DNA of 64,000 nt, taken from positions 516,006 through 580,005 of the forward strand of contig NZ_CAXXMJ010000002.1 of NCBI RefSeq assembly GCF_963677315.2. The letters run 5' to 3'. The notes under the pieces were generated by a model, which saw only the letters and a list, made by a program, of their open reading frames with translations, made no database searches and had not been told where the DNA came from. This document shows positions 1 to 64,000 of the stretch, one piece after another. The DNA comes from an uncultured Sphaerochaeta sp. (lineage in GTDB: Bacteria; Spirochaetota; Spirochaetia; Sphaerochaetales; Sphaerochaetaceae). Each line of letters starts with the position of its first letter. Within the stretch, counting starts at the first letter, position 1. Both the position numbers and the translations under genes were made by a program.

Positions 1-1
1 T

Positions 2-883
2 ACCGGGAAAGAACGTGGCTTGTTTGTTTCATCCGGTTCGATGGGCAACCTGATCAGCCTCTATATCAATGGGGGAAGAAGCAATGAGGTATTCACTGCT
101 GCCAACAGCCATATCATCCACCATGAAATAGGTGCAGTAGCTGCCATTGCAGGGGTGCTTCCCATTTCCTTCGATGTACCCCGTGGCATTCTCAACGCTG
201 ATGCATTTATCGGAAAAGTGAAACAGGGCGCATACGACATGGCCAACACCACGCTCATTGAGGTGGAGAACACGATTGGAGGATACTGCTATCCTTTGGA
301 AAATCTGGAAGGGATCAAGGATTTTGCATCAACCCATGATTTGAAAGTACATATGGATGGAGCGAGAATCTTCAATGCACAGGTCGCTTCAGGAATTTCA
401 GTAAAGACCTATGCAAGTTATGCAGATACCATTACCTTCTGTCTCTCCAAGGGGCTGGGTTGTCCTGTTGGCAGCATGCTCTGTGGTGATGAGGAATTCA
501 TCAACAAAGCCCTTACAATCAGAAAGATGCTGGGCGGAGGAATGCGACAAACCGGTGTGCTTGCAGCTGCCGGACTCTATGCACTTGAGAATCATGTGGA
601 TCGATTGGCAGACGACCACGCCCATGCAAAAGCCTTGGCAGATGCCTTGGTGAAAGGGGGATGGGCTGAGGTAGATACAGAAGGAGTGCAAACCAATATT
701 GTCTTCTTCCGTGTTCCCATGGTACAGAGTGCTACAGTGGTGAGCCAATTGGCAAAACAGGGAATCTTGGCAAATACTGAAGGTGATATGGTTCGGCTTG
801 TGACCAATCTGGATTTGCATGATGAAGATATCAGCGAACTCTGCACCCTGTTGGAGAATTTCCAGATCGAGGCTGAAGCATGA
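2..883 (+). CDS. ltaE: Low-specificity L-threonine aldolase family (PLP-dependent), 5' end cut by window edge
   Basis: The frame is open back to base 2; the listed ORF 20..883 starts at an internal TTG. Hand alignment from memory to E. coli LtaE matches VHMDGARIFNA, FCLSKGLGCPVGS (PLP lysine) and GGGMRQTGVLAAAGLYAL. Confidence 0.8.
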   Translation, partial: TGKERGLFVSSGSMGNLISLYINGGRSNEVFTAANSHIIHHEIGAVAAIAGVLPISFDVPRGILNADAFIGKVKQGAYDMANTTLIEVENTIGGYCYPLENLEGIKDFASTHDLKVHMDGARIFNAQVASGISVKTYASYADTITFCLSKGLGCPVGSMLCGDEEFINKALTIRKMLGGGMRQTGVLAAAGLYALENHVDRLADDHAHAKALADALVKGGWAEVDTEGVQTNIVFFRVPMVQSATVVSQLAKQGILANTEGDMVRLVTNLDLHDEDISELCTLLENFQIEAEA

Positions 884-1668
884 AAACAACCCTCATCTGC
901 TTCTCAGGAACAGGAAACAGCTACTATATTGCTCAGAAACTAAGCAGTGAGCTTGAAGATTGCCAAGTATTGATGATTCCTTCCTTAATGGAAGTACCAA
1001 CCTTCACCATCACTGAACAGGTAGGGTTTGTTTTTCCCGTCTATAAGGGGTTTCCACCCAATCTGGTCCCTCACTTCATCGAAGAGGTTTTCCAAAAGCA
1101 GGATCTCTCCCCATTGAAATACCTGTTTTTGGTAACCACTCGCTATCTCTTCCAGGCATATACCTTCCAGGCGATGGAAGTCCTGCTCAAGGAAGCGGGC
1201 GCGGTAGTGAGCTATGCCAACCATATTGTGATGCCAGATGGCTATATCCCCTTGCTCAGCGCTCCAAGTGAAGAGAAGATTGAGGAACTCTATGCAAAAG
1301 CTGACCTGAAGGTAGCAGAAATTGCAAAGGATATCAGAGAGGAGGTTATCAAACCACCTCACAGACCTCCCCTCTCTCGCTTTGCGATCAACCATGTCAT
1401 GATCCCAATCCATCGTGCATTCATGGATACAGCGCTCGATTTTGCTGTAACCGATGCGTGTACCTCATGTGGGCTCTGTTACCGGATGTGCCCATCTGCA
1501 AACATCGAGATGAAAGATGGAAAACCTGTCTTTGATCGTGCATGCACTGGATGCCTTGGTTGTTACCATCGCTGTCCTGAACATGCTATCGTATTCAAAA
1601 CCAAAAAAGTCCGTGAGGGGTATTACCCCAACCCACGTTCAGGCTATCAAGTGGAGTATCGTTCGTAA
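880..1668 (+). CDS. EFR1-type ferredoxin: flavodoxin-like N-domain fused to a 2x[4Fe-4S] ferredoxin domain
   Basis: N-terminal CFSGTGNS flavodoxin-like loop. Two CxxCxxCxxxCP motifs (CTSCGLCYRMCP, CTGCLGCYHRCP). ATGA overlap with the ltaE stop at 880-883. Confidence 0.7.
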   Translation: MKTTLICFSGTGNSYYIAQKLSSELEDCQVLMIPSLMEVPTFTITEQVGFVFPVYKGFPPNLVPHFIEEVFQKQDLSPLKYLFLVTTRYLFQAYTFQAMEVLLKEAGAVVSYANHIVMPDGYIPLLSAPSEEKIEELYAKADLKVAEIAKDIREEVIKPPHRPPLSRFAINHVMIPIHRAFMDTALDFAVTDACTSCGLCYRMCPSANIEMKDGKPVFDRACTGCLGCYHRCPEHAIVFKTKKVREGYYPNPRSGYQVEYRS

Positions 1669-2918
1669 TGGATTCAATGTTTGACCAAATCACAGACCGT
1701 CGTTCCTCCTTGTCTGTCAAGTGGAACAAGGAAGTCATCGCATCGATATGTGGAAACCCTGAAGCAGAACCTTTTTGGGTTGCTGATATGGACTTTCCTG
1801 TAGCTCCGGAAGTATCCAGGCAGGCACGGATGCTTGCTGAACATGCAATCTACGGGTATCCCTACGCACCAGAGCAGAAGACAGCCTTTCTTGTATGGGC
1901 GAAGCAATGGCATCAGATGGATCTGTCGCAAAACCAAGTGGTACCCAGCCAAGGGGTCCTGAACAGTATTGCCATTCTTCTGGATCTCCTCAGTAAAGAG
2001 AAGGATGAGATCATTGTACCTTTCCCTTCTTACCAACCGTTTGTGACCATGGTAAACAACCTAGGAAGGACCTTGAGTCCTTGGCCGCTTTCTTTCGATG
2101 AACACCTCCATCAATTCTTTCCTGATTGGAATGCATTTGAGGAACTCTGCAACACGGCAAAGATTCTTATCTTCTGCAGCCCCCATAACCCCTCGGGTCT
2201 CGTATTCAGCGAAGCTGAGCTTACCAAACTGTGCACCATCGCAAAGAAACATGGTGTGACTATTATCAGTGATGAGATTCACGCAGATCTTCGCTATGAT
2301 TCTTTCGTAAGTCTTCTGGAAGTAGGTAAAAGAACTGAGTGTGAAAGCATTGTATGCATGGCTCCCTCCAAAACATTCAATATGGCTGGAGAACACTACT
2401 CAATTACCCTGTTCAATAATCCAAGCCTCAAGAAAGCGTATGAGAAGAAGCTGCAGCAACTTTTTCTTTCAGGCAATTCAACATTCGCCATGACACTGGC
2501 TACAGCTGCCTACCAGAGTGGAGAGTCATGGTTACGTGAGTTACTCTCCTACTTGCAAGGCAACATTACCTATATCGATGAGACATTACAGAAATATGTC
2601 CCGGAGATTGTATGTATCAAGCCAAAAGCCTCATTCATTACCCTGCTAGACTGCGCTGCCTTGCTCCCTCTGGTCGAGAAGGACAGGGATGCACACCCAG
2701 AGCTCTATGACAGTAAGAAAAGCCCGGGAGGAGGCTTGCTGTCCAGATTCTTCGGCCAGCGTGCAAATGTTGCTTTTAATGATGGTACGTGGTTTGGAGG
2801 AGAGGAGTACCGAAGGTTTGTGAGGATCAACTTTGGAACACAGAGGGTCCGTCTTGAGCAGGCAATGGAGAGAATCATCAGAGCGGTGGAAGTACTGAGA
2901 AAAACCTACGGGAGTTGA
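1668..2918 (+). CDS. patB: MalY/PatB-type PLP-dependent C-S lyase (class I/II aminotransferase fold)
   Basis: N-terminal DRRSSLSVKW pattern, plus SPHNPSG, SDEIHADL and APSKTFN (PLP lysine) motifs. The start overlaps the upstream stop (TAATG at 1666-1670). Confidence 0.75.
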   Translation: MDSMFDQITDRRSSLSVKWNKEVIASICGNPEAEPFWVADMDFPVAPEVSRQARMLAEHAIYGYPYAPEQKTAFLVWAKQWHQMDLSQNQVVPSQGVLNSIAILLDLLSKEKDEIIVPFPSYQPFVTMVNNLGRTLSPWPLSFDEHLHQFFPDWNAFEELCNTAKILIFCSPHNPSGLVFSEAELTKLCTIAKKHGVTIISDEIHADLRYDSFVSLLEVGKRTECESIVCMAPSKTFNMAGEHYSITLFNNPSLKKAYEKKLQQLFLSGNSTFAMTLATAAYQSGESWLRELLSYLQGNITYIDETLQKYVPEIVCIKPKASFITLLDCAALLPLVEKDRDAHPELYDSKKSPGGGLLSRFFGQRANVAFNDGTWFGGEEYRRFVRINFGTQRVRLEQAMERIIRAVEVLRKTYGS

Positions 2919-3901
2919 GCAGCCAAACCCTTTGCCAAAAACCGGATGCCTTTCTCATCAGGGTGAATGAACCCATCATCATAGGCATCGCGTAAGGACA
3001 GGGAGAGACCATTTGCCACACGGATATGGGGAAAACAGTAGGTTGCATACTCTATGGTCTTCTGCATTTCAGCGAAGCTTCCCATCTTCTGCGTATGCTG
3101 GATATCAGCCCTCCAAAGTGGAGTGAGTACTGTAACTGGTACTGATGGGTAGAACTTCCTGATTCTCCCCAGTAACGCAAACATCTCCCCGCGTAAATCT
3201 GCAAGATTTTCACGAATTGACCAATCATTGGTTCCGAGTGCCACAAGTATACCATGGATGGGAATATCTAGCTTTTGGATAAGTCTTGAATTCACCAAAG
3301 CGCCAGCGAGACCTTGGTTGATGACCTGTACTCCCTTGAGTGAGGAGAGCCTCTCGCATAATGCCAGAGAGGGATGGTGAATTCCTACCCCTTGGACGAT
3401 TGAATCCCCGATGCAAAGCAGTGTCTTCTCTTTCTTTTCAATAGGCTGTGCATCGCCTTCTATACAAAAACCCACCCGATGATGCATGGGAAGATAGAGA
3501 CTTACCATATTCCCTTTTTCGATGGAGACCTGGTCACTCTGTAAAGGGAGATGGATCATATCCTTACCTTCGTACAAGAGGTCGATGGTCTCAGATAGGT
3601 CCAGCTGCCTGGGATAGAGAGACGCAAAATCGATAACCTGCTCGCCCTTCTTTGGAAGCAGGGACTGGCTATACCGTCTCAGATGCACCGTCACATCTGT
3701 AAGGGTGTGAAAACGTAGGCAGACCGAGGCACTGGTTCCTGCCATCGCACGATATAGAGGATGGGTGTTGTAACCCATCTCCTGTTCTTCTGAGAAACGG
3801 AGAGCACAATAATACCCATCCTCAAGAAGTTCAACCGATAATGCATTATGTGTTAGGGCGAATATGTTCTCTTTAGAAGTCGAGCAGTGTTCGGCTGCCA
3901 T
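2906..3901 (-). CDS. SGNH/GDSL hydrolase with an N-terminal accessory domain (carbohydrate-esterase-like)
   Basis: The C-terminal half carries SGNH blocks: LLCIGDSIVQG (block I Ser), LGTNDW (block III) and DGFIHPDEKG (block V Asp/His). Start placed at ATG 3901. The listed ORF to 4015 would overlap fsa by 143 nt. Even ATG 3901 overlaps the fsa 3' end by 29 nt, so the start is uncertain. Confidence 0.6.
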   Translation of the reverse strand: MAAEHCSTSKENIFALTHNALSVELLEDGYYCALRFSEEQEMGYNTHPLYRAMAGTSASVCLRFHTLTDVTVHLRRYSQSLLPKKGEQVIDFASLYPRQLDLSETIDLLYEGKDMIHLPLQSDQVSIEKGNMVSLYLPMHHRVGFCIEGDAQPIEKKEKTLLCIGDSIVQGVGIHHPSLALCERLSSLKGVQVINQGLAGALVNSRLIQKLDIPIHGILVALGTNDWSIRENLADLRGEMFALLGRIRKFYPSVPVTVLTPLWRADIQHTQKMGSFAEMQKTIEYATYCFPHIRVANGLSLSLRDAYDDGFIHPDEKGIRFLAKGLAAQLP

Positions 3902-4550
3902 ATATCTCTTCCCAGTTTTCTGAAAAATCGTGGACTGCCCGGGTAATGGAAGGCATGTGGAGTCCGGTCTGCAACAGTGAATAGGGAACGGTGCAACAGC
4001 TTGCCCCACTGGCATAGCTGGTAGTTATCTCACTGAGATTCTTGAAACTCGCTGCGAGCACCTGGCAGTTGGTACTGTTTGCCCAGAGAAGACTGCTGAG
4101 TTCCTTGATGACCTTTGCTGCATCAATATCAATGTTCAACATCCTATTGTAGTAGACAGCAAGATATCTTGCCCCAGAGAGCATCGCCAAGATACCCTGC
4201 ATGGTTGTATAGATTGCAGTGGCGGTAATATTCACTTGGCGGGAGGCTAGAATCTTAATGGCTTTCAAGCCTTCTTCAGTCACAGGAATCTTTATGAATG
4301 TATTCCTGCCCAGTATTGAAAGGATTTTCTCTGCCTCGGCGATGATGTGCTCCGCATCGTGGGCAACAACCTGTACATGAAGGCTTCTCTCTTCCCCAAT
4401 AAGATCACGGATCTGGTGCATATGGGCAAAGAAATCTATCCTACCCTCTGCCTTGATGATGGAAGGGTTGGAGGTAACCCCATTAATGGGATACGTTTCC
4501 AAACCTTTCTTGATCTCTTCCAAATTAGCTGTATCAAGCATGAGTTCCAT
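3873..4550 (-). CDS. fsa: Fructose-6-phosphate aldolase / transaldolase-like protein (Fsa/TalC subfamily)
   Basis: 225 aa. MELMLDTANLEEI...GVTSNPSII and the Schiff-base lysine context FIKIPVTEEGL align by eye with E. coli FsaA (from memory). GAGG SD 7 nt upstream of the ATG. Confidence 0.8.
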   Translation of the reverse strand: MELMLDTANLEEIKKGLETYPINGVTSNPSIIKAEGRIDFFAHMHQIRDLIGEERSLHVQVVAHDAEHIIAEAEKILSILGRNTFIKIPVTEEGLKAIKILASRQVNITATAIYTTMQGILAMLSGARYLAVYYNRMLNIDIDAAKVIKELSSLLWANSTNCQVLAASFKNLSEITTSYASGASCCTVPYSLLQTGLHMPSITRAVHDFSENWEEIYGSRTLLDF

Positions 4551-4599
4551 ACTATACCTCGCTCTTTATCATGCCATAAAACCGTGATGAGAGGAAAGC

Positions 4600-5745
4600 T
4601 TAATCCCTGAGCTTTTTCTCACGGTACTGTTGTGGGGTCATGTGATAATTGCGCTTAAAGAGGCTGTAGAAACGGTGTATTGAAGAGAAACCACACTGTT
4701 GGGCAATGGAAGCAATACTCTCCTTTGAGTGAGTGAGCAGAAGAGCTGCCCTGGAAAGCTTTTCTGCAGTTATCTCCTCCCAGATGGTGGTACCACGTAC
4801 TGAGCGGAAGCGCATTTCCAGGGAACGCCTGCAAATGGTGGCCTGACGCGCAACCTCGCTCGCTTGCAACCCTCCGGTAGCTTCTGCCTTGATCAGCTGC
4901 ATCGCCTTTGCCACCTGTTCATCTTCACAAAAAAACAGGCGGGTACTCTCCCTTTCCCTTACCGGTCCAGGAGCTATGCGACGTATATGCACCCCGCTTG
5001 CCTCGTCGTTAAGCAAGGAGTCGAGCATTGCAGAAGCTTGGTACCCGATCGTCTCACAATCGGGCTGAATGCTTGAGATGGAAGGACTGGCCAACTCACA
5101 GAGCAACGTCTCATTGTCCACGCCCAGCACCATAATCTCCTCAGGTATGCCAATACCCAATCGTTGACACACGAGTTCCACTTTCATTGCAGAAAGGTCA
5201 TTACAACAGAATACACTGCAGGGTTTTGGAAGCTCAGTCAACCACGCTTCCAGGTCTGCATCTGAATCATAGAGATGCCTCCACCAGGAAAGAGAGCGGG
5301 AGAAACTCGGCATCATCTCGGGAATGGAGGAGGTTGCACTACAGAATCCAATGAAGCGCTCTCGTGCCCAATGCACCTGTTCTACGCCACACCAAGCAAG
5401 ATGCTGGCTTCCCAACTTTTTCAGGTACACACCTGCACTTACCCCCGTTTGGTAGTCATCATTTCTGACTTGACTGAAAAGTTTCAGTGAGGTGGCCCCG
5501 GCAATATCGACCACGGGGATACCAAGTGAAGCACAGAACCGTGCATCCTCATCATCCTCAATTCGGGCGATCAGGGCATCACAGGAAAGAAGCGCCTCCT
5601 TGTCGAGAGAGAAGAACCAAGGACCTTGCCCTCGCACCTGCCAGTCGAACTTGGAGCGGGCATACTGTACCACCCCATTTGCAACGGCCATGTCATAACC
5701 ATCCTGGAACCGTAGTTTCAATCCTATCTGTTTCATGGTTTCCAC
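4600..5745 (-). CDS. XylR-type regulator: periplasmic-binding-protein-like sensor domain plus AraC-family HTH
   Basis: C-terminal AraC signature (IASIAQQCGFSSIHRFYSLFKRNYHMTPQQYR) follows a ~270-aa PBP/LacI-like sugar-binding domain. The listed start is GTG 5745; ATG 5736 is an alternative. Confidence 0.7.
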   Translation of the reverse strand: METMKQIGLKLRFQDGYDMAVANGVVQYARSKFDWQVRGQGPWFFSLDKEALLSCDALIARIEDDEDARFCASLGIPVVDIAGATSLKLFSQVRNDDYQTGVSAGVYLKKLGSQHLAWCGVEQVHWARERFIGFCSATSSIPEMMPSFSRSLSWWRHLYDSDADLEAWLTELPKPCSVFCCNDLSAMKVELVCQRLGIGIPEEIMVLGVDNETLLCELASPSISSIQPDCETIGYQASAMLDSLLNDEASGVHIRRIAPGPVRERESTRLFFCEDEQVAKAMQLIKAEATGGLQASEVARQATICRRSLEMRFRSVRGTTIWEEITAEKLSRAALLLTHSKESIASIAQQCGFSSIHRFYSLFKRNYHMTPQQYREKKLRD

Positions 5746-5842
5746 TCTATCACAAAATGCGCATTTAGATAGTATCTTTTCGCATATAAAGCATTGCTAA
5801 CTCGCATAAACACGATAAGGTATACATATTAGGAGGAGTACT

Positions 5843-6841
5843 ATGCAACTACCTACACGAACTATTGCGAGCACCAAAGCAGAGATACCCATCATAGGCG
5901 TGGGGACCTTTGGTTCTGACCACATTTCCAGTAGCGAGATGGCTGAAGCAGTACGAACTGCCTTGCTTCTAGGCTACCGAAACATTGACTGCGCAAGCGT
6001 ATACAACAATGAGAAAGAGATTGGAGAAGTTCTGAAATCCTGTGGAATCAAGCGGGAAGAGCTCTGGATCACAAGCAAGGTATGGAATGATTCCCACGGC
6101 AGGGACAATGTTATTGCATCTGCAAAACAGTCACTCAAGGACCTGCAAGTGGACTACCTTGACCTCTACCTTGTGCACTGGCCGCTGCCGAATTTCCATC
6201 CACCACACTGTGATGTAACCAGTCGCAGCCCTGATGCAAGACCTTACATCCATGAAGAGTTCATGGAAACATGGTCTGCCATGGAGGAACTTGTGACCAT
6301 GGGCCTCGTTCGTCATATCGGCACCAGCAACATGACCAAAGCAAAGATGGAATTATTGCTTGCCTCCTGCAATATCAGACCTGCCTTCAATGAGATGGAA
6401 CTCCATCCCTGCTTCCAGCAACCAGAGTTGCTCTCCTATATCAAGCAGGAGGGAATTATTCCCATTGGGTACAGTCCCTTGGGATCCCCAAACAGGCCTG
6501 AGAGAGATACAACACCAGAGGATGTCATCGATATGCAACATCCACTTGTTGTAGAGATTGCGAAAAGGCACAACTGCCACCCTGCCGCAATCTGTCTCAA
6601 GTGGGCTCAAGCAAATGGGATTATCCCCATCCCTCTGTCCACGAAGGAAAGGAATTTGAGGAGCAATCTGGAGAGTGTCCTTACTGATCCACTCACTGAG
6701 GAGGAAGTACTCACCCTCAAGGATGCAGATTGCAATAATCGTTTGATCAAGGGACAGGTCTTCCTTTGGGAGGGGGCTGATTCTTGGCATGACCTTTGGG
6801 ATGAGGATGGGACCATTCCCTGCCCAGAAAGATACCGATAA
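5843..6841 (+). CDS. Aldo/keto reductase family oxidoreductase
   Basis: AKR motifs GYRNIDCASVYNNE, LWITSKVWN and LDLYLVHWP. AGGAGG SD upstream. Confidence 0.8.
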   Translation: MQLPTRTIASTKAEIPIIGVGTFGSDHISSSEMAEAVRTALLLGYRNIDCASVYNNEKEIGEVLKSCGIKREELWITSKVWNDSHGRDNVIASAKQSLKDLQVDYLDLYLVHWPLPNFHPPHCDVTSRSPDARPYIHEEFMETWSAMEELVTMGLVRHIGTSNMTKAKMELLLASCNIRPAFNEMELHPCFQQPELLSYIKQEGIIPIGYSPLGSPNRPERDTTPEDVIDMQHPLVVEIAKRHNCHPAAICLKWAQANGIIPIPLSTKERNLRSNLESVLTDPLTEEEVLTLKDADCNNRLIKGQVFLWEGADSWHDLWDEDGTIPCPERYR

Positions 6842-6852
6842 GGAGAAAACTG

Positions 6853-7920
6853 ATGGAAAAGAAGATGATGAAGGGAGCAAAGCTTCCAGGAAACAGTACA
6901 GTAGCATTCGGTGAGTTCGAGATTCCCAAGCCGGGGTATGGACAGGTGCTGGTTAAGACCAAGTGCAGTACCATATGCGGGAGTGATATCAGGGCAATCT
7001 ATCGTGAACACCTCGGGAAAGGACCTGAAGGATACCAGAACGTCATTGCAGGACACGAGCCTTGTGGCCAGATTGTTGAAGAAGGCGAAGGGCTGAAGCG
7101 GTTCAAGAAAGGCGACCGTGTAGTCGTCTATCACATCAGTGGATGTGGAGTTTGCCATGAATGCCGCCAGGGCTATATGATCAGCTGCACAAGCGACAAG
7201 AGAGCTGCCTATGGCTGGCAGAGGGATGGGGGCATGGCTGAATACATGCTTTGTGACGAGAAGGATCTTGTCTACCTCCCAGAGGAGTTGACCTATGCTG
7301 ATGGCGCTCAGGTTGCTTGCGGCTTTGGTACGGTCTATGAAGCCATCGAGAAAGTCGGCGTAAGCGGTAATGATGCAGTGCTGGTTGTAGGTCTTGGCCC
7401 AGTTGGCCTGGCAGCATTGATGCTTGCAAAGGCAATGGGTGCAAACAAACTCATAGGAATCGAATCCCAAAGTGCACGTATCGAGCTGGCAAAGAAGCTC
7501 GGCCTTGTTGACCATGTATTTACTCCTGCAGAAGACAATGTGGCACAAATCAAAGCTCTTACCGGAGGCAACGGTGTCGAACGCGCTTTCGATTGTTCAG
7601 CAAGTGATGCTGGTCGTGCAACTGCGATCAGGGCAACACGAAAGTGGGGCAAGATTGCACTGGTTGGAGAAGGTGGCACCGTACACTTCAACCCAAGTGA
7701 GGACATGCTGCATGACCAGAAAACCGTATACGGAAGCTGGGTGACCAGTATCTGGAAAATGGAAGATCTTGTAGAGCGACTGGTTCGCTGGGGTATCCAC
7801 CCTGAAGAGCTCATCACTCATCGTTTCCCTCTTGAGAAAGCTGATGAGGCATATGCCCTGATGGCAAGTGGTGCATGTGGAAAGGTTGCTGTTTGTTTTG
7901 ACGAGGAGCTTCCTAGCTAA
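6853..7920 (+). CDS. Zn-dependent medium-chain dehydrogenase (iditol/threonine dehydrogenase-like)
   Basis: Catalytic Zn motif GHEPCG, structural Zn loop CGVCHECRQGYMISC, Rossmann motif VVGLGPVGL. AAGGAG SD. Confidence 0.8.
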   Translation: MEKKMMKGAKLPGNSTVAFGEFEIPKPGYGQVLVKTKCSTICGSDIRAIYREHLGKGPEGYQNVIAGHEPCGQIVEEGEGLKRFKKGDRVVVYHISGCGVCHECRQGYMISCTSDKRAAYGWQRDGGMAEYMLCDEKDLVYLPEELTYADGAQVACGFGTVYEAIEKVGVSGNDAVLVVGLGPVGLAALMLAKAMGANKLIGIESQSARIELAKKLGLVDHVFTPAEDNVAQIKALTGGNGVERAFDCSASDAGRATAIRATRKWGKIALVGEGGTVHFNPSEDMLHDQKTVYGSWVTSIWKMEDLVERLVRWGIHPEELITHRFPLEKADEAYALMASGACGKVAVCFDEELPS

Positions 7921-8998
7921 AGACCCGATTGAACCGTGGGGAGTGCTCGTTGAAAGCCACTATTGACTTATCATCGGTCACTACCCCACCGTTGTCTTCC
8001 ATCACACAGATGGTTGGTTCAATTACGACGGTGGAAGGAAATCCTTGCTGATCACCATCAAGACGACGGATCAGGAGTTGGGCAGCCATTTCACCCATCT
8101 GGTCGAGAGGCTGTGCTACTGCATAGTGGCAGAATTTGAGCAGTGGTGCATAGTAGAGGTAGTCGAACGTGGAGAACACCACCTTTGAACGGATCTCCCT
8201 GGAAGCTTTGCTCATCAGATAGCTTGTTGCCCCAATATGCACCATATCATTTACCACGAAAAATGTATCAGGGCATTTCGGCATCGTAAAAGCTTTTTCC
8301 ATAAGGGTATATCCAGCCTTTTGGGTCATTCCTCCAAGTAGGATAAAATCGGGATCGACATCCAGCTGGTGGTCATGCATTGCATCCAAGAACCCGTGGA
8401 GACGCTCAACCGATGTATGGACATGATTGTCTCCACCCAGAAATCCAATATTGGTTTTCCCTTCCCTGATCAGCGCACAGGTCACATCATATGCACCCTT
8501 GCGGTTGTCGGTAAGGATGACATCACAACGCAATCCTTCAATTTTTCGGTCGAGCATGACCAGGGGAATATTTGCGATTGCCGGGGAGGTAAAATGTGCA
8601 CCAACATCACCGACTGGAATAACGAGAAGTGCATCAACATTTCGCTCAAGCAGAAATGCAAGTTTACGCTTTTCTTCCTGCACTGAATTCTCTGAACTAC
8701 AGAGCAGTAGTGCATACCCAAGTGGGCCGAGCAACTTTTCCAGCTGCTCGACTATTTCGGTGAAGAAGGTGTTCGAAATCTCTGGGACGATGATCCCGAT
8801 ACTCTTGGTTACCCTGAGTTTCAGGGAGCGTGCTACCGCATTACGCTGATAGTGCAGCATATTGACAGCGGAAAGCACTTTCCTTTCCGTCTCTGGATTC
8901 ACCACCCCGAGATTGTTCAGAACTCTACTGACAGTGGCAATGGAGACGCCAGCAAGATTCGCGACATCCTTGATTGTTGCTGCTTCTCGTTTGCCCAT
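7913..8998 (-). CDS. LacI-family transcriptional regulator
   Basis: N-terminal HTH ATIKDVANLAGVSIATVSRVLNN followed by a type-1 periplasmic-binding fold. It is the last gene of the CUT2 ABC operon. Confidence 0.85.
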   Translation of the reverse strand: MGKREAATIKDVANLAGVSIATVSRVLNNLGVVNPETERKVLSAVNMLHYQRNAVARSLKLRVTKSIGIIVPEISNTFFTEIVEQLEKLLGPLGYALLLCSSENSVQEEKRKLAFLLERNVDALLVIPVGDVGAHFTSPAIANIPLVMLDRKIEGLRCDVILTDNRKGAYDVTCALIREGKTNIGFLGGDNHVHTSVERLHGFLDAMHDHQLDVDPDFILLGGMTQKAGYTLMEKAFTMPKCPDTFFVVNDMVHIGATSYLMSKASREIRSKVVFSTFDYLYYAPLLKFCHYAVAQPLDQMGEMAAQLLIRRLDGDQQGFPSTVVIEPTICVMEDNGGVVTDDKSIVAFNEHSPRFNRVFS

Positions 8999-9010
8999 GT
9001 ACCAACCTAC

Positions 9011-10003
9011 CTATGCGCGGCGTGCGTATTTCTTCATGTCGAAGTAGACCGCGATGATAATGATAAAGCCTTTTACCAATTGCTGGTAGTAGCTGTCAAC
9101 ACCAAGGAAGGACATTCCGTAGTTGATCAAACCCATGGTAAAGACACCGACCATCATTCCACTGACTTTACCAACGCCACCATTCTGTGAAACACCACCA
9201 ACGGTAACTGCAGCAATGGCATCCAACTCCATACCGTTTGCGGTAAGCGAGTTTGCCAAGCCAAGGCGGCTTGCCAGAAGGGTACCAGCTGTACCATAGA
9301 GCAAACCTGCATAGAAGTAGACCATCATAAGGTCACGTTCGACATTGATTCCACTTACCCGCGCTGCCTGTGCATTACCACCGATCGCATAGAAGTGAGT
9401 TCCCTGACGGGTATGCTTGAGTAATATCCAGACAACCAGTGCTGCAATGGCAACATAGATGATGAGATTGGGAACAGGACCAACGCTTCCCTGGCTGATG
9501 TTCTTGAAGTTCTGGTTAAGGGAACCAACAACGGCTGCCTTGGTATAGATGAGCTGCAAACCCTTTGCAATGGACATGGAGCCCAGTGTTGCAATAAAGG
9601 GAGGAAGTTTTCCATATGCAATCAAGTACCCGTTAAAGAGACCAAATAGGCCACCGGCGGCAACGGCTGCTACGATGGGGACGATCAGAGGGAAGGTCTG
9701 GCCAGCATATATAGCGGAGCTGTAATCTGGATTCTGTGCAAAGGAAGCCGCCACGCTAGCAGTCAAACAGACGACATATCCGATGGAAAGGTCGATTCCC
9801 TTGGTGATGATGATCATACCAACACCCAGGGCTGCAAAGGATCTGACCGATTCAGCAATCAGGAGATTCCTGATACTGCTCCACCGCAGTGCTTGTCCGT
9901 TGGTCAGAATGGAAAGCAATAGCAACAATCCAACAAAGGTGACCCAAGTTGTATATTGTGAGGCAACTTTTTTGCTGTCGTTAAGTAGTTTTTTCATTTC
10001 CAT
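9011..10003 (-). CDS. CUT2-family monosaccharide ABC transporter permease (MglC/RbsC-like)
   Basis: Polytopic membrane protein with a typical RbsC/MglC-like sequence. Start placed at ATG 10003, with GAGGGAG 10 nt upstream and 21 nt after the ATPase stop. The listed start at 10069 lies inside the ATPase gene. Confidence 0.8.
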   Translation of the reverse strand: MEMKKLLNDSKKVASQYTTWVTFVGLLLLLSILTNGQALRWSSIRNLLIAESVRSFAALGVGMIIITKGIDLSIGYVVCLTASVAASFAQNPDYSSAIYAGQTFPLIVPIVAAVAAGGLFGLFNGYLIAYGKLPPFIATLGSMSIAKGLQLIYTKAAVVGSLNQNFKNISQGSVGPVPNLIIYVAIAALVVWILLKHTRQGTHFYAIGGNAQAARVSGINVERDLMMVYFYAGLLYGTAGTLLASRLGLANSLTANGMELDAIAAVTVGGVSQNGGVGKVSGMMVGVFTMGLINYGMSFLGVDSYYQQLVKGFIIIIAVYFDMKKYARRA

Positions 10004-10023
10004 AGTAGGTTTTTCTCCCTCTC

Positions 10024-11526
10024 TTACATGAACTTCGTTGCAAGACGCATGATATTCTCTTGGGTGCACTCAGACTTGTCCAACACGCCAGTACATTTCC
10101 CAGAACAAAGAACCATTACCCGGTGGGACATTCCGATCAATTCCGGCATTTCTGAGGAGACCATGATAATGGCCTTTCCCTGTTCAACCAGTTGTCCCAT
10201 AATCTGGTATATCTCATATTTAGCCCCGACATCGATACCTCTGGTCGGTTCATCCATAATCAGGATGTCCGGCAAGGTCATCAACCATCGACTGATGATA
10301 ACCTTCTGCTGATTACCTCCTGAGAGGTTCTGGATCAATGTCTCCATGGTAGGAGTCTTGGTCCTGAGTGCCTTGTTGTATCGAACAGACTCTTCCTTCA
10401 TCTCCTTGTGCTTAAGGAGGTGCAACTTATTCAGATACTCTTTCAAGGAGGCAATCGAAGTATTGTTTGATATATTCATCAAGGGGAAAATGCCACTCCC
10501 TCTTCTATCCTCGGTAATCATCCCAATGCCATGTTCAATGGCTTTTCGGGGAGTCATGTTCAGGATCTCATCCCCATCAACATAGATTTTTCCTTCGTGG
10601 GTTGCACGCACACCGAAGATTGCTTCCATCAATTCTGTACGTTGTGCTCCCATAAGTCCACCAATACCAAGGATTTCACCACGATGGACCTCAAAGGAAA
10701 CATCCTGGAAACTTCGGGGATTGGGGGAGCTCAGATTCTCTACCTTTAACAGGACCTCTCCCACATTACTCTTGAACTCAGGGAACCGAAGCTTTGCATC
10801 ACGACCAACCATAAGAGAGATGAGTTTCTCGTTGGTCATATCTGCTACATCATAGCTTCCGATCATCTGGCCATCACGCATGACACTCACTTCATCAGCT
10901 ATGGTAAAAATCTCTTCCATCTTATGGGAGATATAGATAACCGCTACATTCTGCTCCCTCAGTTGGTTGATGATCTTGAAAAGGTGCTTGACCTCGTTAT
11001 CCGTAAGTGAGCTAGTAGGTTCATCCATAACAACCACCGAGGCATTGTAACTGACCGCCTTGGCAATCTCACAGGTCTGCTGCATGGAAATGGACAATGA
11101 ACCGATGCGAACTTCGGGTTTCACATTAATCTCCAGGTCCTTGAGCAGGTGAGCGGTATCCTCATTCATTTTCTTGTGATCGATCAAACCGAACTTGTTC
11201 AGTGGCTCACGACCAAGGAACAGATTCTCTGCAACCGATCGCTCAGGAACATTACTGAGCTCCTGGTGAATCATCGACACTCCTTGGTTGAGCGCATCAT
11301 GGGAGTCCTTGAATCGGTGCTCCTTTCCATTGAGTTTGATAATCCCTTTATCTTCCTGATAAATACCGAACAAACACTTCATCAACGTCGATTTGCCTGC
11401 ACCATTCTCGCCCATCAAGGCGTGTACTGTTCCTGGCTTTACCCGGAGCGTTACTCCATCAAGGGCTTTTACACCAGGGAAGGTTTTGGTAATTCCTTCC
11501 ATTTCCAGGGCAAATGTTGTGTCCAT
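10024..11526 (-). CDS. CUT2-family sugar ABC transporter ATP-binding protein (duplicated ABC domains, MglA/RbsA-like)
   Basis: Walker A GENGAGKST, signature LSGGNQQK and two nucleotide-binding domains. Start placed at ATG 11526, preceded by AGAGGAAG. Confidence 0.85.
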   Translation of the reverse strand: MDTTFALEMEGITKTFPGVKALDGVTLRVKPGTVHALMGENGAGKSTLMKCLFGIYQEDKGIIKLNGKEHRFKDSHDALNQGVSMIHQELSNVPERSVAENLFLGREPLNKFGLIDHKKMNEDTAHLLKDLEINVKPEVRIGSLSISMQQTCEIAKAVSYNASVVVMDEPTSSLTDNEVKHLFKIINQLREQNVAVIYISHKMEEIFTIADEVSVMRDGQMIGSYDVADMTNEKLISLMVGRDAKLRFPEFKSNVGEVLLKVENLSSPNPRSFQDVSFEVHRGEILGIGGLMGAQRTELMEAIFGVRATHEGKIYVDGDEILNMTPRKAIEHGIGMITEDRRGSGIFPLMNISNNTSIASLKEYLNKLHLLKHKEMKEESVRYNKALRTKTPTMETLIQNLSGGNQQKVIISRWLMTLPDILIMDEPTRGIDVGAKYEIYQIMGQLVEQGKAIIMVSSEMPELIGMSHRVMVLCSGKCTGVLDKSECTQENIMRLATKFM

Positions 11527-11569
11527 CTGTCTTCCTCTTTCCATATTTTGCAATCGTCGTTCATAAAGT

Positions 11570-11598
11570 GTCTCCTACTGCTACCAGCAGCAGGAGAC
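11570..11598 (-). terminator. Hairpin between the CUT2 SBP and ATPase genes (attenuator/stabiliser-like)
   Basis: GTCTCCT-a-CTGCT acc AGCAG-c-AGGAGAC: 12 bp with one mismatch. The downstream U tract is weak. Confidence 0.4.
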
Positions 11599-11607
11599 AA
11601 TCTTGTC

Positions 11608-12684
11608 TTACATCAAGTCCTTGTAATTCTCTTTGGTGATCGGCTTGAAAGGAACCAGGTAGCACTGGGAAATGACAGCTGGGTCATTTGCAGGTGCTTC
11701 ACTGATGACTTCCTTGGCAGGCTCGATTCCCCAAGCGGTTACGCCCTGTGCAGTGCCTTTGGTGGCCATTGCAAGTGCAAGCTCAAATGCGGTGCTGCTC
11801 TGTCCAACTGAGTCCTGCAGAACGGTAGCATACAGCTTGTCCTGATCCATGGAGTTCAGTGCATCGGCAGTGGCATCGATACCGAGAACGGGGAAGCTCA
11901 GGATGGTACCATCGCTGGCATCATTGTCAACCAAACCGTTGGTAACCAAGGATTCAACTGCGCCCAAAGCCATTCCGTCGTTCTGAGCAACCACGAGGTT
12001 GAACTTGCCACGGTGTGCTGCAAGCCAGGTGTCCATCTTTTCCTGAGCCTTGTCTGGAGTCCAGTCAGCAGTGTCCTTTGCAACGAAGTTCACGGTATAA
12101 CCGAGGCTTTCGAGGGTATCGACGAAACCAGCTTCACGGCTGATCTGAGCGGGGTGCCCAAGCTGTCCCTGCAAGTACAGAATATTCAACTCTTTACCAG
12201 GAGCCTTATCAGGATACTGGGTGAAGTAGTCATCTACAATCTGTGCCTGGTACTGACCAGCAACCAACTCAGGTGAGGAAGCAAGGTAGAAATCCTTACC
12301 TACCTTCAGAGCATCAACAGAAGGCTGGATGTTGGAGAAGGCAGCGCCGCCACCAACAGCCTGAATCTGCTGTGCCATCTGCTCAGTTACACTGGTGTCC
12401 TGAGGAATGATCACAAAATACTTGTATCCCTGGGTGATCAAGGTGTTGAGCTGGTCGAGCTGACGAGCTACGTCACCCTGCGCATCCTGCAGGTTCAATT
12501 CAACACCGTTCTCTTCTGCAAGCTTGCGAAGATTGTCAGCATAGTCCTTAACAAACTGTTCGTTCAAATTTCTGATAAGAGCACCGATTTTCACCGTATC
12601 ATCGGCTGCTTCTTTTCCGCCCTGTGCAAAAAGACCAGTACAGACAAGTGCCAGTACCAACAAAATAGCTACAGTCTTCTTCAT
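11608..12684 (-). CDS. CUT2-family sugar ABC transporter substrate-binding protein (MglB/ChvE-like), secreted or lipoprotein
   Basis: Signal peptide MKKTVAILLVLALVCTGLFAQ, then a type-1 PBP fold. Start placed at ATG 12684, preceded by AAGGAG. Confidence 0.8.
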   Translation of the reverse strand: MKKTVAILLVLALVCTGLFAQGGKEAADDTVKIGALIRNLNEQFVKDYADNLRKLAEENGVELNLQDAQGDVARQLDQLNTLITQGYKYFVIIPQDTSVTEQMAQQIQAVGGGAAFSNIQPSVDALKVGKDFYLASSPELVAGQYQAQIVDDYFTQYPDKAPGKELNILYLQGQLGHPAQISREAGFVDTLESLGYTVNFVAKDTADWTPDKAQEKMDTWLAAHRGKFNLVVAQNDGMALGAVESLVTNGLVDNDASDGTILSFPVLGIDATADALNSMDQDKLYATVLQDSVGQSSTAFELALAMATKGTAQGVTAWGIEPAKEVISEAPANDPAVISQCYLVPFKPITKENYKDLM

Positions 12685-12825
12685 AAAAACTCCTTTTGAG
12701 TAATTCCAGGATTCGCCTCCTGGCAAGCGTGATATTCACAATAGGCATCCATCGCTGATGGACAACCCCTATTGCCTGTGTCTTATGTATCTTCACATCG
12801 GAAAATCCATTTGTCAATGAAAAAA

Positions 12826-12839
12826 TGTAAACGTTTACA
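12826..12839. promoter_or_regulatory. LacI-family operator candidate: perfect palindrome TGTAAACGTTTACA
   Basis: 14-bp perfect inverted repeat, ~140 nt upstream of the CUT2 SBP start. On the minus strand it is 7 nt upstream of a TTGACA-17 nt-GAAGAT promoter-like pair. Confidence 0.6.
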
Positions 12840-13090
12840 GGTTTTTCTACTTACCATAGCTTATAGTATGTTTTTAGGTATAAATTTATACCTTCAGCTA
12901 AGTGTAAACCTTTACAATACTCTCGAACTAGTAGGAAAATTTATTGAAATTGGACGATATGTTTCCTTGCAATATCGATATATTTGGATTGGTATGGAGT
13001 AGTTTTCCTGCTCTCTTTTTGCATGGATCAGTGCCTAATTGCCAAGAAAATTGGTGGTAATTTTTGCATGAATACTGCATAGTAAAAACC

Positions 13091-16000
13091 ATGGCATACA
13101 CCGAATATGGTAACACTTGGTGGGGCGCGCGATGGCTCGACTCCCTAACACAAATCGATTACTCGAACAGGATACCCAGAGGGAAGCGATATGCCCGAAA
13201 CGGCTCAGTCCTTTCCATCAAGAGTTCGAATGGGATGGTGGAAGCGCGTGTCCAAGGTACAAGAGCTACCCCTTACAAGATAATCGTTGGAATCAGTCAA
13301 TACACGAAAGCAGACAACAAGAGACTGATCGATCTAATCAGGGAGAATCCCTATTATCTGGGAAGCCTGCAGACCGGTGAACTCCCCCCAGAACTTGAAC
13401 AGGAGTGTATGGCTATCGGCATTAAGCTGTTCCCGCAATCATGGAAGGATTTGGGGATGCAATGCAGCTGCCCTGACTGGGCTGTCCCCTGCAAGCACTT
13501 GGCTGCGGTCATCTACATGATTGCCAATGAGATCGACAAGGACCCTTTTCTTATCTTTCGCCTCCATGGACTTGATGTACAATCATCGCTTCTGAATTCC
13601 GGGAGTACTGTTAAAGAGCAGATACCAACCTTGGATTCTCTTACCCTGATTAATGGGAAGGGAGGCTCAACTGGATTGGGCGAGCTTGATCTCCAGGTAA
13701 TCCCAGACATGAAACCAGTGCTTGAACGTGTCCTTACCGAGGCCCCTCTCTTTGCCCCTCAATATGACTTCAAGCGAGACTATCTCTCCTATATTTCAAG
13801 CCTTGCAAAACAGACCACAAAGTTTGTCAATCAGCTGGAGATCCCTCAGCAGATTCCGAGCATCCTCTATGATGAATGCAAGATCAACTACCAGGGAAAA
13901 ACGATGCAAGGAGTTCTCAAACAGGGCAAAGGCAAGCTTGCCTTTTCATCACAAGAGATGGATGGGTGTCTCTCCTATCTCCAATCCTTTCCCATTGGTT
14001 CAACAGAGGAGTACCCTCCAGTCCTTTCACTCCTGCTCTTTACACACAACTTTGCGCTTCGACTTCTGCAGACCCATGGTGCCATCCCAAGACTGTTGGA
14101 TCTTGGGAAAGACCAATACATTCTTCACTGGATTCCTGCCTATTTTAATCCTGAGATCAAGGCGATAACAGACTCCCTCACAGCTAGGTTGCAGGATAAG
14201 GATCTAGTCTTCATTGATTCCAAACCAGCAGACAAGCTCCAACAAATTTTTCTCATGGTGTCATTGTTTGTTCGCTCCTATAGCGACCTATTCGTTGATA
14301 TTACAAATATCCCAGAAACTGACGAACATGCATTGTTCTTTGCAGGAGCACCCTATAGGATCAGGACCCTTGCTCAGAGAGGGAATCCCCTTGCCATCCA
14401 TCACTGGCTTGGAAGACTTATGCTCACAATCCGCTCTCATCGTCCCGTCCTTTGGATGAAGGAAACAGAAAAGGATACCTTCCAGTGTACCATCCAAGTC
14501 AAAGAGGCCGATAAGGAACCGATTGATCTCTCCTTATTTCTTTCAGAAAACACAGAGACGGCTGCAATGCTCCAAGATCTCAGTTATCTGGGAACCTACT
14601 TCAATCCCATCCAGAAAGCATTGATGGCACGAGGTAGTACTACAGTTACTGGTGATGAATTTCTCGATGCTTGGTTCAATGCCCTTCCAGCTCTGAAAGC
14701 ACTTGGGGTCAGTATGATCATCCCCAGAAGCTTGCAAAAGACGCTCTCTCCACGTGTTTCTGTTCGCATGAGTACCTCCAGTGGAGGATCTGCTGAGAGT
14801 TTTCTTGCCTTACGGGATCTCTTGGATGTCTCATGGACTATTGTTTTAGGAGAGGATTCAATCGACCCAGAAACATTGCAATCCATGTTGGATCAAGGTC
14901 GAAAGTATGTTGCGTTCAAGGATCAATATGTATTGCTCGATGAAAAGGAGATTGGAAGAATCAACCACAGACTGGAGAAATCCATCAAACTCTCCCCACT
15001 CGACCTCCTGAAGGCACATTTGTTGGGCACCTATGATGAACAGCCGGTGATGATGGAAAAAGGTGTACAGGAACTATTTGGCTCCCTCTTGCAGATTAAC
15101 CCCACACCAGTACCATCAGAAGTCAATGCTTCATTACGGCCCTATCAGGAGCGAGGGTTTCAGTGGTTGATGCACAACCATGCAATCGGATTGGGGTCAC
15201 TCTTGGCCGATGACATGGGATTAGGTAAGACAATACAGGTCATAACATTCTTGGTCGCCCTGAAGAACAAGAAGATCATCACACAGAAAAAACCAGTTTT
15301 GATTGTTGTTCCAGCCTCTCTGATGACTAACTGGGAACATGAGATATCGCGCTTTGCCCCCTCTCTCTCAACCTTTGTGTATCATGGGCAAAACCGACAG
15401 CTTGAGAAGGGAAGTGACTGCATCATTACCACCTATGCTACAGTGAGAAGAGATAGTGAACTCTTACAGAAAACTCGTTTCTCGGTGACCATCCTTGATG
15501 AGGCACAGGCAATCAAGAATAGGGACTCAGCCCAAGCAAAGTCTGTCAGCAAGCTGAAGAGCGATCACTCCATCGCCATGACCGGCACACCAGTTGAAAA
15601 CCGAATGCTTGACTACTGGAGCATTATAGATTGTGTCATGAAGGGTTACCTGGGTAATCAGACAAGCTTCAAGAGCCATTTTGCCATTCCCATTGAGCGG
15701 TATCATGATCAGGCTGCCTTGAAGGCTTTCCGCTCCCTTACAAAACCCTTGATGCTTCGTCGAGTCAAAACCGATACTTCAATCATCAACGACCTACCAG
15801 AGAAGCTGGTACTTGAAAGGTACGCAAATCTATCCTTGGAGCAAAAAGTACTATACAAGGGAATTGTGGAGCAGACGGAGAAAACCCTGCAAGGTGCTGA
15901 TGGAATTGAAAAAAAGGGCTCGGTATTCAAGTTAATGACAGCCCTCAAACAGGTCTGTTGCCACCCTGCCCTGTACTGCGACACCAGTAGCAAAGAATCA

Positions 16001-16555
16001 GGGAATTCCGGAAAAACTACCCTCTTGATGGACCTGCTTGAGTCAATTCATCAGAGAAATGAGAAAGTGTTGGTTTTCACCCAATATGCCCAAATGGGGT
16101 TCTTGCTTCAAGAGTTGTTGAAAGAATCATTTTCACTGGAAGCTCCCTTCCTGCACGGAGGTTCTACCAGGACACAGCGTGATGCAATGGTGAAGCAATT
16201 CCAATCTGATCCTGAATGCTGGCTGATGCTTCTCTCAATTCGAGCAGGGGGTACTGGATTGAATCTTACATCTGCAAGCCATGTGATTCACTATGATCTA
16301 TGGTGGAATCCAGCTGTGGAGAACCAAGCAACCGACCGTGCGTTCAGGATTGGGCAAGACAAACAGGTAACTGTCCATCGGCTTATCACAGAAGGGACCT
16401 TTGAGGAACGCATCAACGATATGCTCACTTCTAAAAAAGATTTGGCTGACAGTGTTGTATCGGCAGGGGAGAATTGGATAACTGAGCTCTCAACTGAACA
16501 GCTGAAAGAACTCATAGAATTGAGGGAGAGCCATACAGAGACAGCCCCCCGTTAA
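13091..16555 (+). CDS. SNF2-family helicase/translocase with an N-terminal SWIM zinc-finger domain
   Basis: SWIM motif CSCPDWAVPCKHLAAV. SNF2 motifs LADDMGLGKT (I), ILDEAQAIKN (II), MTGTPVENR, and helicase-C motifs LSIRAGGTGLNLT and QATDRAFRIGQ. Start set at ATG 13091 (MAYTEYGNTWWGARWL); the listed start is TTG 13064. No clear SD. Confidence 0.85.
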   Translation: MAYTEYGNTWWGARWLDSLTQIDYSNRIPRGKRYARNGSVLSIKSSNGMVEARVQGTRATPYKIIVGISQYTKADNKRLIDLIRENPYYLGSLQTGELPPELEQECMAIGIKLFPQSWKDLGMQCSCPDWAVPCKHLAAVIYMIANEIDKDPFLIFRLHGLDVQSSLLNSGSTVKEQIPTLDSLTLINGKGGSTGLGELDLQVIPDMKPVLERVLTEAPLFAPQYDFKRDYLSYISSLAKQTTKFVNQLEIPQQIPSILYDECKINYQGKTMQGVLKQGKGKLAFSSQEMDGCLSYLQSFPIGSTEEYPPVLSLLLFTHNFALRLLQTHGAIPRLLDLGKDQYILHWIPAYFNPEIKAITDSLTARLQDKDLVFIDSKPADKLQQIFLMVSLFVRSYSDLFVDITNIPETDEHALFFAGAPYRIRTLAQRGNPLAIHHWLGRLMLTIRSHRPVLWMKETEKDTFQCTIQVKEADKEPIDLSLFLSENTETAAMLQDLSYLGTYFNPIQKALMARGSTTVTGDEFLDAWFNALPALKALGVSMIIPRSLQKTLSPRVSVRMSTSSGGSAESFLALRDLLDVSWTIVLGEDSIDPETLQSMLDQGRKYVAFKDQYVLLDEKEIGRINHRLEKSIKLSPLDLLKAHLLGTYDEQPVMMEKGVQELFGSLLQINPTPVPSEVNASLRPYQERGFQWLMHNHAIGLGSLLADDMGLGKTIQVITFLVALKNKKIITQKKPVLIVVPASLMTNWEHEISRFAPSLSTFVYHGQNRQLEKGSDCIITTYATVRRDSELLQKTRFSVTILDEAQAIKNRDSAQAKSVSKLKSDHSIAMTGTPVENRMLDYWSIIDCVMKGYLGNQTSFKSHFAIPIERYHDQAALKAFRSLTKPLMLRRVKTDTSIINDLPEKLVLERYANLSLEQKVLYKGIVEQTEKTLQGADGIEKKGSVFKLMTALKQVCCHPALYCDTSSKESGNSGKTTLLMDLLESIHQRNEKVLVFTQYAQMGFLLQELLKESFSLEAPFLHGGSTRTQRDAMVKQFQSDPECWLMLLSIRAGGTGLNLTSASHVIHYDLWWNPAVENQATDRAFRIGQDKQVTVHRLITEGTFEERINDMLTSKKDLADSVVSAGENWITELSTEQLKELIELRESHTETAPR

Positions 16556-16587
16556 GGAAGGGCTGGCTTTGTCTGATGCTCTTTGTG

Positions 16588-18012
16588 TTACGGCTTGAAG
16601 ATCTTAACCTTCTGCTCCCGCTTGATCCGGTCACGTCCCTCTTGCAGGCTTTCCAGTTCACCGGTAGCCCAGGCTTGGACAACCAAGTTACCTAAAGCTG
16701 TTGCTTCCACCGGTCCTGCATACACAGGTAGACCGGTTTCAGTGGCTGCCCATTGGTCGAGAATCTCGTTCTTGCATCCGCCACCAATAATATGCAGGGC
16801 TGCAAACTTCTTCCCGATTACAACCTCCAGATCGCTGATTGCCTTTGCATAGGCCTTGGCAAGTCCTCGATAGATGGCAACCATGTACTCGCCATGGTTG
16901 GAAGGAGCGGGAAGATCATGCTCCTGGCACCAGGCATCAATCCTGTCAGTCATCAAATTATCGTGACTATTGGGTTTAAGGAACCGGGTATCAGAGGGAT
17001 CGATGTACCCTTGATAATCCGTACAGCGAAGTGTTTCCTCATCAAGCTCTTTCCACTTGATCTCCTGACCTTCCCTTTCCCAGTGTCTGACACACTCCTG
17101 TTGTATCCACATCCCCATGATATTCTTGAGAAATCGGATACCACCGCTGGCTGCCACCTCATTGGTAAACCCACTCTCCATGGAAGCTTGGTCAGTTCGG
17201 GGTTCAGAAAGTTCAACTCCCAGAAGTGACCAGGTACCGCTGGAGATGTACAGGGGCGTCCCTCCAGCCTCAGCAGGAACGGCAGCAACTGCACTCGCAG
17301 TATCATGAGCAGCACTTGCAATCACGACCACCTCAGAGGAGGCACCCACTTCGTGGGCAACATCCGTGGTCAAGCTTCCCAATACAGTACCACTGTCAAC
17401 GATTTCCCCAAACAAGGAACGCTCAAAACCCATATCATCGATTAGGTCCCATGCCCATGTTTTTTGCTTTGGGTCGTACAATTGCGTGGTAGAAGCGTGG
17501 GTACGTTCATTCTTCATGATCCCAGTCAACCAATAGGCAAGCAGGTCTGGTACCGACAGGTAGTGAGATGCCGCCTTCAGTGTTTCAGGGCGATCACGTT
17601 TCATGGCAGCAAGTTGATAGAGAGTATTGAAGGGTTGGAAGGCAATTCCGGTTCTCTCATAGATCCGCATCTTCCCTCCCAACTGCTTCGCCACCTGCTC
17701 GATCAACCCATCGGTTCTGCTGTCACGATAGTGATAGCAAAGGGAGACCAAGCCCCCTTTGTCATCAGTAAGCACATAGTCAACGCCCCAGGTGTCAATA
17801 CCGATGGAGGTGATATCACTCCCATACTTGGTAAAAGCCTTCTTCAGTCCCACCTTGATCTCGGCGAACAGGCTCTGGATGTTCCAATAGAACTCCCCCA
17901 GTATCTGGTCGTTTTGGGTGACAAACCGATGTACGACTTCAAACTCACCGAGGTCCCCGACGAGAACTCGGCCGTTGGAAGCACCTAAGTCGATGGCGAT
18001 ATGCTTTTTCAT
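16588..18012 (-). CDS. rhaB: Rhamnulokinase (FGGY kinase family)
   Basis: Near end-to-end hand alignment with E. coli RhaB (from memory): AIDLGASNGRV, IGIDTWGVDYVL, YRDSRT, FQPFNTLYQL, SSGTWSL, LKNIMGMW, HIIGGGCKNE, AGPVEATALGN. Confidence 0.9.
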   Translation of the reverse strand: MKKHIAIDLGASNGRVLVGDLGEFEVVHRFVTQNDQILGEFYWNIQSLFAEIKVGLKKAFTKYGSDITSIGIDTWGVDYVLTDDKGGLVSLCYHYRDSRTDGLIEQVAKQLGGKMRIYERTGIAFQPFNTLYQLAAMKRDRPETLKAASHYLSVPDLLAYWLTGIMKNERTHASTTQLYDPKQKTWAWDLIDDMGFERSLFGEIVDSGTVLGSLTTDVAHEVGASSEVVVIASAAHDTASAVAAVPAEAGGTPLYISSGTWSLLGVELSEPRTDQASMESGFTNEVAASGGIRFLKNIMGMWIQQECVRHWEREGQEIKWKELDEETLRCTDYQGYIDPSDTRFLKPNSHDNLMTDRIDAWCQEHDLPAPSNHGEYMVAIYRGLAKAYAKAISDLEVVIGKKFAALHIIGGGCKNEILDQWAATETGLPVYAGPVEATALGNLVVQAWATGELESLQEGRDRIKREQKVKIFKP

Positions 18013-18014
18013 AA

Positions 18015-19289
18015 TTACTCCTTGATTCGTTTCTTGCAGTTTTCCAAGAGGTAGGCTTCTGCTTCAGCTGACCACAATCCATTGTGCTTATCAACAAGCT
18101 TTGCAAGTTCAGCAAACACCTCATTGGTTTTACCCAGTTCAGCAAGATCGGTCAGTGCTGTGAGGGGGAAGTCAAGATGAGTATACATCATCTTCTTTCC
18201 ACCAGGGATATTTGGCAGGTTGATCACTGCCTCGGGAACTGCTGAGAGCCCTCCGATATGGGTTACCATTGCTGCAGGGTTGATCAACCTCTTTTCCATC
18301 AGGTGCAATGACTCTCTCATATCATCGGTATTACCACCACTGGTACCCACAATGTGTGTGGAAGCGTAGTGCACGTTGTAGAAGTTCATGCTTGCAGTGA
18401 AATCTGTTTTGTTTGGACCGGCGAAGAAATTCAGACAACCATCCTTTGCGAGGATTGCATCGGCCTGCTCTACCAGCATTCTTACAGGAGCCATGACCAG
18501 CACATCATCGTAGCCCTTTCCATCAGTGTATTCCATCAAGGTTGCATTCGGGTCACTGTAGTTCTTGGTATTGACGTAGATCAGCTCAACCCCGTTCTGC
18601 TTGGCATCCTCAACGCTGTACAGATCCTGTGCACGTTTGAGGCGTGCATCATCTATGTCGGTAACGACCAAGCGACCGGGCTTACGATCAGGGTTGTGCA
18701 CTGCATAGTCAATTGCAGAGAGCCCCATGGGGCCAACCCCGGCAAGAATTGCCATATTGCCACCCTCGACGATTCCCATCTTGTGCTCATACGAACCATT
18801 AGTCGTGTGGTACATGGCGTGGAAGGTTCCAACGACACAGGAAACAGGTTCAGCAAGACTTCCGAGGAAGAAGGCATCCCCATCATAAGGGAGCAAGCAA
18901 TCCAGTTCCATTACCTGATGAGGGATCACCACATAGGTTGCGTCCCCTCCGATGTACTGGAACGAATATCCAGGGGCATCAAGGGTACCCTGGTAATTCA
19001 AAGCTGGCTGGATAGAGAAACGTGAACCAACCTTGAACTTATCCTGCCACTTCTTTCCTACCTCAACGATTTCTCCACAGAACTCATGACCCAGCATGAT
19101 CGGGTTCTTGTCGACATCATCGGGGACTCTCTTATGGCTTGCACCCTGCTCAGCGGCCTTGTGGTCGCTCATGCAGATACTATTGGTTATCACTTTTGCG
19201 AGGATTTCGTCCTCAGCAATCTGGGGAAGTTCAAACTCTTCGAGGCGAAGATCATTCACTCCATACAGACGGATAGCACGTGTTTTCAT
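18015..19289 (-). CDS. Long (424-aa) Zn-dependent MDR dehydrogenase, ketose-1-phosphate-reductase (SorE)-like
   Basis: GHEFCGEIVEVG Zn motif and GVGPMGL Rossmann motif. The length and N-terminus (MKTRAIRLYGVNDLRLEEFELPQI..ILAKV..SICMSDHK) resemble L-sorbose-1-P reductases as I remember them; this is unverified. Start at ATG 19289 with AGGAG 7 nt upstream and the SDR stop inside the SD region. Confidence 0.6.
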   Translation of the reverse strand: MKTRAIRLYGVNDLRLEEFELPQIAEDEILAKVITNSICMSDHKAAEQGASHKRVPDDVDKNPIMLGHEFCGEIVEVGKKWQDKFKVGSRFSIQPALNYQGTLDAPGYSFQYIGGDATYVVIPHQVMELDCLLPYDGDAFFLGSLAEPVSCVVGTFHAMYHTTNGSYEHKMGIVEGGNMAILAGVGPMGLSAIDYAVHNPDRKPGRLVVTDIDDARLKRAQDLYSVEDAKQNGVELIYVNTKNYSDPNATLMEYTDGKGYDDVLVMAPVRMLVEQADAILAKDGCLNFFAGPNKTDFTASMNFYNVHYASTHIVGTSGGNTDDMRESLHLMEKRLINPAAMVTHIGGLSAVPEAVINLPNIPGGKKMMYTHLDFPLTALTDLAELGKTNEVFAELAKLVDKHNGLWSAEAEAYLLENCKKRIKE

Positions 19290-19299
19290 TTCTATTCTC

Positions 19300-20460
19300 C
19301 TAATTAAGCATGACCTGGCCACCGGTTACGGGAACCGCCTGACCTGTCTCGTAGGTCTGTTCGACTATGTAGAGAAGTGCCTTCATGACGTCCTCTGTGC
19401 GACATCCACGATTCATCGGCACCTTCGATTCATAGAACCGTCTTACATCGGCAACACTTTTCGCTCCTGGAACCTTTCCCGCTTCCAGGTACTGCACGAA
19501 CAACCCTCTCTTCGGGTCCGACCAAAGCGGACCGTCAAGGAAGTTGCCCGGACAGATTGCGTTGACCTTAATGTTATCCTCAACCAGCTCCAGAGCAAAA
19601 CTCTGTGTAAGTCCGATGGTCCCAAATTTGGCACCGGCATAGGCGCCATTCTTATTGGAACCTTCCAATCCGGACTTACTGGAGATGGCAATAATATCAG
19701 TAAAATACGAAGCACTGGGAATATTCTGCAAAGCCATCAGTCTGGAGGCAAACTTTGTGCAGATAAAGAATCCAGTATAGTCAACGTTGGTAACAAACTG
19801 GAAATCCTTCAACTCCATCACCTTCACTGAACCGGCACGAAGAACCCCTGCATTGGAGACAAACAGATCCAATCCACCGGTCTCTTCAGCTACCTGATTC
19901 ATCATAGCCTCGACACTCTTCTCATCAGTAACATTGACTGTGAGCGGTTTGGAAACAGTGATGCAGGCTTCCCAGTTCAGCTCATCACTGAGCTTTTTTG
20001 CCCCATCTGCGTTCATATCTGCTATATAGACAAAGGCTCCATGCTCAACAAGGGAGCGAACCATGCCCTCCCCAAAACCTTGGGCACCACCGGTAACCAA
20101 GGCTACCTTGTCTCGAACGACATCTGCCCGACTGAATGTAGGAGGAAGCGTGGGGAGCAAGCTTACCCCTTCCGCCCTAAAGGCCTCATCATAGTTGGTC
20201 CCGAGCCCGTACTGAAGGTCCATTCCTGCAATTCCTATTACAAAAGGGAAAACCTTTCTCTCTGAAGTGTAGGCATCGAGCAACTTCTTCCACGCCATTG
20301 AGGTCTCTTCGATGCTTGCAAACTCTTGTGGAGATGGCAAGGAAAGGTCCACCTTCTTGCCAGTGACACGGTGTATAAACAAACCTTTCTGACCATCAAA
20401 GGTCAAGCCACGAAGCACTGGGGGAATTTCAAAGTTAATCTGTTCTGTAAACGTAGTCAT
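19300..20460 (-). CDS. SDR-family oxidoreductase, sorbitol-6-P dehydrogenase (SrlD)-like core with a ~120-aa N-terminal extension
   Basis: The core from VALVTGGAQGFG through YAGAKFG to TGGQVMLN aligns with E. coli SrlD (from memory). The first ~120 aa have no SDR motifs. The AAGGAG SD overlaps the PHP gene stop. Confidence 0.7.
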   Translation of the reverse strand: MTTFTEQINFEIPPVLRGLTFDGQKGLFIHRVTGKKVDLSLPSPQEFASIEETSMAWKKLLDAYTSERKVFPFVIGIAGMDLQYGLGTNYDEAFRAEGVSLLPTLPPTFSRADVVRDKVALVTGGAQGFGEGMVRSLVEHGAFVYIADMNADGAKKLSDELNWEACITVSKPLTVNVTDEKSVEAMMNQVAEETGGLDLFVSNAGVLRAGSVKVMELKDFQFVTNVDYTGFFICTKFASRLMALQNIPSASYFTDIIAISSKSGLEGSNKNGAYAGAKFGTIGLTQSFALELVEDNIKVNAICPGNFLDGPLWSDPKRGLFVQYLEAGKVPGAKSVADVRRFYESKVPMNRGCRTEDVMKALLYIVEQTYETGQAVPVTGGQVMLN

Positions 20461-20469
20461 TGCTTCTCC

Positions 20470-21786
20470 TTAGAACTGTTGCACGAGGGAATATGGGTCA
20501 TGGGTATTCATTTTTCTTCCTAGTGCTGCGTAATGTTTCAACTTCTCATCGAGAGAAGACCCCGACATTGGATTTTGAGGATGGAACAGACCAAGCGTAT
20601 CATCACAGGAGGCGAGCTTCTCATGCGCTACCAGCGCCCAAGCTGCATCAACGAGATGCCTGGCCGTAGGTTCCAACAACTCAGGACAGTTCATACTCTG
20701 CCTGCTGCTGTTGATATCGACCCCACTGATCTCCATCAGGTTTCTCTCCCTGGCAAGCTTCTGCAAACGAAGCATCTGCTCCTTGGTATTGCGAGGAGGC
20801 ATATAGGTCACCGCAGGGAAGCCAATATCCACTAGCAGGTCCAGCAGCTCCTCCAGAAACTCATCCTCAAACTTCTCTGCCTTCTTATCCCCGGTCACAC
20901 TCTCAGCCACATCCCCAAGATAGGCATAGGCTGCGATAGCACCAATGCTGTTGGCAAAGGAGACTACCTCACGAACATCCAGACACTCCTCCTTGGAAGG
21001 TTGGATGAAAAACCGAGGAAGGAAGGTACTCTTGTAGACTCCCAAGAGATCATATGCATAGTGGGGATTGTCCTTGTCCAACAACCAATCCTGCACCTTT
21101 CCAGCGAGGGTTAGTCCCAGGTCCTTCTTGAGGAAGTGGACCAGGTTCTCCCCTTTTCCAAACATGGCGATACTCTGGTTTGCCATAGCATAGAGAATGT
21201 GCCGTTCAGTAACAGAACCCCCTTTGTCAGCTCTGCTTAGGGGGAGAACATCCCTTTCAAAATCAAGGTCGAAGCCAAACGTCCCTACCAGAGCCTGCAA
21301 AGCTTCCACTTGTGCCTTGTTGCGTTGGTTTCGAATCGCCTGGACAGGCTTCAGGAACTCCTCGACTGTAGCGATATGCTGTTTAGGAACTCCGTGGACG
21401 CACATATAGGCTATTCCGATGCTGTCCGGATTGTTGAGCTTTCTATCTGCGAGCGGAGTATCGAGAAAACTCGTTCTCAGCTCGAATCCTACCGTACTGG
21501 CAATCCCGATATTCTGTGCTGCTTCCAGCATCTCCTGTGCCGCACCAATGCTGTCATGGTCAATACTACCCACAATACCCAGCCCTGCCTTCCAGGCAGC
21601 ATACGCTGCTGCAGAAGGCTCATAGGGACTGAATGAGTAGGTGGTATGCACATGATTGTTCACCTCTTCAAGCGCGGTCCTCTTAAGAGAGCCACCTTGA
21701 ATCAGGGAACCAATCTCACTACTCGAGGTAAGTCGAGTAGTAAGATCTCTATCATTGATGCTTTTTTCAAGCTGTTTCAAATCCAT
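20470..21786 (-). CDS. PHP (polymerase/histidinol-phosphatase) domain metal-dependent phosphoesterase, function unknown
   Basis: N-terminal PHP motif NNHVHTTYSFS, then GSIDHDS. 438 aa. AAGGAAAG SD directly after the E1 stop. Confidence 0.6.
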   Translation of the reverse strand: MDLKQLEKSINDRDLTTRLTSSSEIGSLIQGGSLKRTALEEVNNHVHTTYSFSPYEPSAAAYAAWKAGLGIVGSIDHDSIGAAQEMLEAAQNIGIASTVGFELRTSFLDTPLADRKLNNPDSIGIAYMCVHGVPKQHIATVEEFLKPVQAIRNQRNKAQVEALQALVGTFGFDLDFERDVLPLSRADKGGSVTERHILYAMANQSIAMFGKGENLVHFLKKDLGLTLAGKVQDWLLDKDNPHYAYDLLGVYKSTFLPRFFIQPSKEECLDVREVVSFANSIGAIAAYAYLGDVAESVTGDKKAEKFEDEFLEELLDLLVDIGFPAVTYMPPRNTKEQMLRLQKLARERNLMEISGVDINSSRQSMNCPELLEPTARHLVDAAWALVAHEKLASCDDTLGLFHPQNPMSGSSLDEKLKHYAALGRKMNTHDPYSLVQQF

Positions 21787-21798
21787 GGGCTTTCCTTA

Positions 21799-24252
21799 TC
21801 AGACGCCGAGTCTGCTTGTCCTAAAGAACTCACCGTCAGTGAAATTGCTCTGGGGGACATATTCGGGAATCGGCAAAATCTGTTCGTGGATGGCATCCAG
21901 TACCGAGTACGCCTGTGCAAAGTAGTACTCCTCCATTTCTGCTGGCGGTGTGATCCAGTTCTTCGACCCGACCACAATTGTCGGAGCATCGAGATAGTCA
22001 AAGGCAAGCCTGCTGAGGTTGGAGCTTACGGTGTGCAGATAACTGCCACGTTCTGAGCTGTCGGTCACGAAGACTGCTCTTCCCGTCTTCTTCACTGATT
22101 CGATCAACAACTCATACTTGAGTGGGTTGATCCATCTCAGGTCGATCACCTCTGCCTCAATCCCCTTCTCGGCAAGCTGTTCTGCTGCCTTGGTTGCTGT
22201 ATAGAGAGCGGGTCCAAGGGCAATAAGCGTTACATCCTTACCTTCCCTTCTGATTACCGGTTCTCCTTCAGGAATCTCGTAGTAGCCCTCGGGAACACCT
22301 TCCTTCACGAACATCTCGCCAATTCCATAGAGTTTCTGGCTCTCAAAGAATACCACAGGGTCAGTACCACGGAGTGCGTAATTGAGCATGCCTTTCACAT
22401 CATACGGTGTTGCAGGATACATTGCCTTCAATCCGGGGACGGAAGCGACCATGCTGGTCCATTCCTGTGAGTGCTGTGCACCATACTTGTTACCAACTGA
22501 TACACGGAGCACAAGTGGCATCTTCAGGACACCGGCGCTCATTGCCTGCCATTTGGGCATCTGGTTGAATACCTCATCCCCTGCACAACCAAGGAAGTCA
22601 CAGTACATCAACTCGACAACTGCTCGTCCACCGGCCATCGCGTAGCCTACACCGCTTCCGACAATTGCTGATTCAGCGATTGGGGAGTTGAAGAAACGGG
22701 AAGGAGGAAGCAGTTCGGTAAGACCGCGGTAGCAGGCAAATGCCCCACCCCAATCTCGGTGATCCTCTCCATAGGCAACCATCGTCGGGTCAATGGAGAA
22801 GCGATGTGCCATTGCCTCGAAGACCGCATCACGATACTGGTACTGCTTTGCAGCAGGCAGTTCCTTGCCGTTCTCGTCGTAGGCATAGCGACTTCTGCGG
22901 GCAATCTGCTTCACCCTTGCATTGTCTTCCAGCTTCTCGAGGAGTACTGGTTCGCCATCATCAAGCTTCTCAACACTACCATTGGAGAACATCACGGACT
23001 CGACAAAATGCTCATCCACCATAGGGCTGAGTACCGGATCAACGGTAATCTCGAGTGTCTTTCTCATCTTCTCTTCAAGGACCGTATCAAACTGATCAAG
23101 CTCTTCCTGGCTTACAACTTTGTTCTCCAGGAGATAGTTGCCGTAGGCTACGATTGGATCCTGGTTACGGAATGCTTCCAGCTCTTCCTTCGTTCTGTAG
23201 GTCATTGCATCACTGGGGCTATGGCCGCTGTAGCGGTAGGTGATGGTATCCATGAACGCTGGACCCTCTCCCTTGAGGAGGATTTCTTTCTTGCGTGCCG
23301 TGGCATCTGCTACAGCAAGAGGGTTGAATCCATCAACACGCTCGGTGTGCATGGAGTATTCGTTGATAGCAGAGGCAACCCTTGCAGCAACCTTGTAGCC
23401 CATGGTCTCACCAACAGGCTGACCGCCCATGGCATAGAGGTTGTCAAAACAGTTGAGCATGAAAGGAGGATATCCTGGATTGTCTTCCCAGAGAGTCTTG
23501 TACTGGTCCATGGAGGATAGTACCAATCCTTCATAGACAGGACCACGTGCAAGCGCTCCATCACCGATATTGGCAATAACGATTCCCTTCTTTCGGTTGA
23601 TCTTCTTATAGAGGGAAGCACCTACTGCTATGGTACAGGAACCTCCGACAATTGCGTTGTTGGGCATGCTTCCAAAGGGCTTGAAGAAGGTATGCATTGA
23701 ACCACCAAGACCTGCTGAGAATCCAGGCTTCTTGGCATAAATTTCTGCCAATGCACCGTACAGTACAAAGTTCTCTGCAAGGTCACGAACATTCTCTCCG
23801 GGGAAGTGCTTCTCTACAATCTTGTAGGTCCCCCCATCCATGAATGACTCCATGATGGCAAGCAGTTCCTTGTCCTCCATCTTATAGATCGCACTCATGC
23901 TCTTGGCGAGAATCTCACCATGGCTACGGTGTGAACCAAAGATCTGATCCTCTGGATCGAGTACCATTGCCTGCCCGACAGCAGCACTTTCCTGACCGGA
24001 TGAGAGGTGGGCTGGTCCACGGTGGTTGTATGAAATTCCCTGATACACACCCTCTTTCTTGATGGTGTCCAACATGGTCTCAAATTTTCTAATCAAGAGC
24101 ATGTCATAGTAAGCACGGATCAGGCGTTCCTTTCCGTATTGCTTGAGCTCTTTCTTGATGTTGCTCTTGTACTGGTTAACAGGAATCGAGGGTGTTTCAA
24201 TAGTGAGAGGCTCCCTCAATTTTGCTGGATCAAATGGTATCGTTCTGGCCAT
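21799..24252 (-). CDS. Fused E1 alpha-beta component of a 2-oxoacid/acetoin dehydrogenase complex (TPP-dependent)
   Basis: Alpha half: GSHRSHGE, GLGGSMH, TPP motif NIGDGALARG. Beta half: FNSPIAESAIVGSGVGYAMAGGRAVVELMYCDF, then a transketolase-C-like end. Single uninterrupted 817-aa ORF. Confidence 0.8.
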   Translation of the reverse strand: MARTIPFDPAKLREPLTIETPSIPVNQYKSNIKKELKQYGKERLIRAYYDMLLIRKFETMLDTIKKEGVYQGISYNHRGPAHLSSGQESAAVGQAMVLDPEDQIFGSHRSHGEILAKSMSAIYKMEDKELLAIMESFMDGGTYKIVEKHFPGENVRDLAENFVLYGALAEIYAKKPGFSAGLGGSMHTFFKPFGSMPNNAIVGGSCTIAVGASLYKKINRKKGIVIANIGDGALARGPVYEGLVLSSMDQYKTLWEDNPGYPPFMLNCFDNLYAMGGQPVGETMGYKVAARVASAINEYSMHTERVDGFNPLAVADATARKKEILLKGEGPAFMDTITYRYSGHSPSDAMTYRTKEELEAFRNQDPIVAYGNYLLENKVVSQEELDQFDTVLEEKMRKTLEITVDPVLSPMVDEHFVESVMFSNGSVEKLDDGEPVLLEKLEDNARVKQIARRSRYAYDENGKELPAAKQYQYRDAVFEAMAHRFSIDPTMVAYGEDHRDWGGAFACYRGLTELLPPSRFFNSPIAESAIVGSGVGYAMAGGRAVVELMYCDFLGCAGDEVFNQMPKWQAMSAGVLKMPLVLRVSVGNKYGAQHSQEWTSMVASVPGLKAMYPATPYDVKGMLNYALRGTDPVVFFESQKLYGIGEMFVKEGVPEGYYEIPEGEPVIRREGKDVTLIALGPALYTATKAAEQLAEKGIEAEVIDLRWINPLKYELLIESVKKTGRAVFVTDSSERGSYLHTVSSNLSRLAFDYLDAPTIVVGSKNWITPPAEMEEYYFAQAYSVLDAIHEQILPIPEYVPQSNFTDGEFFRTSRLGV

Positions 24253-24263
24253 ATTGTTACTCC

Positions 24264-25616
24264 TTACAGACTATGGTCGAGTGCAAAGCAAGCATCCTTG
24301 ATAAGCTCGGATACACTCGGGTGTGGAAATACTATCTCTTTGACGTCCTGGACTCTTAGCTCTGCTTCAATGAGAGCAGAAGCGCCCCAGATAATCTCGC
24401 TGCTGTAGGGTCCCAGCAGATGAACTCCAAGAATGGCACCACTTTCCTGGTGACAGATCACTTTCACCAAGCCTGATGCACGCTTGCCTTGCTCAGCAAG
24501 GAAACGACCGTTTGCACGCATCTGTACGGTTTGACTCTTCACAGGAATGCCTTTCTCCTTGGCTTCCTTTTCTGTGATGCCACAACCAGCTGCCTCGGGA
24601 TTCGAGTAAACAGCCCAGGGAATTGCGTTGTAGCGCATGCGCATCTCTTTTGAACCGAAGATATTGGAGATGGCAACTTCTGCCATGCGGGATGCACTAT
24701 GGGCAAGGAGGGAGCGACCATTCACATCACCGATTGCCCAGATATTGGCAACATTGGTCTGCAGACGGTCATTTACCACTACCCCTTGTCGGTCGATATC
24801 CACTCCAAGCTTCTCCAGCCCCTGCGTGTTCGGCCTACGCCCAACACTCATCAGGACCAGCGCTGCTTCAGTGGACTGTTTATTTCCTTTGGCATCGGTA
24901 TAGAACACTGCTTCCTTGGTAATTTCCTCTACCTTGCAACCAAGGCGGAAGTCCACTTCCTTAAGCTCGCGTCTCATCAGCTTGGCGAATTCACCATCCA
25001 TCATGGGGAGAATTTCATCCATCATCTCTATGACGGTGACCTTGGTCCCAATCATGGAGAAGAACGAGGCAAATTCGATCCCGATAACCCCACCCCCGAT
25101 GACAACGAGAGATTTGGGCACTTTCTCGAGATCCAGGATCTCATTACTGGTAAGCACATGCTCCAGCTTTGCACCAGGGATAGGTGGAACAAAAGCGGAA
25201 GAGCCGGTAGCGATCATCAGGTAAGAACCTTCGTAGATGGTATCACCTACTTTCACATGATGAGGGTCAATGAATTCAGCTTCACCAAAAACTGTTTCCA
25301 CCTTGTTCGATTTCATCAGGAACTCTATACCACTCCTGAGTGTCCCCACCGTATCATTCTTCCAGATCATTGCATCAGGGAGGCTGAATGTCACCGAAGC
25401 AGCCTCAACACCATGTTTTGCACCATCAAGTGCATGATGGTAGAGTTTCGCACTATTGAGAAGACTCTTGGTGGGGATACACCCCCAGTTTGTACAGACT
25501 CCTCCAAGGTGCCCTCTCTCTATGAGCAGGACCTTCTTGCCAAGTGCCCCTGCTCTTTCTGCGGCAACATATCCGCCAGGACCGCTGCCAACTACGATTA
25601 AATCATATTTACTCAT
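24264..25616 (-). CDS. lpd: Dihydrolipoyl dehydrogenase (E3)
   Basis: FAD motif VVGSGPGGY, redox disulfide CTNWGCIPTK, NAD motif VIGGGVIGIE, C-terminal HPSVSE. Confidence 0.9.
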   Translation of the reverse strand: MSKYDLIVVGSGPGGYVAAERAGALGKKVLLIERGHLGGVCTNWGCIPTKSLLNSAKLYHHALDGAKHGVEAASVTFSLPDAMIWKNDTVGTLRSGIEFLMKSNKVETVFGEAEFIDPHHVKVGDTIYEGSYLMIATGSSAFVPPIPGAKLEHVLTSNEILDLEKVPKSLVVIGGGVIGIEFASFFSMIGTKVTVIEMMDEILPMMDGEFAKLMRRELKEVDFRLGCKVEEITKEAVFYTDAKGNKQSTEAALVLMSVGRRPNTQGLEKLGVDIDRQGVVVNDRLQTNVANIWAIGDVNGRSLLAHSASRMAEVAISNIFGSKEMRMRYNAIPWAVYSNPEAAGCGITEKEAKEKGIPVKSQTVQMRANGRFLAEQGKRASGLVKVICHQESGAILGVHLLGPYSSEIIWGASALIEAELRVQDVKEIVFPHPSVSELIKDACFALDHSL

Positions 25617-25625
25617 GTATCCTCC

Positions 25626-26960
25626 CTACAGTGCCAACAAGAGATCAATGGAGGCGATGTTGTCCATCAAGGCTTTCAGGAAGCGTGCAGCATCTGCACC
25701 ATCGACTGCCTGGTGGTCCATTGTCAGCGAGAGACCAATCTTTTCAATAAAGACGATATCCCCATCCTCATCCTCTACAGGTGTGAGGGTAATGCCGCCA
25801 ACCCCAAGGATTGCAACCTCAGGCACGTTGAGTACCGGGGTGAATGCATCAATACCAAAGGCTCCTACATTACTTACCGTGAAGGTTGAACCACTGAGTT
25901 CGTCAGGCTGGGCACTTCCTTCCTTGCACTTATCAATCAGGGCCTTGGTCTCTTCAGAGAGCTGGCGGAGGCTGAGCATGTCACTATTGCGCACCACAGG
26001 GACCAGAAGACCCTTCGGTGTGTCGGTAGCGACACCAAGATGCACATGACTAAAGCGCAGCATCTTATCTCCAAGGAAGTGTGCATTGAAGGCAGGGAAC
26101 TCCAACAAGGTTCTGCTGACGGCAAAGAGAATCAAGTCATTGATCGTAACCTTGTTCAAACCAAGCTCACTCTTGGCACTCTTGAATCCTGCTCTCAGAC
26201 GTTTCAGGGCACGTGCATCAGCCTGGGCATGAAGGGTAAGCTGGCATGTGGAATGAATGGATTCCATCATCCTCCTGGCAGTCACCTTTCTCACTCCCTT
26301 CACAGGTATCTCCTGAATCTCTTCAGAGACTTCTCCCATGCGTGATGGGGCAGCAATCGCAGGTTTCACCTGTAGGTCTGAAGAGAGGACTCTTCCTCCC
26401 ATGCCACTACCACGTCCTGGAGCCTGGAGCCCCTGTTCAAGTGCCTGCTCTCTTGCAACCGGACTGAGAGGCTCTCCAGCCACTGAGGCTACATCACGTT
26501 CAATGATGCGGCCTTTCGGACCGGTGGGCTGTACAGAGGAGAGAGATACTCCCATGGAGGAAGCCAGATTGCGTGCCCTGGGGCTGGAGCCCTGAGCCTT
26601 GTCGGCCGTAGAGGGAGGAGTAGCTTTTTCAGGTTGTGTATCCTCAGCTGTTGCTGTTTCCTGTTTCTCTTCCTTTGGTTCTTCTTTATTGGTTTCTGTC
26701 TTGGGAAGCTCGACCTTCTCGCCTTCCTCTCCGACCATGACGATGGGAACCATTACGGGAACATCATCCCCTTCCTCATACAGTAAGGCCAGGACTACAC
26801 CTTCAGCGGTCGATTCAACGTCAATGGTTGACTTATCGGTCTCTGCTGAGCATAGGACATCCCCTACAGCAACCTTGTCACCTACTTTGACATTCCATTC
26901 CACAATAATGCAGGATTCCACTGAGTTTCCCTGTTTGGGCATCACAACTTGTTGTGCCAT
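25626..26960 (-). CDS. Dihydrolipoamide acyltransferase (E2) with one lipoyl domain
   Basis: Lipoyl-lysine motif SAETDKST, a Pro/Glu/Lys-rich linker, a subunit-binding domain (GPKGRIIERDV) and the catalytic motif DHQAVDGADAARF. Confidence 0.85.
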   Translation of the reverse strand: MAQQVVMPKQGNSVESCIIVEWNVKVGDKVAVGDVLCSAETDKSTIDVESTAEGVVLALLYEEGDDVPVMVPIVMVGEEGEKVELPKTETNKEEPKEEKQETATAEDTQPEKATPPSTADKAQGSSPRARNLASSMGVSLSSVQPTGPKGRIIERDVASVAGEPLSPVAREQALEQGLQAPGRGSGMGGRVLSSDLQVKPAIAAPSRMGEVSEEIQEIPVKGVRKVTARRMMESIHSTCQLTLHAQADARALKRLRAGFKSAKSELGLNKVTINDLILFAVSRTLLEFPAFNAHFLGDKMLRFSHVHLGVATDTPKGLLVPVVRNSDMLSLRQLSEETKALIDKCKEGSAQPDELSGSTFTVSNVGAFGIDAFTPVLNVPEVAILGVGGITLTPVEDEDGDIVFIEKIGLSLTMDHQAVDGADAARFLKALMDNIASIDLLLAL

Positions 26961-26972
26961 GTGTTCACTCCT

Positions 26973-27737
26973 CTACTTTGCAATAAGGACCTCAACACCC
27001 TGCTCCTCGAGCTGGGTGATCAGGTCCGCAGGAAAACCACTGTCTGTGACAATGGTATCTATCTCTGTTACCGGCATAATCCGCACAAACCCACGATTCC
27101 CCACTTTTGAGGAATCAACGCACAAAACCCGCCGTGTGGCTTGTGCGCACATACGTTGTACCACCTGTGCATTTTCGATCAAGCTGGTGGTAAGTCCATG
27201 TTCCATGGTAAATCCATCTGTACCGAAGAAGGTGGTGGATACATGGTAGTTCTCTATCTGGGAAATGGCAGCAGGCCCGACAAGGGCCTCGGCTTCGCTT
27301 CGGTACTCACCACCAACCAGTGTGACCTGGAGCTGGGTATTTGCCCGTGCATAGGGCAGAATAAGCGTTGAATTGGTAACCACCCGTACATTTCTTTTCC
27401 CGAATATGTGTCTGGGAATCAGGGAACAGGTGGACCCATTGGTAATCATGATAAAGTCATTATCCTTCACCAAGGTGGCAGCAAGTTTTGCAATCAGGTC
27501 TTTTTTTGGAGTATTGGTATCGTCACGAAAGGCTGCTTGGGGAGCGGATGCAACCACGACCCGGCCGTGGCTTCGTATAACCAGTCCTTTGGAATCCAGA
27601 TCCCGTAAATCTCCCCTGATGGTAACCGCAGAAACTCCAAGCTCTTCGCTGAGCCTGGATACAGGATACTCTTCACCACTTTTCAGAAGCTGGAGTATGT
27701 GTTTTTCCCGAGGGGAAAGCCCTATCATATGATACAC
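26973..27737 (-). CDS. DeoR/GlpR-family transcriptional regulator
   Basis: N-terminal wHTH (YPVSRLSEELGVSAVTIRGDLRDLDSKGLV) plus a DeoR C-terminal sugar-phosphate sensor domain. It is the first gene of the tightly packed 8-gene unit. Confidence 0.85.
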   Translation of the reverse strand: MYHMIGLSPREKHILQLLKSGEEYPVSRLSEELGVSAVTIRGDLRDLDSKGLVIRSHGRVVVASAPQAAFRDDTNTPKKDLIAKLAATLVKDNDFIMITNGSTCSLIPRHIFGKRNVRVVTNSTLILPYARANTQLQVTLVGGEYRSEAEALVGPAAISQIENYHVSTTFFGTDGFTMEHGLTTSLIENAQVVQRMCAQATRRVLCVDSSKVGNRGFVRIMPVTEIDTIVTDSGFPADLITQLEEQGVEVLIAK

Positions 27738-27770
27738 TCCTACTTTCTTATCACTTTCGTTACGCTTTCG

Positions 27771-27799
27771 ATTCTATTACAGTATCGCTAACTTTTCAA
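27771..27799 (-). promoter_or_regulatory. Sigma70-type promoter candidate for the deoR-to-rhaB unit
   Basis: The minus strand reads TTGAAA-17 nt-TAGAAT, 34 nt upstream of the deoR ATG. It is flanked by CGAAAG / TTTCGAAA repeats. Confidence 0.55.
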
Positions 27800-27819
27800 G
27801 TGTTTTCGAAAGGGATTCG

Positions 27820-28131
27820 TCAATCCATATGAAAGACTTCCTCCAAGGGAAGCGAGATTGGGGAGTTGTCTTCATTCGTGTCCATAATATCAGCCATATA
27901 GGCCCACCACTTCTGGACAATGGGGTTGGAGCCAAGATCCTGGCTCCCCGACTCTCCCTCTGATTTCTGAAAAGCAAAGAGGAGACCACTGTCCCGGTCA
28001 AGAAAAATGGTATAGTCGAAAACCCCACTTTCCTTGAGAAGCGCCTTCAGCTCCGGCCAAATCTCATCATGACGCTTCTTGTACTCTTGTTCATATCCTT
28101 TCTTCAACTGCATGACAAATGCCTGTCTCAT
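27820..28131 (-). CDS. rhaM: L-rhamnose mutarotase
   Basis: 103 aa. It aligns by eye with E. coli RhaM/YiiL (from memory): AFVMQ, YKKRHDEIWPEL, LLFAF, QKWWAYMADIM, DNSP. Confidence 0.9.
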   Translation of the reverse strand: MRQAFVMQLKKGYEQEYKKRHDEIWPELKALLKESGVFDYTIFLDRDSGLLFAFQKSEGESGSQDLGSNPIVQKWWAYMADIMDTNEDNSPISLPLEEVFHMD

Positions 28132-28144
28132 GGGATGATCCCTC

Positions 28145-29188
28145 CTAATTTCTACTCATTTGCTGGAGTCGTAGCTTCCTGTTTGCCTTGTACATATCAA
28201 GCAATCGGGGAAGAAGAACCGCAGAGATGAGAAGCAATCCAATGACAATGGTCATCAGGGTTCCACTGAACTTCAACAAGCCCATACCGAACTTCAAGTA
28301 ACCGACCAACATGGAGCCAATGAAAACACCATACACACTTCCCTTGCCCCCGGTGATGGCAACACCACCAAGCACAACGAGGGTGATGATTTCCAAATCC
28401 CATCCGGTGGCAATGTTTGAGCGTACAGAGAGAATTCGACTGGCCAACAGTATAGAGGTAAGACCACAGAAGAATCCGGTAACGGTGAAGTTGATTATCC
28501 TCATGGTCTTTACCTTGATACCGGAGAACCGAGCCGCTTCAGCACTGTTTCCGATGGCATACAATCTTCTTCCATACGTTGTCTTATGCAAGACAAACGC
28601 AAAGACCAAAACCAAGACCAAGTAGAGAACAAACTCAAAGGGGATAATGGTACCAGGTATGAATTGCTGACCAAAGAACCCAAAATTCTCTGGGAATTCA
28701 GTACGTGCCTGATCTCCCAACAAACCAATTGCAATTCCCCTGAATACCGACTGTGTCGCAAGGGTGACCGCGATGGCCGGCATCTCGAGGGCTGTAATCA
28801 TCACCCCGTTGAATAACCCAGCGAGGGTTCCAACAAGTAGGGCAATGAATATAAGGGAAGGAATGGAAGCTCCCCCCTGTGCAGCATTGCCTACCGCATA
28901 TGCACAAAGAGCAATAATGGAGGCAATCGAGATGTCGATGTCACCACACATGATGATGAAGATCATAGGAAGGGCCATGATTGCCTTCTCACTGAATTGG
29001 AACGTTGCATTCATCAAATTGAACCAATCAAGGAAGTACGGGGTTCTGATAGTGAAAAAAACGAACACCAGTACAATGATAATGGAGAGCAGAACTTCCC
29101 ACTGGGTAAAATATTCAATCAACCGGTTCTTAAGCGACATTTCATCGATAAGCCGGGATTTTGCTACCAAATCTCTCTTTTCAGCCAT
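28145..29188 (-). CDS. rhaQ: Rhamnose-type CUT2 ABC transporter permease
   Basis: Polytopic RbsC-like permease. Position and order match the Rhizobium-type rhaSTPQ nomenclature, and it lies next to rhaM. Confidence 0.75.
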   Translation of the reverse strand: MAEKRDLVAKSRLIDEMSLKNRLIEYFTQWEVLLSIIIVLVFVFFTIRTPYFLDWFNLMNATFQFSEKAIMALPMIFIIMCGDIDISIASIIALCAYAVGNAAQGGASIPSLIFIALLVGTLAGLFNGVMITALEMPAIAVTLATQSVFRGIAIGLLGDQARTEFPENFGFFGQQFIPGTIIPFEFVLYLVLVLVFAFVLHKTTYGRRLYAIGNSAEAARFSGIKVKTMRIINFTVTGFFCGLTSILLASRILSVRSNIATGWDLEIITLVVLGGVAITGGKGSVYGVFIGSMLVGYLKFGMGLLKFSGTLMTIVIGLLLISAVLLPRLLDMYKANRKLRLQQMSRN

Positions 29189-29190
29189 AC

Positions 29191-30192
29191 CTAGCCTCTC
29201 CTCTGAGCAAGCAGCTTCTTCGTCTTTCGCTGGTCGCTGATGGTGTTGAGCGTCAATGCGATGAGAATGATCAAGCCTTGGACGAATGTTTGCCAGAAAA
29301 CTGACAGGTAGATAACCGGCAACGCATTGGTGACCACACCAAGGAAGAGCGTCCCCAGGACCACCCCGATAATGCCACCGGAGCCACCGGCGAAGTTGAC
29401 CCCACCAAGTACACAGGCTGCTACTGCCTGCATTTCAAACCCAGTTGCCATCTCATTCACTGCAGAAGCATAACGAGCGGTCCACAGAGCCCCTGCAAGG
29501 CCACAGAGCGTTCCACTGATAAGGAATACCACAACCCTGACCCTGCTCTCATTCACTCCTACAAATTTTGCTGCTGTCGGGTTTCCCCCGATTGCATAGA
29601 CTTCTCGTCCTGTGCGCGTATACCTGCTGAAGTAATAGAATACAGCAATGACAATAATGGCAATCCAGAGAAGGTTAGAAATTCCGAGGAAACTATTACG
29701 AGGGAAATCTATGTAGGATTTACTCATCTCATGGGCTGTAACCCACGTACCTCCACTGAGGAGAAAGGTAAGCCCGCGATAGATATTCACCGTACCCAAT
29801 GTGGTAATGATCGGGGGAATTTTTCCATAGGCAACCAACACACCATTGAAGAGACCCATCACCATTCCAATGCCCATTCCTGCAAGCAAGAGGAGCAAGG
29901 GGCTGACTGTAGGATTTGCCTCATTGATCATACCGGTAGCCATACCTGTGAAGGCGATAATGGAACCTACCGATAGGTCAATCCCGTTTGAGAGGATTAC
30001 ATAGAACTCACCAATGGCGACAATGGACAGGATAGCCATGTCGTTAAGGATAGTGGAGATGTTCTTCGCAGAAAGGAACTGCGGAGAGCGAACTGAAATC
30101 GGCACCAGGAGCACCACCAACAATACGGTGAGGGTTGCCTCCCTTCGGGCCAGTGCTTTCTTTACAAAGGAGGAGAAGGATAAGTCAGGCAT
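29191..30192 (-). CDS. rhaP: Rhamnose-type CUT2 ABC transporter permease
   Basis: Polytopic RbsC-like permease. Start placed at ATG 30192, with GGAGG 7 nt upstream and an 8-nt overlap with the ATPase stop. The listed start is 30225. Confidence 0.75.
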   Translation of the reverse strand: MPDLSFSSFVKKALARREATLTVLLVVLLVPISVRSPQFLSAKNISTILNDMAILSIVAIGEFYVILSNGIDLSVGSIIAFTGMATGMINEANPTVSPLLLLLAGMGIGMVMGLFNGVLVAYGKIPPIITTLGTVNIYRGLTFLLSGGTWVTAHEMSKSYIDFPRNSFLGISNLLWIAIIVIAVFYYFSRYTRTGREVYAIGGNPTAAKFVGVNESRVRVVVFLISGTLCGLAGALWTARYASAVNEMATGFEMQAVAACVLGGVNFAGGSGGIIGVVLGTLFLGVVTNALPVIYLSVFWQTFVQGLIILIALTLNTISDQRKTKKLLAQRRG

Positions 30193-31702
30193 TGGTGGCC
30201 TCCATCTGTACAGTTGCGATTGCATACCGCATTACTGACTCTGCTGTCGCTTCTTCTGCATCAAGAATGGCTGTCTGGTACCCTTCATGCATCACGACGA
30301 TCCGGTCTGACATTCCCAAGATTTCAGGAAGCTCACTACTGATCAAAATAACGGCAACACCCTTGTCCGCCATATCACAAACGAATTCGTGTACTGCTGC
30401 CTTCGTTGCTACATCAATACCCTTGGTAGGTTCATCAAGGATGAGAATCTTCGGATTTGTCCCAATCCACTTGGCGAGGACAACCTTCTGCTGGTTACCC
30501 CCACTGAGCGTTTCAGCATCGACATGGTACCCTGCAGATTTTATCTCCATCTGATCACCGTGTTCCTGGACATAATTAGATTCGGTCTTTTTCCTGGTCA
30601 CCAGACCTTTCCAGCAAAGATTGGTCAATACCGGTAGGCTGATATTATGGGTCAAACTCATTTTCAATACCAAACCCTGCTTCTGGCGATCTTCAGGCAC
30701 CAAGGCAATCCCTTTTCGCATGCTGTCAATGGCACCTTTGGGCATAAAGGGTTTCCCGAGTAAATGCATCGTCCCCTCACTGGCCTTGTCAATTCCAAAG
30801 ATAGTTCTCACTACCTCGCTGCGACCAGCTCCGACAAGCCCGAAGAGACCAAGAATCTCCCCTTCATGCAAATCAAAGGAGATGTCCTTGAAGGCACCAA
30901 GCTGACTGAGATGCTTAACCTCAAGCACCTTCTTACCAATCTTTGGTTCATGGTGGGGGTACATCTGGTCTATTGAGCGCCCGATCATCATGTTAATGAT
31001 CGTATCTTCGTTGCTCTCAGCTACCTTCCCTTCCCCGATATATTGTCCGTCACGGAAAACCGTGTAGTAATCACAAATTTCAAAAATCTCTTCAAACTTA
31101 TGGGAGATGAAGAGAATTGCCTTGCCCTCTTCCTTTAAGGAGCGGACTATCCTGAATAGATCATCGACCTCTCGGCCGGTAAGTGCACTGGTTGGCTCAT
31201 CCATGATGACCAGATCTGCATCAAGGCTGAGTGCCTTGACAATTTCCACCATGTGGCGCTGTGCAACACTGAGATTCTTGACCAGGGAGTCTGGATTGAT
31301 ATCGAGTTGCATCCTCTGGAGCAATCCCTGGGTATTCTCCTGCATGGTTTTCCAGTCAAGTTTTTTTGTTTTCGGATTCCTAAGGTGGTGTCCCATGTAG
31401 ATATTCTCTGTGACACTGAGCTCGGGAAACATGGATGCTTCCTGATGGATGGCTACAATCCCTGCCTGTTGGGCGTCGATTGCATTCTTGAAGGAGATTT
31501 CTTTCCCCTCAAAGGTCATTGTTCCACTGGTAGGGATATAGACTCCGGTGAGAATCTTCACCAAGGTGGACTTTCCTGCTCCGTTCTCTCCAATGAGGGC
31601 ATGCACTTCACCCCTTCGTAGGGAGAGATGTACATCATCCAAGGCTCTGATACCGGGAAACACCTTTGTTACGTGTTGTACTTCCAACAATGCCTGTTGC
31701 AT
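30185..31702 (-). CDS. rhaT: Rhamnose-type CUT2 ABC transporter ATP-binding protein (two ABC domains)
   Basis: Walker A GENGAGKST, signature LSGGNQQK, duplicated nucleotide-binding domains. Confidence 0.8.
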   Translation of the reverse strand: MQQALLEVQHVTKVFPGIRALDDVHLSLRRGEVHALIGENGAGKSTLVKILTGVYIPTSGTMTFEGKEISFKNAIDAQQAGIVAIHQEASMFPELSVTENIYMGHHLRNPKTKKLDWKTMQENTQGLLQRMQLDINPDSLVKNLSVAQRHMVEIVKALSLDADLVIMDEPTSALTGREVDDLFRIVRSLKEEGKAILFISHKFEEIFEICDYYTVFRDGQYIGEGKVAESNEDTIINMMIGRSIDQMYPHHEPKIGKKVLEVKHLSQLGAFKDISFDLHEGEILGLFGLVGAGRSEVVRTIFGIDKASEGTMHLLGKPFMPKGAIDSMRKGIALVPEDRQKQGLVLKMSLTHNISLPVLTNLCWKGLVTRKKTESNYVQEHGDQMEIKSAGYHVDAETLSGGNQQKVVLAKWIGTNPKILILDEPTKGIDVATKAAVHEFVCDMADKGVAVILISSELPEILGMSDRIVVMHEGYQTAILDAEEATAESVMRYAIATVQMEATNA

Positions 31703-31730
31703 TGTTCCTCCTTATGCAAGCAGATGCAAA

Positions 31731-31760
31731 GGCTCCCGCTTCCGAAGGGAAGCAGGAGCC
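31731..31760 (-). terminator. Strong hairpin between the SBP and ATPase genes (partial terminator or mRNA-stabilising structure)
   Basis: GGCTCC-C-GCTTCC gaag GGAAGC-A-GGAGCC: a 12-bp stem with one mismatch. On the minus strand it is followed by TTTGCATCTGC, so there is only a short U tract. Confidence 0.45.
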
Positions 31761-31773
31761 AGGTGTGATTCGA

Positions 31774-32787
31774 TTAATAGATCTCTGCGAACTTCTCGAT
31801 GTTGTCCTTGTTGAATACATAAGGAGTACTCATGAAGGCAATACCGTTCTCTTCGACCTTGATTGAGCCCATGCGACCAGCAGGAATCTCTTCTCCAGTT
31901 GCACCATCAACCGTCCCTTCAATAAGACCATTGAGGATGTAGGTGGAGCTGTATCCAAGGTCAATTGGATTCCACAGTGCCATCTGGCGACAGGTGCCGT
32001 CGAGGATGTAGCCCTTCATCTCTGAAGGAAGACCAAGACCGGTTACTTCAACAACGCCACTCTTTCCAGCGTCCTTGACAGCCTGTGCGGTTGCAAGCAG
32101 ACCAACAGTGGTCGGACAGATGATAGCCTTCAGGTTGGGATACTTCTGCATCAAGGAGACAGCTTCACGATAGCTCTTATCGGGGGCATCATCACCATAG
32201 ACGACTTCAACAAGCTTCATGTTGGAATAGTCAGCTTCCTTGATCTCTTCCTTCATCCACTCAATCCAGAGATTCTGGTTGGTAGCCTGAGCAGAAGCGG
32301 AAAGGACAGCAACATCACCCTTGTAGTCAGTCAGTTCAGCAGCAAGCTGAATCTGCTGGCGTCCAATGAGTTCGGGGTTACTGGGCAGGAGGTCAACAAT
32401 TCGTCCACCTGCGTTGATACCGGAGTCATAACTGATAACCTTGATACCGGCTGCCATGGCTTTCTTGGCTACAGGAATCAATGCATCTGCATCGTTTGCG
32501 CTGATGGCAATACCATCAACTCTCTGTGCGATCAAGGTCTCGATGATCTCAATCTGTCCCTCTGCAGTAGCCTGGGGAGGTGCCATATAGGTCGTCTTAA
32601 TCCCACCAAGCTCAGCGGCAGCTTCTTCACTACCTTTGAATACTGCATCAAAGAACCCATTTCCCATACTCTTTCCGAGAATGACAATCTCTTTTTCACC
32701 AGCTGGTGCTGCTTCCTTGGTTCCCTGGGCAAACATTGCACCAAGGGCCATGGTCATGATGAGAACAAACAACAACGTTTTCTTCAT
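31774..32787 (-). CDS. rhaS: Rhamnose-type ABC transporter substrate-binding protein
   Basis: Signal peptide MKKTLLFVLIMTMALGAMFAQ plus a type-1 PBP fold. It is the first gene of a unit that ends in rhaM. The rhamnose specificity is inferred from context. Confidence 0.7.
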   Translation of the reverse strand: MKKTLLFVLIMTMALGAMFAQGTKEAAPAGEKEIVILGKSMGNGFFDAVFKGSEEAAAELGGIKTTYMAPPQATAEGQIEIIETLIAQRVDGIAISANDADALIPVAKKAMAAGIKVISYDSGINAGGRIVDLLPSNPELIGRQQIQLAAELTDYKGDVAVLSASAQATNQNLWIEWMKEEIKEADYSNMKLVEVVYGDDAPDKSYREAVSLMQKYPNLKAIICPTTVGLLATAQAVKDAGKSGVVEVTGLGLPSEMKGYILDGTCRQMALWNPIDLGYSSTYILNGLIEGTVDGATGEEIPAGRMGSIKVEENGIAFMSTPYVFNKDNIEKFAEIY

Positions 32788-32922
32788 AACAAAACACTCC
32801 TTTTGAGAAATCTTCTCCGGGAAAACCCGGAACCTATCTGTACCTGGCAGAACACCAGGGCAAACAGCAAAACTACTGTCACAACTTCCTTTACTCTTAG
32901 TGTGACACCGATTTCAAAATCT

Positions 32923-32963
32923 GCAATAACTGAATAGTCATTTTTTAGCACGATTTTATCATG
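32923..32963. promoter_or_regulatory. Rhamnose-regulon motif, copy A (GCAATAAC-N2-AATAGTCA-N6-TAGCACGATTTTATCATG)
   Basis: It lies 136-176 nt upstream of the rhaS start. Bases 32933-32963 match copy B in 28 of 31 positions. The block 32903-32963 matches copy C in 43 of 61 positions (ungapped hand alignment). Confidence 0.6.
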
Positions 32964-33188
32964 AATGTATTTAGTTCGGCTGAATAAAAGGTACGCTTTG
33001 AGCGTAGAAGAATTTCTGAAAGCCTCCCAAAAGGGGGACTAGAGTATATCAAGTACGAGTATTCTCCATCTGCAATTTTACTTATCAAGAGTATATTACT
33101 ATTTCTCTATAGCGCATTATTCAAGAATAATTCATCGATTATCATGAACCCACTATCAGATATAGATACCTGTTGTTCACACTCTAAG

Positions 33189-33686
33189 TTAATATTGCTT
33201 ATACTTCCGTAAGAAGAGTGGCTTAATCCCTCCACATGCAATCATTGAGAGCATCTGCTCCCCAATAATCTCGCCTTGGAACACTCTCGTCCCCACCATC
33301 ACTTTCGCAGATTCCAGATCAACATGAACTACATCGCCATCAGTCACATGCCTATGAATATCCTTACAAACCAGCAAAGGCAACCCTAGATTTAAGGAGT
33401 TACGATAAAAGATTCTTGCAAAGGAAGATGCAATCACAAGTGGGATCCCGTAATTCAGCAAGGCGATTGGAGCATGCTCTCGACTTGAGCCACATCCAAA
33501 ATTTGTTGCCGCAACTACGATAGTCCCGGGTTTTATCTTATCTCGCTTATCACTGCTCAATCCTTCAAAGCAATGTTGAGAGACTTGTTTAGGCTCTGAA
33601 AATCCAAGATATCGTCCAGGATAAATCTGATCTGTATCAATATTTTTCCCTAATACAACTACATTACCAGTAAATTGAAAACTCAT
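33189..33686 (-). CDS. Aconitase-superfamily hydro-lyase small subunit (LeuD/HacB-like, 165 aa)
   Basis: Swivel-domain motifs NIDTDQIYPGRYL and NFGCGSSREHAP. 4-nt overlap with the large-subunit gene. Confidence 0.75.
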   Translation of the reverse strand: MSFQFTGNVVVLGKNIDTDQIYPGRYLGFSEPKQVSQHCFEGLSSDKRDKIKPGTIVVAATNFGCGSSREHAPIALLNYGIPLVIASSFARIFYRNSLNLGLPLLVCKDIHRHVTDGDVVHVDLESAKVMVGTRVFQGEIIGEQMLSMIACGGIKPLFLRKYKQY

Positions 33687-34951
33687 AGCATGGATCCTTT
33701 ATTGCTGAGCAGAGTTGGAGCAGCCAACATCCCTTGAATAGCACTCTCTGCAACGACAGCAGGAGAAGCAAGGTACAATTCTGCATCTCTGCTTCCCATA
33801 CGTCCTGGAAAATTTCTATTGGATGCTGTTACACACACTTCACCAGGGGCTAGTAACCCTTCATGAGCCCCCAAACACGGTCCGCAACCTGGAGATACCA
33901 GTGTAGCCCCTGCCTTAAGAAGCTTTTGCAGTGTTCCATCAGCAAGACAATGCATCATCACTTGATCCGATGCAGGAATAATCAATAATCGCGTACCTGA
34001 CGCGACATGCCTATCCCCAATGATCTTTGCTGCAATCTGGAAATCCTCCTCTCTTCCTCCTGTGCAGGTTCCAATTAAGCATTGGTCAACCTTGACTGAG
34101 GTAACCTGAGAAAGAGGAAGAACTGAATCCACACTGTGAGGTACCGCAATTTGCGACTCCAGTCCATCGATATTGAAAGAGAATTTCTGGAAGTATTGAT
34201 AGTCGTCGTCTGTCTCATAAACGGTATACTCACTCACCCCTTTCTCTGTGAGGTAGGATAATACCAATTCATCAGGATGAATATATGCTGTCTTTGCTCC
34301 CATCTCAACGGCAAGATTGCACAACACCATCTTGGAAGCAACTGACAGTTGTTCAACATACGAACCACAAAATTCTATTGCCTGATAAATTGCACCATCT
34401 GCCTTAAGCTTACCTACAACGAGCAATGCTACATCCTTTGCCATGGTCAGGGGGCCAGGAGTTCCTTCCAGACATATCTGGATGACCTCAGGAACTTTTA
34501 TCCATAACTGTCCCTCGATCATCACAGTTGCCATGTCTGTTGCACCGATACCGGTACCAAATGCTCCAAAAGCACCATGGGTTGTAGTATGGCTGTCAGT
34601 TGCTACAAAAAACATACCAGGATAAATCAATCCTGCTTCTGGAAGTACTTGGTGACAGACACCTTTCTCCACATCAAAGTGATGAGTCAGTTTCTGAGAA
34701 AGAGCAAATTCACGCATTTTTTTGTGATTCTCTGCTCCCTCAATGGAGGGAGATGGAGCATAGTGATCAAACACAAATGCAAGTTTTTCCCTATCCCACA
34801 CACGTGTTCCACCCATCTCATAAAAGGAACGAATAGCTTGAAGGTAAATATCATTTACTTCAGCAAAGTCGACATTCGCCATCACAATTTGTCCGGCTGT
34901 CACTTCTACCTTGCCAGAAGCCTTTGCTAGTATTTTTTCCAATGCATGCAT
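33683..34951 (-). CDS. Aconitase-superfamily hydro-lyase large subunit (LeuC/HacA-like, 422 aa)
   Basis: DSHTTTHGAFGAFGTGIG. Three Fe-S ligand cysteines lie in IGTCTGG and PGCGPCLG. NRNFPGRMG. The start is 12 nt after the glycosidase stop. Confidence 0.75.
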   Translation of the reverse strand: MHALEKILAKASGKVEVTAGQIVMANVDFAEVNDIYLQAIRSFYEMGGTRVWDREKLAFVFDHYAPSPSIEGAENHKKMREFALSQKLTHHFDVEKGVCHQVLPEAGLIYPGMFFVATDSHTTTHGAFGAFGTGIGATDMATVMIEGQLWIKVPEVIQICLEGTPGPLTMAKDVALLVVGKLKADGAIYQAIEFCGSYVEQLSVASKMVLCNLAVEMGAKTAYIHPDELVLSYLTEKGVSEYTVYETDDDYQYFQKFSFNIDGLESQIAVPHSVDSVLPLSQVTSVKVDQCLIGTCTGGREEDFQIAAKIIGDRHVASGTRLLIIPASDQVMMHCLADGTLQKLLKAGATLVSPGCGPCLGAHEGLLAPGEVCVTASNRNFPGRMGSRDAELYLASPAVVAESAIQGMLAAPTLLSNKGSML

Positions 34952-34963
34952 CTACACTAACCC

Positions 34964-37900
34964 TCAACTCTCACGAATTTCGAGCCAAGGCTCTGTCAGG
35001 ATTCCTGCACTACGCACTTGGTAGACATAGCTATATTTCTCTTCAGCACTACGCCAAGCCTTCGGACCAAAATACGCTTCATAGGCATTACAATTGTGGA
35101 GTTGCCCAAATGTGTTAAATCGGTTTCCAAAACAGGTAATCTCAATGGTATGTGATTGGTTATCTACAAGACCAAGATCAATAGTGTATGGTTCCCCAAT
35201 GATCTGACCCTTGTCATTACCATCCAATGAAACAGTAAGCAGAGATCCCTTGTATTGAGGTACTTTCAACAACCACCGACCTGCTTCCGCTTGTGTCCTG
35301 ATTACATAGGTAATTGAATCCCCGTAGAAAGGGAATCCTTGTCGGGTGATATCCCCAAATGAAATAGTGTGAGGTTTTTCACAGAGCATTGCCTTACTTC
35401 CCAGGAGACGTACGCCGAAGTCTCCAAGAAGGTAACACCATTCAAGATTAGTCTTTTTTCCATAAGGGATGTTCATTTCCAGCGTGTTGTTTCCTCTTTT
35501 CACTGTTCCGATTTTCCGGACAGGAAGACAGGGATCAACAAAATAGTTGCCACTCAGGGATTCTGTTATAGCATTACCATTGAAAACTATCTCTGCATCG
35601 GGTGTTTCACATGCTAGGGAAACCATCACACCATCAATTTCAGACTCAAAATCAAATCGCAATTGGACTTTGTGGGGCAAGGTTTCTTCATCCGGAACCA
35701 GCCATGGCTGAGGGAACGCCTCAGAACGTATCGGATACCCACATTCAGAACGAATTGCATCATCCAAGATCAACATCTCTTCAACATCATTCCAACTACC
35801 CCCATCAAGTGAGTATGCAGCTTGATCGAGCAAAAGATGATTTTGTTCATGCAATTGATAGGATGAAATCTCACGGATCCGATGTTTTTGCAATAGCCGA
35901 GGAGTATTGCTATCCACAGTGACTGTAATATTATTTAATTCCTTCTCAGTAGAAAGTTCGAACAACAAACTGTCATGCACATGCAAAGGATAAGAAAAAT
36001 GTGTCCATCCTTGCTTATGATCAACTTCCAATTCTATACGGTTACCTGTAAAGGTATCCAGCAATGTTACAGAGTGAAGACCTCTAACTTTTATCATACG
36101 TGTAAAATCTTCATCACTACGGAAGTTTTGCTGTTGCATCCGATTGCTTTCTCTTCCGTGGGCAATAAACAACAGAGTGCGTTTACCGTCATTTCTCATC
36201 TGATAGATAAGATCATTGCATAACGTATGATGACCATCATAGATTGCAACATCGCGCTCCGTATCCAGTGCATTAAGCAGTGCCCATTGGTCAAAACCAA
36301 TATGTAAGGCATCTCGTGTCGCTTCAAGCGCTACGTCACTTTTCTGCCCATCGACATAGGAAGGTGCCCCTCCCAGGAATATCACCTTTCCTCCAGATGC
36401 AATGAATTCTTTCAGAATAGCTAGGGTGGTACTCCGGATAGTGATAAATTGGGGGACCACCAGAACTTCATAATTCATTTCCCCGATATGACAGCTTTTC
36501 TCGTCACATCCATTAAACAATTTTGGCAACAGAGACTCAGCGACGAAATCATAATCCAATTGAGCAAACAATAACCAAGAGGTTATTGAAGTAAACTGCT
36601 CCTCTAGTTGTTTTCGTATTCCAATAGTCGCATCATCAGGGCCGAGGGTAAGCCAATAGCTTTCGATAGGATGGAGCACCCCGATCCGTACCCTAGGCTT
36701 TCCTGTAGTAAGCGCAACGTTGACTCGTGAAAAATGATCCTCAATTGTACGATATTCTTTGTACCAAGTAGAATGTTGGTCTATAGGAGCTGGATAGTCT
36801 CGCTTTGACTCTCCAGCCATAGTTGCCCAACAAAGATGATGCACACGTACAGTAACCCCCAAGGCAGCCTGCCAATCGCCTTGCAACTTATGTCCGCGGA
36901 AATCAAAATCCCAGTTTGTTACTCCATACAACTCGCTTAGTACTCCAGGGTAGCCAAACTGGTGACATGCACTTTGTGCCTGTTTTGCAGTTGCATACTC
37001 CCTTCGGTCTGCAAGCATATCTATACCTGGGAGCTTAAAGCTTCTATAGGATCGCATTGCCTCCCCGCAAAGGCGACTTTGCAGATCCAAGGTAGACTCT
37101 CCCATAAGATGTCCAGTACTAAGAATACCGTGGGATGTACACCAATCATCCAAAACATCACAATAAGCAGATGTAAATCGTTCCGTCAATATTTCAAAAT
37201 AGCGATATCGTGTTACCGGATATGCACCTGTTGTAGATTCCCAGAAAAGTTCTGGGAGCTTATCAAAGAGGCTTTCTCCGAAAACTTGTTGATATGATTC
37301 GTCAAATGTATCGGTAAATGGAATACCTACCTCATCATTCGATTCTGAGCATGAGAAATTCTGCAACTTAAAATACTGAGGTTCATCAGTAAACATCGCA
37401 GGAACTGATTTGCCCAACTCCTCTTTCAGGGTAGCGGCATACACGTCATGTGTAACACGGGTAAATTCTTTTGCTGCCTCAGGATTGAGCGTATCAACAT
37501 ACGATTGGTTGTTGAACCAGGAACTGGCTCCAGAGATAACTCTGTAAGCATGCCATATCTGGGTTCCTTCCTGAGCACTTGCACCTTTTTCTACTTTTTT
37601 ATAGCTACTCAATCTACCCTGCTCCAGAGTCACCTCATAGGAACAAAGATATGAACAATCACCATTCATATTCACGCGAGAGGCTTGGGGCAAATGTCTA
37701 TCGACATACCCATCCTCATGAAGAATCGGGCTAAAAAGGAGATACCTGATCCTGAACTCCTCATGCTGGGTGACAAGTCCTCCTGCAAATCCTGAAGGCC
37801 ACTTATCCTCATCATACAACCATGTGAGCATACCCAACTTCTTGCCAACTGTATTGCAATGCTCAACCAATTGCATGAATCTTGGCCCTAGATATGGAGT

Positions 37901-38089
37901 ATTCAAGCCTATTCGAGAATGAATATGGAACCCCCCAAAACCCATCTCGTGAAAAATCTCTATTTGCTTTTCAAGCGTCGCCTCATCCAAATCAGAGTTC
38001 CATGACCAGAATGGGGTTCCCCGGTATTCACTGGTAGGTTGTGAAAACTTATCGTTAAATGATGTATTGTGATTATAGAGAGATTTCAT
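34964..38089 (-). CDS. Large cytoplasmic glycoside hydrolase, family uncertain (possibly GH106-like alpha-L-rhamnosidase)
   Basis: 1041 aa with no signal peptide. The N-terminal YRGTPFWSWN...GFGGFHIHSRIGL pattern is one I associate, from memory only, with TIM-barrel glycosidases of the rhamnosidase type. It is co-transcribed with a CUT1 sugar transporter. Confidence 0.5.
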   Translation of the reverse strand: MKSLYNHNTSFNDKFSQPTSEYRGTPFWSWNSDLDEATLEKQIEIFHEMGFGGFHIHSRIGLNTPYLGPRFMQLVEHCNTVGKKLGMLTWLYDEDKWPSGFAGGLVTQHEEFRIRYLLFSPILHEDGYVDRHLPQASRVNMNGDCSYLCSYEVTLEQGRLSSYKKVEKGASAQEGTQIWHAYRVISGASSWFNNQSYVDTLNPEAAKEFTRVTHDVYAATLKEELGKSVPAMFTDEPQYFKLQNFSCSESNDEVGIPFTDTFDESYQQVFGESLFDKLPELFWESTTGAYPVTRYRYFEILTERFTSAYCDVLDDWCTSHGILSTGHLMGESTLDLQSRLCGEAMRSYRSFKLPGIDMLADRREYATAKQAQSACHQFGYPGVLSELYGVTNWDFDFRGHKLQGDWQAALGVTVRVHHLCWATMAGESKRDYPAPIDQHSTWYKEYRTIEDHFSRVNVALTTGKPRVRIGVLHPIESYWLTLGPDDATIGIRKQLEEQFTSITSWLLFAQLDYDFVAESLLPKLFNGCDEKSCHIGEMNYEVLVVPQFITIRSTTLAILKEFIASGGKVIFLGGAPSYVDGQKSDVALEATRDALHIGFDQWALLNALDTERDVAIYDGHHTLCNDLIYQMRNDGKRTLLFIAHGRESNRMQQQNFRSDEDFTRMIKVRGLHSVTLLDTFTGNRIELEVDHKQGWTHFSYPLHVHDSLLFELSTEKELNNITVTVDSNTPRLLQKHRIREISSYQLHEQNHLLLDQAAYSLDGGSWNDVEEMLILDDAIRSECGYPIRSEAFPQPWLVPDEETLPHKVQLRFDFESEIDGVMVSLACETPDAEIVFNGNAITESLSGNYFVDPCLPVRKIGTVKRGNNTLEMNIPYGKKTNLEWCYLLGDFGVRLLGSKAMLCEKPHTISFGDITRQGFPFYGDSITYVIRTQAEAGRWLLKVPQYKGSLLTVSLDGNDKGQIIGEPYTIDLGLVDNQSHTIEITCFGNRFNTFGQLHNCNAYEAYFGPKAWRSAEEKYSYVYQVRSAGILTEPWLEIRES

Positions 38090-38092
38090 GAA

Positions 38093-38929
38093 TTATCCTT
38101 TAACCGCACCGGCAGTTACACCTTCGAGGATTCTCTTGTTCAAAATGAGATAGAGAATGAACGGAGGGAGAGAGATGAGAACAATTGCTGCAAACAAATA
38201 ATTCCACTGCGTAAGAAATGCTGATTGGAATGTATAGACGAACAATTGAATCGTGCTGTTTCTTGCACCCGACATGTAATACAATGGATTTGCAAAATCG
38301 TTATACACGACAACCGACCGAAGAATGACAATTGTCGCTGTAATCGGTTTTAGTATTGGAAATATGATTTGAAAATAGAGCCGGGATGCAGAACATCCAT
38401 CAATAATGGCAGCAGCATCAATATCCCTTGGGATGGTTGCCATATAACCTTTATAAATCATAACCGAAAATGGGAACATTGTTGCCACTTCCACCAAGGT
38501 AAGACCGGCAAGTGTGCCGACCACACCCAACTGGGACAAAATCCAATAGGTTGAGATTACCGATGGGGGTACTATGAGACCAGCCAGAATCAACTTATTT
38601 GAAATCTTTGAAAATTTTCCTTGTCTTCGCTGCATGATATACCCTGTCATGCTGGCAACCAAGACAAGAATTACTATCGATATGATAGTAAGACGAATAC
38701 TGTTCCACATCGATCGAAAGAACAATCCATCACCATAGCTAAGGATATATGAATAATTTTCAATTATTTGCCACTTCTTAGGAAATGCCAGTGACAATCT
38801 CGCTGCTTCTGCTCTCGTCTTGAATGAATTAATGATGATGAAATAAAACACAACCCAATGTGTGAGGAATGTCAAAATCAGTGCTGATACTTCTCCAATT
38901 ATGGTCGCGGCGCTTCTTTTTATTTTCAT
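38093..38929 (-). CDS. CUT1 carbohydrate ABC transporter permease (MalG-like)
   Basis: 6-TM BPD-transporter fold with an EAA-like loop (DIDAAAIIDGCSASRLYFQIIFPILKP). The start overlaps the upstream stop. Confidence 0.85.
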   Translation of the reverse strand: MKIKRSAATIIGEVSALILTFLTHWVVFYFIIINSFKTRAEAARLSLAFPKKWQIIENYSYILSYGDGLFFRSMWNSIRLTIISIVILVLVASMTGYIMQRRQGKFSKISNKLILAGLIVPPSVISTYWILSQLGVVGTLAGLTLVEVATMFPFSVMIYKGYMATIPRDIDAAAIIDGCSASRLYFQIIFPILKPITATIVILRSVVVYNDFANPLYYMSGARNSTIQLFVYTFQSAFLTQWNYLFAAIVLISLPPFILYLILNKRILEGVTAGAVKG

Positions 38930-39792
38930 TAGAGTTCAACCTCCCTTTTTGCTACGAAGTGATTGAGAGGGAAAATGATGAAAGAGATTGAAATAAACAG
39001 GATTACGCTTCCTGCTGTAGCCAACCCATACATTCCTTGCCCGAATAGTCTATATACTACCAAGCCCAGAACTTCAGTTGAAAATCCTGGACCTCCCTCA
39101 GTCATGGTGAGGATCAATTCATAACTCTTCAAACCGCCGATCAATGACAGGGTTAGTACTGTGTTGATCGAAGAAATAATCATCGGCAATGTGATAAATC
39201 TAAAGGTCTGCACCCTGCTCGCTCCGTCAATCTTTGCCGCTTCATAATAGTCAGGGGAGATAGCTCGTAACCCTGCGATATAGATAACAGTGGTAACACC
39301 AATCCCTTTCCAGAAATCAACCAAGATAACTGAGAACAACGCTATATCTGGATTAATCAACCAACGTACCTTACTGATTCCAAAGAATGCCAACCCTTGG
39401 TTGATAATACCCGAGGGGTGCATCAAGCTGGAAAAGGCAATACCTACTACGACAAAGCCGAGAAGTGTTGGAAAATATATGATACTTTTCAAATAGCCCG
39501 AAGTCTTCAACTTCCCGCAGAGGCCAGCCGCTATAAATAGACCAAAGATTACTTTCGATAGACTTGTAGAAAACGCGTAGATAAACGTATTTCCCAAAGC
39601 TGTACGCAAATTAGTTTGAGAGAAAAAAGTCTTGAAGTTTTCCAAACCGATGAACGTTGTGCTGATTAAGTTCCACCGTGTCAAAGAAAAATAAAATGAC
39701 AAGAAGGTTGGCAAGCCAAAGATAATTAGATAGATAAGCAAACCAGGCATTACCATCCAATATTTGTATACATGTTTTTCATAACTATTCAT
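38929..39792 (-). CDS. CUT1 carbohydrate ABC transporter permease (MalF-like)
   Basis: 6-TM BPD-transporter fold with an EAA loop (YYEAAKIDGASRVQTFRFITLPM). Confidence 0.85.
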   Translation of the reverse strand: MNSYEKHVYKYWMVMPGLLIYLIIFGLPTFLSFYFSLTRWNLISTTFIGLENFKTFFSQTNLRTALGNTFIYAFSTSLSKVIFGLFIAAGLCGKLKTSGYLKSIIYFPTLLGFVVVGIAFSSLMHPSGIINQGLAFFGISKVRWLINPDIALFSVILVDFWKGIGVTTVIYIAGLRAISPDYYEAAKIDGASRVQTFRFITLPMIISSINTVLTLSLIGGLKSYELILTMTEGGPGFSTEVLGLVVYRLFGQGMYGLATAGSVILFISISFIIFPLNHFVAKREVEL

Positions 39793-39821
39793 GATAATTT
39801 ACCGGCCTAATGATAGATTAA

Positions 39822-39858
39822 TAAAGAAAAACCCAAGGCGAAACACACGTTTCGCCTT
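39822..39858 (-). terminator. Intrinsic terminator/attenuator after the CUT1 SBP gene
   Basis: The minus strand reads AAGGCGAAAC gtgt GTTTCGCCTT: a perfect 10-bp stem followed by GGGTTTTTCTTTATT. Confidence 0.65.
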
Positions 39859-39878
39859 AGGTTTAGAAATGCTGTTGC

Positions 39879-41189
39879 TTACCAGTTAGAAAGACCAAGC
39901 TGCTTAGCGGAGATTGCGTTGTCTTTGTCAATCTCTCGGGCTGCTACCTCAGGGGTAATCATTCCAGCTGCAACCTGACTGGTGTAAGTTGCCTGGTTGA
40001 TACCCTTGATGGGACTATAGTATTCCATGACTGGAATGGAAGCTTTCTCTACCCATGCCTGTGCTTCAGCCAATGAAGGATAAATATCTTCTGGGAACTC
40101 CACACCATTGAGCATGAAGGCACCGGTGGGCTTCTGAACAGAAAGATATGCCTGTACAGCTTCATTTGTGGTCATGAATTCAAGGAACAACAATGCCAAT
40201 TCAGGATTTGTTGCATTCTTGTTTGCCAAGTATGCCATTGGCATCCAAGTGGCGACACCACGTACATTGGGGTCTTTATCCGGAAGTGGGAAGAATCCCA
40301 TATCCTGAATCGCATCGGGAACCAATATCTCCATGGTTGAGAGAATATTTGTTCTGATGATTGACATGGCTGCTGTGCCGTCCCCAAGCATCATTGCAAC
40401 ATCCTCAACTGATGTAGCCAATGCATCCTCATTCAGATAGTCATTCACTGCAAGGTCATACATTTTCTGAAGACCTCCAACAAATGTCTTGGAGTCTGAA
40501 AGCCTGATTTCATTCCGTGTGTACTTTGCTGCAAATTCAGGATCTTCCTGGGCAACATAGTAGTAGTTCATCAAGAACGGAACTTGGGTGAGGCTTGTCT
40601 TTGAGTTTGGAGCCGCAACCGGAGCAATTCCTGCTTTCTTGATTACTGCACAAGTGTCCAAGAACTCATTCCATGTCAATGGAACATCAAGCCCCAAATC
40701 TTCAAAGATTCTCTTATTGTAGAAAACACCTGCAACGTTGGATGGAGCCAAGGGCACGCCATACACAGCACCATCAATGGTAGCAGCTTCTTTAAAGTTA
40801 GCATCAAGATTGCCAATCCATGGCTGATCCTTGATGTCAATTACATTTTCAGCAGGATAACTCTCATAGAGTTTTGCACCTACAGAACTTGCAAAGATAT
40901 CTGGCAAGGACTTTGTAGCAACACGTGTTCTCCTGAGGTTTTCTCCTGCATCACCACTGGGAACGACCTCTACTTCAATTTTTACGCCGTACTTTTCTTC
41001 AAAAGCCTTGTGCTGGGCTCTTGCTGCCTCAAATTCACCTTCTTTGTTAGTCATCATCATGGTAAGAGTCTGACCCGCAAATTTGCTCTTGCCTTCAGTA
41101 GGGACAGCAACCTCCTGCTTCCCTGCTGCAAAAATGTTCAAAGGCAATACAACAAGTACCAATAATAACAGAACAATACCTTTTCTCAT
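39879..41189 (-). CDS. CUT1 (family 1) extracellular solute-binding protein for an oligosaccharide ABC transporter
   Basis: Signal peptide MRKGIVLLLLVLVVLPLNIFAAG, 436 aa, MalE-like fold. AAGGAGAAAGGA SD. Confidence 0.8.
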   Translation of the reverse strand: MRKGIVLLLLVLVVLPLNIFAAGKQEVAVPTEGKSKFAGQTLTMMMTNKEGEFEAARAQHKAFEEKYGVKIEVEVVPSGDAGENLRRTRVATKSLPDIFASSVGAKLYESYPAENVIDIKDQPWIGNLDANFKEAATIDGAVYGVPLAPSNVAGVFYNKRIFEDLGLDVPLTWNEFLDTCAVIKKAGIAPVAAPNSKTSLTQVPFLMNYYYVAQEDPEFAAKYTRNEIRLSDSKTFVGGLQKMYDLAVNDYLNEDALATSVEDVAMMLGDGTAAMSIIRTNILSTMEILVPDAIQDMGFFPLPDKDPNVRGVATWMPMAYLANKNATNPELALLFLEFMTTNEAVQAYLSVQKPTGAFMLNGVEFPEDIYPSLAEAQAWVEKASIPVMEYYSPIKGINQATYTSQVAAGMITPEVAAREIDKDNAISAKQLGLSNW

Positions 41190-41482
41190 TCCTTTCTCCT
41201 TTTGTTCCGGAAATCCGGATATATTTCAATTCCTGTATTTCAGGAATTTTACACTTCTAACAATATGTAGCAAATCACCTCCTCAAAATATATCTTTATA
41301 TCAAATTGAAATCAAATCTAATTCCTCATAGTGTCATATGTAAATTATGTAATTATGTTCACAATTTTGTTGCTAGGTATTACATTTAGAAAATACATTT
41401 CAAATATCTATAAATATTTTATATTTTCTGGATATAACATCAATTCTTTTCTAATGAAAGTCTGACACATTTACAAATAAGC

Positions 41483-41522
41483 GCAATAACGTAATTGTCA
41501 ATTTTTAGCACTATTTTGCCAT
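41483..41522. promoter_or_regulatory. Rhamnose-regulon motif, copy C (GCAATAAC-N2-AATTGTCA-N6-TAGCACTATTTTGCCAT)
   Basis: It lies ~300 nt upstream of the CUT1 SBP start, in the same orientation as copies A and B. The minus-strand reading contains a perfect TTGACA. Confidence 0.55.
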
Positions 41523-41722
41523 ATTCATAATTATTTGCAAAACAAAAGCCAAAAAAAAGGATTCTGTAAGTATCTCGTAATGCATCGAAAACCTAAAATC
41601 AGGGGACTCTTCTCAGCCTAATGACTTTTCGCATAGAAAACAGAAATGCCTATAAGTCACGCAGCCGGATATAGGATTTTTCATTGTAATAGATTGATAG
41701 AGAACAGAAATGAAGAGTCAGA

Positions 41723-42664
41723 CTAGCTCCTCTTCTTTCCAAACAGCACTCCCCCCAGCAACCCTACGAATGTCTGCTGGAAGAGTATTCCCAAAATGAC
41801 AGGAAGGGCTGCAAGAGGAGAAAAATAGGTAGTAGCAAGCACCAAAGCTGCACTGATATTCCTCATTCCTCCGGTGAACGTCATACTGACAAGGCTGGGA
41901 CGATCCACCTTCAGGACATATCTGGCGAGTACATAGACAAGGAGGAACCCCAAGGCAATGACAAAGAGGTTCATCAGGATAAGTGGAACATAGATCCAGG
42001 AAAATGAGAGAGAACCAGAGAGAGCTCCAACATGGATTATTACCACAAAAATAAGCAGAAGCTTGGTAAAAGGACTGAGATAGAGCACGGCTTCCTTTGC
42101 AACCTTGGGCATGGTTTGGGTAACCAACATCCCCACAAGGGATGGAAGGACGATCATCACCAACAAGCTGGTCATGATCCCTCCTTGGTCGATTGCCACT
42201 GTCGTATTGGAAAGCAGCCTGATCGTCAGGGGTGTCAGGATGGGAGAAAGCAAGGTATCAAGAATGATGAGTGAAAGGGCAAGGGCGGCGTCTCCCTCAT
42301 AAATGGTTGACCAGATAAAGGCGGTCACTGCAATCGGAATCGAAGAGAGCAACACAAAACCGGTGACAATATCAGGGTGTGTGGGAAATATCACTCGTCC
42401 AATGAGTGCGACAAAAACCGGCAGCACTATATGCGCACTGAAGAGCACAAGCAGCACAGAGGTCATTCGACGTGCGATCTGGGCAAACTGACGATAGCTT
42501 ACCCCCAAGGCTCCTACAAAGGTAATGAATGCGAAAAAATAGGTTCCAAGAAAACGGAAGGAATCCAAACGATGACCAAGCAGCAAGCCGAGCACCACAC
42601 CAATTGGTGTAACGAACGGCATCACCGCATTAAAACGCTTGTTTATATCCTGCAGTGATGCCAT
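41723..42664 (-). CDS. Bile acid:Na+ symporter (BASS/SBF) family transporter
   Basis: 313 aa, about 9-10 predicted TM segments. The sequence style is typical of SBF-like carriers. It starts 5 nt after the aldolase stop. Confidence 0.65.
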   Translation of the reverse strand: MASLQDINKRFNAVMPFVTPIGVVLGLLLGHRLDSFRFLGTYFFAFITFVGALGVSYRQFAQIARRMTSVLLVLFSAHIVLPVFVALIGRVIFPTHPDIVTGFVLLSSIPIAVTAFIWSTIYEGDAALALSLIILDTLLSPILTPLTIRLLSNTTVAIDQGGIMTSLLVMIVLPSLVGMLVTQTMPKVAKEAVLYLSPFTKLLLIFVVIIHVGALSGSLSFSWIYVPLILMNLFVIALGFLLVYVLARYVLKVDRPSLVSMTFTGGMRNISAALVLATTYFSPLAALPVILGILFQQTFVGLLGGVLFGKKRS

Positions 42665-42669
42665 CTTAC

Positions 42670-43749
42670 CTACTTTGATGCAACTGAAGACCGATATTTC
42701 TCCACTTCCCAGTTTCTGATGAAATCAATCATTGCATCATCCATGAAACGGGGCCCTCCAAAACTCTCGGTATATACTGCAATTGATACAGTATCCAAAA
42801 AGAGTGGCATCGGCTTCTCTCCCAGGGAGAATACCCCTAGGTTCTGTATGCAGACAATCTTTGGACTCACGCCGTGTTCGGCCTCATACTGTTTAAAAGC
42901 AGAAACTACATCCTGCCCCTCTTCAACCCAGAGTGGCTTGAAACCGGCATAGACAATATGGTCAGGGGTAAAGGAGGAAGCAACTGCCTGGAAATGGTTC
43001 TCATTCTGCAGGTAGTGCGCAAACTCCTTATTCCACGAGAAAAGAACTGGTTCTTTAGTAAGACCCCCAAGCTCTTTTTTGACTGATTCAACGCGGGAAG
43101 AGTCTGCCTCCAGAGAAGAAAAATCAGGCTTTCTTACCAACTGGGAGGAAATTTTTCCCATCAAGGAGTTGTAGAGGCTTTCTATCTCCTCCAAACTCTG
43201 CCCACCGGCAAAAATACCATGGTTCTGCAGGAAAATCAGAGAGCTGACGGTCCCAGTTTCCTTTTTTTGATCGGCCATCCTGGAGCGAACAATATCTGCA
43301 AGGATGAATCCAGGCTTCACCAATTCAATCCAGAGTGCTTCAGGGAAAAGCCTGGCAACAGCCTTCTCTCCTTCTTGCGCACAGGTAAGACCATTCACCA
43401 TGGCAGGGTGAAGGTGGATGACATAAGGAAAGGGGAGCAATGCATGGAGCAAGGCCTCAACAGAAGGCCGTGCTGTCTCTCCTTCGAGGCGACAATCCAT
43501 CATATCCTTGAGGACTTCATCCTCTCTCTGCTCGTCATCATTGCTGTACTGTTTTCCCCAGATACTCTCAAGCTTCCTCAGATCCATCTTGACAAAACCC
43601 GATTCATCAATGGTTCCCAAGGCATGGCCACTAGCCTTTACATAGAGGATGTTCCCCTCTTTATAGGAGGTGTTTCCACCTCCCAATAATACGTAAGAAG
43701 GGTCCGAACCATACCGCTTGGAGTGGGCAATCAGGGATGCAAAACTCAT
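42670..43749 (-). CDS. Class II aldolase/adducin-domain protein, RhaE-like rhamnulose-1-phosphate aldolase (aldolase half of RhaEW)
   Basis: LLGGGNTSYK, VKASGHALG and VIHLHP motifs as in the N-terminal domain of YuxG/RhaEW-type proteins (from memory). 4-nt overlap with the rhaA stop. Confidence 0.7.
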   Translation of the reverse strand: MSFASLIAHSKRYGSDPSYVLLGGGNTSYKEGNILYVKASGHALGTIDESGFVKMDLRKLESIWGKQYSNDDEQREDEVLKDMMDCRLEGETARPSVEALLHALLPFPYVIHLHPAMVNGLTCAQEGEKAVARLFPEALWIELVKPGFILADIVRSRMADQKKETGTVSSLIFLQNHGIFAGGQSLEEIESLYNSLMGKISSQLVRKPDFSSLEADSSRVESVKKELGGLTKEPVLFSWNKEFAHYLQNENHFQAVASSFTPDHIVYAGFKPLWVEEGQDVVSAFKQYEAEHGVSPKIVCIQNLGVFSLGEKPMPLFLDTVSIAVYTESFGGPRFMDDAMIDFIRNWEVEKYRSSVASK

Positions 43750-44996
43750 GAACGCTCCTCCAGGACTTCCTTCTCATAGGAACTTACCAACTCAATGAGT
43801 TCACTCTCCAGTGGAGTGTTGGTTCTTTTGCAGTACTCATCCCAGATGGCACCAAAGGGGAGAACGCTCTGCTGTTCAAGCAACGCCATGGTTGCATAGC
43901 CATTTCCTGACTCTTCATACTCAATAAGTTGATCAATCGGCTCAAGCATTGCAAAGAGCAAGGCCTTGCGCATTGCCCTGATACCGGTAACCCATGCGCC
44001 AATACGGTTGATTGATGCATCGAAAAAATCCAGGCCAATGTGGGAGGCTTCCAGTTTCCCGCTTCTCACCAGCTCCTCTGCCACCATCTTGATCTTGTCA
44101 TTGAACAGAACCACATGGTCACTATCCCAATGCATGGGACGACTGACGTGCAAGAGAATCTCATCATCAAAGAGGAGAATGGCGGAAAGTTTATCTGAGA
44201 TATCTTCCTCTGTGTGGAAGTGTCCCATATCAATGCAGAGCATCTTATTGTTTCGTGCTGCATAGTTCATATAGAACTCATGGGAACCAACTACAAAGGC
44301 TTCACTTCCGATGCCAAAGAGTTTGGTCTCCAGAGCGTCACGCATAAATTCGCTGGGATATTCGGTCTCAAAAATCTCATCAAGGCTCTCCTTGAGAATG
44401 GCACGATACCCGAACTTATCAACAGTGAGGTTCTTTGCACCATCAGGAACCCAAGTGTCGAGGATACAGGGACTCCCCTGTTGCTCACCAATCCATGCAG
44501 CTATTTTTCTACAACGTTTTGCGTGCTCGATCCAGAACCTACGGATTCTCTCATCCTTGCTTGCCAAGGTATAGCCATCATCAGCCATTGGATGGCTGAA
44601 GAAGGTTCCATTGAAGTCCAGAGGGATACCCATCTTCTTGCCCCAATCAAGCCAACCTTGATAGTGCTTCTCCTCAATCTGGTCACGGTCAACAAAGGTG
44701 GAACCAAACTCTCCATAGCTGGCATGCAGGTTCAGCCTATGACTTCCACCAACCAGGGAGAAGACCTGCTCAAGATCCTGACGCAACTGTTCGACAGTCT
44801 TTGCTTTGCCGGGATAGTTCCCTGTGGTTTGGATTCCTCCACCAGCCAGTTCGGCATCGGGACGCTCGAAACCGCCAACATCATCGCCCTGCCAACAGTG
44901 GACAGAGATGGGAACGTCAGACAATTGATCAAGGACAGAGTCGGTATCGACACCATAGTTCGCATATATTTTCTTGGCTTCTTCATAGTAAGACAT
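43746..44996 (-). CDS. rhaA: L-rhamnose isomerase
   Basis: Near full-length hand alignment with E. coli RhaA (from memory): HCWQGDDVGGFE, GGIQTTGNYPGKA, RLNLHA, GHFH, LLHVSRPMHWDSDHVV, GLDFFDASINRI. Start at ATG 44996 with AGGAGG 7 nt upstream. Confidence 0.92.
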   Translation of the reverse strand: MSYYEEAKKIYANYGVDTDSVLDQLSDVPISVHCWQGDDVGGFERPDAELAGGGIQTTGNYPGKAKTVEQLRQDLEQVFSLVGGSHRLNLHASYGEFGSTFVDRDQIEEKHYQGWLDWGKKMGIPLDFNGTFFSHPMADDGYTLASKDERIRRFWIEHAKRCRKIAAWIGEQQGSPCILDTWVPDGAKNLTVDKFGYRAILKESLDEIFETEYPSEFMRDALETKLFGIGSEAFVVGSHEFYMNYAARNNKMLCIDMGHFHTEEDISDKLSAILLFDDEILLHVSRPMHWDSDHVVLFNDKIKMVAEELVRSGKLEASHIGLDFFDASINRIGAWVTGIRAMRKALLFAMLEPIDQLIEYEESGNGYATMALLEQQSVLPFGAIWDEYCKRTNTPLESELIELVSSYEKEVLEERS

Positions 44997-45065
44997 GACA
45001 GCCCTCCTCATACGAAAGTATTTACTCTAATAGTTTGCCATCATTTGCATTTTTTACCTTGACAG

Positions 45066-45096
45066 AATAGTCAAATTCTAGCACGATTTTATCATG
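45066..45096. promoter_or_regulatory. Rhamnose-regulon motif, copy B (AATAGTCA-N6-TAGCACGATTTTATCATG)
   Basis: It sits in the 97-nt rhaA/araC-type divergent region. Its last three bases are the listed ATG of the AraC-family gene. Confidence 0.6.
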
Positions 45097-45963
45097 TCTA
45101 GTTTTACTCTGCACGAAACCATGTTCTTCAAGGAAAACAGCCTTCCTGTGAAGGTGTTACTCCGTGACCCCGAGATTCCTTTCTCATTGCATGGACATGA
45201 TTTCTATGAAATCGTGGTGGTGGTATCAGGGAAAGGCTTCCACCTCTTGCAACAGGACAAGCGACAGTTGCAGGAAGGCATGGTGTTCTGTATTCGCCCG
45301 GGAACCATCCACGGATATGCAGATATCGAGAATCTGGTCCTCTACAATCTACTTATTGGAAAGAAGGCCTTTTCAGTGCTCTATCCCGAGGTCAAGGACG
45401 TGGCTGGGTTTCCTGAGACATTCATGCAAGAAGAAGGGGACGTCCCACTGGTTCGGCTCAACTCACACCAACACGCTGAGATTGTAGCCCTGGTAAGCGC
45501 AGTCAAGGAGGAGTCGGAGCAACAGGACTACAGCAAGGGATCGACCTCAATGACCTACTCCAAATTGCTCCAATTTCTCATCCTGGTAAGCAGGTTCCAC
45601 AGTGCTCGACGAGGTTCTGCTTTCCAGAATGATCAACGTCTCGAGAAAGTCATCATCTATATGGAGCAGAATATTGACCGAAGCATTCCCTTGAACGAGC
45701 TCGTTGAGGTCTCGAACATGAGTGCAAGCACACTCAACCGACAGTTCAAGCTATCAACGGGTTGGTCTCCAGTCGATTTCCATATCCATAGACGTATTGC
45801 CTATGCTTCAAACCTGCTTCTGACCACTGACCTGAGCATTGAAAGAATCAGTGAAAAAACCGGATTTTCAGATGCAAATTACTTCGCACGCCAGTTCAGG
45901 AGTCATATGCAGATGAGTCCACGGCAGTATAAACAGCTGTGGACCACCCCAAAAGAAGATTAG
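45094..45963 (+). CDS. AraC-family regulator with an N-terminal cupin sugar-binding domain (RhaS/RhaR-like)
   Basis: Cupin motif HGHDFYEIVVVVSGKG (compare E. coli RhaS HHHDFHEIVIV, from memory). C-terminal double HTH ending in ANYFARQFRSHMQMSPRQYK. Neither ATG 45094 nor ATG 45121 has an SD, so the start is uncertain. Confidence 0.8.
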   Translation: MSSFTLHETMFFKENSLPVKVLLRDPEIPFSLHGHDFYEIVVVVSGKGFHLLQQDKRQLQEGMVFCIRPGTIHGYADIENLVLYNLLIGKKAFSVLYPEVKDVAGFPETFMQEEGDVPLVRLNSHQHAEIVALVSAVKEESEQQDYSKGSTSMTYSKLLQFLILVSRFHSARRGSAFQNDQRLEKVIIYMEQNIDRSIPLNELVEVSNMSASTLNRQFKLSTGWSPVDFHIHRRIAYASNLLLTTDLSIERISEKTGFSDANYFARQFRSHMQMSPRQYKQLWTTPKED

Positions 45964-46385
45964 ACCACTACACCCTTCTTTAAAATGATGTTTGCGTACA
46001 GTGCTGTCTCTCCGGTAGCAACAATGGCATATGCCTTCTTACTCCGTTCATAAAAGGCAAAGCGTTCAAGACGGGTAAAGCCTTTAAATGCAGGATCTCC
46101 GTCCTTGCAGGTACCCTCATAGATATCCCAGATAGGGGTTTCGACGGTGTCCCCAGGGGTTGTATCCATCAGGAACGCGTTCTCTGCATAGGTATCAAGA
46201 GGGAACAGCTGCAAGATCGCTTTCAGCACCTCATCTGCCCCATGTCCATCCAAGCGGACCACCCGGTCATTCATGGATGCAGCAGGGAAATTTCCATCTC
46301 CGATCACGATCTCATCGCCATGGCCCATTTCCATGAGAATCTTCAATAGTTCAGGGCTGAGGATTGAGGGAATTGTTTTCAACAT
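45960..46385 (-). CDS. fucU: L-fucose mutarotase (RbsD/FucU family)
   Basis: MLKTIPSILSPELLKILMEMGHGDEIVIGD and RFAFYERSKKAYAIVATGE...ILKKGV align with E. coli FucU (from memory). Start at ATG 46385 with AAGGAG 7 nt upstream. Confidence 0.85.
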   Translation of the reverse strand: MLKTIPSILSPELLKILMEMGHGDEIVIGDGNFPAASMNDRVVRLDGHGADEVLKAILQLFPLDTYAENAFLMDTTPGDTVETPIWDIYEGTCKDGDPAFKGFTRLERFAFYERSKKAYAIVATGETALYANIILKKGVVV

Positions 46386-46446
46386 CGTTGACTCCTTATA
46401 AATTTTGGATTGCATTTGCTCGTTCTCTATGCAATACTATCCTTGA

Positions 46447-46460
46447 TGTAAACGATTACA
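46447..46460. promoter_or_regulatory. LacI-family operator candidate TGTAAACGATTACA
   Basis: 13 of 14 positions match the perfect palindrome at 12826-12839. It lies in the fucU/fucI divergent region, 29 nt upstream of the fucI ATG. Confidence 0.55.
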
Positions 46461-46488
46461 TTTGTAATTATATACCAAGGGGGATACT

Positions 46489-48315
46489 ATGGCAAATACA
46501 AATGGAATGCAATCGGTAGGGCCTGAGAAGCGCTATGCTTCTTCCCTTCCCAAGATTGGAATTCGCCCGGTCATCGACGGCAGACAGCGAGGCGTTCGCG
46601 AGTCCTTGGAAGATCAGACCATGAACATGGCAAAGGCTGCAGCTAAGCTGATCAGCGAAAACCTGTTCCATGGAACCGGAGAGCCGGTTGAATGTGTTAT
46701 TGCTGATGGAACCATCGGTCGTGTGAGAGAGAGTGCGGATTGTGCAGAGAAATTTGCCAAGGAAGGAGTAGCCGTCACCCTGACAGTAACTCCCTGTTGG
46801 TGTTATGGAACCGAGACATTTGATATGGATCCCATGACCGTAAAGGGTGTATGGGGTTTCAATGGGACAGAACGCCCGGGTGCAGTATATCTTGCTGCAG
46901 TACTTGCCGCTCATACCCAGAAAGGCCTGCCTGCCTTTGGCATCTATGGTCGTGACGTACAAGACAACGATGATACCTCCATCCCTGAGGATGTAGCAGA
47001 AAAGATCCTCCGCTTTGCACGTGCCGGTATAGCTGTAGCAACCATGAGAGGAAAGAGCTATCTCTCCATCGGTGGCATGTCCATGGGTATCGCTGGATCA
47101 ATCGTCGACCAGGATTTCTTGCAAACCTACCTGGGAATGCGCAGTGAAGTGGTCGATATGTGCGAGATTGAACGCCGTATCGCTGAAGAGATCTATGATC
47201 CTGAAGAATATAAAAAGGCTATTGCATGGGTGAAAGAAAACTGCATCCAGGCTGAAGATGTGGCCAATCCTCCTGAGTACCAGAGAAGTGAGGAGCAGCT
47301 TGCCAAGGATTGGGAATACTGCACCAAGATGACCATGATCGGTCGTGACCTCATGGTTGGCAACAAGAAGCTCGAGAAGCTCGGTTTCAAGGAAGAGGCA
47401 CTTGGGCATAATGCAATCTGTGCAGGATTCCAGGGCCAGAGACAGTGGACCGACCATTGGCCGAATGGTGACTTCATGGAAACCATGCTTACCACCAGTT
47501 TTGATTGGAACGGCATCCGTGAACCGTATATCATGGCAACAGAGAATGATCACCTGAACGGTATCAGCATGCTCTTCTGTAAGTTGCTCACCAACCGTGC
47601 TGCAATCTTCAGCGATGTGAGAACCTACTGGAGCCCTGCAGCTATTGAGAGAGTTTCTGGTTGGAAGCCAGAGGGCCTGGCTAAGGAAGGATTCATTCAC
47701 TTGATCAACAGTGGTGCTACCACGCTTGATGCTGCTGGTCAGATGAAGAACGAGAAAGGCGAAAGCGAGATGAAGCCTTACTGGGAGATTACTGAGGAAG
47801 ATGTAAAGAAAACCCTCGAGAATACCCGCTTCAGCGTCGCCAACGGTGGTTATTTCCGCGGTGGTGGTTATAGCTCAACCTTCCTCAGCGAAGGTGGAAT
47901 GCCGCTAACCATGGTCAGGATCAACATGGTCAAGGGCGTAGGCCCTGTCCTGCAGCTTGCTGAGGGATGGACCTGTGAAGTACCGGAGAATGTCTTCGAC
48001 GTTATCAACAAGCGCACCGACCAGACTTGGCCGACCACTTGGTTCGTACCCAGAACCAATGGCAAGGAAGGTCCCTTCAAGGACGTTTACTCGGTCATGG
48101 CAAACTGGGGAGCAAACCACGGAGCACTGAGTTATGGGCACTTTGGTGCTGATATCATCTCACTCTGTGCAATGCTGCGCATCCCCGTATGCATGCATAA
48201 TGTTGAGGAAGATAAGATCTTCCGTCCCAGTGCATGGTCAATGCTTGGCATGGACAAGGAAGGAGCTGACTATCGCGCCTGCTCTACCTTTGGACCACTG
48301 TACGGCAAGTACTAA
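46489..48315 (+). CDS. fucI: L-fucose isomerase
   Basis: 608 aa. The N-terminal [22 protein letters not shown] and overall length match FucI. GGGGGA SD. Confidence 0.88.
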
Positions 48316-48337
48316 GCAACAGTTATTGGATCATTCG

Positions 48338-48376
48338 CGGGTTGGCTTGGTGCCAACCCGTTTTTTTGATTTTTTT
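48338..48376 (+). terminator. Rho-independent terminator after fucI
   Basis: CGGGTTGGC ttggt GCCAACCCG (9-bp stem) followed by TTTTTTTGATTTTTTT. Confidence 0.8.
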
Positions 48377-48429
48377 CAGGTATTGTATCCATTTCATCAC
48401 ACGGGTGTTATACTTTCTCGGAGGTTTGT

Positions 48430-49668
48430 ATGAAAACGATACTCTCTGTATGGAAAGAACAAATACTGTTGCAACAGGAACAACCTGATTCTGGTGAAGA
48501 GAAGCTCCAGAAACAAGCTAAGATGCAGAGGGAGCTCGAAGAAATCCTCCCAAGGGATGAAGCAACCCTGCTCTCCCTCTATCGCATGGGAGCTCGATTC
48601 AACCTGCTTGAAGAACCTCACAAGAGAGCAGCCTCCAAGCTATTCATCATTGTACTGGTCAGCCAACTTATCATCTCCCAGATACCTACGCTTCTAGGGT
48701 ATCCCTTTGGCGACAATACAATGCTGTTCTATGGCTTGAACCTACCCTTCCTTATTCTCCTGTTTCTTGCTCTGTATCTGGTAAAGGAGAGAAAATATCT
48801 TGTCGGGTATCTCTCTTTTCTTGGCATCCTTGCACTCTTGATGAATCTACAATTCAGCATGACAGGCACTGAAGAAGCACAGACAAAGATCCTGGCACTC
48901 ATCCATTTGCCCCTACTTCTGGTGGTCAGTCTTGCCCTCCCTACCCAGAAAGGGTCACTACAGGAGAGAATGAGTAGACATATACGCCTTACCGGAGAAG
49001 TACTTCTCCTCACATTCCTGCTTGCTTGTGCCGTGTTTGTGGTGACGATGCTTACATTCGTGCTCTTTGAAGCGGTGGGAGTCAATGTAGAGGATCGTCT
49101 CGCCCCATTCGTTGTTACCGGAATCCTAGCCCTGCTTCCCCTATCTGCCCGGTACCTTCTGCAATACAGAAGAGGCCAGATAGCCTCCCTCACCCGGCTT
49201 CTGGCTACCATTTTTCTCCCGGTAATCACAGTGGTAATGATCTCCTTCCTTGGAGCCTTGGTGATAGGAAGACTCCCCATAACTGAGGACCGAAACCTTT
49301 TATTGGTAATCGATATATTACTCGCCCTTGTCCTGATGATGATCCTCTATGCAACAGACCTTCTGGAGAGCGAACAAACCACACCCTTTTACCGCATAGT
49401 GCTCATCACTGCAGCATTGGCAGCCATAGGCATCGATGTATTCGCCCTCATTGCCATAGGAGGGAGGTTCCTTCAATACGGACTAAGCCCCAACCGTTTG
49501 GCTGTCCTTGCTGAGAACCTACTCTTGCTTGCAAACCTTGGATCCCTGGCAGTAACACTGCTGAGAAGAAGATCCTTCATTCGGATACAGAGCATATTCA
49601 TGGTTATCTATGCACTCTGGTTCCTCATTGTTGTCCTGCTCTTTGGCCCCCTGTTCGGATATATGTGA
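48430..49668 (+). CDS. Polytopic membrane protein of unknown function (about 10 TM segments, soluble ~70-aa N-terminus)
   Basis: Long hydrophobic segments throughout. GGAGG SD 7 nt upstream and an extended -10 (TGtTATACT at 48406-48414). No family confidently recognised. Confidence 0.55.
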   Translation: MKTILSVWKEQILLQQEQPDSGEEKLQKQAKMQRELEEILPRDEATLLSLYRMGARFNLLEEPHKRAASKLFIIVLVSQLIISQIPTLLGYPFGDNTMLFYGLNLPFLILLFLALYLVKERKYLVGYLSFLGILALLMNLQFSMTGTEEAQTKILALIHLPLLLVVSLALPTQKGSLQERMSRHIRLTGEVLLLTFLLACAVFVVTMLTFVLFEAVGVNVEDRLAPFVVTGILALLPLSARYLLQYRRGQIASLTRLLATIFLPVITVVMISFLGALVIGRLPITEDRNLLLVIDILLALVLMMILYATDLLESEQTTPFYRIVLITAALAAIGIDVFALIAIGGRFLQYGLSPNRLAVLAENLLLLANLGSLAVTLLRRRSFIRIQSIFMVIYALWFLIVVLLFGPLFGYM

Positions 49669-50670
49669 TCAGAGGGAGAGAATAGTGTTCCAAACGACCT
49701 CATCAACGGGAATGCCCTTCTCTAGATTCTCCTTTCTTGTTTGCTCCCTGAATTGGCCTGGATAACGAACAGGTTTCTCTGCCTCCAAAGGGGTTGAGTT
49801 TGCCAGGTCATCAAGGGTTGCCCGGATCTCTTTCTGCAGGTTCTCCTGGTCGGGGAACTTGGAGGTATCAAAGACCAGGAAGACCTGGGAGACTTCTCCC
49901 TCCTCTGCCAAGGACCCAATGGAGCGAGTAGTCCTTCCACCAGAGAGGGTTGCTGCAATCAGATCAAGGGCAAGGGCCAAGCTGGTTCCCTTCCAGAAAC
50001 CAATGGGAAGAGAACGCTTGCTTTGTAGAATCGCTTCAGGGTCGGTAGTAAGCTCTCCCTTTTCGTCCCATCCACCTGGGACGGGTAGTTCCTTCTTCTC
50101 CCTCATATAGGTTTCCAGCTTGCCATAACTGAAAAGGGACATCGCCATATCAACAAGAAGTGGCCCCTCTTCACTGGGAATGGCAAGAACCAGAGGATTG
50201 TTCCCAATCTTGGTATCAGATCCCCCCCATGGGCTCATCAGTGGCATCGTGTTGGTCCAGAGAAGCGCAATACACCCCTCCTTGGCAGCCATCAATCCAT
50301 AGGTACCAGGTCTCATCCAATGGTTGGTATGCTTCAAGGCAACGCAACCGATGGTATGCTCTTTTGCCAGTTCAATAGCTCGCTTCATGGAGGCATAGGC
50401 ATTAAGGTTTCCTACACCACGCTTTCCATCCCATCGCTCAAGAGAAGCGAATGAATCACTCTTCTGGGCATGGGCGTGCACATCGACACGCTTTTCATCA
50501 ATACCCTTGATCAATGAGGCAAATCGATTTGCCCCATGGGTGTATACCCCTTCAAGCGAGGTTTCAGCTACCAGTCGAGCACAGAGCGCAGCATCATGCT
50601 TATTCATATCCCGGCTCTCAAGCACGCGTTCAAATTGTGCACACATCGTCTCAAATGGAATTCGCATCAT
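49669..50670 (-). CDS. dlgD: 3-dehydro-L-gulonate 2-dehydrogenase (Ldh_2 family, DlgD/YiaK-like)
   Basis: Near full-length hand alignment with E. coli YiaK (from memory): GVYTHGANRF, NHWMRPGTYG, LWTNT, SPWGG, IGNNPLVLAIPS, VDMAMSLFSYGKLE, WKGTSLALALDLIAATLS. The ATG 50670 overlaps the addA TGA (ATGA). Confidence 0.85.
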   Translation of the reverse strand: MMRIPFETMCAQFERVLESRDMNKHDAALCARLVAETSLEGVYTHGANRFASLIKGIDEKRVDVHAHAQKSDSFASLERWDGKRGVGNLNAYASMKRAIELAKEHTIGCVALKHTNHWMRPGTYGLMAAKEGCIALLWTNTMPLMSPWGGSDTKIGNNPLVLAIPSEEGPLLVDMAMSLFSYGKLETYMREKKELPVPGGWDEKGELTTDPEAILQSKRSLPIGFWKGTSLALALDLIAATLSGGRTTRSIGSLAEEGEVSQVFLVFDTSKFPDQENLQKEIRATLDDLANSTPLEAEKPVRYPGQFREQTRKENLEKGIPVDEVVWNTILSL

Positions 50671-53600
50671 GGATTTTCTCCTTCCCATACCAACACCTGA
50701 GCGGGGTCACGCAAATAGATTACGCACCCTCGTACCGGGCGTTGATACATTCTTTTTGTTGCTTGCATATAGGTCTCTACCTGGAAACGGTGGACATCTT
50801 CATCCCTCCACCTATCGGTCTTGAAATCTATTACGAGGTAGGAATCATTCTGCCTCACCAGCAAATCAATTGAACCTTCAGCCACAATGGTCCGTCCTTC
50901 CTGCTCAATGGCACTGAAAAAGCCTACTTCACTCTCGACAGGATATGGTTTTATCTCTCTCTCATACCACTCACTCTTCATGAACCCGCTACACAAGACA
51001 AGAGCATCCTGTTGGAGCACGAACAACTCCTGTGCTTTCATAACCCTTGTCAGGGAGTCAGGCATAAGCGAGGCGAGCTCAGGCACCTCATTGCCCAGTA
51101 CCATCTGTTCACAGAGTGCATGGACAAACGTACCAAACCCGGTTACCTGATCCTCGGTATATCCACCAAGAATCTCATCACTAGGATACCGTGGCAACGG
51201 GATGCCTTCACCCCCATGGACAAGCGGATGAAGCTTCGTGGTGGCCACTCGGATAGGTTGCCCTTTGTAATCTGGTGTGGCTTGATCATACCAGCTCTCA
51301 GCAGTTTGTAACCTTTCAAGCACAGCTGAGCTATCCTCTCGCTCTCCGCTGTAGAGAAAGTGCTCAGGAATACTCTCTATTGGCCGCACTTTCAAGATAC
51401 CCTCATCATGTACAGGATTGTCGATATCCAGGGAGAGACTGCCAACCAGCATCTGCAGCAATGTATCAGCTTTCTTGTCAGGATTCAGCCCCCTGTTGTT
51501 CTTGGAAAATGCTCCACTAAGTATGAGATGGGTCTCCGCCCTGGTCATGGCAACATACAACAACCGTTTCAGCTCAGCAATCTCCATGTCCTGTTCTTCA
51601 CTACCAGCGAAGAGCGTCCCGGCATGACGGACGGTCTCTTGCTTCGTGGCAGAGATATGGTAGGAGGAAGAAAGATAGTGTGGAAGTGGAATATCGAGGA
51701 AGGTACTGAGATAGTCCCCTCCACCTTTTCCCTTGGATGCGGCATTTCCCACGATCACAATGGGAAACTCCAATCCCTTTGACTTATGGATCGACATAAT
51801 CTGAAGCCCCGATTCCTGTTCCTTTATTACCTCAAGTTGGTCGATTTTTTCGTTTTGAACCAGATTTCGTCTCAGGAAATCGACAAATTGGCTGATACTC
51901 TTGCCCTGTTCTTCCTGAATCTGTGCAAGGCGGTGGAAAAAAGCAAAATGTTCGACATATACCTGATACTGCGGGTGGGAAACCAAGGAGAGGTAGTAAC
52001 CACTCTCATACCAAAGCATCAGGGCAAGGGTACTCAATGATTCACTGCCTACCGCCTCGTGCAACCGCTGGTAGAAAGCCCCGCAAGCTGCCAATCGCTC
52101 GCCGTCGTCCTCTGAGAGTATGGGAAGTAGGGAAAAAAGTGGTTCTTGTACCACATGGGTAATAGCCCAATCACTCAGGTTACAGAAGGGAGAGCGAAGG
52201 ACTGTGGCATACGCTTGCTTATCTTCAGGATACAGCGTGAGCTGTAACATGGCATACAGATCGTTTGCTGGAGCTTCCAGCATCAAGGACCGTGCTGCCT
52301 GTACCGTATAGGGGACATCAAATCTCCTGAAGGCCTTCTCAAAACTCAGCTGGTTGCTGGTCGTACGAAGCAGGAGTGCAATATCGCTTGCCTTGGGCCT
52401 TCTTGGCCCCTCTTTTGAGGGTATCAGGAACTCATCACTTTCAAGCATCTGCCTGACCAGTTTTGCAATGGTATATGCCTCAGCTTCAACGGAGGAAGCT
52501 TCCTCCTCCTCTTCGTCACCACCACTTTCCTGATAGGGCTTGATCAGAAGCGTACAGCTGCTTTGCACACCAGGGGAGGCATCACGGAAGCCTAGCGTTG
52601 AAAAGTCTGCCTCGTAGCTCTCCCCCTCATTCTGCATGATGCAGGAAAACATCGTATTGAACAGCTTGATCAAGTCCGGCTCACTACGATAGTTCCTTCC
52701 CAGGGTGATGGTCTCCCCTCCGATGGAAGCCAACTCTCCGCTCAGTTGCTTGAAAACCCGAACATCACTACCCCTGAAGCGATAGATCGACTGCTTTTCA
52801 TCCCCTACAAAGAACAGCTTATCCTTCTGCAAATCATCAGGCAGGGGGATGCCATCCCCTTCCCTGTCCAGTCGTTCCGCAAGCAAGTAGAGCATTGCTT
52901 TCTGCTGTGCATTATTATCCTGGAATTCATCAATCATGATGTAACGGAATTTCTTCTTGTAGAAAGAGCGCAAAGCCTTGTCCTCAGCGAGCATCGTCAC
53001 CGCAAGGGTAGAGACATCGGCAAAGGTAAGAATCCCGCTCGAGCGTTTTTCTCTCTGATACCTGCTTACAAACTCCTGCATGAATTCCATCACTGCATAT
53101 AACTGGTCCTGAGCAAGCATGATACTCAACGCCATACAGAGCTTGCTTCTCAGCTCCCTGTATATCGCCACGGTATCCTTGATGGTCTGGATGTCATCTG
53201 CTTTCCCGTTTCCCGGAGCCCTACGATGGGCAAAATCGGAACACAACAAGGATAGCAGCTCATCCCTGTTCTTACAGGCATCCATCCTGGAGAGCATCGA
53301 CTGTGCGTCGCTCTTGTAGCCTTGTACAGTGTTGCCCTTGTCGGTAAAGGAAGCGTAGAGAGTCAACATCTCACGGTACTGGACAAGCAGACGTTCATAC
53401 TCCCTCTCCACTGCTGCAAGAATGCGCTCAGCTCCCCCTACCTCAACAGTATTGGGTAGGCAGTAGTAGGTACTTGCCAGTGGGACAAATACATTGTCTA
53501 TCAGGGTGTCTGGGGTATAGAGCTCACTGAGCAACTTCGCCCCCGGGCTCTGTGGATACACATCCAGCAATTCAGTAGCTACACGACGGATGGTTCCTAG

Positions 53601-54002
53601 GTTTTTCTCATCATCGATGACGAAATCCTGAGGCACTCCATAGGCCACGGAATTGCTCCTGACTATCGTTGCGCAAAAACTGTCCAATGTGGCGATGGCC
53701 GCTTCACTGAAGGTTTCAAGTTGTTGGGCAATGTCTTCATCCTCAAGACAGGTAAGGAGATGCTTATGAATACGCTGATGCATCTCCCTTGCAGCCTTTC
53801 GGGTGAACGTCAGGGTCAGGATTTCATCACATCGGGCTTTTCTTTCAAGAACCAGACGAAGGAATCGGTAACTGAGAACCGTGGTCTTGCCTGAGCCAGC
53901 TCCGGCAGAGACAACACAGTTGTTCAGGACATTCACAGCCTTCCTCTGGTTGTCATCCAGCCTCGCATTTGTGTGCTTCAGAAACTCTTCGAAACGAATC
54001 AT
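50667..54002 (-). CDS. addA: AddA/RexA-type ATP-dependent helicase-nuclease (UvrD-like helicase plus C-terminal PD-(D/E)xK nuclease)
   Basis: Walker A AGAGSGKTTVL, UvrD-family motifs (MIDEFQDNN, LGRNYRS, SIHKSKGLEF, VAMTRA) and C-terminal nuclease GSIDLLV...VIDFKTD. ATG 54002 overlaps the addB TGA. Confidence 0.85.
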   Translation of the reverse strand: MIRFEEFLKHTNARLDDNQRKAVNVLNNCVVSAGAGSGKTTVLSYRFLRLVLERKARCDEILTLTFTRKAAREMHQRIHKHLLTCLEDEDIAQQLETFSEAAIATLDSFCATIVRSNSVAYGVPQDFVIDDEKNLGTIRRVATELLDVYPQSPGAKLLSELYTPDTLIDNVFVPLASTYYCLPNTVEVGGAERILAAVEREYERLLVQYREMLTLYASFTDKGNTVQGYKSDAQSMLSRMDACKNRDELLSLLCSDFAHRRAPGNGKADDIQTIKDTVAIYRELRSKLCMALSIMLAQDQLYAVMEFMQEFVSRYQREKRSSGILTFADVSTLAVTMLAEDKALRSFYKKKFRYIMIDEFQDNNAQQKAMLYLLAERLDREGDGIPLPDDLQKDKLFFVGDEKQSIYRFRGSDVRVFKQLSGELASIGGETITLGRNYRSEPDLIKLFNTMFSCIMQNEGESYEADFSTLGFRDASPGVQSSCTLLIKPYQESGGDEEEEEASSVEAEAYTIAKLVRQMLESDEFLIPSKEGPRRPKASDIALLLRTTSNQLSFEKAFRRFDVPYTVQAARSLMLEAPANDLYAMLQLTLYPEDKQAYATVLRSPFCNLSDWAITHVVQEPLFSLLPILSEDDGERLAACGAFYQRLHEAVGSESLSTLALMLWYESGYYLSLVSHPQYQVYVEHFAFFHRLAQIQEEQGKSISQFVDFLRRNLVQNEKIDQLEVIKEQESGLQIMSIHKSKGLEFPIVIVGNAASKGKGGGDYLSTFLDIPLPHYLSSSYHISATKQETVRHAGTLFAGSEEQDMEIAELKRLLYVAMTRAETHLILSGAFSKNNRGLNPDKKADTLLQMLVGSLSLDIDNPVHDEGILKVRPIESIPEHFLYSGEREDSSAVLERLQTAESWYDQATPDYKGQPIRVATTKLHPLVHGGEGIPLPRYPSDEILGGYTEDQVTGFGTFVHALCEQMVLGNEVPELASLMPDSLTRVMKAQELFVLQQDALVLCSGFMKSEWYEREIKPYPVESEVGFFSAIEQEGRTIVAEGSIDLLVRQNDSYLVIDFKTDRWRDEDVHRFQVETYMQATKRMYQRPVRGCVIYLRDPAQVLVWEGENP

Positions 54003-56659
54003 AGTGTTGCGTACCTCCTCCGGCACAAGGATCGGTAGGGACAAGGTCCACAATGTTTCTTTGATGGCGTTGCCATCAGATGCCCACCCTGCACGGCCTC
54101 AAGCAGACTCTCCAGGCGCTGCTGCAGTTGCTCTTCACAAAGTAATGCAGATGGATCATCCTCCTGGGACCAGAGCGTGTAGTACTTCTCATCCTTGACG
54201 CTGTAGTAGGAAGCGTTGGATACGGAGACATCACGGTCATGGGTCAACAATAATCGGTAGACGGGTAGCTGAAATGACTCAAGATGCCCCGAAACACGTT
54301 TTACCTCCGGAACCCCTTTTTTATAGTCGATGACAGCAAGTTTGGTATCTTCTGGGGGGTTAAGGCTGATTACACGGTCGATTCGGCCGTGTATGAGAAG
54401 GGGAAATTGCTCTACCTCGTAGGACGCCTCGAATGCAATGGATCTTCCATGGGCAAACAGTGCCGATTCCCCATCAAGAATGGAAGCCATCTTCTCCTTA
54501 TAGCTGGCAATGATCCAGCTCCTCATTGATGGGGAAGGCCCACGCTGCCCATAGTAAGAGACCAGACACTCGTCAAACAGTGCATACAGGCGCTCCTGAT
54601 ACATCTCCCGTTCCTGAGTATCATAGTCACGAATCTCAGAAAAGAACTGTTGGTACACGGAGTGCAGAAGCATCCCAATCCTTTGGTGGTCCACCGGTTG
54701 GACTTCATATTCCTCTGTTTTAAGTCCATAGAGATACCTTGCAAGCCATGCATACGGACAGTGGTCAAACTGGTCTATGCCAGTTGGGGAGAACTGGAAT
54801 CTTCCCTTATCATCCTTGAGCCTTGCAATAAGGTCTGGCTTGATGGGATGGCGTGCATAGTCATCAGCACGTTCAGCAAGTACGGTCTTCTTGGCCGCCA
54901 GAAACCAATCCCTCTGGCTTGCTGTTGCCTTCACATCAGGAAGAGCTGCATGCTTGTAGAGAAACAGTTCTGCAGCCAATGGATCGGTAATGGCCTCCAG
55001 ATCAGGTTCATACAGAGAGAGGCGCCCGTGCTGCAGGAAATAGGCAGGAACCATCATCTCCCCTTCATAACGACGCATATGGCAGGAGAGGAAACGCTGT
55101 CCATCAGCGAGGGTTGCACAGCGAAAATGAGCTTCGGTGGTATCGACCTCCTTGCGTAGTGCCTTCTCAATCTGTTGGGGCAGGAATTCCAAGGGGCGCT
55201 CAACACACCGGGCCCCTTCCTGGTCAAGCGCAAGGATAAAGAGATAATCAGCATTCAAAACTGATACCTGTGGCCATCGATAAACGGCAATACCCTCACT
55301 CTTCTGCTGAAATACATATCGCTTGTTCTGTAGGTGAGCAAGTAAAAAGGAAAAGATCCTGGGGTACGAGGTGATTCCGGTTTTCTCCATCGCATCCCCT
55401 ACCTGAGCCATGGCATCAAGACAGAACGCATAGACATCTTCCCCTGGGGTGTCGACCCACTGGGTTGGAATGAAGTAGGTATCCTGGAAGTGATTGATTT
55501 TCCGTCGTAAGTCCTCAATATCCTCAGCCTGGACAATTGCAATGATGCTCTGCTTCAATCCTTCATACCACCTCTGCAAATCCCTGTCTCCCAGCAAGGA
55601 ACTGTACTGGTCCTCTCCATACAGGGAGCCATGCATGATTGACTGCCTGACTGAACGCTTGATGAAAACACGATGTTTTTCCCCCTCAGCCCAGGGAATA
55701 CCAGGGTCGAGCAAGAGTGATTTCAAGCTTTCCAGACTGAATTGTTCGTCATATACCTCTTGGATCAGGCTGAGAAACCGCCCACTGCTGTAGGCGAGTA
55801 CCGATTTCCCTTCCCTTACCGTCAAGGGAATACCATAAAGCATTGCCTCCTCGCGGAGTACATCCATGAGGGTGTCGGTTGCAGTACTGCCGATTACAAT
55901 CTGGTGTGTCTCCACCCCTGCATCCAAGAGATCCCTCACCCTTTTGAGCGTTTGCTTGATCTCTACGAGGTGGTTGGGAAACACTTCCAAACTCACTGAA
56001 GGATCCTCTTCAGGAGCTTTCCTTAGTTCCATGAAGGCTGGCCTTCCCAGCTGTTCGTACAAGCTCTCCGCGTCTGGATTGGTATCTGAGAAAAGAATGC
56101 AATACGACTTTCCAGTGTCCCAGTCATCGGGTATGCTTGGCTTCTCGTACCTGGGTTCGAACAGTTGATGCTCATCCAGGAACTGCTGGTACTGCCCATA
56201 GAGCACCAATAGGTCCGTCTGCATGGCAGAGTCGAGGTTGCTGAGCACCTCCCCCTGGCAGGCTTCCAGGAGGGATGGCAATAACTTGGCAAGATATCCT
56301 TTCACCCGGTTGTTCATCTCCGGATATGTTGGATTGAGAAAATAGCGAAGCAAACTCCCCGACTCGAGTAGCTGATGGATAAAGAGCTGACGGGTAAGAC
56401 TGTTTGCCGGGGCCATGGTTTCATGATGAGGCAGGAAATAGCCTCGAAAGGTATCATAGGAGATGGCTCTCTCCGCCAGGATTGCATGATGTTTCCCATG
56501 GAGCGCATAGTCTACCAGGTATGATCGAGCTGCAACCTCGGTGGGGAATACACAAATCAATCCCTGGTCAAAAGCCTCGTGCACATAGGAACGTTTCGTT
56601 TGTGATAGACTCATACGTTGCAGTATATCATGTTTGTGTGTACGATGAGCGTACGTCAT
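53999..56659 (-). CDS. addB: AddB/RexB-type PD-(D/E)xK nuclease subunit with C-terminal Fe-S cysteines
   Basis: C-terminal nuclease GRIDRV...VIDYKKG. Four Cys in CPYAWLARY and CGPCPYRSLC, the AddB-type iron staple pattern. The N-terminal ATPase motifs are degenerate. Start is uncertain between 56659 and 56614. Confidence 0.75.
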   Translation of the reverse strand: MTYAHRTHKHDILQRMSLSQTKRSYVHEAFDQGLICVFPTEVAARSYLVDYALHGKHHAILAERAISYDTFRGYFLPHHETMAPANSLTRQLFIHQLLESGSLLRYFLNPTYPEMNNRVKGYLAKLLPSLLEACQGEVLSNLDSAMQTDLLVLYGQYQQFLDEHQLFEPRYEKPSIPDDWDTGKSYCILFSDTNPDAESLYEQLGRPAFMELRKAPEEDPSVSLEVFPNHLVEIKQTLKRVRDLLDAGVETHQIVIGSTATDTLMDVLREEAMLYGIPLTVREGKSVLAYSSGRFLSLIQEVYDEQFSLESLKSLLLDPGIPWAEGEKHRVFIKRSVRQSIMHGSLYGEDQYSSLLGDRDLQRWYEGLKQSIIAIVQAEDIEDLRRKINHFQDTYFIPTQWVDTPGEDVYAFCLDAMAQVGDAMEKTGITSYPRIFSFLLAHLQNKRYVFQQKSEGIAVYRWPQVSVLNADYLFILALDQEGARCVERPLEFLPQQIEKALRKEVDTTEAHFRCATLADGQRFLSCHMRRYEGEMMVPAYFLQHGRLSLYEPDLEAITDPLAAELFLYKHAALPDVKATASQRDWFLAAKKTVLAERADDYARHPIKPDLIARLKDDKGRFQFSPTGIDQFDHCPYAWLARYLYGLKTEEYEVQPVDHQRIGMLLHSVYQQFFSEIRDYDTQEREMYQERLYALFDECLVSYYGQRGPSPSMRSWIIASYKEKMASILDGESALFAHGRSIAFEASYEVEQFPLLIHGRIDRVISLNPPEDTKLAVIDYKKGVPEVKRVSGHLESFQLPVYRLLLTHDRDVSVSNASYYSVKDEKYYTLWSQEDDPSALLCEEQLQQRLESLLEAVQGGHLMATPSKKHCGPCPYRSLCRRRYATL

Positions 56660-57533
56660 GGAAAAACCAAGAAGAAACTTGATGCAGAAGGATACAAAAA
56701 AAGAAAGTTCGCCCTTCAGCTTGGCACTGGCGATGGTTCTCAGCTTGCTCTTCTGGCTGATACTGGGCCCTTACTTTGTAACTATGCTTGGGCATTTCAA
56801 CATCCCCTACCTAAGGGCAAATGCACCCTTCCTTGCCATGTCTTTGGGGATAGTAGCCTCATGGAAGCTGTTGCTTACCTCGAGTCCACGATCGTTGATC
56901 ACCGACCACAGTACATTTCGTCTCATCCTCTTTCTCAAGAGTATGGGGGCATATCTTCTGGTGGCAATGCTTTTTTTACTCCTTGGACTCATGGTTGAAC
57001 CAGAGGCATACAGTACCAGTGACGCTTCCATTCTGGAACATCTGATGTTGCTTCCCCTGGTCCTGGTCCTTACCCCCATCCAGACCAGCAGTGAGGAAGT
57101 AGTATTCAGGGTATTTCCCATTCGGGTTGTACAAGGGGGAAGGCTGAAAAGAGGGGCAGTGAAAAATGTCCTTGCCTGTGTACTCTCTGCAATCCTGTTC
57201 ACGGCTCCCCATCTCTCAAACAGGGAACTAGGAAGTGCAGAGAACCCAACGCTCGTCTTGGTGTTCTACGCACTCTTCGGTGGCTTGGTTACTGCGCTGA
57301 GCATTGCCACTGGAGGATTTGAACCAGCTCTGGCAGTCCATGCAGCCAATAACCTCTTTGTTGCCCTTATCTGCAACTACCAGGGATCCTCCCTTCCCAG
57401 CCTTCCGCTTCTGACCACCACAAAGGCAATCGGTACTCCCTTGGATCTCCTGCAACTCATCATTGGGCTTTTAACGGTATTCCTCGTGGTCAGAAAGGAT
57501 ATCATGGCTCAACACCACGCTCCAAAATGGTAA
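56658..57533 (+). CDS. CPBP-family intramembrane glutamic endopeptidase (CAAX protease/Abi-like)
   Basis: Motif 1 SSEEVVFRVF, motif 2 FTAPHL, motif 3 AVHAANN. Multi-TM. The start is uncertain; ATG 56682 is an alternative. Confidence 0.75.
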   Translation: MEKPRRNLMQKDTKKESSPFSLALAMVLSLLFWLILGPYFVTMLGHFNIPYLRANAPFLAMSLGIVASWKLLLTSSPRSLITDHSTFRLILFLKSMGAYLLVAMLFLLLGLMVEPEAYSTSDASILEHLMLLPLVLVLTPIQTSSEEVVFRVFPIRVVQGGRLKRGAVKNVLACVLSAILFTAPHLSNRELGSAENPTLVLVFYALFGGLVTALSIATGGFEPALAVHAANNLFVALICNYQGSSLPSLPLLTTTKAIGTPLDLLQLIIGLLTVFLVVRKDIMAQHHAPKW

Positions 57534-58527
57534 AGGTTTTCTTTGTGCAATCAAAACGTGCTTGAGCTCCATAGGGCAAGAGACACATCGGTTCGTTGTG
57601 TCCAAAAGGAAGGTTTGTAGCCACCACCAGCGACGACAAGCCTAGGTCTCGAAGAATTTCCAATAGGATAATTTCATAGGCATGCTCGTGAAGCCCTTGG
57701 TAAGGTTTACCGACTAGAATGCCCCGAACCTGTGAGAATACCCCTGTCGCTGCCAATTGCAATAAGTACTCTCTGTATTGAGGTGGTTCTGAGGCTTCCT
57801 CTGAACTCTCCAAGAAAAGCAAGGAACCTGAAAAGTCAGGCCAGAGAGGTGTATTGATGCATTGTAGCAATACTTCAATACAACCTCCAAGCAAAGAGCC
57901 TTCAGCCACTCCGTCACCCTGAAGCACACGGTATCCTTCATGAGGAAAAAGGTGTTTCATGGTATCTCTGTTCTCTTCAGTCCAAGGAACATACTCACTC
58001 GTCCAGCAGGCAGGTTTTTCAACCTCCAGCGGGGCGTGGGAAGTAAAGAGTGATTTGTGGACCCACTTGGAAGTATAGGGATAGATTTCCCTGTTTTCAG
58101 CAAACTCGGCCAGGATGGATGGCCCATAGAACGAAGAGAATCCTGCTTTGTAACAAACCAAGTGGGTAACGGTTGAGTCCGAGTACCCAAGAAATACCTT
58201 TGGGTTCTGAGCGATGACATCCAGATCCAGATACGGCAGCAGTCTGATACTGTCATTACCTCCAATACACGTAAAAATACCATTGATGGAGGGGGATAAA
58301 AACGCATCCATTAGGTCCTGTGCTCGGAGCTCTGGATGATCAGCAATGAAGGAGCTTCCGCTGAGCGTATGTGGCATCTCAATCACCTTGAGCCCAAATA
58401 CATCCTGAAGCCTCTGCTTTCCAACCTCATACCGCCAGATAAGCTCAGGATCCCCTGCTCCACCCCAACTCAGACTCACCGTTGCAACGGTATCGCCCCT
58501 TTTCAGCATCTTTGGTTTTCTGATCAT
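57502..58527 (-). CDS. S66-family serine peptidase (LD-carboxypeptidase / MccF-like)
   Basis: N-terminal LKRGDTVATVSLSWGG and GGNDSIRLLPYLD patterns. The ~340-aa length matches MccF-type rather than ~300-aa LdcA-type proteins. Start at ATG 58527 with AGAGGA upstream. Confidence 0.7.
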   Translation of the reverse strand: MIRKPKMLKRGDTVATVSLSWGGAGDPELIWRYEVGKQRLQDVFGLKVIEMPHTLSGSSFIADHPELRAQDLMDAFLSPSINGIFTCIGGNDSIRLLPYLDLDVIAQNPKVFLGYSDSTVTHLVCYKAGFSSFYGPSILAEFAENREIYPYTSKWVHKSLFTSHAPLEVEKPACWTSEYVPWTEENRDTMKHLFPHEGYRVLQGDGVAEGSLLGGCIEVLLQCINTPLWPDFSGSLLFLESSEEASEPPQYREYLLQLAATGVFSQVRGILVGKPYQGLHEHAYEIILLEILRDLGLSSLVVATNLPFGHNEPMCLLPYGAQARFDCTKKTFTILERGVEP

Positions 58528-58551
58528 TATCCCATCCTCTTGCATGCAGAA

Positions 58552-58576
58552 CGGGCCATCGCATTGCGATGGCCCG
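58552..58576 (-). terminator. Strong hairpin downstream of eno (terminator-like, weak U tract)
   Basis: CGGGCCATCGC att GCGATGGCCCG: an 11-bp perfect stem. On the minus strand it is followed by TTCTGCATGC. Confidence 0.5.
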
Positions 58577-58601
58577 AAATAGTACTACGTAACAACGTGT
58601 C

Positions 58602-59933
<1,332 letters not shown>

Positions 59934-59958
59934 CTAATATTCGTATCTTTTACCGCTA

Positions 59959-60978
59959 ATGTCAAGGCGAACGCACTTGTCGCCCCCCTTCTTAGCGGGC
60001 TATCATAGACCTATGGATAATGAACATGTATCATATCGTTTGCCTGTTTTAAGTAGGGATCTTCTCGATTCCATCATCTTTGCGATGGAGGATCAAGCAA
60101 ACTTTTACTTCCTTGACCTCAAGGATGAGTTCCTCGTGAGAGAGGATGAGATACAGTATCTCGATGATATTGATGAAAAAGAGCGCGAGAACCGGTTCAT
60201 TCCCATACCTGACTGGGAACCATCGGATGGTTTCCATCTCATGGAAATGTTTGCAAACAGGGTAAGGAATCCCCTCTACCGATCCCGTCTTCTTGCTGCC
60301 CTACAGAGCGGGAGGGGGGTATTCAGAAAATTCAAGGACACGCTCTCTGAGACACCAATACTGGAGCGGAAATGGTTCAGTTTCCGTGATGAACAACTTA
60401 AGCGTGTGGTTGTCTCCTGGTACAGGGAACAGGAGAGCCTTAATCAACTGCTGGAGTTGAGCGATGAAGAGACAGAACTCACTGAAGACATCCTGTTGGA
60501 GGACTTCACCTTTGAAACCCTTGAAGGACCGGTAACCGAAGAGATCATGAATATGGTCCAATCATTGGTAACTGAACTTGAGGCAGGCAGTGAAGAAGAC
60601 CGCATTGCAAGCGTAGTTTTGATGCGTCACCTGGAACTCGACGAACTCGATCATTTCTACTTGGCCAAAGCACAGGATGGCAGTCTGGCAGCCTTCCTCT
60701 CCTACACCATGCTTGCCGACTATCTCGTGGAAGTCCCTCTCTTTGGAGTCAAGACTGAATACCGTGGTCTTGGCCTTTTCCGTCTCCTTTTCGACTCATT
60801 CAGCCGTCAGATGGCTCGATTCCACTACCAGAAGGTTGTGATCACCTTGGCCGCTGGGTTCCTGGGAATGGAGAAACTCTTTGCCCCCTACGGTGCAAAG
60901 GAAGTTACCAAGCAGCTCATTATTGATACAAGGAGTTGGAATACAACCCATCCAAGTTCAGAAGAAGCCTTTCTCTAG
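59959..60978 (+). CDS. UPF0158-like N-terminal domain fused to a GNAT-type acetyltransferase-like C-terminal domain
   Basis: The N-terminal half (FIPIPDWEPSDGFHLMEMF...RGVFRKFKDTL) resembles UPF0158 proteins. The C-terminal half has a GNAT-like motif A (VKTEYRGLGLFRLLFDSF). The start is uncertain (ATG 59959 or 60013, no SD). Confidence 0.5.
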   Translation: MSRRTHLSPPFLAGYHRPMDNEHVSYRLPVLSRDLLDSIIFAMEDQANFYFLDLKDEFLVREDEIQYLDDIDEKERENRFIPIPDWEPSDGFHLMEMFANRVRNPLYRSRLLAALQSGRGVFRKFKDTLSETPILERKWFSFRDEQLKRVVVSWYREQESLNQLLELSDEETELTEDILLEDFTFETLEGPVTEEIMNMVQSLVTELEAGSEEDRIASVVLMRHLELDELDHFYLAKAQDGSLAAFLSYTMLADYLVEVPLFGVKTEYRGLGLFRLLFDSFSRQMARFHYQKVVITLAAGFLGMEKLFAPYGAKEVTKQLIIDTRSWNTTHPSSEEAFL

Positions 60979-61036
60979 GCCTCTGTACCCACTACCGCAC
61001 TTTTGTTAGACTGGGAGGGAAGGAGTACAATAATAG

Positions 61037-61783
61037 ATGCGTGTAACCATTTGCGAAGACAAACATGACATGGGCTACCAGGCAGCAAAGCTAGGCATTA
61101 CCATCATTCAGGATGCAATCGAGAAGAAAGGCCATGCTGTCATATCCGTCGCAACTGGTTTAAGTCAATTCTCCCTCTACGAACATCTTGCAAAAGCAGA
61201 CATTGACTGGAGCAAGGTGGAGGCCTTCGGCTTGGCTGAATATGTAGACCTTCCTGACACCCACCCTTCCAGTTTCCGCTATTACCTGAACAATCGGTTT
61301 GTCCAGAAAGTGACCCACCTTGGTGCATTTCACCAGATTAACGGAGATGCGGAGAACCTGGAAGAAGAGGTCAAGAGATTGAACGCTCTCATCAAAAAGA
61401 AAAAAGTGGATGTCTCCTTCCTTGGTATTGGTGAGAACGGACACATCGGGTTCAACGACCCCCCTGCAAATTTTGAAACCGACGACCCATACATTGTCGT
61501 GGAGCTTGAGGATCGATGCAGGAGGCAACAGGTAAGCGAGGGGTGGTTCCCAAAGATTGATGAGGTTCCCTCAAAAGCCATCACCATGTCTGTAAGGCAG
61601 ATCCTGAAAGCTAAACACCTTATCTGTTCCGTCCCGGACCAAAGAAAAGCCCGTGCGGTTGCCATGTGTCTCTATGATCAGATAGGGGTATATTCCCCTT
61701 GTGCTGCACTCAGGACAAAGAAAGAGTGTACCCTGCTCCTGGACCGAACCGCTTCCATGTTGGTAATGGGCGACCGAAGATAG
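61037..61783 (+). CDS. Glucosamine-6-phosphate deaminase / 6-phosphogluconolactonase family protein (NagB-like)
   Basis: VATGLSQ and FLGIGENGHIGFNDPPA motifs. 248 aa. GGAGGGAAGGAG SD. Confidence 0.75.
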   Translation: MRVTICEDKHDMGYQAAKLGITIIQDAIEKKGHAVISVATGLSQFSLYEHLAKADIDWSKVEAFGLAEYVDLPDTHPSSFRYYLNNRFVQKVTHLGAFHQINGDAENLEEEVKRLNALIKKKKVDVSFLGIGENGHIGFNDPPANFETDDPYIVVELEDRCRRQQVSEGWFPKIDEVPSKAITMSVRQILKAKHLICSVPDQRKARAVAMCLYDQIGVYSPCAALRTKKECTLLLDRTASMLVMGDRR

Positions 61784-61827
61784 TTTCACATGAATATCGA
61801 GAAAGGAAGAGTACAGGGGTATTGCCT

Positions 61828-61839
61828 CTAATATATTAG
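61828..61839. promoter_or_regulatory. Perfect 12-bp palindrome CTAATATATTAG upstream of uxuA (operator candidate)
   Basis: It is followed by two ATTAGTAT direct repeats (61836-61843 and 61851-61858), 42-53 nt upstream of the uxuA ATG. Confidence 0.4.
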
Positions 61840-61880
61840 TATGTTAGACTATTAGTATAACATATATGGAGGCACCACTC

Positions 61881-62957
61881 ATGATGCATATGTCACTTCG
61901 CTGGTTCGGCTCAAAGCACGATACCGTTACCCTACAACAGATCCGTCAGATTCCAGGCGTTGAAGGGGTTATCACCACCCTCTACGATATTCCCGCTGGA
62001 CAAGTATGGCCGATCGAAAGAATCCAGGAGCTCAAGAAAGAGGTAGAAGCCGATGATTTGAAAGTACTCGGCATTGAGAGCGTCAATATTCATGACGCCA
62101 TCAAGATTGGTGGAGAGGACCGCGACAAGTACATCGCAAACTACATCCAGACCCTTGAGAACCTCGGCAAGGAAGGAATTACCACTGTCTGTTACAACTT
62201 CATGCCGGTCTTCGACTGGACCAGGACTGAACTTGCCAAGATGAGAAGTGACGGAAGCACCGTATTGGCATATGACCAGAAAGTGGTGGATGGGATCGAC
62301 CCACAGTCTTTCCTCGACCAGACGAACAACAGCTCCCAGGGCTTTGAAATGCCAGGTTGGGAACCAGAACGCCTTGCCAAGATCAAGGAACTGATGGAAG
62401 CGTACAAGGATGTCTCTGATGATAAACTCTTCGAGAACCTTGTCTACTTCCTTAAAGCAATCCAGCCAACCTGTGAAACGTACGGCATCAAGATGGCTAT
62501 CCATCCGGATGATCCAGCCTGGCCTGTGTTTGGGCTGCCAAGGATCATTACCAGCAAGGAGAAAATCCTGAAAGTCATGAAGGCTGTTGATGCACCATTC
62601 AATGGACTCACCTTCTGTGCAGGATCTTTTGGAACCAATCCAAAGAACGACCTTCCCGGTATTATCCGCTCACTGCCCGGAAGAATCCATTTTGCCCATA
62701 TCAGGAACCTGCATCATTTTGGAGAGGGAGTGTTTGAGGAAGCTGCCCACCTATCCAGCGATGGTTCCTTTGATCTCTATGAGATTGTAAAGGCACTTTA
62801 TGACATCGGCTTCGAAGGGCCAGCTCGACCAGACCATGGAAGAATGATCTGGGGAGAAGTGGCAATGCCCGGCTATGGATTGTATGACCGTGCACTCGGT
62901 GCATCCTACATTCTCGGGCTTTACGAGGCTATTCAGAAAAGTGACCAGAGGAAATAG
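61881..62957 (+). CDS. uxuA: Mannonate dehydratase
   Basis: N-terminal MSLRWFGSKHDTVTLQQIRQIPGVEGVIT parallels E. coli UxuA [23 protein letters not shown] (from memory). Start at ATG 61881 with GGAGG 8 nt upstream. Confidence 0.85.
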   Translation: MMHMSLRWFGSKHDTVTLQQIRQIPGVEGVITTLYDIPAGQVWPIERIQELKKEVEADDLKVLGIESVNIHDAIKIGGEDRDKYIANYIQTLENLGKEGITTVCYNFMPVFDWTRTELAKMRSDGSTVLAYDQKVVDGIDPQSFLDQTNNSSQGFEMPGWEPERLAKIKELMEAYKDVSDDKLFENLVYFLKAIQPTCETYGIKMAIHPDDPAWPVFGLPRIITSKEKILKVMKAVDAPFNGLTFCAGSFGTNPKNDLPGIIRSLPGRIHFAHIRNLHHFGEGVFEEAAHLSSDGSFDLYEIVKALYDIGFEGPARPDHGRMIWGEVAMPGYGLYDRALGASYILGLYEAIQKSDQRK

Positions 62958-62958
62958 T

Positions 62959-63684
62959 ATGGCACAAATAGTCCGTGTTACTGCATCTGAGGAAATCTAT
63001 CAGACCCTTCGGGACGAAATTCTCTCCCTGCGCTTCAAGCCGGGAGAGGAGTTGAACCTGCAACAGCTCTCCGTGCAGTTGCAGGTCAGTCGCTCTCCTG
63101 TCAGGGATGCACTCATGAGATTGAGCTCTGACAACCTGGTTGATATCTTTCCACAAAAAGGAACCCGAGTCTCCCTCATCAATCTAAAGCAGGTTGAAGA
63201 GGAACGTTTTTTGCGCAAAAGCCTTGAAGACCATGCAGTCAAGAAATTCATCTACGTGGCACGTGATGATCATTTCAAGGCTATGGAAGCTGCAATTGAA
63301 GAACAGGCAGCGCATGCAATAGGTGATGATTTCATCAAATTCCTTGAAGCTGACAACACCTTCCATGCAATCATCTTCCATGCCATTGGTATGCAACGCA
63401 TCTGGAACATCATCCTCGCCCAAGGCGGAAACCACCATAGGATTCGTCTTCTCTCCTTTTATCAGAAAAATGTCCTTGCAGATATTATTGAGCAACACCG
63501 TCTGATGCTGAATGCACTCAAGCACAAACAACTTGATGCCATCCTCAACCTTGAGGATAAACACCTTTCAAAACTATTACAGGAAACTGAATTGATGGTT
63601 GGTCGATACCCTGAGTACTTCAAACAGGAGAGGACGTACGCTCCACTTCAGTTCCAACACCAACAAGCCTGGAGGCCTTCATGA
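62959..63684 (+). CDS. GntR-family regulator (FadR/FCD subfamily)
   Basis: wHTH LNLQQLSVQLQVSRSPVRDALMRL plus a helical FCD-like C-domain. ATG 62959 lies 1 nt after the uxuA stop, with AGAGGAAA upstream. Confidence 0.8.
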   Translation: MAQIVRVTASEEIYQTLRDEILSLRFKPGEELNLQQLSVQLQVSRSPVRDALMRLSSDNLVDIFPQKGTRVSLINLKQVEEERFLRKSLEDHAVKKFIYVARDDHFKAMEAAIEEQAAHAIGDDFIKFLEADNTFHAIIFHAIGMQRIWNIILAQGGNHHRIRLLSFYQKNVLADIIEQHRLMLNALKHKQLDAILNLEDKHLSKLLQETELMVGRYPEYFKQERTYAPLQFQHQQAWRPS

Positions 63685-64000
63685 AACTAACCAATACCGG
63701 ATTACAGAACAGAAGCGAATGGGAAGACAAGGGGTATATCCTGCCATCCTATGATCGCGCATCAATGGTACAGAAGACGGAGAAGCAACCTACCTGGGTG
63801 CATTTTGGTGCAGGAAACATTTTCCGTATTTTCCCCGCAGCACTCCAACAGAGACTCCTTAGTAAAGGACTTGCAGAGACAGGCATCATCGTAGGGGAAG
63901 GCTTTGACTACCAGATCATCGACGAGGTCTATGAGAAACACGACAATATGACCCTGATGGTAACCCTCAAGAGTGATGGATCAATCGCCAAGGAGGTCAT
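63681..64000 (+). CDS. Mannitol-dehydrogenase-family oxidoreductase (fructuronate/mannonate oxidoreductase-like), 3' end cut by window edge
   Basis: Not in the ORF track because it is open at the window end. My translation is MKLTNTGLQNRSEWEDKGYILPSY...PTWVHFGAGNIFRIFPAALQQRLL, which has an N-terminal Rossmann motif typical of long-chain mannitol dehydrogenases. The ATG overlaps the GntR TGA, and GGAGG lies upstream. Confidence 0.65.
   Translation, partial: MKLTNTGLQNRSEWEDKGYILPSYDRASMVQKTEKQPTWVHFGAGNIFRIFPAALQQRLLSKGLAETGIIVGEGFDYQIIDEVYEKHDNMTLMVTLKSDGSIAKEV

Follow-up and report, generated by a model that had tools for sequence, protein, structure and literature searches.

In the L-sorbose pathway, SorE is followed by SorD/SrlD: C2 of a ketose 1-phosphate is reduced, and the other penultimate carbon is then oxidised. 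The canonical rhamnose and fucose pathways consist of RhaA-RhaB-RhaD and FucI-FucK-FucA, followed by FucO or AldA. RhaEW, which combines a class II aldolase-fold domain with an SDR, converts rhamnulose-1-P into DHAP and L-lactate in vitro (Rodionova et al. 2013, PMC3870299).

The window, i.e., the whole 64,000-nt stretch of DNA analysed here, originates from an uncultured Sphaerochaeta sp. and shares with the canonical pathways RhaA, a RhaB-like kinase, RhaM, FucI, FucU and an ABC transporter. The kinase, however, is predicted to be co-transcribed with a block of redox and cleavage genes instead of an aldolase. Judged from its sequence, and with roughly an even chance of being right, this operon, conserved among sugar-fermenting anaerobes, would encode a second route for 6-deoxy-L-hexoses, both rhamnose and fucose, in which a carbonyl shift is followed by a thiamine/lipoyl-dependent cleavage to acetyl-CoA and a tetrose 4-phosphate.

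Gene content of the operon

The observations cover which genes are present and what they resemble, how the operon is built and conserved, and a regulatory motif. The operon and the related genes in the window are:

26973..27737, minus strand: DeoR-family regulator (HTH_DeoR + DeoRC; start probably ATG 27728 or GTG 27737)
25626..26960, minus strand: E2 dihydrolipoyl acyltransferase (lipoyl, E3-binding and 2-oxoacid_dh domains)
24264..25616, minus strand: E3 dihydrolipoyl dehydrogenase (TIGR01350, 488 bits, exceeding the cut-off of 409)
21799..24252, minus strand: fused E1 alpha-beta, 817 aa (E1_dh + Transket_pyr + Transketolase_C), thiamine-diphosphate dependent; proposed ketol-cleaving component
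20470..21786, minus strand: PHP-fold protein, 438 aa, COG0613-like, with a helical insertion
19300..20460, minus strand: SrlD-like SDR, 386 aa (SDR core at residues 109-385, 108-aa N-terminal extension)
18015..19289, minus strand: SorE-family Zn-MDR, 424 aa from ATG; proposed ketose-1-phosphate reductase
16588..18012, minus strand: RhaB-like FGGY kinase (TIGR02627 rhamnulokinase, 439 bits, under the 528 cut-off)
27820..32787, minus strand: rhaM mutarotase and rhamnose-type ABC transporter (permeases, ATPase, binding protein)
42670-43749, minus strand: RhaE-like class II aldolase-fold protein
43746-45011, minus strand: rhaA isomerase (580 bits)
45960-46415, minus strand: FucU mutarotase
46489-48315, plus strand: L-fucose isomerase (FucI)
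49669-50688: Ldh_2-family gene

The first-pass annotation had described the first eight as a minus-strand set in this order (16588-27737), and all eight ORFs were found with matching domain content. The spacers, claimed to be 2-12 nt, measure 12, 9, 11, 12, 9, 10 and 2 nt from DeoR onwards, the last being the gap between the MDR stop and the kinase start. A Shine-Dalgarno motif (GGAG, AGGAG or AAGGA) precedes each of the eight starts, and the position below the rha transporter genes is likewise correct, with rhaM (27820-28131) and the ABC transporter (28145-32787) upstream. The kinase is a predicted rhamnulose kinase, possibly also a fuculose kinase; its orthologues also adjoin fucI in other loci. 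The annotated window ORFs of 150 aa or more include neither a RhaD or FucA equivalog nor a gene of the FucO or AldA type.

The MDR was proposed for comparison with SorE, and is 51-54% identical to annotated SorE and E. coli YggP, end to end (98-100% of the length). The Klebsiella match sits in a sor operon (SorC regulator, SDR, sorbose PTS, sorE). Among solved structures, ketose reductase and sorbitol or xylitol dehydrogenases come closest, and the MDR is among the best-kept genes of the block (62-99% identity across loci). For the SDR, SrlD proved to be the closest relative: the top NCBIfam match of the core is sorbitol-6-P dehydrogenase (PRK12384, 232 bits vs. 132 bits for the RhaEW model), the SrlD structure 5o3z scores 159 bits, and the core is 37-38% identical to srlD. 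The SorE-like MDR and the SrlD-like SDR therefore correspond to the enzyme pair of the L-sorbose pathway.

The E2 carries the lipoyl motif ETDKS and the catalytic motif DHQAVDG. The E1 reaches no PDH equivalog cut-off of the NCBIfam models; its identity is 33-36% with three acetoin E1s and 27% with Bacillus PdhAB, and its beta part weakly matches dxs models (70 bits). In a neighbor-joining tree with acetoin E1s and Bacillus PDH as references, and no bona fide BCKDH or housekeeping proteobacterial PDH, it clusters with its own orthologues and with the fused E1s encoded on Rhizobium and Agrobacterium plasmids. The phylogeny suggested in the first-pass annotation thus separates the E1 from the Bacillus PDH reference, but places it in a clade of its own, outside the acetoin clade. 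In Rhizobiaceae, the genes after the E1 orthologues (48-51% identity) encode a lipoyl protein and an alpha/beta hydrolase, which match the N-terminal and C-terminal parts of AcoC (64.5 and 177.7 bits, respectively). Their neighbours include PfkB and FGGY sugar kinases, a SorC regulator, ABC sugar transporters, a mannitol-DH-family gene and lipA.

Proposed route for 6-deoxyhexoses

What each enzyme acts on and forms, in which order, and what the PHP and aldolase-fold proteins do, is predicted from the genomes. RhaA or FucI would isomerise the sugar and the RhaB-like kinase phosphorylate it to a ketose 1-phosphate, of which C2 would be reduced by the SorE-family MDR to give a 6-deoxyhexitol 1-phosphate. 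Re-oxidation of the penultimate carbon, beside the methyl group, by the SrlD-like SDR would yield a 1-deoxy-2-ketohexose 6-phosphate, a methyl alpha-hydroxy-ketone. The fused thiamine-dependent E1 would cut this compound between C2 and C3, as acetoin dehydrogenase does with acetoin, and release a tetrose 4-phosphate; the acetyl group would pass over the lipoyl-E2 to acetyl-CoA, with NADH formed by the E3. As rhamnulose and fuculose differ solely at C4, the future aldehyde carbon, both would give the same tetrose phosphate, D-threose 4-phosphate if the stereochemistry is SorE-like. The PHP and/or the RhaE-like aldolase-fold protein would then correct or process it towards the pentose-phosphate pathway. 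If true, no propanediol would be discarded and all sugar carbon would be kept. No published description of such a pathway was found.

The tight operon, the SorE/SrlD homology and the likeness of the E1 to acetoin E1s count in favour of this route, as do the AcoC-type pairing in Rhizobiaceae and the transketolase and lipB-lipA neighbours described below. A circumstantial point comes from Pontiella desulfatans F1, whose fermentation of L-fucose yields H2, acetate and ethanol but no 1,2-propanediol, and in which the known fucK and aldA genes were not found (PMC6388578, PMC7356697). Against it count the position of the E1 outside the acetoin clade, the scores of SDR, kinase and E1, all under the NCBIfam equivalog cut-offs, and the predicted tetrose (D-threose-4-P or L-erythrose-4-P), which is no central metabolite. 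The non-aldolase route as first suggested is thus partly supported: the homology, phylogeny and gene-order checks are all favourable, as is the linkage to fucI in addition to rhaA, and the separate E1 clade and the linked aldolase speak against it.

Conservation and regulation of the block

The conservation set comprises 80 loci with a PHP homologue, with denominators differing per gene. Relative to the PHP gene, E1 lies directly upstream in 52/65 loci, the tightest gene pair of the block, and the SDR directly downstream in 57/72. The MDR is present in 61/72 loci and a RhaB-like kinase in 44/63 informative loci, so that the gene order next to rhaB, which had been put forward for examination in other genomes, does recur. 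The order DeoR-E2-E3-E1-PHP-SDR-MDR is found in Spirochaetota, Kiritimatiellota, Verrucomicrobiota and Atribacteria, including the cultured Tichowtungia aerotolerans, and DeoR is the first block gene in most loci. Dozens of loci share the gene order, with 45-60% protein identity in the remotest ones, which indicates more than chance. The block adjoins rhaB-like kinases, rhaA or fucI. A HAD hydrolase and a transketolase lie downstream of it in Oceanispirochaeta and Pontiella, and lipB-lipA in locus L049. This conservation supports the proposed route; split gene sets count against it, namely E2-E3-E1-PHP without SDR or MDR nearby in L072 and L074, and SDR-MDR-kinase in Oceanispirochaeta with no E1 within 10 kb.

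Two putative regulatory sites precede the operon:

27799-27771, minus strand: promoter-like site (-35 TTGAAA at 27799-27794; -10 TAGAAT at 27776-27771)
27743..27769, minus strand: candidate DeoR operator, three GAAAG boxes 11 nt apart (27765-27769, 27754-27758, 27743-27747)

The sigma70-like promoter, initially rated as good, is the top match of the region, although the number of promoter-like matches there (16 observed vs. 17.9 expected) equals chance. It is taken as real because of its conservation: a TTGN-N17-20-TAnnAT site is kept in 36/40 orthologous loci. Just downstream, GAAAG repeats with 11-nt spacing occur in 33 of these 40 loci, compared with 1% in shuffles. Within the 64-kb window, GAAAG-N6-GAAAG is confined to this leader (2 matches, 0.16 expected). 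A 26-nt motif is present in three minus-strand copies (45065-45090, 41492-41517 and 32932-32957), which precede the rhaA, oligosaccharide-uptake and rhaS operons, and marks a putative second, AraC-type regulon without the DeoR operon. We propose that the operon has its own DeoR repressor, apart from the other rhamnose genes. The conserved promoter and operator count in favour of the acetyl-CoA-forming route.

The class II aldolase-like gene, raised in the first-pass annotation as a caveat, is indeed present at 42670-43749. It is not unrelated to the block: it is RhaE-like, the SDR of L049 carries its homologue as an N-terminal fusion partner, and in L067 it shares an operon with block genes (AldII-rhaB-E2-E1). 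This linkage, which has the architecture of RhaEW, counts against the proposed route. It suits a classical aldolase route, in which the RhaE-like protein would turn rhamnulose-1-P into DHAP and L-lactaldehyde, the SDR would, like RhaW, oxidise the latter to L-lactate, and lactate would be converted to pyruvate, E1E2E3 being an ordinary pyruvate dehydrogenase in a rhamnose/fucose regulon. Models of 'bifunctional aldolase/SDR' match the aldolase-fold protein with their N-terminal half, the SDR also matches the RhaEW model, RhaEW activity has been demonstrated (PMC3870299), an Ldh_2-family gene lies in the window, and rhamnose and fucose would converge here too, on lactaldehyde. We nevertheless consider it unlikely. 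It leaves without a role the highly conserved MDR, translationally coupled to the kinase, as well as the PHP; the conserved block has no lactate dehydrogenase; and the E1 is distant from Bacillus PDH, with orthologues paired with an AcoC-type E2 beside sugar kinases. Moreover, L040, L042 and L043 carry fucI-E2-E3-E1-PHP-SDR-MDR-kinase operons with no aldolase homologue found within 21 kb, which supports the proposed route; fucI is also adjacent to the block in L054, L080, L065 and L076.

The proposed scheme offers no step for the PHP, although its gene has the tightest link to E1, and this counts against the scheme. Its Pfam score is just 17.9 bits, but its AlphaFold model (pLDDT 93.5) resembles COG0613 PHP phosphoesterases (top structural matches with E-values of 8e-10 to 3e-8, target TM ~0.72). 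With Bad_1165, the Cv1693 3',5'-bisphosphate nucleotidase and RNase AM it shares the HxH, DHD, E and H motifs. It exceeds them in length by ~150 aa, contains a large helical insertion, and has Phe in place of the canonical Asp of the 'SDG' motif and DxN in place of the C-terminal DxH. The third metal site appears degenerate. Among 72,556 plasmids searched, no PHP homologue was found. The PHP of L049 forms a fusion with a mannitol-dehydrogenase-family domain.

A different order of steps would employ every block gene, PHP included. The SDR would oxidise C5 of the ketose 1-phosphate to a 2,5-diketo compound (cf. 6-deoxy-5-ketofructose-1-P), the E1 would remove acetyl-CoA, the MDR would reduce the C4 keto-aldehyde phosphate to a tetrulose or tetritol phosphate, and the PHP would isomerise or dephosphorylate it. 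The E1-PHP pairing, retained in L072 and L074, is in line with this, and the L049 fusion suggests a polyol-phosphate dehydrogenase and the PHP acting on neighbouring intermediates. It seems rather improbable, as the SorE/SrlD homology better suits hexose and hexitol phosphates, the 2-nt kinase-MDR coupling suggests consecutive steps, and by bookkeeping no net ATP would be gained if the C4 product loses its phosphate. The phosphoesterase fold also agrees with an electron sink, where MDR and PHP would convert ketose-1-P via deoxyhexitol-1-P to free deoxyhexitol, the dehydrogenase complex being co-located or housekeeping; the L049 fusion recalls the bifunctional mannitol-1-P dehydrogenase/phosphatase (NF046057). 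Such a sink would waste the ATP spent by the kinase, the E1-PHP adjacency (52/65) and the fixed E2-E3-E1-PHP-SDR-MDR order across phyla argue against chance co-location, the block has its own conserved operator and the degenerate-looking metal site fits poorly. It is very improbable.

Comparison with known systems

Compared with the L-sorbose system, the block lacks a sorbose PTS, the MDR and SDR are partnered by a rhamnulokinase-like FGGY kinase, the SDR has an additional 108-aa N-terminal domain, and the product would be a 1-deoxy ketose and not fructose-6-P. With RhaEW, the locus shares the class II aldolase-fold and SDR parts, fused in L049 and encoded by separate genes in the window, and the location in a rha locus. 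Both parts, however, score far under the 568 cut-off (93 bits for the aldolase fold, 132 for the SDR), the block SDR is nearer to SrlD, and the SorE-like, PHP and E1E2E3 company is not mentioned for RhaEW loci in PMC3870299.

Like acetoin dehydrogenase (AcoA/AcoB, AcoC, AcoL), the block combines a thiamine-dependent alpha/beta-type E1 with a lipoyl-E2 and an E3, and the proposed reaction, CH3-CO-CHOH-R to acetyl-lipoamide and an aldehyde, is the same. The E1 is nearer to the Aco E1s than to Bacillus PDH, the Rhizobiaceae orthologues use an AcoC-type alpha/beta-hydrolase E2, and a lipoyl domain is carried by the E3 both in Kiritimatiellota versions and in the C. difficile aco lpdA. In contrast, the block E1 is one fused chain and forms a separate clade, the block is devoid of genes for acetoin or butanediol and of a sigma-54 AcoR, and its setting is among deoxyhexose genes, with a sugar phosphate as the proposed substrate. 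1-Deoxy-D-xylulose-5-phosphate synthase starts from pyruvate and runs non-oxidatively, in the direction of synthesis, without lipoyl partners; the acetyl-carbinol linkage of a 1-deoxy-2-ketose phosphate is handled there, too, on thiamine diphosphate.

Gene content and regulation of the block

The region holds eight minus-strand open reading frames, and their domain content agrees in all eight cases with the labels of the first-pass annotation. The window derives from an uncultured Sphaerochaeta, the name under which NCBI lists identical PHP and E1 proteins.

Genes of the block (window coordinates)
26973-27737, minus strand: DeoR regulator (domain search)
25626-26960, minus strand: E2, with lipoyl motif ETDKS and catalytic DHQAVDG
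24264-25616, minus strand: E3 (TIGR01350, 488 bits, above cut-off)
21799-24252, minus strand: fused E1 alpha-beta, 817 aa (E1_dh plus transketolase pyrimidine and C-terminal domains)
20470-21786, minus strand: PHP protein, 438 aa (PHP barely recognised by Pfam, 17.9 bits)
19300-20460, minus strand: SDR, 386 aa (SDR core at residues 109-385)
18015-19289, minus strand: Zn-MDR, 424 aa (domain search)
16588-18012, minus strand: FGGY kinase (top family rhamnulokinase, 439 bits against a cut-off of 528)

The genes are separated by 12, 9, 11, 12, 9, 10 and 2 nt, and GGAG, AGGAG or AAGGA stands ahead of every start; the tight spacing and the ribosome-binding sites described earlier are borne out, as is the rha neighbourhood, with rhaM and a rhamnose-type ABC transporter directly upstream. 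Farther upstream, the same strand carries an oligosaccharide ABC system, a GH106-like protein, an aconitase/LeuCD-type pair and an SBF-family transporter. The aconitase/3-isopropylmalate-dehydratase-type large and small subunits (33189-34951, minus strand; 518 and 156 bits, above the subfamily cut-offs) start 12 nt past the GH106-like gene, within the rhamno-oligosaccharide uptake operon. The SBF/PanS-like sodium-symporter-family transporter (41723-42664, minus strand) is the final gene of the operon of rhaA and a class II aldolase-like gene, a position in which it was not found in the related loci examined.

The rhaA-aldolase genes and their regulator
42670-43749, minus strand: class II aldolase-fold protein, 359 aa
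43746-45011, minus strand: rhaA
45094-45963, divergent: AraC regulator

The AraC regulator is followed by FucU, FucI, a 412-aa open reading frame without any Pfam match even at E = 0.1 and an Ldh_2-family gene (45960-50688), the last belonging to the malate/L-lactate dehydrogenase 2 family. Neither a fuculokinase nor a fuculose-phosphate aldolase was seen among the annotated reading frames. Of the annotated window reading frames with 150 aa or more, none is a RhaD or FucA equivalog or of the FucO or AldA type, and no Rfam RNA family was found anywhere in the window. At 3873-7920 lies a 225-aa gene of the transaldolase/fructose-6-P-aldolase family, which could be relevant to erythrose-4-P handling; its neighbours encode an aldo-keto reductase, a second Zn-ADH and an AraC-type regulator that carries a periplasmic-binding-like domain. 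An SNF2-family helicase of 1163 aa that contains DUF3670 (13064-16555, plus strand) is convergent with the kinase gene, their stops 32 nt apart, and the fucose genes have an AddAB-like helicase-nuclease pair on their downstream side (50667-56659, minus strand); neither the helicase nor the pair appears to be connected with the block.

Two regulons can be distinguished. A 26-nt motif, AAAATCGTGCTAAAAATTGACTATTC (at most 3 mismatches), which can be extended to ~45 nt, heads three operons and is probably the binding site plus promoter of the AraC regulator at 45094-45963.

Copies of the 26-nt motif
45065-45090, minus strand: ahead of the rhaA-aldolase-SBF operon
41492-41517, minus strand: ahead of the SBP-ABC-GH106 (oligosaccharide-uptake) operon
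32932-32957, minus strand: ahead of the rhaSTPQM (rhaS transporter) operon

This motif was not found in the leader of the DeoR operon, and an operator common to that operon and the other rha operons was sought without success, the other three sharing the different 26-nt motif. The DeoR leader contains TTGAAA-17-TAGAAT followed by three GAAAG boxes at 11-nt spacing; within the window, GAAAG-N6-GAAAG is confined to this leader (2 matches, 0.16 expected). A simple promoter scan of the region gave no more matches than chance, and terminator counts were likewise at chance; conservation across species was therefore relied on instead. A comparable promoter pattern occurs in 36 of 40 orthologous loci, and GAAAG repeats lie at most 70 nt from the DeoR start in 33 of the 40, compared with 1% in shuffles. 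Because of this conservation, the promoter singled out by the first-pass annotation is considered real, despite the chance level of the scan. Judged by these leader patterns, the block is an independently regulated unit.

Conservation and genomic settings

The PHP protein was compared with one genome per species, which yielded 80 loci, and all window proteins were mapped onto them. In 52 of the 65 loci with enough sequence, PHP is directly preceded by E1; in 57/72 it is directly followed by the SDR, and the MDR is present in 61/72. The expectation that the gene order would recur near a rhaB-like kinase holds, with a RhaB-like kinase (at least 45% identity) in 44 of 63 loci. Carriers belong to Sphaerochaeta, Pleomorphochaeta, Marispirochaeta, Alkalispirochaeta, Kiritimatiellales/Pontiellaceae and Verrucomicrobiota, with one Atribacteria MAG. 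The cultured Tichowtungia aerotolerans has an isolated seven-gene unit, DeoR-E2-E3-E1-PHP-SDR-MDR; on another contig, of 4.4 Mb, the FGGY kinase comes after this unit. That the block is an electron sink, or that its genes are merely co-located, is unlikely because the gene order is fixed across phyla.

The neighbours of the block point to deoxyhexoses. It is adjoined by rhaA and the aldolase-like gene in five loci (L010, L035, L036, L038, L046) and by FucI homologues (61-69% identity) in seven. Three loci (L040, L042, L043) have an operon of the order fucI-E2-E3-E1-PHP-SDR-MDR-kinase and lack an aldolase homologue within 21 kb. A HAD hydrolase and a transketolase directly follow the SDR-MDR-kinase or E1-PHP-SDR-MDR genes in Oceanispirochaeta (L052, L055, L058) and in a Pontiella MAG (L079); E1E2E3 was not found within 10 kb in the Oceanispirochaeta loci. 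A groundwater Spirochaetes MAG (L049, JACRPF010000014.1, 8828-16195) has two gene fusions, after which come the MDR, lipB and lipA.

The dehydrogenase complex and its partner enzymes

E1 scores below the curated PDH E1 alpha/beta equivalog cut-offs (229 vs. 321 and 454; 190 vs. 394; 127 vs. 411). Against solved structures, its beta half is about equally similar to PDH and BCKDH E1-beta (196 to 140 bits), and its alpha half matches human-type E1-alpha alone, weakly (99 bits). Close relatives of 815-819 aa carry generic annotations and are 67-100% identical among the 120 matches listed. A tblastn search of plasmids with E1 revealed two orthologues with 48-51% identity, in Rhizobium sp. CIAT894 and on A. 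tumefaciens pAt15955.

Fused E1 loci of Rhizobiaceae plasmids
L082: Rhizobium sp. CIAT894 pRheCIAT894b, 10806-17615
L083: A. tumefaciens pAt15955, 10375-24927

Behind both orthologues come a lipoyl protein of 78 aa and an alpha/beta-fold hydrolase, which match the N- and C-terminal parts of AcoC, the E2 of the acetoin system (64.5 and 177.7 bits). Their surroundings encode a PfkB fructokinase-like kinase, a psicose-epimerase-like protein, ribokinase, RbsD/FucU, a mannitol-DH-family gene, xylB and lipA, together with a SorC-type regulator and sugar ABC transporters. By gene content, these loci may represent a related ketose-phosphate-cleaving system in culturable bacteria.

In a neighbor-joining tree with a small reference set, a single clade unites the window E1 with four distant orthologues and the two Rhizobiaceae proteins; bootstraps varied erratically, probably through a rooting artefact in the Biopython routine for support values, and only topology and identities were used. 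E1 is 33-36% identical to the acetoin E1s of Acinetobacter (aco-budC cluster), Caballeronia (acoXABC) and C. difficile (acoABCL) and 27% identical to Bacillus PdhAB. The acetoin-type assignment made earlier thus stands in part: given this clade and these identities, E1 is apart from the pyruvate-specific reference, but it forms its own clade. On this comparison, E1 stands closer to the acetoin type, yet constitutes a separate family, found in sugar-phosphate contexts in two unrelated settings.

The complex varies in its details. E3 is ~570 aa long in Kiritimatiellota/Verrucomicrobiota versions (L095, L072, L098), with an additional N-terminal lipoyl domain in Tichowtungia aerotolerans (L095, 3326-5047); lpdA of the C. 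difficile aco cluster (L086) is similarly long, and the window E3 (450 aa) has no extra lipoyl domain. A further fused-E1 clade, at ~33% identity, occurs on a Rhodovulum plasmid (L091, 5339-10366) and a Citricoccus plasmid (L092, 7004-12180), each E1 with an E2 and two SDR genes under a GntR regulator.

The labels SorE-like and SrlD-like, given to the redox pair by the first-pass annotation, are correct. The MDR is 51-54% identical, over 98-100% of its length, to sorE-annotated genes of Klebsiella, Serratia and Citrobacter and to E. coli yggP; the Klebsiella match belongs to a sor operon of typical make-up (SorC regulator, SDR, sorbose PTS, sorE). The closest solved structures are ketose reductase and sorbitol or xylitol dehydrogenases, the catalytic Zn ligands Cys39, His68 and Glu69 are present, as is an Asp-type NAD fold (GVGPMG...D), and some sources label block MDRs 'L-sorbose 1-phosphate reductase'. 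The SDR core is closest to sorbitol-6-phosphate dehydrogenase PRK12384 (231.6 bits, the best of 213 families, below the cut-off of 307), is 37-38% identical to srlD genes, matches PDB 5o3z with 159 bits and keeps YxxxK and TGxxxGxG. Its first 108 residues form an N-terminal extension without Pfam or NCBIfam match, which appears conserved, as SDR orthologues are likewise long (357-421 aa). The idea that this extension is a remnant of an aldolase domain was rejected, BLAST showing no similarity to the aldolase-like protein.

For the kinase, rhamnulokinase is by far the best family (fuculokinase only 146 bits), with scores below the equivalog cut-offs (TIGR02627, 439 vs. 528; PRK10640, 393 vs. 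639). An orthologue is present in the fucI-headed operon of L040.

The PHP protein belongs to a large, highly conserved family (7,942 of 8,000 scored candidates match) and is the gene most tightly tied to E1: two loci (L072, L074) hold DeoR-E2-E3-E1-PHP alone. Its predicted model is confident (pLDDT 93.5), and the fold is that of COG0613 phosphoesterases, the best structural neighbours (Foldseek probability 1.00 to 3e0f, 2yb1 and 9etk). HxH, DHD, Glu102, His131 and Asp357 are kept, the sequence being alignable to PDB entries only over residues 45-107, while Phe52 replaces the Asp of SDG and the terminal DxH reads D357-x-N359. Compared with the trinuclear metal site of L. lactis histidinol phosphatase, these two changes suggest that the third metal site may be lost. 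In L049, a mannitol-dehydrogenase-family domain is fused to PHP (840 aa). Stand-alone homologues (L061, L062, L064, L069, L071, L077) have housekeeping neighbours that give no functional hint, and none was found among 72,556 plasmids.

Proposed pathway and comparison with known systems

Pectin, fucoidan, mucin and bacterial glycans contain rhamnose and fucose as major sugars, and in the textbook anaerobic pathways, half of each molecule exits as 1,2-propanediol or lactate. Tentatively, and with considerable doubt, the gene content may be read as a carbon-conserving pathway for both sugars: the kinase, the SorE-like and the SrlD-like enzyme would move the carbonyl to C5, the new acetoin-dehydrogenase-like clade would release acetyl-CoA and a tetrose 4-phosphate, and the RhaE-like protein (as an AraD-like 4-epimerase) and/or PHP (as a tetrose-phosphate isomerase) would deliver D-erythrose 4-phosphate to transketolase. 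Such a pathway would be widespread among anaerobes that degrade polysaccharides (Sphaerochaeta and other Spirochaetota, Kiritimatiellota, Verrucomicrobiota, Atribacteria).

In the L-sorbose pathway, a SorE/SrlD-type pair turns a ketose 1-phosphate via a hexitol phosphate into a ketose 6-phosphate, SorE converting L-sorbose-1-P to D-glucitol-6-P. With the same stereochemistry, L-rhamnulose-1-P would be reduced to 6-deoxy-L-glucitol-1-P (1-deoxy-D-gulitol-6-P) and L-fuculose-1-P to L-fucitol-1-P. In both products, the carbon corresponding to the one oxidised by SrlD in glucitol-6-P would have the identical configuration, and oxidation would lead to 1-deoxy-D-sorbose-6-P (rhamnose) or 1-deoxy-D-tagatose-6-P (fucose). 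Acetoin-type C2-C3 cleavage would then yield acetyl-lipoamide and D-threose-4-P from either sugar, because their sole difference, at C4, becomes the aldehyde carbon. The L-erythrose-4-P named earlier as an alternative agrees with this stereochemistry, under opposite hydride delivery. Convergence on D-threose-4-P fits one block serving rhaA and fucI loci alike; it is not discriminating by itself, since the classical rhamnose and fucose pathways also converge, on lactaldehyde. At best guess, and with low confidence, PHP would act on the phosphorylated C4 product as isomerase, epimerase or phosphatase.

The net balance per sugar would be one NADH, one acetyl-CoA and a C4 phosphate, hence more ATP than by the propanediol route, but also more reducing equivalents needing disposal. 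This balance would be compatible with the published phenotype of Pontiella desulfatans F1, which forms H2, acetate and ethanol, but no propanediol, from fucose and for which no known fucK or aldA gene could be identified (PMC6388578, PMC7356697).

The class II aldolase-fold gene beside rhaA had been put forward as a caveat to such a route. It is present, but it is not independent of the block: in L049, an aldolase-like domain is fused end to end with the block SDR (654 aa; window aldolase-like protein aligned to residues 8-375, SDR core to 380-653), and the operon of the Atribacteria locus L067 begins with a shorter homologue. The window protein aligns to the N-terminal half of 'bifunctional aldolase/SDR' (RhaEW-type) models (NF006196, 117 bits) and keeps the GGGNTS phosphate loop, the SVE glutamate, HxH and the third His, with roles assigned by analogy with FucA. 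AraD belongs to the same fold family. Two readings can be given: a genuine ketose-1-P aldolase, forming a parallel classical branch or a rival pathway, or a C4 epimerase of the 1-deoxy-ketohexose-6-P, like AraD, by which E1 would release D-erythrose-4-P directly. RhaEW incubated without NAD+ formed neither DHAP nor lactate (Rodionova et al. 2013, PMC3870299, section 'Novel aldolase/dehydrogenase RhaEW'), an odd result if the enzyme were simply an aldolase coupled to an aldehyde dehydrogenase; this suggests that the characterised relatives may not be simple aldolases and that the mechanism may deserve re-examination.

The main rival keeps the aldolase, with RhaW-like oxidation of lactaldehyde to lactate, then pyruvate and PDH. 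The RhaEW-like fusion in L049 and the Ldh_2 gene of the window speak for this route, which is weakened on several counts: its PDH would have to be an E1 with just 27% identity to a PDH, it gives neither the SorE orthologue nor PHP anything to do, the conserved block contains no lactate dehydrogenase, and the aldolase-free fucI-block-kinase operons and the AcoC-paired E1 orthologues are left unexplained. A reordered scheme, in which oxidation comes first, then cleavage and then reduction of the C4 fragment, is possible.

If the ketol-cleavage pathway is true, predicted ATP yields and fermentation products shift (acetate, ethanol and H2 up, no propanediol), cross-feeding is altered in guts, digesters and marine sediments, and the propanediol-free fucose fermentation is explained. 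Lipoyl-dependent complexes would reach beyond 2-oxo acids and acetoin to sugar phosphates, the first such substrate for any 2-oxoacid-dehydrogenase-type complex. Functions would be given to very common genes now named merely 'alpha-ketoacid dehydrogenase subunit alpha/beta', 'zinc-binding dehydrogenase' and 'PHP domain protein', and the Rhizobium and Agrobacterium relatives suggest a broader family of 1-deoxy-ketose-phosphate-cleaving systems.

No description of such a deoxyhexose pathway was found in the open-access and bioRxiv literature, and 'threose 4-phosphate' and 'rhamnulose-1-phosphate reductase' do not occur in the part searched; the RhaEW study mentions neither spirochaetes nor dehydrogenase complexes (PMC3870299). 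The enzyme families are all known, and what would be new, on the basis of comparative genomics, is that they are joined in one deoxyhexose route whose last step is the lipoyl-dependent ketol cleavage of a sugar phosphate. With the acetoin dehydrogenase system, the block shares the set of thiamine-dependent E1, lipoyl-E2 and E3, but its E1 does not group with AcoA/AcoB; acetoin/2,3-butanediol genes and an AcoR-type regulator, present at the reference loci L084 and L089, are absent from the window. With the SorE family, the MDR shares full-length homology, Zn ligands and the NAD(P) fold; unlike in the sorbose PTS operon, its gene lies beside a rhamnulokinase-like gene, with no PTS. RhaEW is a single polypeptide, whereas the aldolase-like and SDR genes of the window are separate, ~22 kb apart, and score 92.8 and 132 bits against the RhaEW model (TIGR02632, cut-off 567.75); only in L049 are the two fused.

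Follow-up and report, generated by a model that had tools for sequence, protein, structure and literature searches.

We identified in the genome of an uncultured Sphaerochaeta sp. three copies (A, B and C) of a conserved promoter module that probably places three operons related to rhamnose under the control of one AraC-family regulator. The copies were found in a stretch of 64,000 nucleotides, the whole of which was analyzed and is referred to below as the window. Each copy joins a site of ~39 bp, the candidate operator, to a short element that resembles an extended -10, and each stands upstream of a transcription unit related to rhamnose (Table 1). At a probability of roughly two in three (0.68), we read each copy as a regulated promoter module whose operator would be bound by the AraC-type regulator to activate the operon downstream. 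The sequence and geometry of the module are conserved, it is associated with the same kinds of genes in other genomes, and its operator is periodic.

Table 1. Coordinates, in the window, of the three module copies, the regulator and its promoter, and the genes of the locus.
Feature	Position	Strand	Description
Copy A operator	32923..32961	-	Tandem half-sites TGATAAAATCGTGCTAAAAAA / TGACTATTCAGTTATTGC; upstream of rhaSTPQM; in register with the 49 instances
Copy A extended -10-like element TGTCACACT	32899..32907	-	53 nt from GTGCTA to ACT, as in 49/49 instances
Copy B operator	41483..41521	-	Upstream of the binding-protein/two-permease/1041-aa glycosidase/LeuCD-like operon (33189-41189)
Copy B extended -10-like element TGTCAGACT	41459..41467	-	
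Copy C operator	45056..45094	-	Between rhaA and the AraC-family gene; predicted control of rhaA-aldolase-BASS
Copy C extended -10-like element TGGCAAACT	45032..45040	-	
Regulator's own promoter (predicted)	45059..45096	+	-35 TTGACA at 45059-45064, 17 nt, -10 CACGAT at 45082-45087, 6 nt, ATG at 45094
AraC-family regulator, candidate binder	45094..45963	+	Pfam PF02311 and PF12833: cupin sugar-binding domain, double helix-turn-helix
rhaA	about 44996 to 43746	-	True start about 44996, after GAGGAGG; followed by class II aldolase and BASS transporter genes
Operon B: binding protein, two permeases, 1041-aa glycosidase, LeuCD-like	41189-33189	-	
rhaS, rhaT, rhaP, rhaQ, rhaM	32787-27820	-	rhaS ATG at 32787
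deoR	27737-26973	-	DeoR-family regulator
E2, E3, E1, 438-aa protein, SDR, ADH, FGGY kinase	after deoR, to 16588	-	

No direct-repeat family of the window ranks above that of the three copies, which spans 66 nt at 70-73% identity. The core pattern AATWGTCA-N5-TAGCACNATTTT matches three times in the 64 kb when up to three mismatches are allowed, against 0.02 matches expected from shuffles. A preliminary description of this DNA had reported 28 of 31 identical bases between copies A and C and an ungapped match of 43 of 61 between copies A and B; both values and all the stated coordinates proved exact, and the similarity of copy C to copy A was found to continue over the full 61 nt (44/61, at 45036-45096), which had been missed. 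By comparison, the next-best 61-mer match on either strand of the window reaches 31-32 of 61 (mean 15.5, sd 3.5), and a search of the window with an nhmmer profile of copies A, B and C detected no fourth copy, in agreement with the earlier search. As described, all three copies are oriented alike, on the plus strand and each upstream of a minus-strand transcription unit. Their internal spacing is also constant, although the spacer before TAGCAC is one nucleotide shorter than stated (GTCA-N5-TAGCAC), the T of TAGCAC having been counted as the last base of an 'N6'. Further, NCBIfam and Pfam searches confirmed the gene identities that link the locus to rhamnose (RhaA, the rhamnose ABC substrate-binding protein RhaS, the class II aldolase, the BASS transporter, and the AraC-family and DeoR-family regulators).

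We compared 80 loci around orthologs of the regulator gene and scanned metagenome contigs for the core pattern. The two sources together yielded 49 distinct full instances in Sphaerochaeta genomes and metagenomes. The conservation of orthologous positions in dozens of genomes supports the view of the preliminary description that the copies share a cis-regulatory site which is not palindromic. Read on the minus strand, all instances conform to the consensus TGAyAAAATnGTGCTAnAAnnTGAyTATTCnGTyAnnGC - N15 - TGnCAnACT, a module of ~70 bp in which the ~39-bp site is followed by 15 bp and then by the proximal block TGnCAnACT. The distance from GTGCTA to ACT is exactly 53 nt in all 49 instances, with no indel, so the geometry of the module is rigid; the TG, CA and ACT of the proximal block are invariant in the same 49. 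C-type copies (n = 30), which lie between rhaA and the regulator gene, read ...CTGTCAAGG..., and A/B-type copies (n = 19), which lie upstream of rhaS or another sugar binding-protein gene, read ...CAGTyATTGC...; both fit GTyAnnGC at the corresponding positions. Orthologs of copy A occur upstream of the rhaS binding-protein gene in nine loci (L001-L008 and L017). All AraC orthologs examined in Sphaerochaetaceae have the copy C site upstream, and a recognizable form of it is also present in Verrucomicrobiota and Kiritimatiellota.

The conserved site is periodic. Self-similarity of the module peaks at offsets of 11, 21, 32 and 43 in the main group and at offsets of 11 and 21 in the distant orthologs, with values of 0.41-0.52 at offsets 11 and 21 versus about 0.25-0.3 elsewhere, the identity between half-sites being modest (5-9 of 17 positions, typically about 8). 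The repeat is clearest in the distant orthologs, where both halves read TGGCnnnATnGT and are 21 bp apart; a group-specific profile found no second copy of the motif in these distant loci. This pattern suggests that the operator is composed of two tandem half-sites of ~18 bp placed 21 bp apart, each with two TG-containing sub-boxes separated by ~11 bp. The tandem 21-bp periodicity is in line with the earlier remark that a non-palindromic site would fit the asymmetric sites of AraC-type proteins.

The association of the module with rhamnose genes extends to the metagenomes. The core pattern had 66 exact matches in the metagenome contigs, and 38 of these were part of a full module. Most of the full modules were located upstream of rhaA (22) or the rhaS binding-protein gene (12), three preceded another sugar binding-protein/permease operon that is convergent with a GH88-family gene, and one stood at a contig end; apart from this last one, no full module was found outside the upstream regions of rhaA, rhaS and sugar binding-protein genes. 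The site therefore behaves as that of a regulon, standing upstream of several functionally related operons and being conserved across genomes.

The distal 'TGACAC' block of the preliminary description corresponds, on the minus strand, to the invariant TGnCAnACT at its fixed distance, and its role is now seen differently. TGnCAnACT is best read as a weak extended -10-like, activator-dependent core promoter element, in which case the 61-66 nt unit would comprise an operator plus a core promoter. With CAnACT as the -10 hexamer, the TG falls at -15/-14, the A at -11 and the T at -7. The hexamer is a poor match to a -10, and there is no -35 match 16-18 nt upstream of TGnCAnACT. Distant orthologs carry a TAnnnT hexamer (TAsCAT, TACTCT or TATCTT) equally far from the site, 19-20 nt beyond GTCAAGG. 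TGnCAnACT is followed by a leader that ends in a strong Shine-Dalgarno sequence and whose length differs, being about 15-45 nt in the case of rhaA and about 105 nt in that of rhaS. Transcription is predicted to start near 32892 for copy A, which leaves about 105 nt before the rhaS ATG, and near 45025 for rhaA at copy C, and the operator would then span about -69 to -31 with its proximal end overlapping the -35 region. The TTGAC[A/T] sequence that had been put forward as a possible -35 has no -10 16-18 nt downstream in any copy or ortholog. It is probably the TGAy start of the second half-site, and the -35 region is predicted about 15 nt beyond it, where the site overlaps this region with its proximal end. 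Copy B fits the core-promoter reading less well, since its start codon is about 270 nt away downstream and a better sigma-70-like site, TTGATG-16-TAAAAT (41443-41416), is found just after the module. A sigma-54 or other alternative-sigma reading of the TGGCA... sequence was also considered and rejected, there being no GC/TTGC at -12.

A second factor, be it the DeoR-family protein or another, might bind the proximal AAAnnGTGnCAnACT block over the -10 while the AraC-type activator occupies the distal ~39 bp. The invariance of TG, CA and ACT is unusual for a -10, and the block can be aligned with half-site 1 as a third, degenerate repeat 42-43 bp downstream, which corresponds to the self-similarity peak at offset 43. 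Furthermore, the exact TGnCAnACT was encountered in no loci other than those of the main group, and each of these has a linked deoR gene. Dual control of this kind nonetheless appears unlikely. The proximal block is devoid of the GAAAG boxes that mark the deoR promoter, the -10 region of Parasphaerochaeta coccoides differs although deoR is linked there too, and the likeness to half-site 1 could merely reflect the A-rich, TG-containing nature of promoter DNA.

We also considered that the copies arose as duplicated promoter DNA and contain no site for a dedicated regulator. Half-site 1 would then be an extended -10 (TGCTAnAAT) and the second block another promoter in tandem with it, both conserved solely for recognition by RNA polymerase. 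GTGCTAnAAT does fit TGnTAnAAT, and several genomes have a perfect TGCTATAAT. In addition, the other 28 of the 66 metagenome matches have the core only; they come from unrelated AT-rich contigs and resemble common extended -10 promoters, a finding explained by the likeness of the first half-site to a generic extended -10. However, copies A and B (TAAAAA) lack the key T at -7, as do about half of the distant orthologs (TAAAAC, TAGAAG, TAAAAG), and GTGCTA and TGAy are invariant even though this T is lost, which weakens the promoter-only interpretation. The ~39 contiguous conserved base pairs with 21-bp tandem symmetry also go far beyond what the polymerase needs, and the confinement of full modules to rhamnose-related operons is not what plain promoter DNA would show. 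We therefore regard this explanation as quite unlikely and retain the reading of the ~39-bp site as an operator.

Copy C also contains, on the opposite strand, the predicted promoter of the regulator gene. The elements CCTTGACA and CAyrAT, with their 17-nt spacing, are kept in about 40 orthologous loci, and the arrangement CCTTGAs-17-CACwAT-6-ATG recurs in loci of Verrucomicrobiota and Kiritimatiellota, where the regulator gene is again divergent from rhaA; in all, the regulator is adjacent to and divergent from rhaA in more than 40 loci. The initiating methionine (M1) is invariant in 20 aligned orthologs, and an in-frame TAG is located 5 codons upstream of the ATG. Because this ATG (45094) has no Shine-Dalgarno sequence and coincides with the predicted +1, the regulator mRNA is predicted to be leaderless. 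The operator covers the regulator promoter from -35 to +1, implying autoregulation, which is probably negative. A plus-strand sigma-70 promoter of this kind was found in copy C only. In copies A and B, AATAAC replaces TTGACA and a plus-strand gene is lacking, but the core is kept; thus, the core is not conserved merely as the promoter of the regulator. Another plus-strand candidate in copies A and B (TAGTCA-16-TATCAT, 9/12) was discarded, as its hexamers are not conserved in the A/B-type copies of other genomes and no plus-strand gene is present.

The regulator itself is 94% identical in S. halotolerans, and homologs assign the window to Sphaerochaeta. Its best NCBIfam matches are to RhaS (135 bits) and RhaR (118 bits), both scores being far below the respective equivalog cut-offs (288 for RhaS; 525 for RhaR), and it is therefore not a member of these E. 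coli-type families, although it would work in a similar way. One could speculate that the rhaA/AraC pair travels as a self-contained cassette in which a single stretch of ~39 bp serves both as the activator site and, on the opposite strand, as the spacer, -10 and +1 of the leaderless regulator mRNA, with the geometry CCTTGAs-17-CAywAT-6-ATG in Spirochaetota, Verrucomicrobiota and Kiritimatiellota. The third degenerate repeat over the target -10 might then repress in the absence of the effector, like a compact, loop-free version of the AraC 'light switch'. We offer this extension as a doubtful one. In the genes next to the regulator we also observed fucU (-) and fucI (+) (45960-48315), which adjoin it in all main-group loci and have no copy of the motif.

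The AraC-family protein encoded at 45094, named in the preliminary description as the simplest candidate, stands as the best candidate for the protein that binds the module. The site abuts the start codon of every regulator ortholog down to about 30% identity, including those of Verrucomicrobiota and Kiritimatiellota, it has the 21-bp tandem periodicity described above, and it persists in loci with no deoR nearby. The motif could instead be the operator of the DeoR-family regulator, which would repress the rha operons in the manner of the Rhizobium RhaR. All main-group loci have deoR linked to rhaSTPQM, and the 11-bp periodicity of the module is reminiscent of DeoR-type RhaR motifs, which are direct repeats with a period of 10-11 bp (PMC3870299). 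As the AraC-type and DeoR genes always co-occur in the main group, co-occurrence alone cannot separate them there. The deoR gene has, however, a promoter of its own (TTGAww, about 17 nt, TAGAAT or TACAAT), followed by GAAAG-N6-GAAAG-N6-GAAAG (27743-27776, minus strand). The three GAAAG boxes (27743-27769, 11-bp period) are unique in the window, are found upstream of deoR in 12 genomes, and are absent from copies A, B and C; they form a candidate operator that is typical of DeoR proteins and bears no relation to the rhamnose motif. Further, in a Pleomorphochaeta sp. the deoR-E2-E3-E1-448aa-SDR-ADH-kinase operon is on a different contig from the AraC/rhaA locus (L023), which still carries the motif, and the motif is also present at several loci of Sphaerochaetaceae and Treponema where the surrounding 9 kb or so contain no deoR. 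The separate operator of deoR, its unlinking in Pleomorphochaeta and the motif loci that lack it together point to the AraC-type protein and make it very unlikely that DeoR is the binder. Most likely, DeoR controls the dehydrogenase and kinase operon downstream of it, as a unit separate from rhaM.

These observations are compatible with a simple mechanism, in which we infer the identity of the binder and the sign of regulation, like the predicted positions of the transcription starts, from sequence comparison. The AraC-family, RhaS/RhaR-like protein (45094-45963) would bind the operator, presumably as a dimer, in response to L-rhamnose. Once bound at a site that overlaps the -35 region, it would activate sigma-70 transcription of three units: rhaA-aldolase-BASS from copy C, the operon for the uptake and hydrolysis of rhamno-oligosaccharides from copy B, and rhaSTPQM from copy A. 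The opposite strand of copy C would act as the regulator's own strong promoter, with transcription starting at the A of the ATG, and occupancy of the operator would also autoregulate the regulator, most likely negatively.

The number of module copies tracks the number of transcription units. There is one copy where rhaA, the aldolase gene and rhaSTPQM are contiguous, there are two where BASS or a gap precedes rhaS, and there are three in the window, where an 8.8-kb segment with copy B and its operon lies between BASS and copy A. This segment (32966-41731) is absent from L001, the closest relative examined at the junction, and in L002 and L003 BASS, the motif and rhaS follow in this order with no B operon. 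The point where homology to L001 is regained coincides exactly with the distal edge of copy A, a hint of insertion or recombination at the motif. That copies A and B flank a segment missing from L001 could be taken as a sign that the motif is a generic dispersed repeat, the remnant of a mobile element or an RNA-level element. Such an origin is highly improbable, since there are neither terminal inverted repeats nor a transposase, the orientation of the motif is fixed relative to the downstream operon, its copies occupy orthologous positions in different genomes, the greater part of the module precedes the predicted transcription start, and a scan of 32500-45300 against Rfam gave no match (two sub-threshold chance hits only).

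The layout proposed for the module has a well-known counterpart in the araI1-I2 site of the E. coli araBAD promoter. AraC binds there to two direct-repeat half-sites of ~17 bp with a 21-bp period, located at roughly -72 to -35, and the site overlaps the -35 of a promoter whose -35 is weak, in a case of class II activation. The AraC gene is divergent and autoregulated. The Sphaerochaeta module is similar in its predicted tandem half-sites, 21-bp period and overlap with the -35, and in its divergent regulator gene, which is likewise predicted to be autoregulated. It differs from AraC/araBAD in the sequence of the module, which is unrelated, and there is no evidence here for a distant looping site of the O2 type. 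Also unlike AraC/araBAD, the promoter of the Sphaerochaeta regulator is predicted to lie inside the activating operator and its mRNA is apparently leaderless. The less usual feature of the system is this embedding of a predicted leaderless promoter in the regulator's own operator.

The rhamnose regulators of other bacteria provide a second set of comparisons. The Sphaerochaeta protein shares with E. coli RhaS/RhaR the AraC family and cupin domain and, by prediction, the response to rhamnose and an operator of ~50 bp over the -35. In E. coli, the half-sites for RhaS and RhaR are 17 bp long and arranged as inverted repeats, 16-17 bp apart (PMC3870299); unlike those of rhaBAD and rhaSR, the Sphaerochaeta repeats appear to be tandem with a 21-bp period, and there is one regulator rather than a RhaS/RhaR pair. 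Similar in design are the AraC-type RhaR regulons of Bacillales, Bacteroides and Enterococcus, for which lineage-specific direct repeats with a 21-bp periodicity were predicted (Rodionova et al., 2013; PMC3870299). Those regulons are local and include the rha catabolic genes, transporters and rhamno-oligosaccharide genes (PMC3870299). The predicted Sphaerochaeta regulon resembles them in its 21-bp tandem periodicity and local extent, and differs in motif sequence and lineage, Spirochaetota having been outside the scope of that comparative study (PMC3870299). As with the DeoR-family RhaR of Rhizobium leguminosarum, deoR is linked in Sphaerochaeta to genes for an ABC transporter of the rhaSTPQ type. 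Unlike the R. leguminosarum regulator, the Sphaerochaeta DeoR goes with the GAAAG x3 operator at deoR-E2-E3-E1-SDR-ADH-kinase and not with the rhamnose motif.

A full-text literature search returned no earlier description of this rhamnose operator in Sphaerochaeta. The predicted gene switch is of an ordinary, conventional kind, though not yet described for Sphaerochaeta as far as this search shows. The analysis provides a candidate operator and a predicted three-operon regulon for the use of rhamnose and rhamno-oligosaccharides in Sphaerochaeta, a genus of sugar fermenters that abounds in digesters, sediments and guts. It also proposes a local division of labor between the two regulators, with the AraC-type protein assigned to the rhaA, rhaS and oligosaccharide promoters and the DeoR-type protein to the dehydrogenase-complex and kinase operon. 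In related genomes, members of the regulon such as accessory operons for glycoside uptake can be annotated with the help of the motif, and the promoter and regulator are a candidate rhamnose-inducible pair for genetic tools in spirochaetes.

Additional observations concern the genes around the modules. The predicted glycosidase of operon B (1041 aa; 34964-38089, minus strand) had a sub-threshold Pfam match to GH106 alpha-L-rhamnosidases (E = 6.6e-6), a weak NCBIfam match of the BT4145 type (E = 1e-9) and no relative in a PDB sequence search, and it may be a divergent rhamnosidase. Beside it is a LeuC/LeuD-like pair (33189-34951), which is unexpected in a sugar operon. The deoR gene heads a conserved eight-gene block (16588-27737 in the window; also L143 and L144) encoding DeoR, E2, E3, a fused E1, a protein of ~440 aa with no Pfam match, an SDR, a Zn-ADH and an FGGY kinase. 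Its E1, E2 and E3 genes would specify a complex resembling a 2-oxoacid dehydrogenase. In Sphaerochaeta and Parasphaerochaeta the block adjoins the genes of the rha transporter, but in Pleomorphochaeta it stands alone. A second cupin-AraC regulator is present in Pleomorphochaeta (L144, 7830-7931), divergent from a gene pair for an FGGY kinase and an XylA2_C-domain protein and next to fucI and fucU.

The 5' leader of rhaS (32816-32868, minus strand) contains a conserved hairpin, GCUGUUUG-[CCUGG-loop-CCAGG]-uACAAAUAG, with no match in Rfam, and a second hairpin, UUCCGG...CCGGAA, directly before the Shine-Dalgarno sequence. A few compensatory changes were seen in this leader across genomes. A leader hairpin like that of rhaS is found in the other binding-protein gene controlled by the motif (L097 and L109), and a role of the rhaS hairpin in mRNA stability or translation control is possible.

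What the first reader, a model, noticed from the sequence alone, without database searches (positions are those of the whole stretch)
33189..34951. Aconitase-family LeuCD-like hydro-lyase co-transcribed with a glycosidase and an oligosaccharide ABC transporter
Seen:
- The large subunit has the DSHTTTHGAFGAFG motif and all three Fe-S cysteines. The small subunit has GCGSSREHAP. The two genes overlap by 4 nt.
- The large-subunit start is only 12 nt after the glycosidase stop.
- The whole SBP-permease-permease-GH-LeuC-LeuD string lies behind motif copy C.
- No leuA, leuB or ilv genes are in the window.
- After the conserved YL of the small-subunit substrate loop the sequence reads GF (GRYLGF).

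Established: aconitase-superfamily enzymes dehydrate and rehydrate hydroxy di- or tricarboxylates such as citrate, 2-isopropylmalate, homocitrate, citramalate and (di)methylmaleate. As far as I know they are not part of sugar-polymer utilisation loci.

Inference: this may be a specialised enzyme acting on a carbohydrate-derived hydroxy acid.

Pure speculation: branched acidic sugars found next to rhamnose in pectic RG-II, such as aceric acid, carry the tertiary hydroxy-acid chemistry this fold handles.
Basis: partly seen in the sequence, partly recalled or inferred. Interest (0 to 1): 0.65.

Follow-up and report, generated by a model that had tools for sequence, protein, structure and literature searches.

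The report
Non-biosynthetic LeuCD enzyme in rhamnoside operon
A two-subunit iron-sulfur dehydratase that looks like the leucine-pathway enzyme LeuCD belongs to an uncharacterised catabolic branch of that family, and it sits as the last two genes of a rhamnose-controlled sugar-uptake and glycosidase operon, a link that recurs in unrelated bacteria and points to an undescribed step in breaking down acidic plant glycans.

Summary
On the minus strand an SBP, two permeases, a 1041-aa GH106-like glycosidase, a LeuC-like gene (33683-34951) and a LeuD-like gene (33189-33686) form one tight string. It lies behind one of three copies of a 66-nt element that also precedes rhaA and the rhamnose ABC transporter.

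All aconitase-family catalytic motifs are intact. Both subunits pass only the subfamily models and fail the LeuCD and HacAB equivalog cut-offs. In a rough tree they fall in a clade (50-69% identity) whose members sit in organic-acid operons: GntR with a GntP permease, a CitS-like carrier with CitM and citrate lyase, tartrate dehydrogenase, and a malate-racemase-like LarA.

Linkage to intracellular glycosidases recurs. GH106-like genes appear in three gene orders and two LeuC subclades. GH4 appears with a GH88::LarA fusion. Three Sphaerochaetaceae lineages keep GH-LeuC-LeuD, and three syntenic relatives lack LeuCD.

The most likely function is a catabolic hydro-lyase acting on a malate-core (2-hydroxy-1,4-dicarboxylate) acid tied to the imported glycoside. 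The substrate is unknown. The aceric-acid idea is untested. I found no paper describing this association.

The parts
45031..45096 (-). Copy 1 of the 66-nt promoter/operator-like element, in the divergent rhaA / AraC-family regulator region
   Evidence: the repeat finder family D1, 73% identity to the reference copy; sequence read
41458..41523 (-). Copy 2 of the 66-nt element, about 270 nt upstream of the SBP gene.
   Evidence: the 29-nt core GTGCTAAAAANTGACNATTNNGTTATTGC occurs twice against 0.00 expected by chance
39879..41189 (-). Extracellular solute-binding protein of a CUT1-type carbohydrate ABC importer (lipoprotein-like N-terminus)
   Evidence: Pfam SBP_bac_1 E 1.6e-29; PDB hits are all sugar- or oligosaccharide-binding proteins, and all are weak
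39829..39864 (-). 16-bp GC-rich hairpin followed by a T run, directly after the SBP gene. Probably an attenuator or mRNA stabiliser rather than the end of the operon.
38929..39792 (-). ABC permease 1
   Evidence: Pfam BPD_transp_1
38093..38929 (-). ABC permease 2. Its start codon shares one base with the end of the permease 1 ORF, and it ends 3 nt before the GH start.
34964..38089 (-). Intracellular glycosidase of 1041 aa with no signal peptide. It is distantly GH106-like (alpha-L-rhamnosidase fold).
   Evidence: Pfam GH106 scores 25.3 bits, below the 29-bit cut-off. The AlphaFold model has pLDDT 89. The best PDB folds are the GH106 enzymes 6q2f and 5mwk/5mqm (E 7e-37 to 4e-32, TM 0.53-0.58, 11-12% identity), against E 1e-15 for the next fold class.
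33683..34951 (-). LeuC-like large subunit of a heterodimeric aconitase-family [4Fe-4S] hydro-lyase
   Evidence: Pfam Aconitase E 4e-91. It passes the subfamily models TIGR02086, TIGR01343 and NF001614 but fails LEU2 (434 vs 610) and HacA_Meth (431 vs 550). C296, C356 and C359, DSHTTTHG and NRNFPGR are present.
33189..33686 (-). LeuD-like small subunit. It carries the GSSRE substrate-binding motif and an unusual substrate-recognition loop, YLGF.
   Evidence: It passes only TIGR02087 (LeuD/DmdB subfamily) and fails leud (148 vs 246) and HacB (148 vs 230).
32992..33006 (-). Weak terminator-like hairpin between LeuD and the next promoter element
   Evidence: This is a consensus match only and no more frequent than in shuffled sequence.
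32898..32963 (-). Copy 3 of the 66-nt element, upstream of the rhamnose ABC transporter operon (rhaS-like SBP 31774-32787 onward). It marks the downstream boundary of the LeuCD operon.
   Evidence: It is conserved, with one mismatch in the 29-nt core, in the LeuCD-less relatives L089 and L090.

Best explanation
**What it is.** Genes 33683-34951 and 33189-33686 encode the large and small subunits of a heterodimeric [4Fe-4S] hydro-lyase of the LeuCD/HacAB/DmdAB branch of the aconitase superfamily. It is not the leucine-pathway enzyme. It belongs to an uncharacterised catabolic clade.

**How it most likely works (from family knowledge, not shown here).**
- The labile iron of the cluster, held by C296, C356 and C359, binds the hydroxyl and the adjacent carboxylate of a 2-hydroxy-1,4-dicarboxylate, that is, a malate-core acid carrying some substituent R.
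- The serine of GSSRE in the small subunit removes the proton next to the second carboxylate.
- Water leaves, giving a cis-enedioate.
- That product is either rehydrated the other way round (hydroxyl migration) or, if R is a hydroxyl as in tartrate, tautomerises to a 2-oxo acid such as oxaloacetate.

**What R is not.** The substrate-recognition loop lacks the Arg of aconitase and homoaconitase, so R is not a carboxyalkyl group.

**Role in this genome (inferred).** The enzyme is made as the last two genes of a rhamnose-regulon operon. That operon imports an oligosaccharide or glycoside through the SBP and two permeases and splits it in the cytoplasm with a GH106-like glycosidase. The enzyme would convert an acid that is released from, or made from, that substrate into a central metabolite.

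**Status of each step.**
- Shown: gene anatomy, motif integrity, family placement, and recurrent linkage to glycosidases.
- Inferred: co-transcription, rhamnose control, the malate-core substrate, and the metabolic tie to the glycosidase product.
- Unknown: the identity of the acid.
For: **Intact enzyme.** All catalytic motifs are present. The GSSRE motif and the small-subunit loop are the accepted substrate-binding and specificity elements of this family (PMC7308503).

**Not LeuCD or HacAB.**
- Only subfamily models are passed and the equivalog cut-offs are missed by a wide margin.
- In an NJ tree the large subunit lies in a 50-69% identity clade. Loci with LeuA-like or LeuB-like neighbours, M. 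jannaschii LeuC and M. jannaschii HacA all lie outside it.

**The clade is catabolic and centred on C4 hydroxy-diacids.**
- Recurrent neighbours are GntR with a GntP permease, LysR, a CitS-like 2-hydroxycarboxylate carrier with a CitM-type malic enzyme and citrate lyase, and TctA.
- One neighbour passes the tartrate dehydrogenase equivalog (497.5, cut-off 470.4). A LarA neighbour passes the malate racemase equivalog (543.6, cut-off 500) (PDB Mar2 E 1e-114).
- No clade member has Arg or Lys at the first loop position.

**Tie to glycoside use.**
- GH106-like-LeuC-LeuD is kept in three Sphaerochaetaceae lineages while LeuC drifts to 69% and the glycosidase to 60% identity. These are the window, L180 with L094, and L001.
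- A second LeuC subclade carries GH106-like genes in two other orders. One is GH-LarA-LeuC-LeuD(-MR_MLE) in L002 and in Murimonas intestini L007. The other is LeuC-LeuD-permease-permease-GH-HK-RR in L097.
- A further group has GH4-ABC-MR_MLE-LeuC-LeuD-GH88::LarA fusion.

**Part of the cassette.** GC3 of the glycosidase (0.38), LeuC (0.36) and LeuD (0.36) match one another and differ from the flanking rha genes (0.50-0.58).

**Same control element** as rhaA and the rhamnose transporter.
Against: - No experiment or paper connects any clade member to a substrate.
- Three syntenic relatives (L089, L090, L181) have the identical rha locus and glycosidase cassette without LeuCD, so the glycosidase does not need it.
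- Among glycosidase relatives whose locus was reached from a glycosidase hit, only L001 of five informative sequences had LeuCD beside it.
- Most clade members have no glycosidase nearby, so the clade as a whole may act on free acids.
- The window lacks the LarA and enolase-superfamily partners seen in the Firmicutes loci.
- Its loop (YLGF; subclade YLG[F/Y/L]) differs from theirs (YL/FL followed by D/E/A and then L/I). The substrate may therefore differ between subclades.
- No known product of rhamnoside or rhamnogalacturonan hydrolysis (rhamnose, galacturonate, unsaturated uronate) has a malate core.
- The tree is a simple NJ tree without support values.
Confidence: 0.55

Rival explanations
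1. The enzyme is a catabolic hydro-lyase for a free plant organic acid taken up independently, for example D- or meso-tartrate giving oxaloacetate, D-malate/maleate, or citraconate/citramalate. It merely sits in the sugar operon, and the adjacency to the glycosidase has no metabolic meaning.
For: - The commonest contexts of the clade are self-contained acid operons without any glycosidase. These are GntR-LeuC-LeuD-GntP, LysR-LeuCD, CitS-like carrier with CitM and citrate lyase, and tartrate dehydrogenase with TctA.
- The regulator, two-subunit Fe-S dehydratase and carrier layout is the layout of the E. coli L-tartrate operon ttdR-ttdAB-ttdT (own knowledge).
- LeuCD is dispensable for the cassette in L089, L090 and L181.
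- Clostridial genomes are dense in GH/ABC cassettes, so some adjacency arises by chance. One example is a GH31 next to L040.
Against: - The window operon has no carrier for a free acid. The only importer is a CUT1 sugar system.
- The in-operon position recurs in at least three gene orders and two LeuC subclades, including LeuCD placed between the promoter and the permeases in L097.
- A glycosidase is physically fused to the LarA partner in L010 and L079.
- The linkage survives down to 60-69% identity within Sphaerochaetaceae.
Confidence: 0.28
2. It is the organism's biosynthetic isopropylmalate/citramalate isomerase for leucine and possibly isoleucine, acquired horizontally and lodged by chance in the rhamnose locus.
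For: - The best solved-structure match is the M. jannaschii isopropylmalate/citramalate isomerase (397 bits large subunit, 149 bits small subunit).
- The window subclade's loop G-[F/Y/L] is small plus hydrophobic, like the V-Y of that isomerase.
- Public annotations call the relatives '3-isopropylmalate dehydratase'.
- No second leuCD could be looked for.
Against: - It fails the LeuC and LeuD equivalog cut-offs by 176 and 98 bits.
- It is 39-45% identical to LeuC genes that sit beside LeuA-like or LeuB-like genes, but 57-69% identical to members of acid and glycoside operons.
- There is no leuA, leuB or ilv in 64 kb.
- It is absent from the same locus in close syntenic relatives. A sole biosynthetic gene would not be expected to vary that way.
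- It is placed behind a rhamnose-regulon element.
Confidence: 0.1
3. The glycosidase releases aceric acid (3-C-carboxy-5-deoxy-L-xylose) from a rhamnogalacturonan-II fragment. After oxidation at C1, the resulting 2,3-dihydroxy-3-(1-hydroxyethyl)succinate is dehydrated by this enzyme.
For: - Chemically coherent. As far as I know, oxidised aceric acid is the only known sugar-derived acid with the 2-hydroxy-3-carboxy (succinate-backbone) pattern this fold needs, and aceric acid is linked to rhamnose in RG-II chain B (own knowledge).
- The glycosidase has a GH106 fold, like the RG-II enzyme BT_0986.
- The Gly in the loop leaves room for a larger neutral R group.
Against: - No aldose dehydrogenase or lactonase is linked to LeuCD in any of the loci.
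- The glycosidase family is very large in Clostridia: 7118 hits at E below 1e-10 among the 8000 candidates scored. That is hard to square with a rare RG-II fragment.
- The partner enzymes elsewhere point to malate or tartrate.
- No paper on aceric acid catabolism was found.
Confidence: 0.04

Closest known systems
Isopropylmalate/citramalate isomerase LeuCD of Methanocaldococcus jannaschii (MJ0499/MJ1277; PDB 4kp1, 4nqy, 3vba)
   Same: - Two-subunit architecture, with subunits of about 420 and 165 aa.
- All cluster ligands and catalytic motifs are shared.
- It is the best solved-structure match (397 and 149 bits).
- The specificity loop is hydrophobic.
   Different: - The loop is YLGF instead of YLVY.
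- The window enzyme fails the bacterial LeuC and LeuD equivalog models.
- It has no leuA or leuB neighbours and sits in a sugar operon.
- It groups with catabolic loci in the tree.
Homoaconitase HacAB of methanogens (PDB 4kp2, 2pkp)
   Same: Same fold and motifs. The cluster-binding stretch PGCGPCLGAH(E/Q)G is nearly identical to that of HacA.
   Different: HacB has YLRT, in which the Arg binds the extra carboxylate. The window has Gly there. The window enzyme also fails the HacA and HacB equivalogs.
2,3-Dimethylmalate dehydratase DmdAB of Eubacterium barkeri, and maleate hydratase (HbzIJ type): the known catabolic LeuCD paralogues
   Same: - They are LeuCD-type enzymes used in degradation rather than biosynthesis (own knowledge).
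- They act on substituted or plain malate/maleate.
- The small subunit falls under the NCBIfam model named 'LeuD/DmdB family'.
   Different: - No nicotinate-fermentation or gentisate-pathway genes lie nearby.
- No reference sequences were at hand, so relatedness was not measured.
- Neither of them is known from a glycoside operon.
L-tartrate dehydratase operon ttdR-ttdAB-ttdT of E. coli
   Same: It works like the commonest clade context. A regulator, a two-subunit oxygen-labile Fe-S dehydratase and an acid carrier together turn a C4 hydroxy-diacid into a central metabolite in one step (own knowledge). Tartrate dehydrogenase and a malate-racemase-like LarA accompany the clade.
   Different: TtdAB belongs to the class I fumarase family, not the aconitase family. 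There is no sequence relation, since Pfam finds only Aconitase domains here.
GH106 alpha-L-rhamnosidases BT_0986 (5mqm, 5mwk) and RHA-P (6q2f), for the neighbouring glycosidase
   Same: Full-length fold match (E 7e-37 to 4e-32, TM 0.53-0.58). The N-terminal motif is shared. The gene sits in a rhamnose locus.
   Different: Only 11-12% identity. It scores below the Pfam GH106 cut-off and far below the BT4145 equivalog (37 vs 1300). Specificity is untested, and it may merit a family of its own.

Membership tests
Aconitase superfamily, heterodimeric LeuCD/HacAB/DmdAB branch | Three cysteine ligands of the [4Fe-4S] cluster in the large subunit | tested here: met
   C296, C356 and C359 align with the cluster cysteines of M. 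jannaschii LeuC and HacA
Aconitase superfamily, heterodimeric LeuCD/HacAB/DmdAB branch | Catalytic and substrate-binding motifs DSHT..HG and NRNFxGR in the large subunit, and GSSRE in the small subunit | tested here: met
   DSHTTTHGAFGAFG at residue 119, NRNFPGR at residue 378, GCGSSREHAP at residue 64 of LeuD. The role of GSSRE is described in PMC7308503.
Aconitase superfamily, heterodimeric LeuCD/HacAB/DmdAB branch | Curated subfamily HMM cut-offs | tested here: met
   TIGR02086 498.5 vs 410; TIGR01343 498.2 vs 386; NF001614 518 vs 385; TIGR02087 155.8 vs 109
Aconitase superfamily, heterodimeric LeuCD/HacAB/DmdAB branch | Separate, adjacent genes for the large and small subunits | tested here: met
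   The two genes overlap by 4 nt
3-Isopropylmalate dehydratase LeuCD (EC 4.2.1.33), biosynthetic | Equivalog HMM cut-offs (TIGR02083 LEU2, TIGR02084 leud, TIGR00170/00171) | tested here: not met
   434.4 vs 610.65; 147.9 vs 245.85; 211 vs 560; 81 vs 116
3-Isopropylmalate dehydratase LeuCD (EC 4.2.1.33), biosynthetic | Genomic association with leuA, leuB or ilv genes | tested here: not met
   None in the 64-kb window. Clade relatives also lack them, with the exception of tartrate-dehydrogenase-type LeuB homologues. The rest of the genome could not be examined.
3-Isopropylmalate dehydratase LeuCD (EC 4.2.1.33), biosynthetic | Specificity loop of the isomerase type (YLVY in MJ1277; YLVT or YLN[LI] in loci with LeuA/LeuB-like neighbours) | tested here: inconclusive
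   The window has YLGF. This is hydrophobic like YLVY, but Gly replaces Val. The subclade has YLG[F/Y/L].
3-Isopropylmalate dehydratase LeuCD (EC 4.2.1.33), biosynthetic | Activity on 2- and 3-isopropylmalate; complementation of a leuCD mutant | not testable with these tools
   Needs anaerobic enzymology and genetics
Homoaconitase HacAB | Equivalog cut-offs, and Arg-Thr in the small-subunit loop (YLRT) | tested here: not met
   HacA_Meth 431 vs 550; HacB_Meth 148 vs 230. The loop is GF, not RT.
Aconitase (tricarboxylate-specific) | A basic residue that recognises the gamma-carboxylate (Arg580 equivalent) at the loop position | tested here: not met
   Gly in the window. No Arg or Lys at that position in any of the clade small subunits examined. 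The aconitase HMMs are far below cut-off.
2,3-Dimethylmalate dehydratase DmdAB / maleate hydratase | Sequence grouping with the characterised enzymes, and neighbouring pathway genes (nicotinate fermentation; gentisate pathway) | not tested
No such pathway genes were seen near any clade member.
Glycoside hydrolase family 106 (for the neighbouring 1041-aa protein) | Pfam or NCBIfam family cut-off | tested here: not met
   PF17132 25.3 vs 29; NF049897 37 vs 1300; no PDB sequence hit with the single sequence
Glycoside hydrolase family 106 (for the neighbouring 1041-aa protein) | Overall multi-domain fold of GH106 | tested here: met
   Foldseek top three hits are 6q2f, 5mwk and 5mqm (E 7e-37 to 4e-32), 17 or more orders of magnitude better than the next fold class
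Glycoside hydrolase family 106 (for the neighbouring 1041-aa protein) | Catalytic Glu pair, calcium site, and alpha-L-rhamnosidase activity | not tested
   Residue mapping was not done. Activity needs an assay.

The most novel reading that the evidence does not exclude
The clade would mark an undescribed catabolic route. In it an aconitase-superfamily hydro-lyase processes a malate-core hydroxy-dicarboxylic acid that enters the cell glycosidically bound, or is formed from the products of intracellular GH106-like, GH4 or GH88/105 enzymes acting on rhamnose- and uronate-containing plant glycans. In Firmicutes the hydro-lyase would work together with a malate-racemase-like nickel-pincer LarA, sometimes fused to a GH88/105 hydrolase, and an enolase-superfamily enzyme. 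That would be the first aconitase-family enzyme with a role in glycan utilisation, and it would imply either an unrecognised acidic component or aglycone, or a new uronate-to-C4-diacid conversion.
Probability: 0.25. Interest if true: 0.78.

Novelty: new variant of a known kind. Interest (0 to 1): 0.58.

Why it matters
- **Annotation.** Proteins of this clade are annotated throughout gut, rumen and digester genomes as '3-isopropylmalate dehydratase'. Metabolic models therefore credit these organisms with a leucine-pathway step that the genes probably do not perform.
- **Missing chemistry.** If the link to glycosidases is metabolic, a step in the anaerobic breakdown of pectic or other acidic glycans is missing from current schemes. 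It would involve three cofactor-rich enzymes: an Fe-S hydro-lyase, a nickel-pincer racemase and an enolase-superfamily member.
- **Testability.** Cultured strains carry the module, namely Murimonas intestini DSM 26524 (L007) and Clostridium sp. 1001271st1_H5 (L010). Natural LeuCD-plus and LeuCD-minus variants of the same Sphaerochaetaceae locus also exist.

Tried and rejected
- **Aconitase or homoaconitase function.** Rejected, because no basic residue sits at the loop position anywhere in the clade.
- **Aldarates longer than C4 (galactarate, glucarate) as substrates.** Rejected on mechanism: the carbon that loses the proton must carry a carboxylate. This rests on established aconitase-family chemistry and is an inference.
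- **Sequence search of the glycosidase against solved structures.** It found nothing. A profile search found only a 46-residue N-terminal match to 6q2f. The fold search settled the question.
- **Solved-structure search with the SBP.** It gave only generic sugar-binding proteins and no ligand clue.
- **Genome and metagenome scans with LeuC.** Neither found anything closer than 64% identity. The close relatives came only from the protein collection.
- **Locus L177 (LeuC 69%).** It has 272 nt upstream of LeuC without a glycosidase match, so the linkage is undetermined there.
- **Literature searches.** Searches on aceric acid catabolism, LarA with isopropylmalate isomerase, tartrate dehydratase with isopropylmalate, catabolic LeuCD, isopropylmalate dehydratase with rhamnogalacturonan, and maleate hydratase returned nothing relevant. 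The rhamnose-regulon paper PMC3870299 does not mention aconitase-type genes or spirochaetes.
- **A second leuCD in the genome.** This could not be checked.
- **Uronate 5-epimerase or uronate dehydratase roles for the LarA and enolase partners.** Considered, but they do not explain the LeuCD enzyme.


Full report
**Anatomy.** The finding sits on the minus strand of a rhamnose/fucose utilisation region.
- Reading in the direction of transcription, the region starts with an AraC-family regulator (45094-45963, divergent). Then come L-rhamnose isomerase (43746-45011), a class II aldolase like the N-terminal half of RhaEW (42670-43749) and an SBF-family carrier (41723-42664).
- A 533-nt gap follows.
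- Next comes the string of interest: SBP (39879-41189), two permeases (38929-39792, 38093-38929), a 1041-aa glycosidase (34964-38089), LeuC-like (33683-34951) and LeuD-like (33189-33686).
- After a 401-nt gap come the rhamnose ABC transporter genes, the mutarotase RhaM, a DeoR regulator and a 2-oxoacid dehydrogenase complex.
- Inside the string the junctions are 3 nt (permease to glycosidase), 12 nt (glycosidase to LeuC) and a 4-nt overlap (LeuC to LeuD).
- A 66-nt element occurs three times: in front of rhaA, in front of the SBP gene and in front of the rhamnose transporter. Its 29-nt core occurs twice against none expected by chance.
- The copy in front of the transporter is conserved in related genomes.
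- The six-gene string therefore looks like one operon of a rhamnose regulon. This rests on spacing and a shared element, not on expression data.

**The enzyme is intact.**
- The large subunit has DSHTTTHGAFGAFG, the three cluster cysteines (C296, C356, C359) and NRNFPGR. The small subunit has GCGSSREHAP.
- GSSRE is the conserved substrate-binding motif of this family. A flexible loop near the N-terminus of the small subunit sets substrate preference (PMC7308503).
- That loop reads YLVY in the M. jannaschii isopropylmalate/citramalate isomerase, YLRT in its homoaconitase and YLGF in the window.

**It is not a canonical LeuCD.**
- Both subunits pass only broad subfamily models. They miss the LeuC, LeuD, HacA and HacB equivalog cut-offs by wide margins.
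- The nearest relatives outside Sphaerochaetaceae are 57-64% identical proteins of Clostridia, Treponema and Fusobacteriaceae.
- In an NJ tree these relatives, together with a 50-53% group (Acidaminococcus and others), form a clade.
- That clade excludes every locus with LeuA-like or LeuB-like neighbours (45% identity or less) and both M. jannaschii reference enzymes.
- The tree is rough and has no support values, but the split in identity and in gene context is clear.

**What the clade does elsewhere.** I called genes in the first 96 loci, clustered the neighbours, and searched all 176 loci held by then with the neighbour proteins by tblastn. Four contexts dominate.
- GntR, LeuC, LeuD and a GntP-family permease. 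This is the commonest context and is frequent in human gut metagenomes.
- A LysR regulator with LeuCD.
- A CitM-type malic enzyme, a CitS-like 2-hydroxycarboxylate carrier, LeuCD and citrate lyase.
- TctA and a LeuB homologue with LeuCD. The LeuB homologue passes the tartrate dehydrogenase equivalog.

A LarA homologue also recurs. It passes the malate racemase (LarAH6) equivalog and matches the Mar2 structure at E 1e-114. Its substrate loop differs from that of Mar2, with HWF/GAK in place of HYK/GHK. No clade member has a basic residue at the first loop position; they carry D, E, A, Q or G. The extra group on the substrate is therefore not a carboxylate. Together with the fully conserved carboxylate-binding motifs, this points to a malate-core acid: malate, a tartrate isomer or another substituted malate.

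**The link to glycosidases.** This is the unusual part, and it holds up.
- Glycosidase-LeuC-LeuD is found in the window and in a Sphaerochaetaceae MAG. In that MAG one contig ends inside the glycosidase gene. A second contig begins with the last 74 glycosidase residues (80% identical) and continues, 21 nt later, with LeuC (85%) and LeuD (78%).
- The same order is found in metagenome contig L001 (LeuC 69%, glycosidase 60%).
- A second LeuC subclade, 63-64% identical to the window and 71% identical within itself, carries homologous cassettes (SBP, two permeases, GH106-like) in two other layouts. One is GH-LarA-LeuC-LeuD, with or without an enolase-superfamily gene (L002, L003 and Murimonas intestini L007). 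The other is LeuC-LeuD-permease-permease-GH-kinase-regulator (L096, L097).
- A third group (L010, L079, L098) has GntR, GH4, ABC importer, an enolase-family gene, LeuC, LeuD and a single 808-aa protein that fuses a GH88/105 hydrolase to a LarA domain.
- In the window the glycosidase and LeuCD share a low GC3 (0.36-0.38). It sets the whole cassette apart from the flanks (0.50-0.58). The cassette is a compositional island in the LeuCD-less relative L089 too.

**The glycosidase.** It has no sequence match among solved structures. A confident model (pLDDT 89) matches the GH106 alpha-L-rhamnosidases over its full length far better than anything else. GH106-like, GH4 (which includes alpha-galacturonidases, from own knowledge) and GH88/105 (unsaturated uronyl hydrolases) are the enzyme types that split rhamnogalacturonan-type disaccharides. 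That substrate class is a guess.

**Limits.**
- Three syntenic loci (L089, L090, L181) have the same rha genes and the same cassette with nothing between the glycosidase and the transporter promoter.
- L001, which carries LeuCD, has a more distant glycosidase (60%) than these LeuCD-less loci (64-65%). Loss of LeuCD is therefore as likely as gain.
- Other family members, in L091-L093, also lack LeuCD.
- In L095 the cassette lies next to a different diacid module: an enolase-family gene, two LarA-like genes, TctCBA and a DHDPS-family gene.
- The window subclade has a loop of its own, YLG[F/Y/L], and lacks the LarA and enolase partners. Its substrate need not be the one used in Firmicutes.
- None of the usual hydrolysis products (rhamnose, galacturonate, unsaturated uronate) has a malate core, so the chemical connection is unexplained.
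- Nine of the ten allowed literature searches turned up nothing on this association.

**Verdict.** The gene pair is a non-biosynthetic, catabolic LeuCD paralogue, and its tie to glycoside utilisation is conserved but facultative.
- I put 0.55 on a role coupled to the imported glycoside.
- I put 0.28 on an unrelated free-acid role.
- I put 0.10 on leucine biosynthesis.
- I put 0.04 on the aceric-acid idea, which if true would be a special case of the glycoside-coupled role.

It is a new variant of a known enzyme kind with an unknown substrate.

Noticed in passing
window 45031-45096, 41458-41523, 32898-32963: A 66-nt element (core GTGCTAAAAANTGACNATTNNGTTATTGC ... TGTCACAC) precedes three operons of the rhamnose locus. 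It is probably the operator and promoter for the adjacent AraC-family regulator (45094-45963). It is conserved in L089 and L090.
   Followed up: partly
window 33189-41189: The SBP-to-LeuD block is a compositional island. Its GC3 is 0.36-0.46 against 0.50-0.58 in the flanking rha genes. The same cassette is an island in L089 as well (0.42-0.54 against 0.64-0.74). This suggests horizontal acquisition at this site before the lineages split.
   Followed up: partly
window 21799-26960: A 2-oxoacid dehydrogenase complex lies directly downstream of the DeoR regulator and the rhamnose transporter. It comprises a fused E1 alpha/beta of 817 aa, an E3 and an E2. It is conserved in that place in L089 and L090. 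This is unexpected in a fermentative spirochaete locus and may oxidise pyruvate made from rhamnose-derived lactate.
   Followed up: no
window 42670-43749 and 19300-20460: The bifunctional RhaEW (aldolase plus lactaldehyde dehydrogenase) appears to be split into two separate genes about 22 kb apart. One is a 359-aa aldolase-only protein and the other a 386-aa short-chain dehydrogenase.
   Followed up: no
window 41723-42664: An SBF/BASS-family carrier (closest named model: ketopantoate/pantoate carrier PanS, far below cut-off) sits inside the rhaA operon and is conserved there in L089 and L181. Its substrate is unknown, and it might carry lactate or another acid.
   Followed up: no
L010 11809-14235; L079 (75% identical homologue): An 808-aa protein fuses a GH88/105 unsaturated-uronyl hydrolase domain (residues 7-356) to a complete LarA nickel-pincer racemase domain (394-796). 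I found no description of such a fusion.
   Followed up: partly
L095 10866-20681: Next to a 65%-identical copy of the glycosidase cassette lies a diacid module under a PrpR-type sigma-54 activator. It holds an enolase-superfamily gene, two LarA-like genes, the tricarboxylate-type carrier TctCBA and a DHDPS-family gene. It looks like an aldarate pathway.
   Followed up: no
L006, L013, L020, L021: LeuCD-like genes are embedded in what otherwise looks like a classic citrate-fermentation operon: CitA/B-like two-component system, CitM, a CitS-like carrier, and CitD/E/F. The small-subunit loop carries Glu or Ala rather than Arg, so they are unlikely to be aconitases.
   Followed up: partly
window 39829-39864: A 16-bp hairpin with a T tract lies immediately after the SBP gene. 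This is the usual device for making more binding protein than permease.
   Followed up: no
window 13064-16555 and 50667-56659: A SWIM-zinc-finger SNF2 helicase of 1163 aa interrupts the sugar loci. An AddAB-type helicase-nuclease pair lies further on. Both are unrelated to the finding.
   Followed up: no
window 49669-50688: An Ldh_2-family (malate/L-lactate dehydrogenase type 2) gene lies near the fucose isomerase genes. It could act on lactate or on another 2-hydroxy acid.
   Followed up: no
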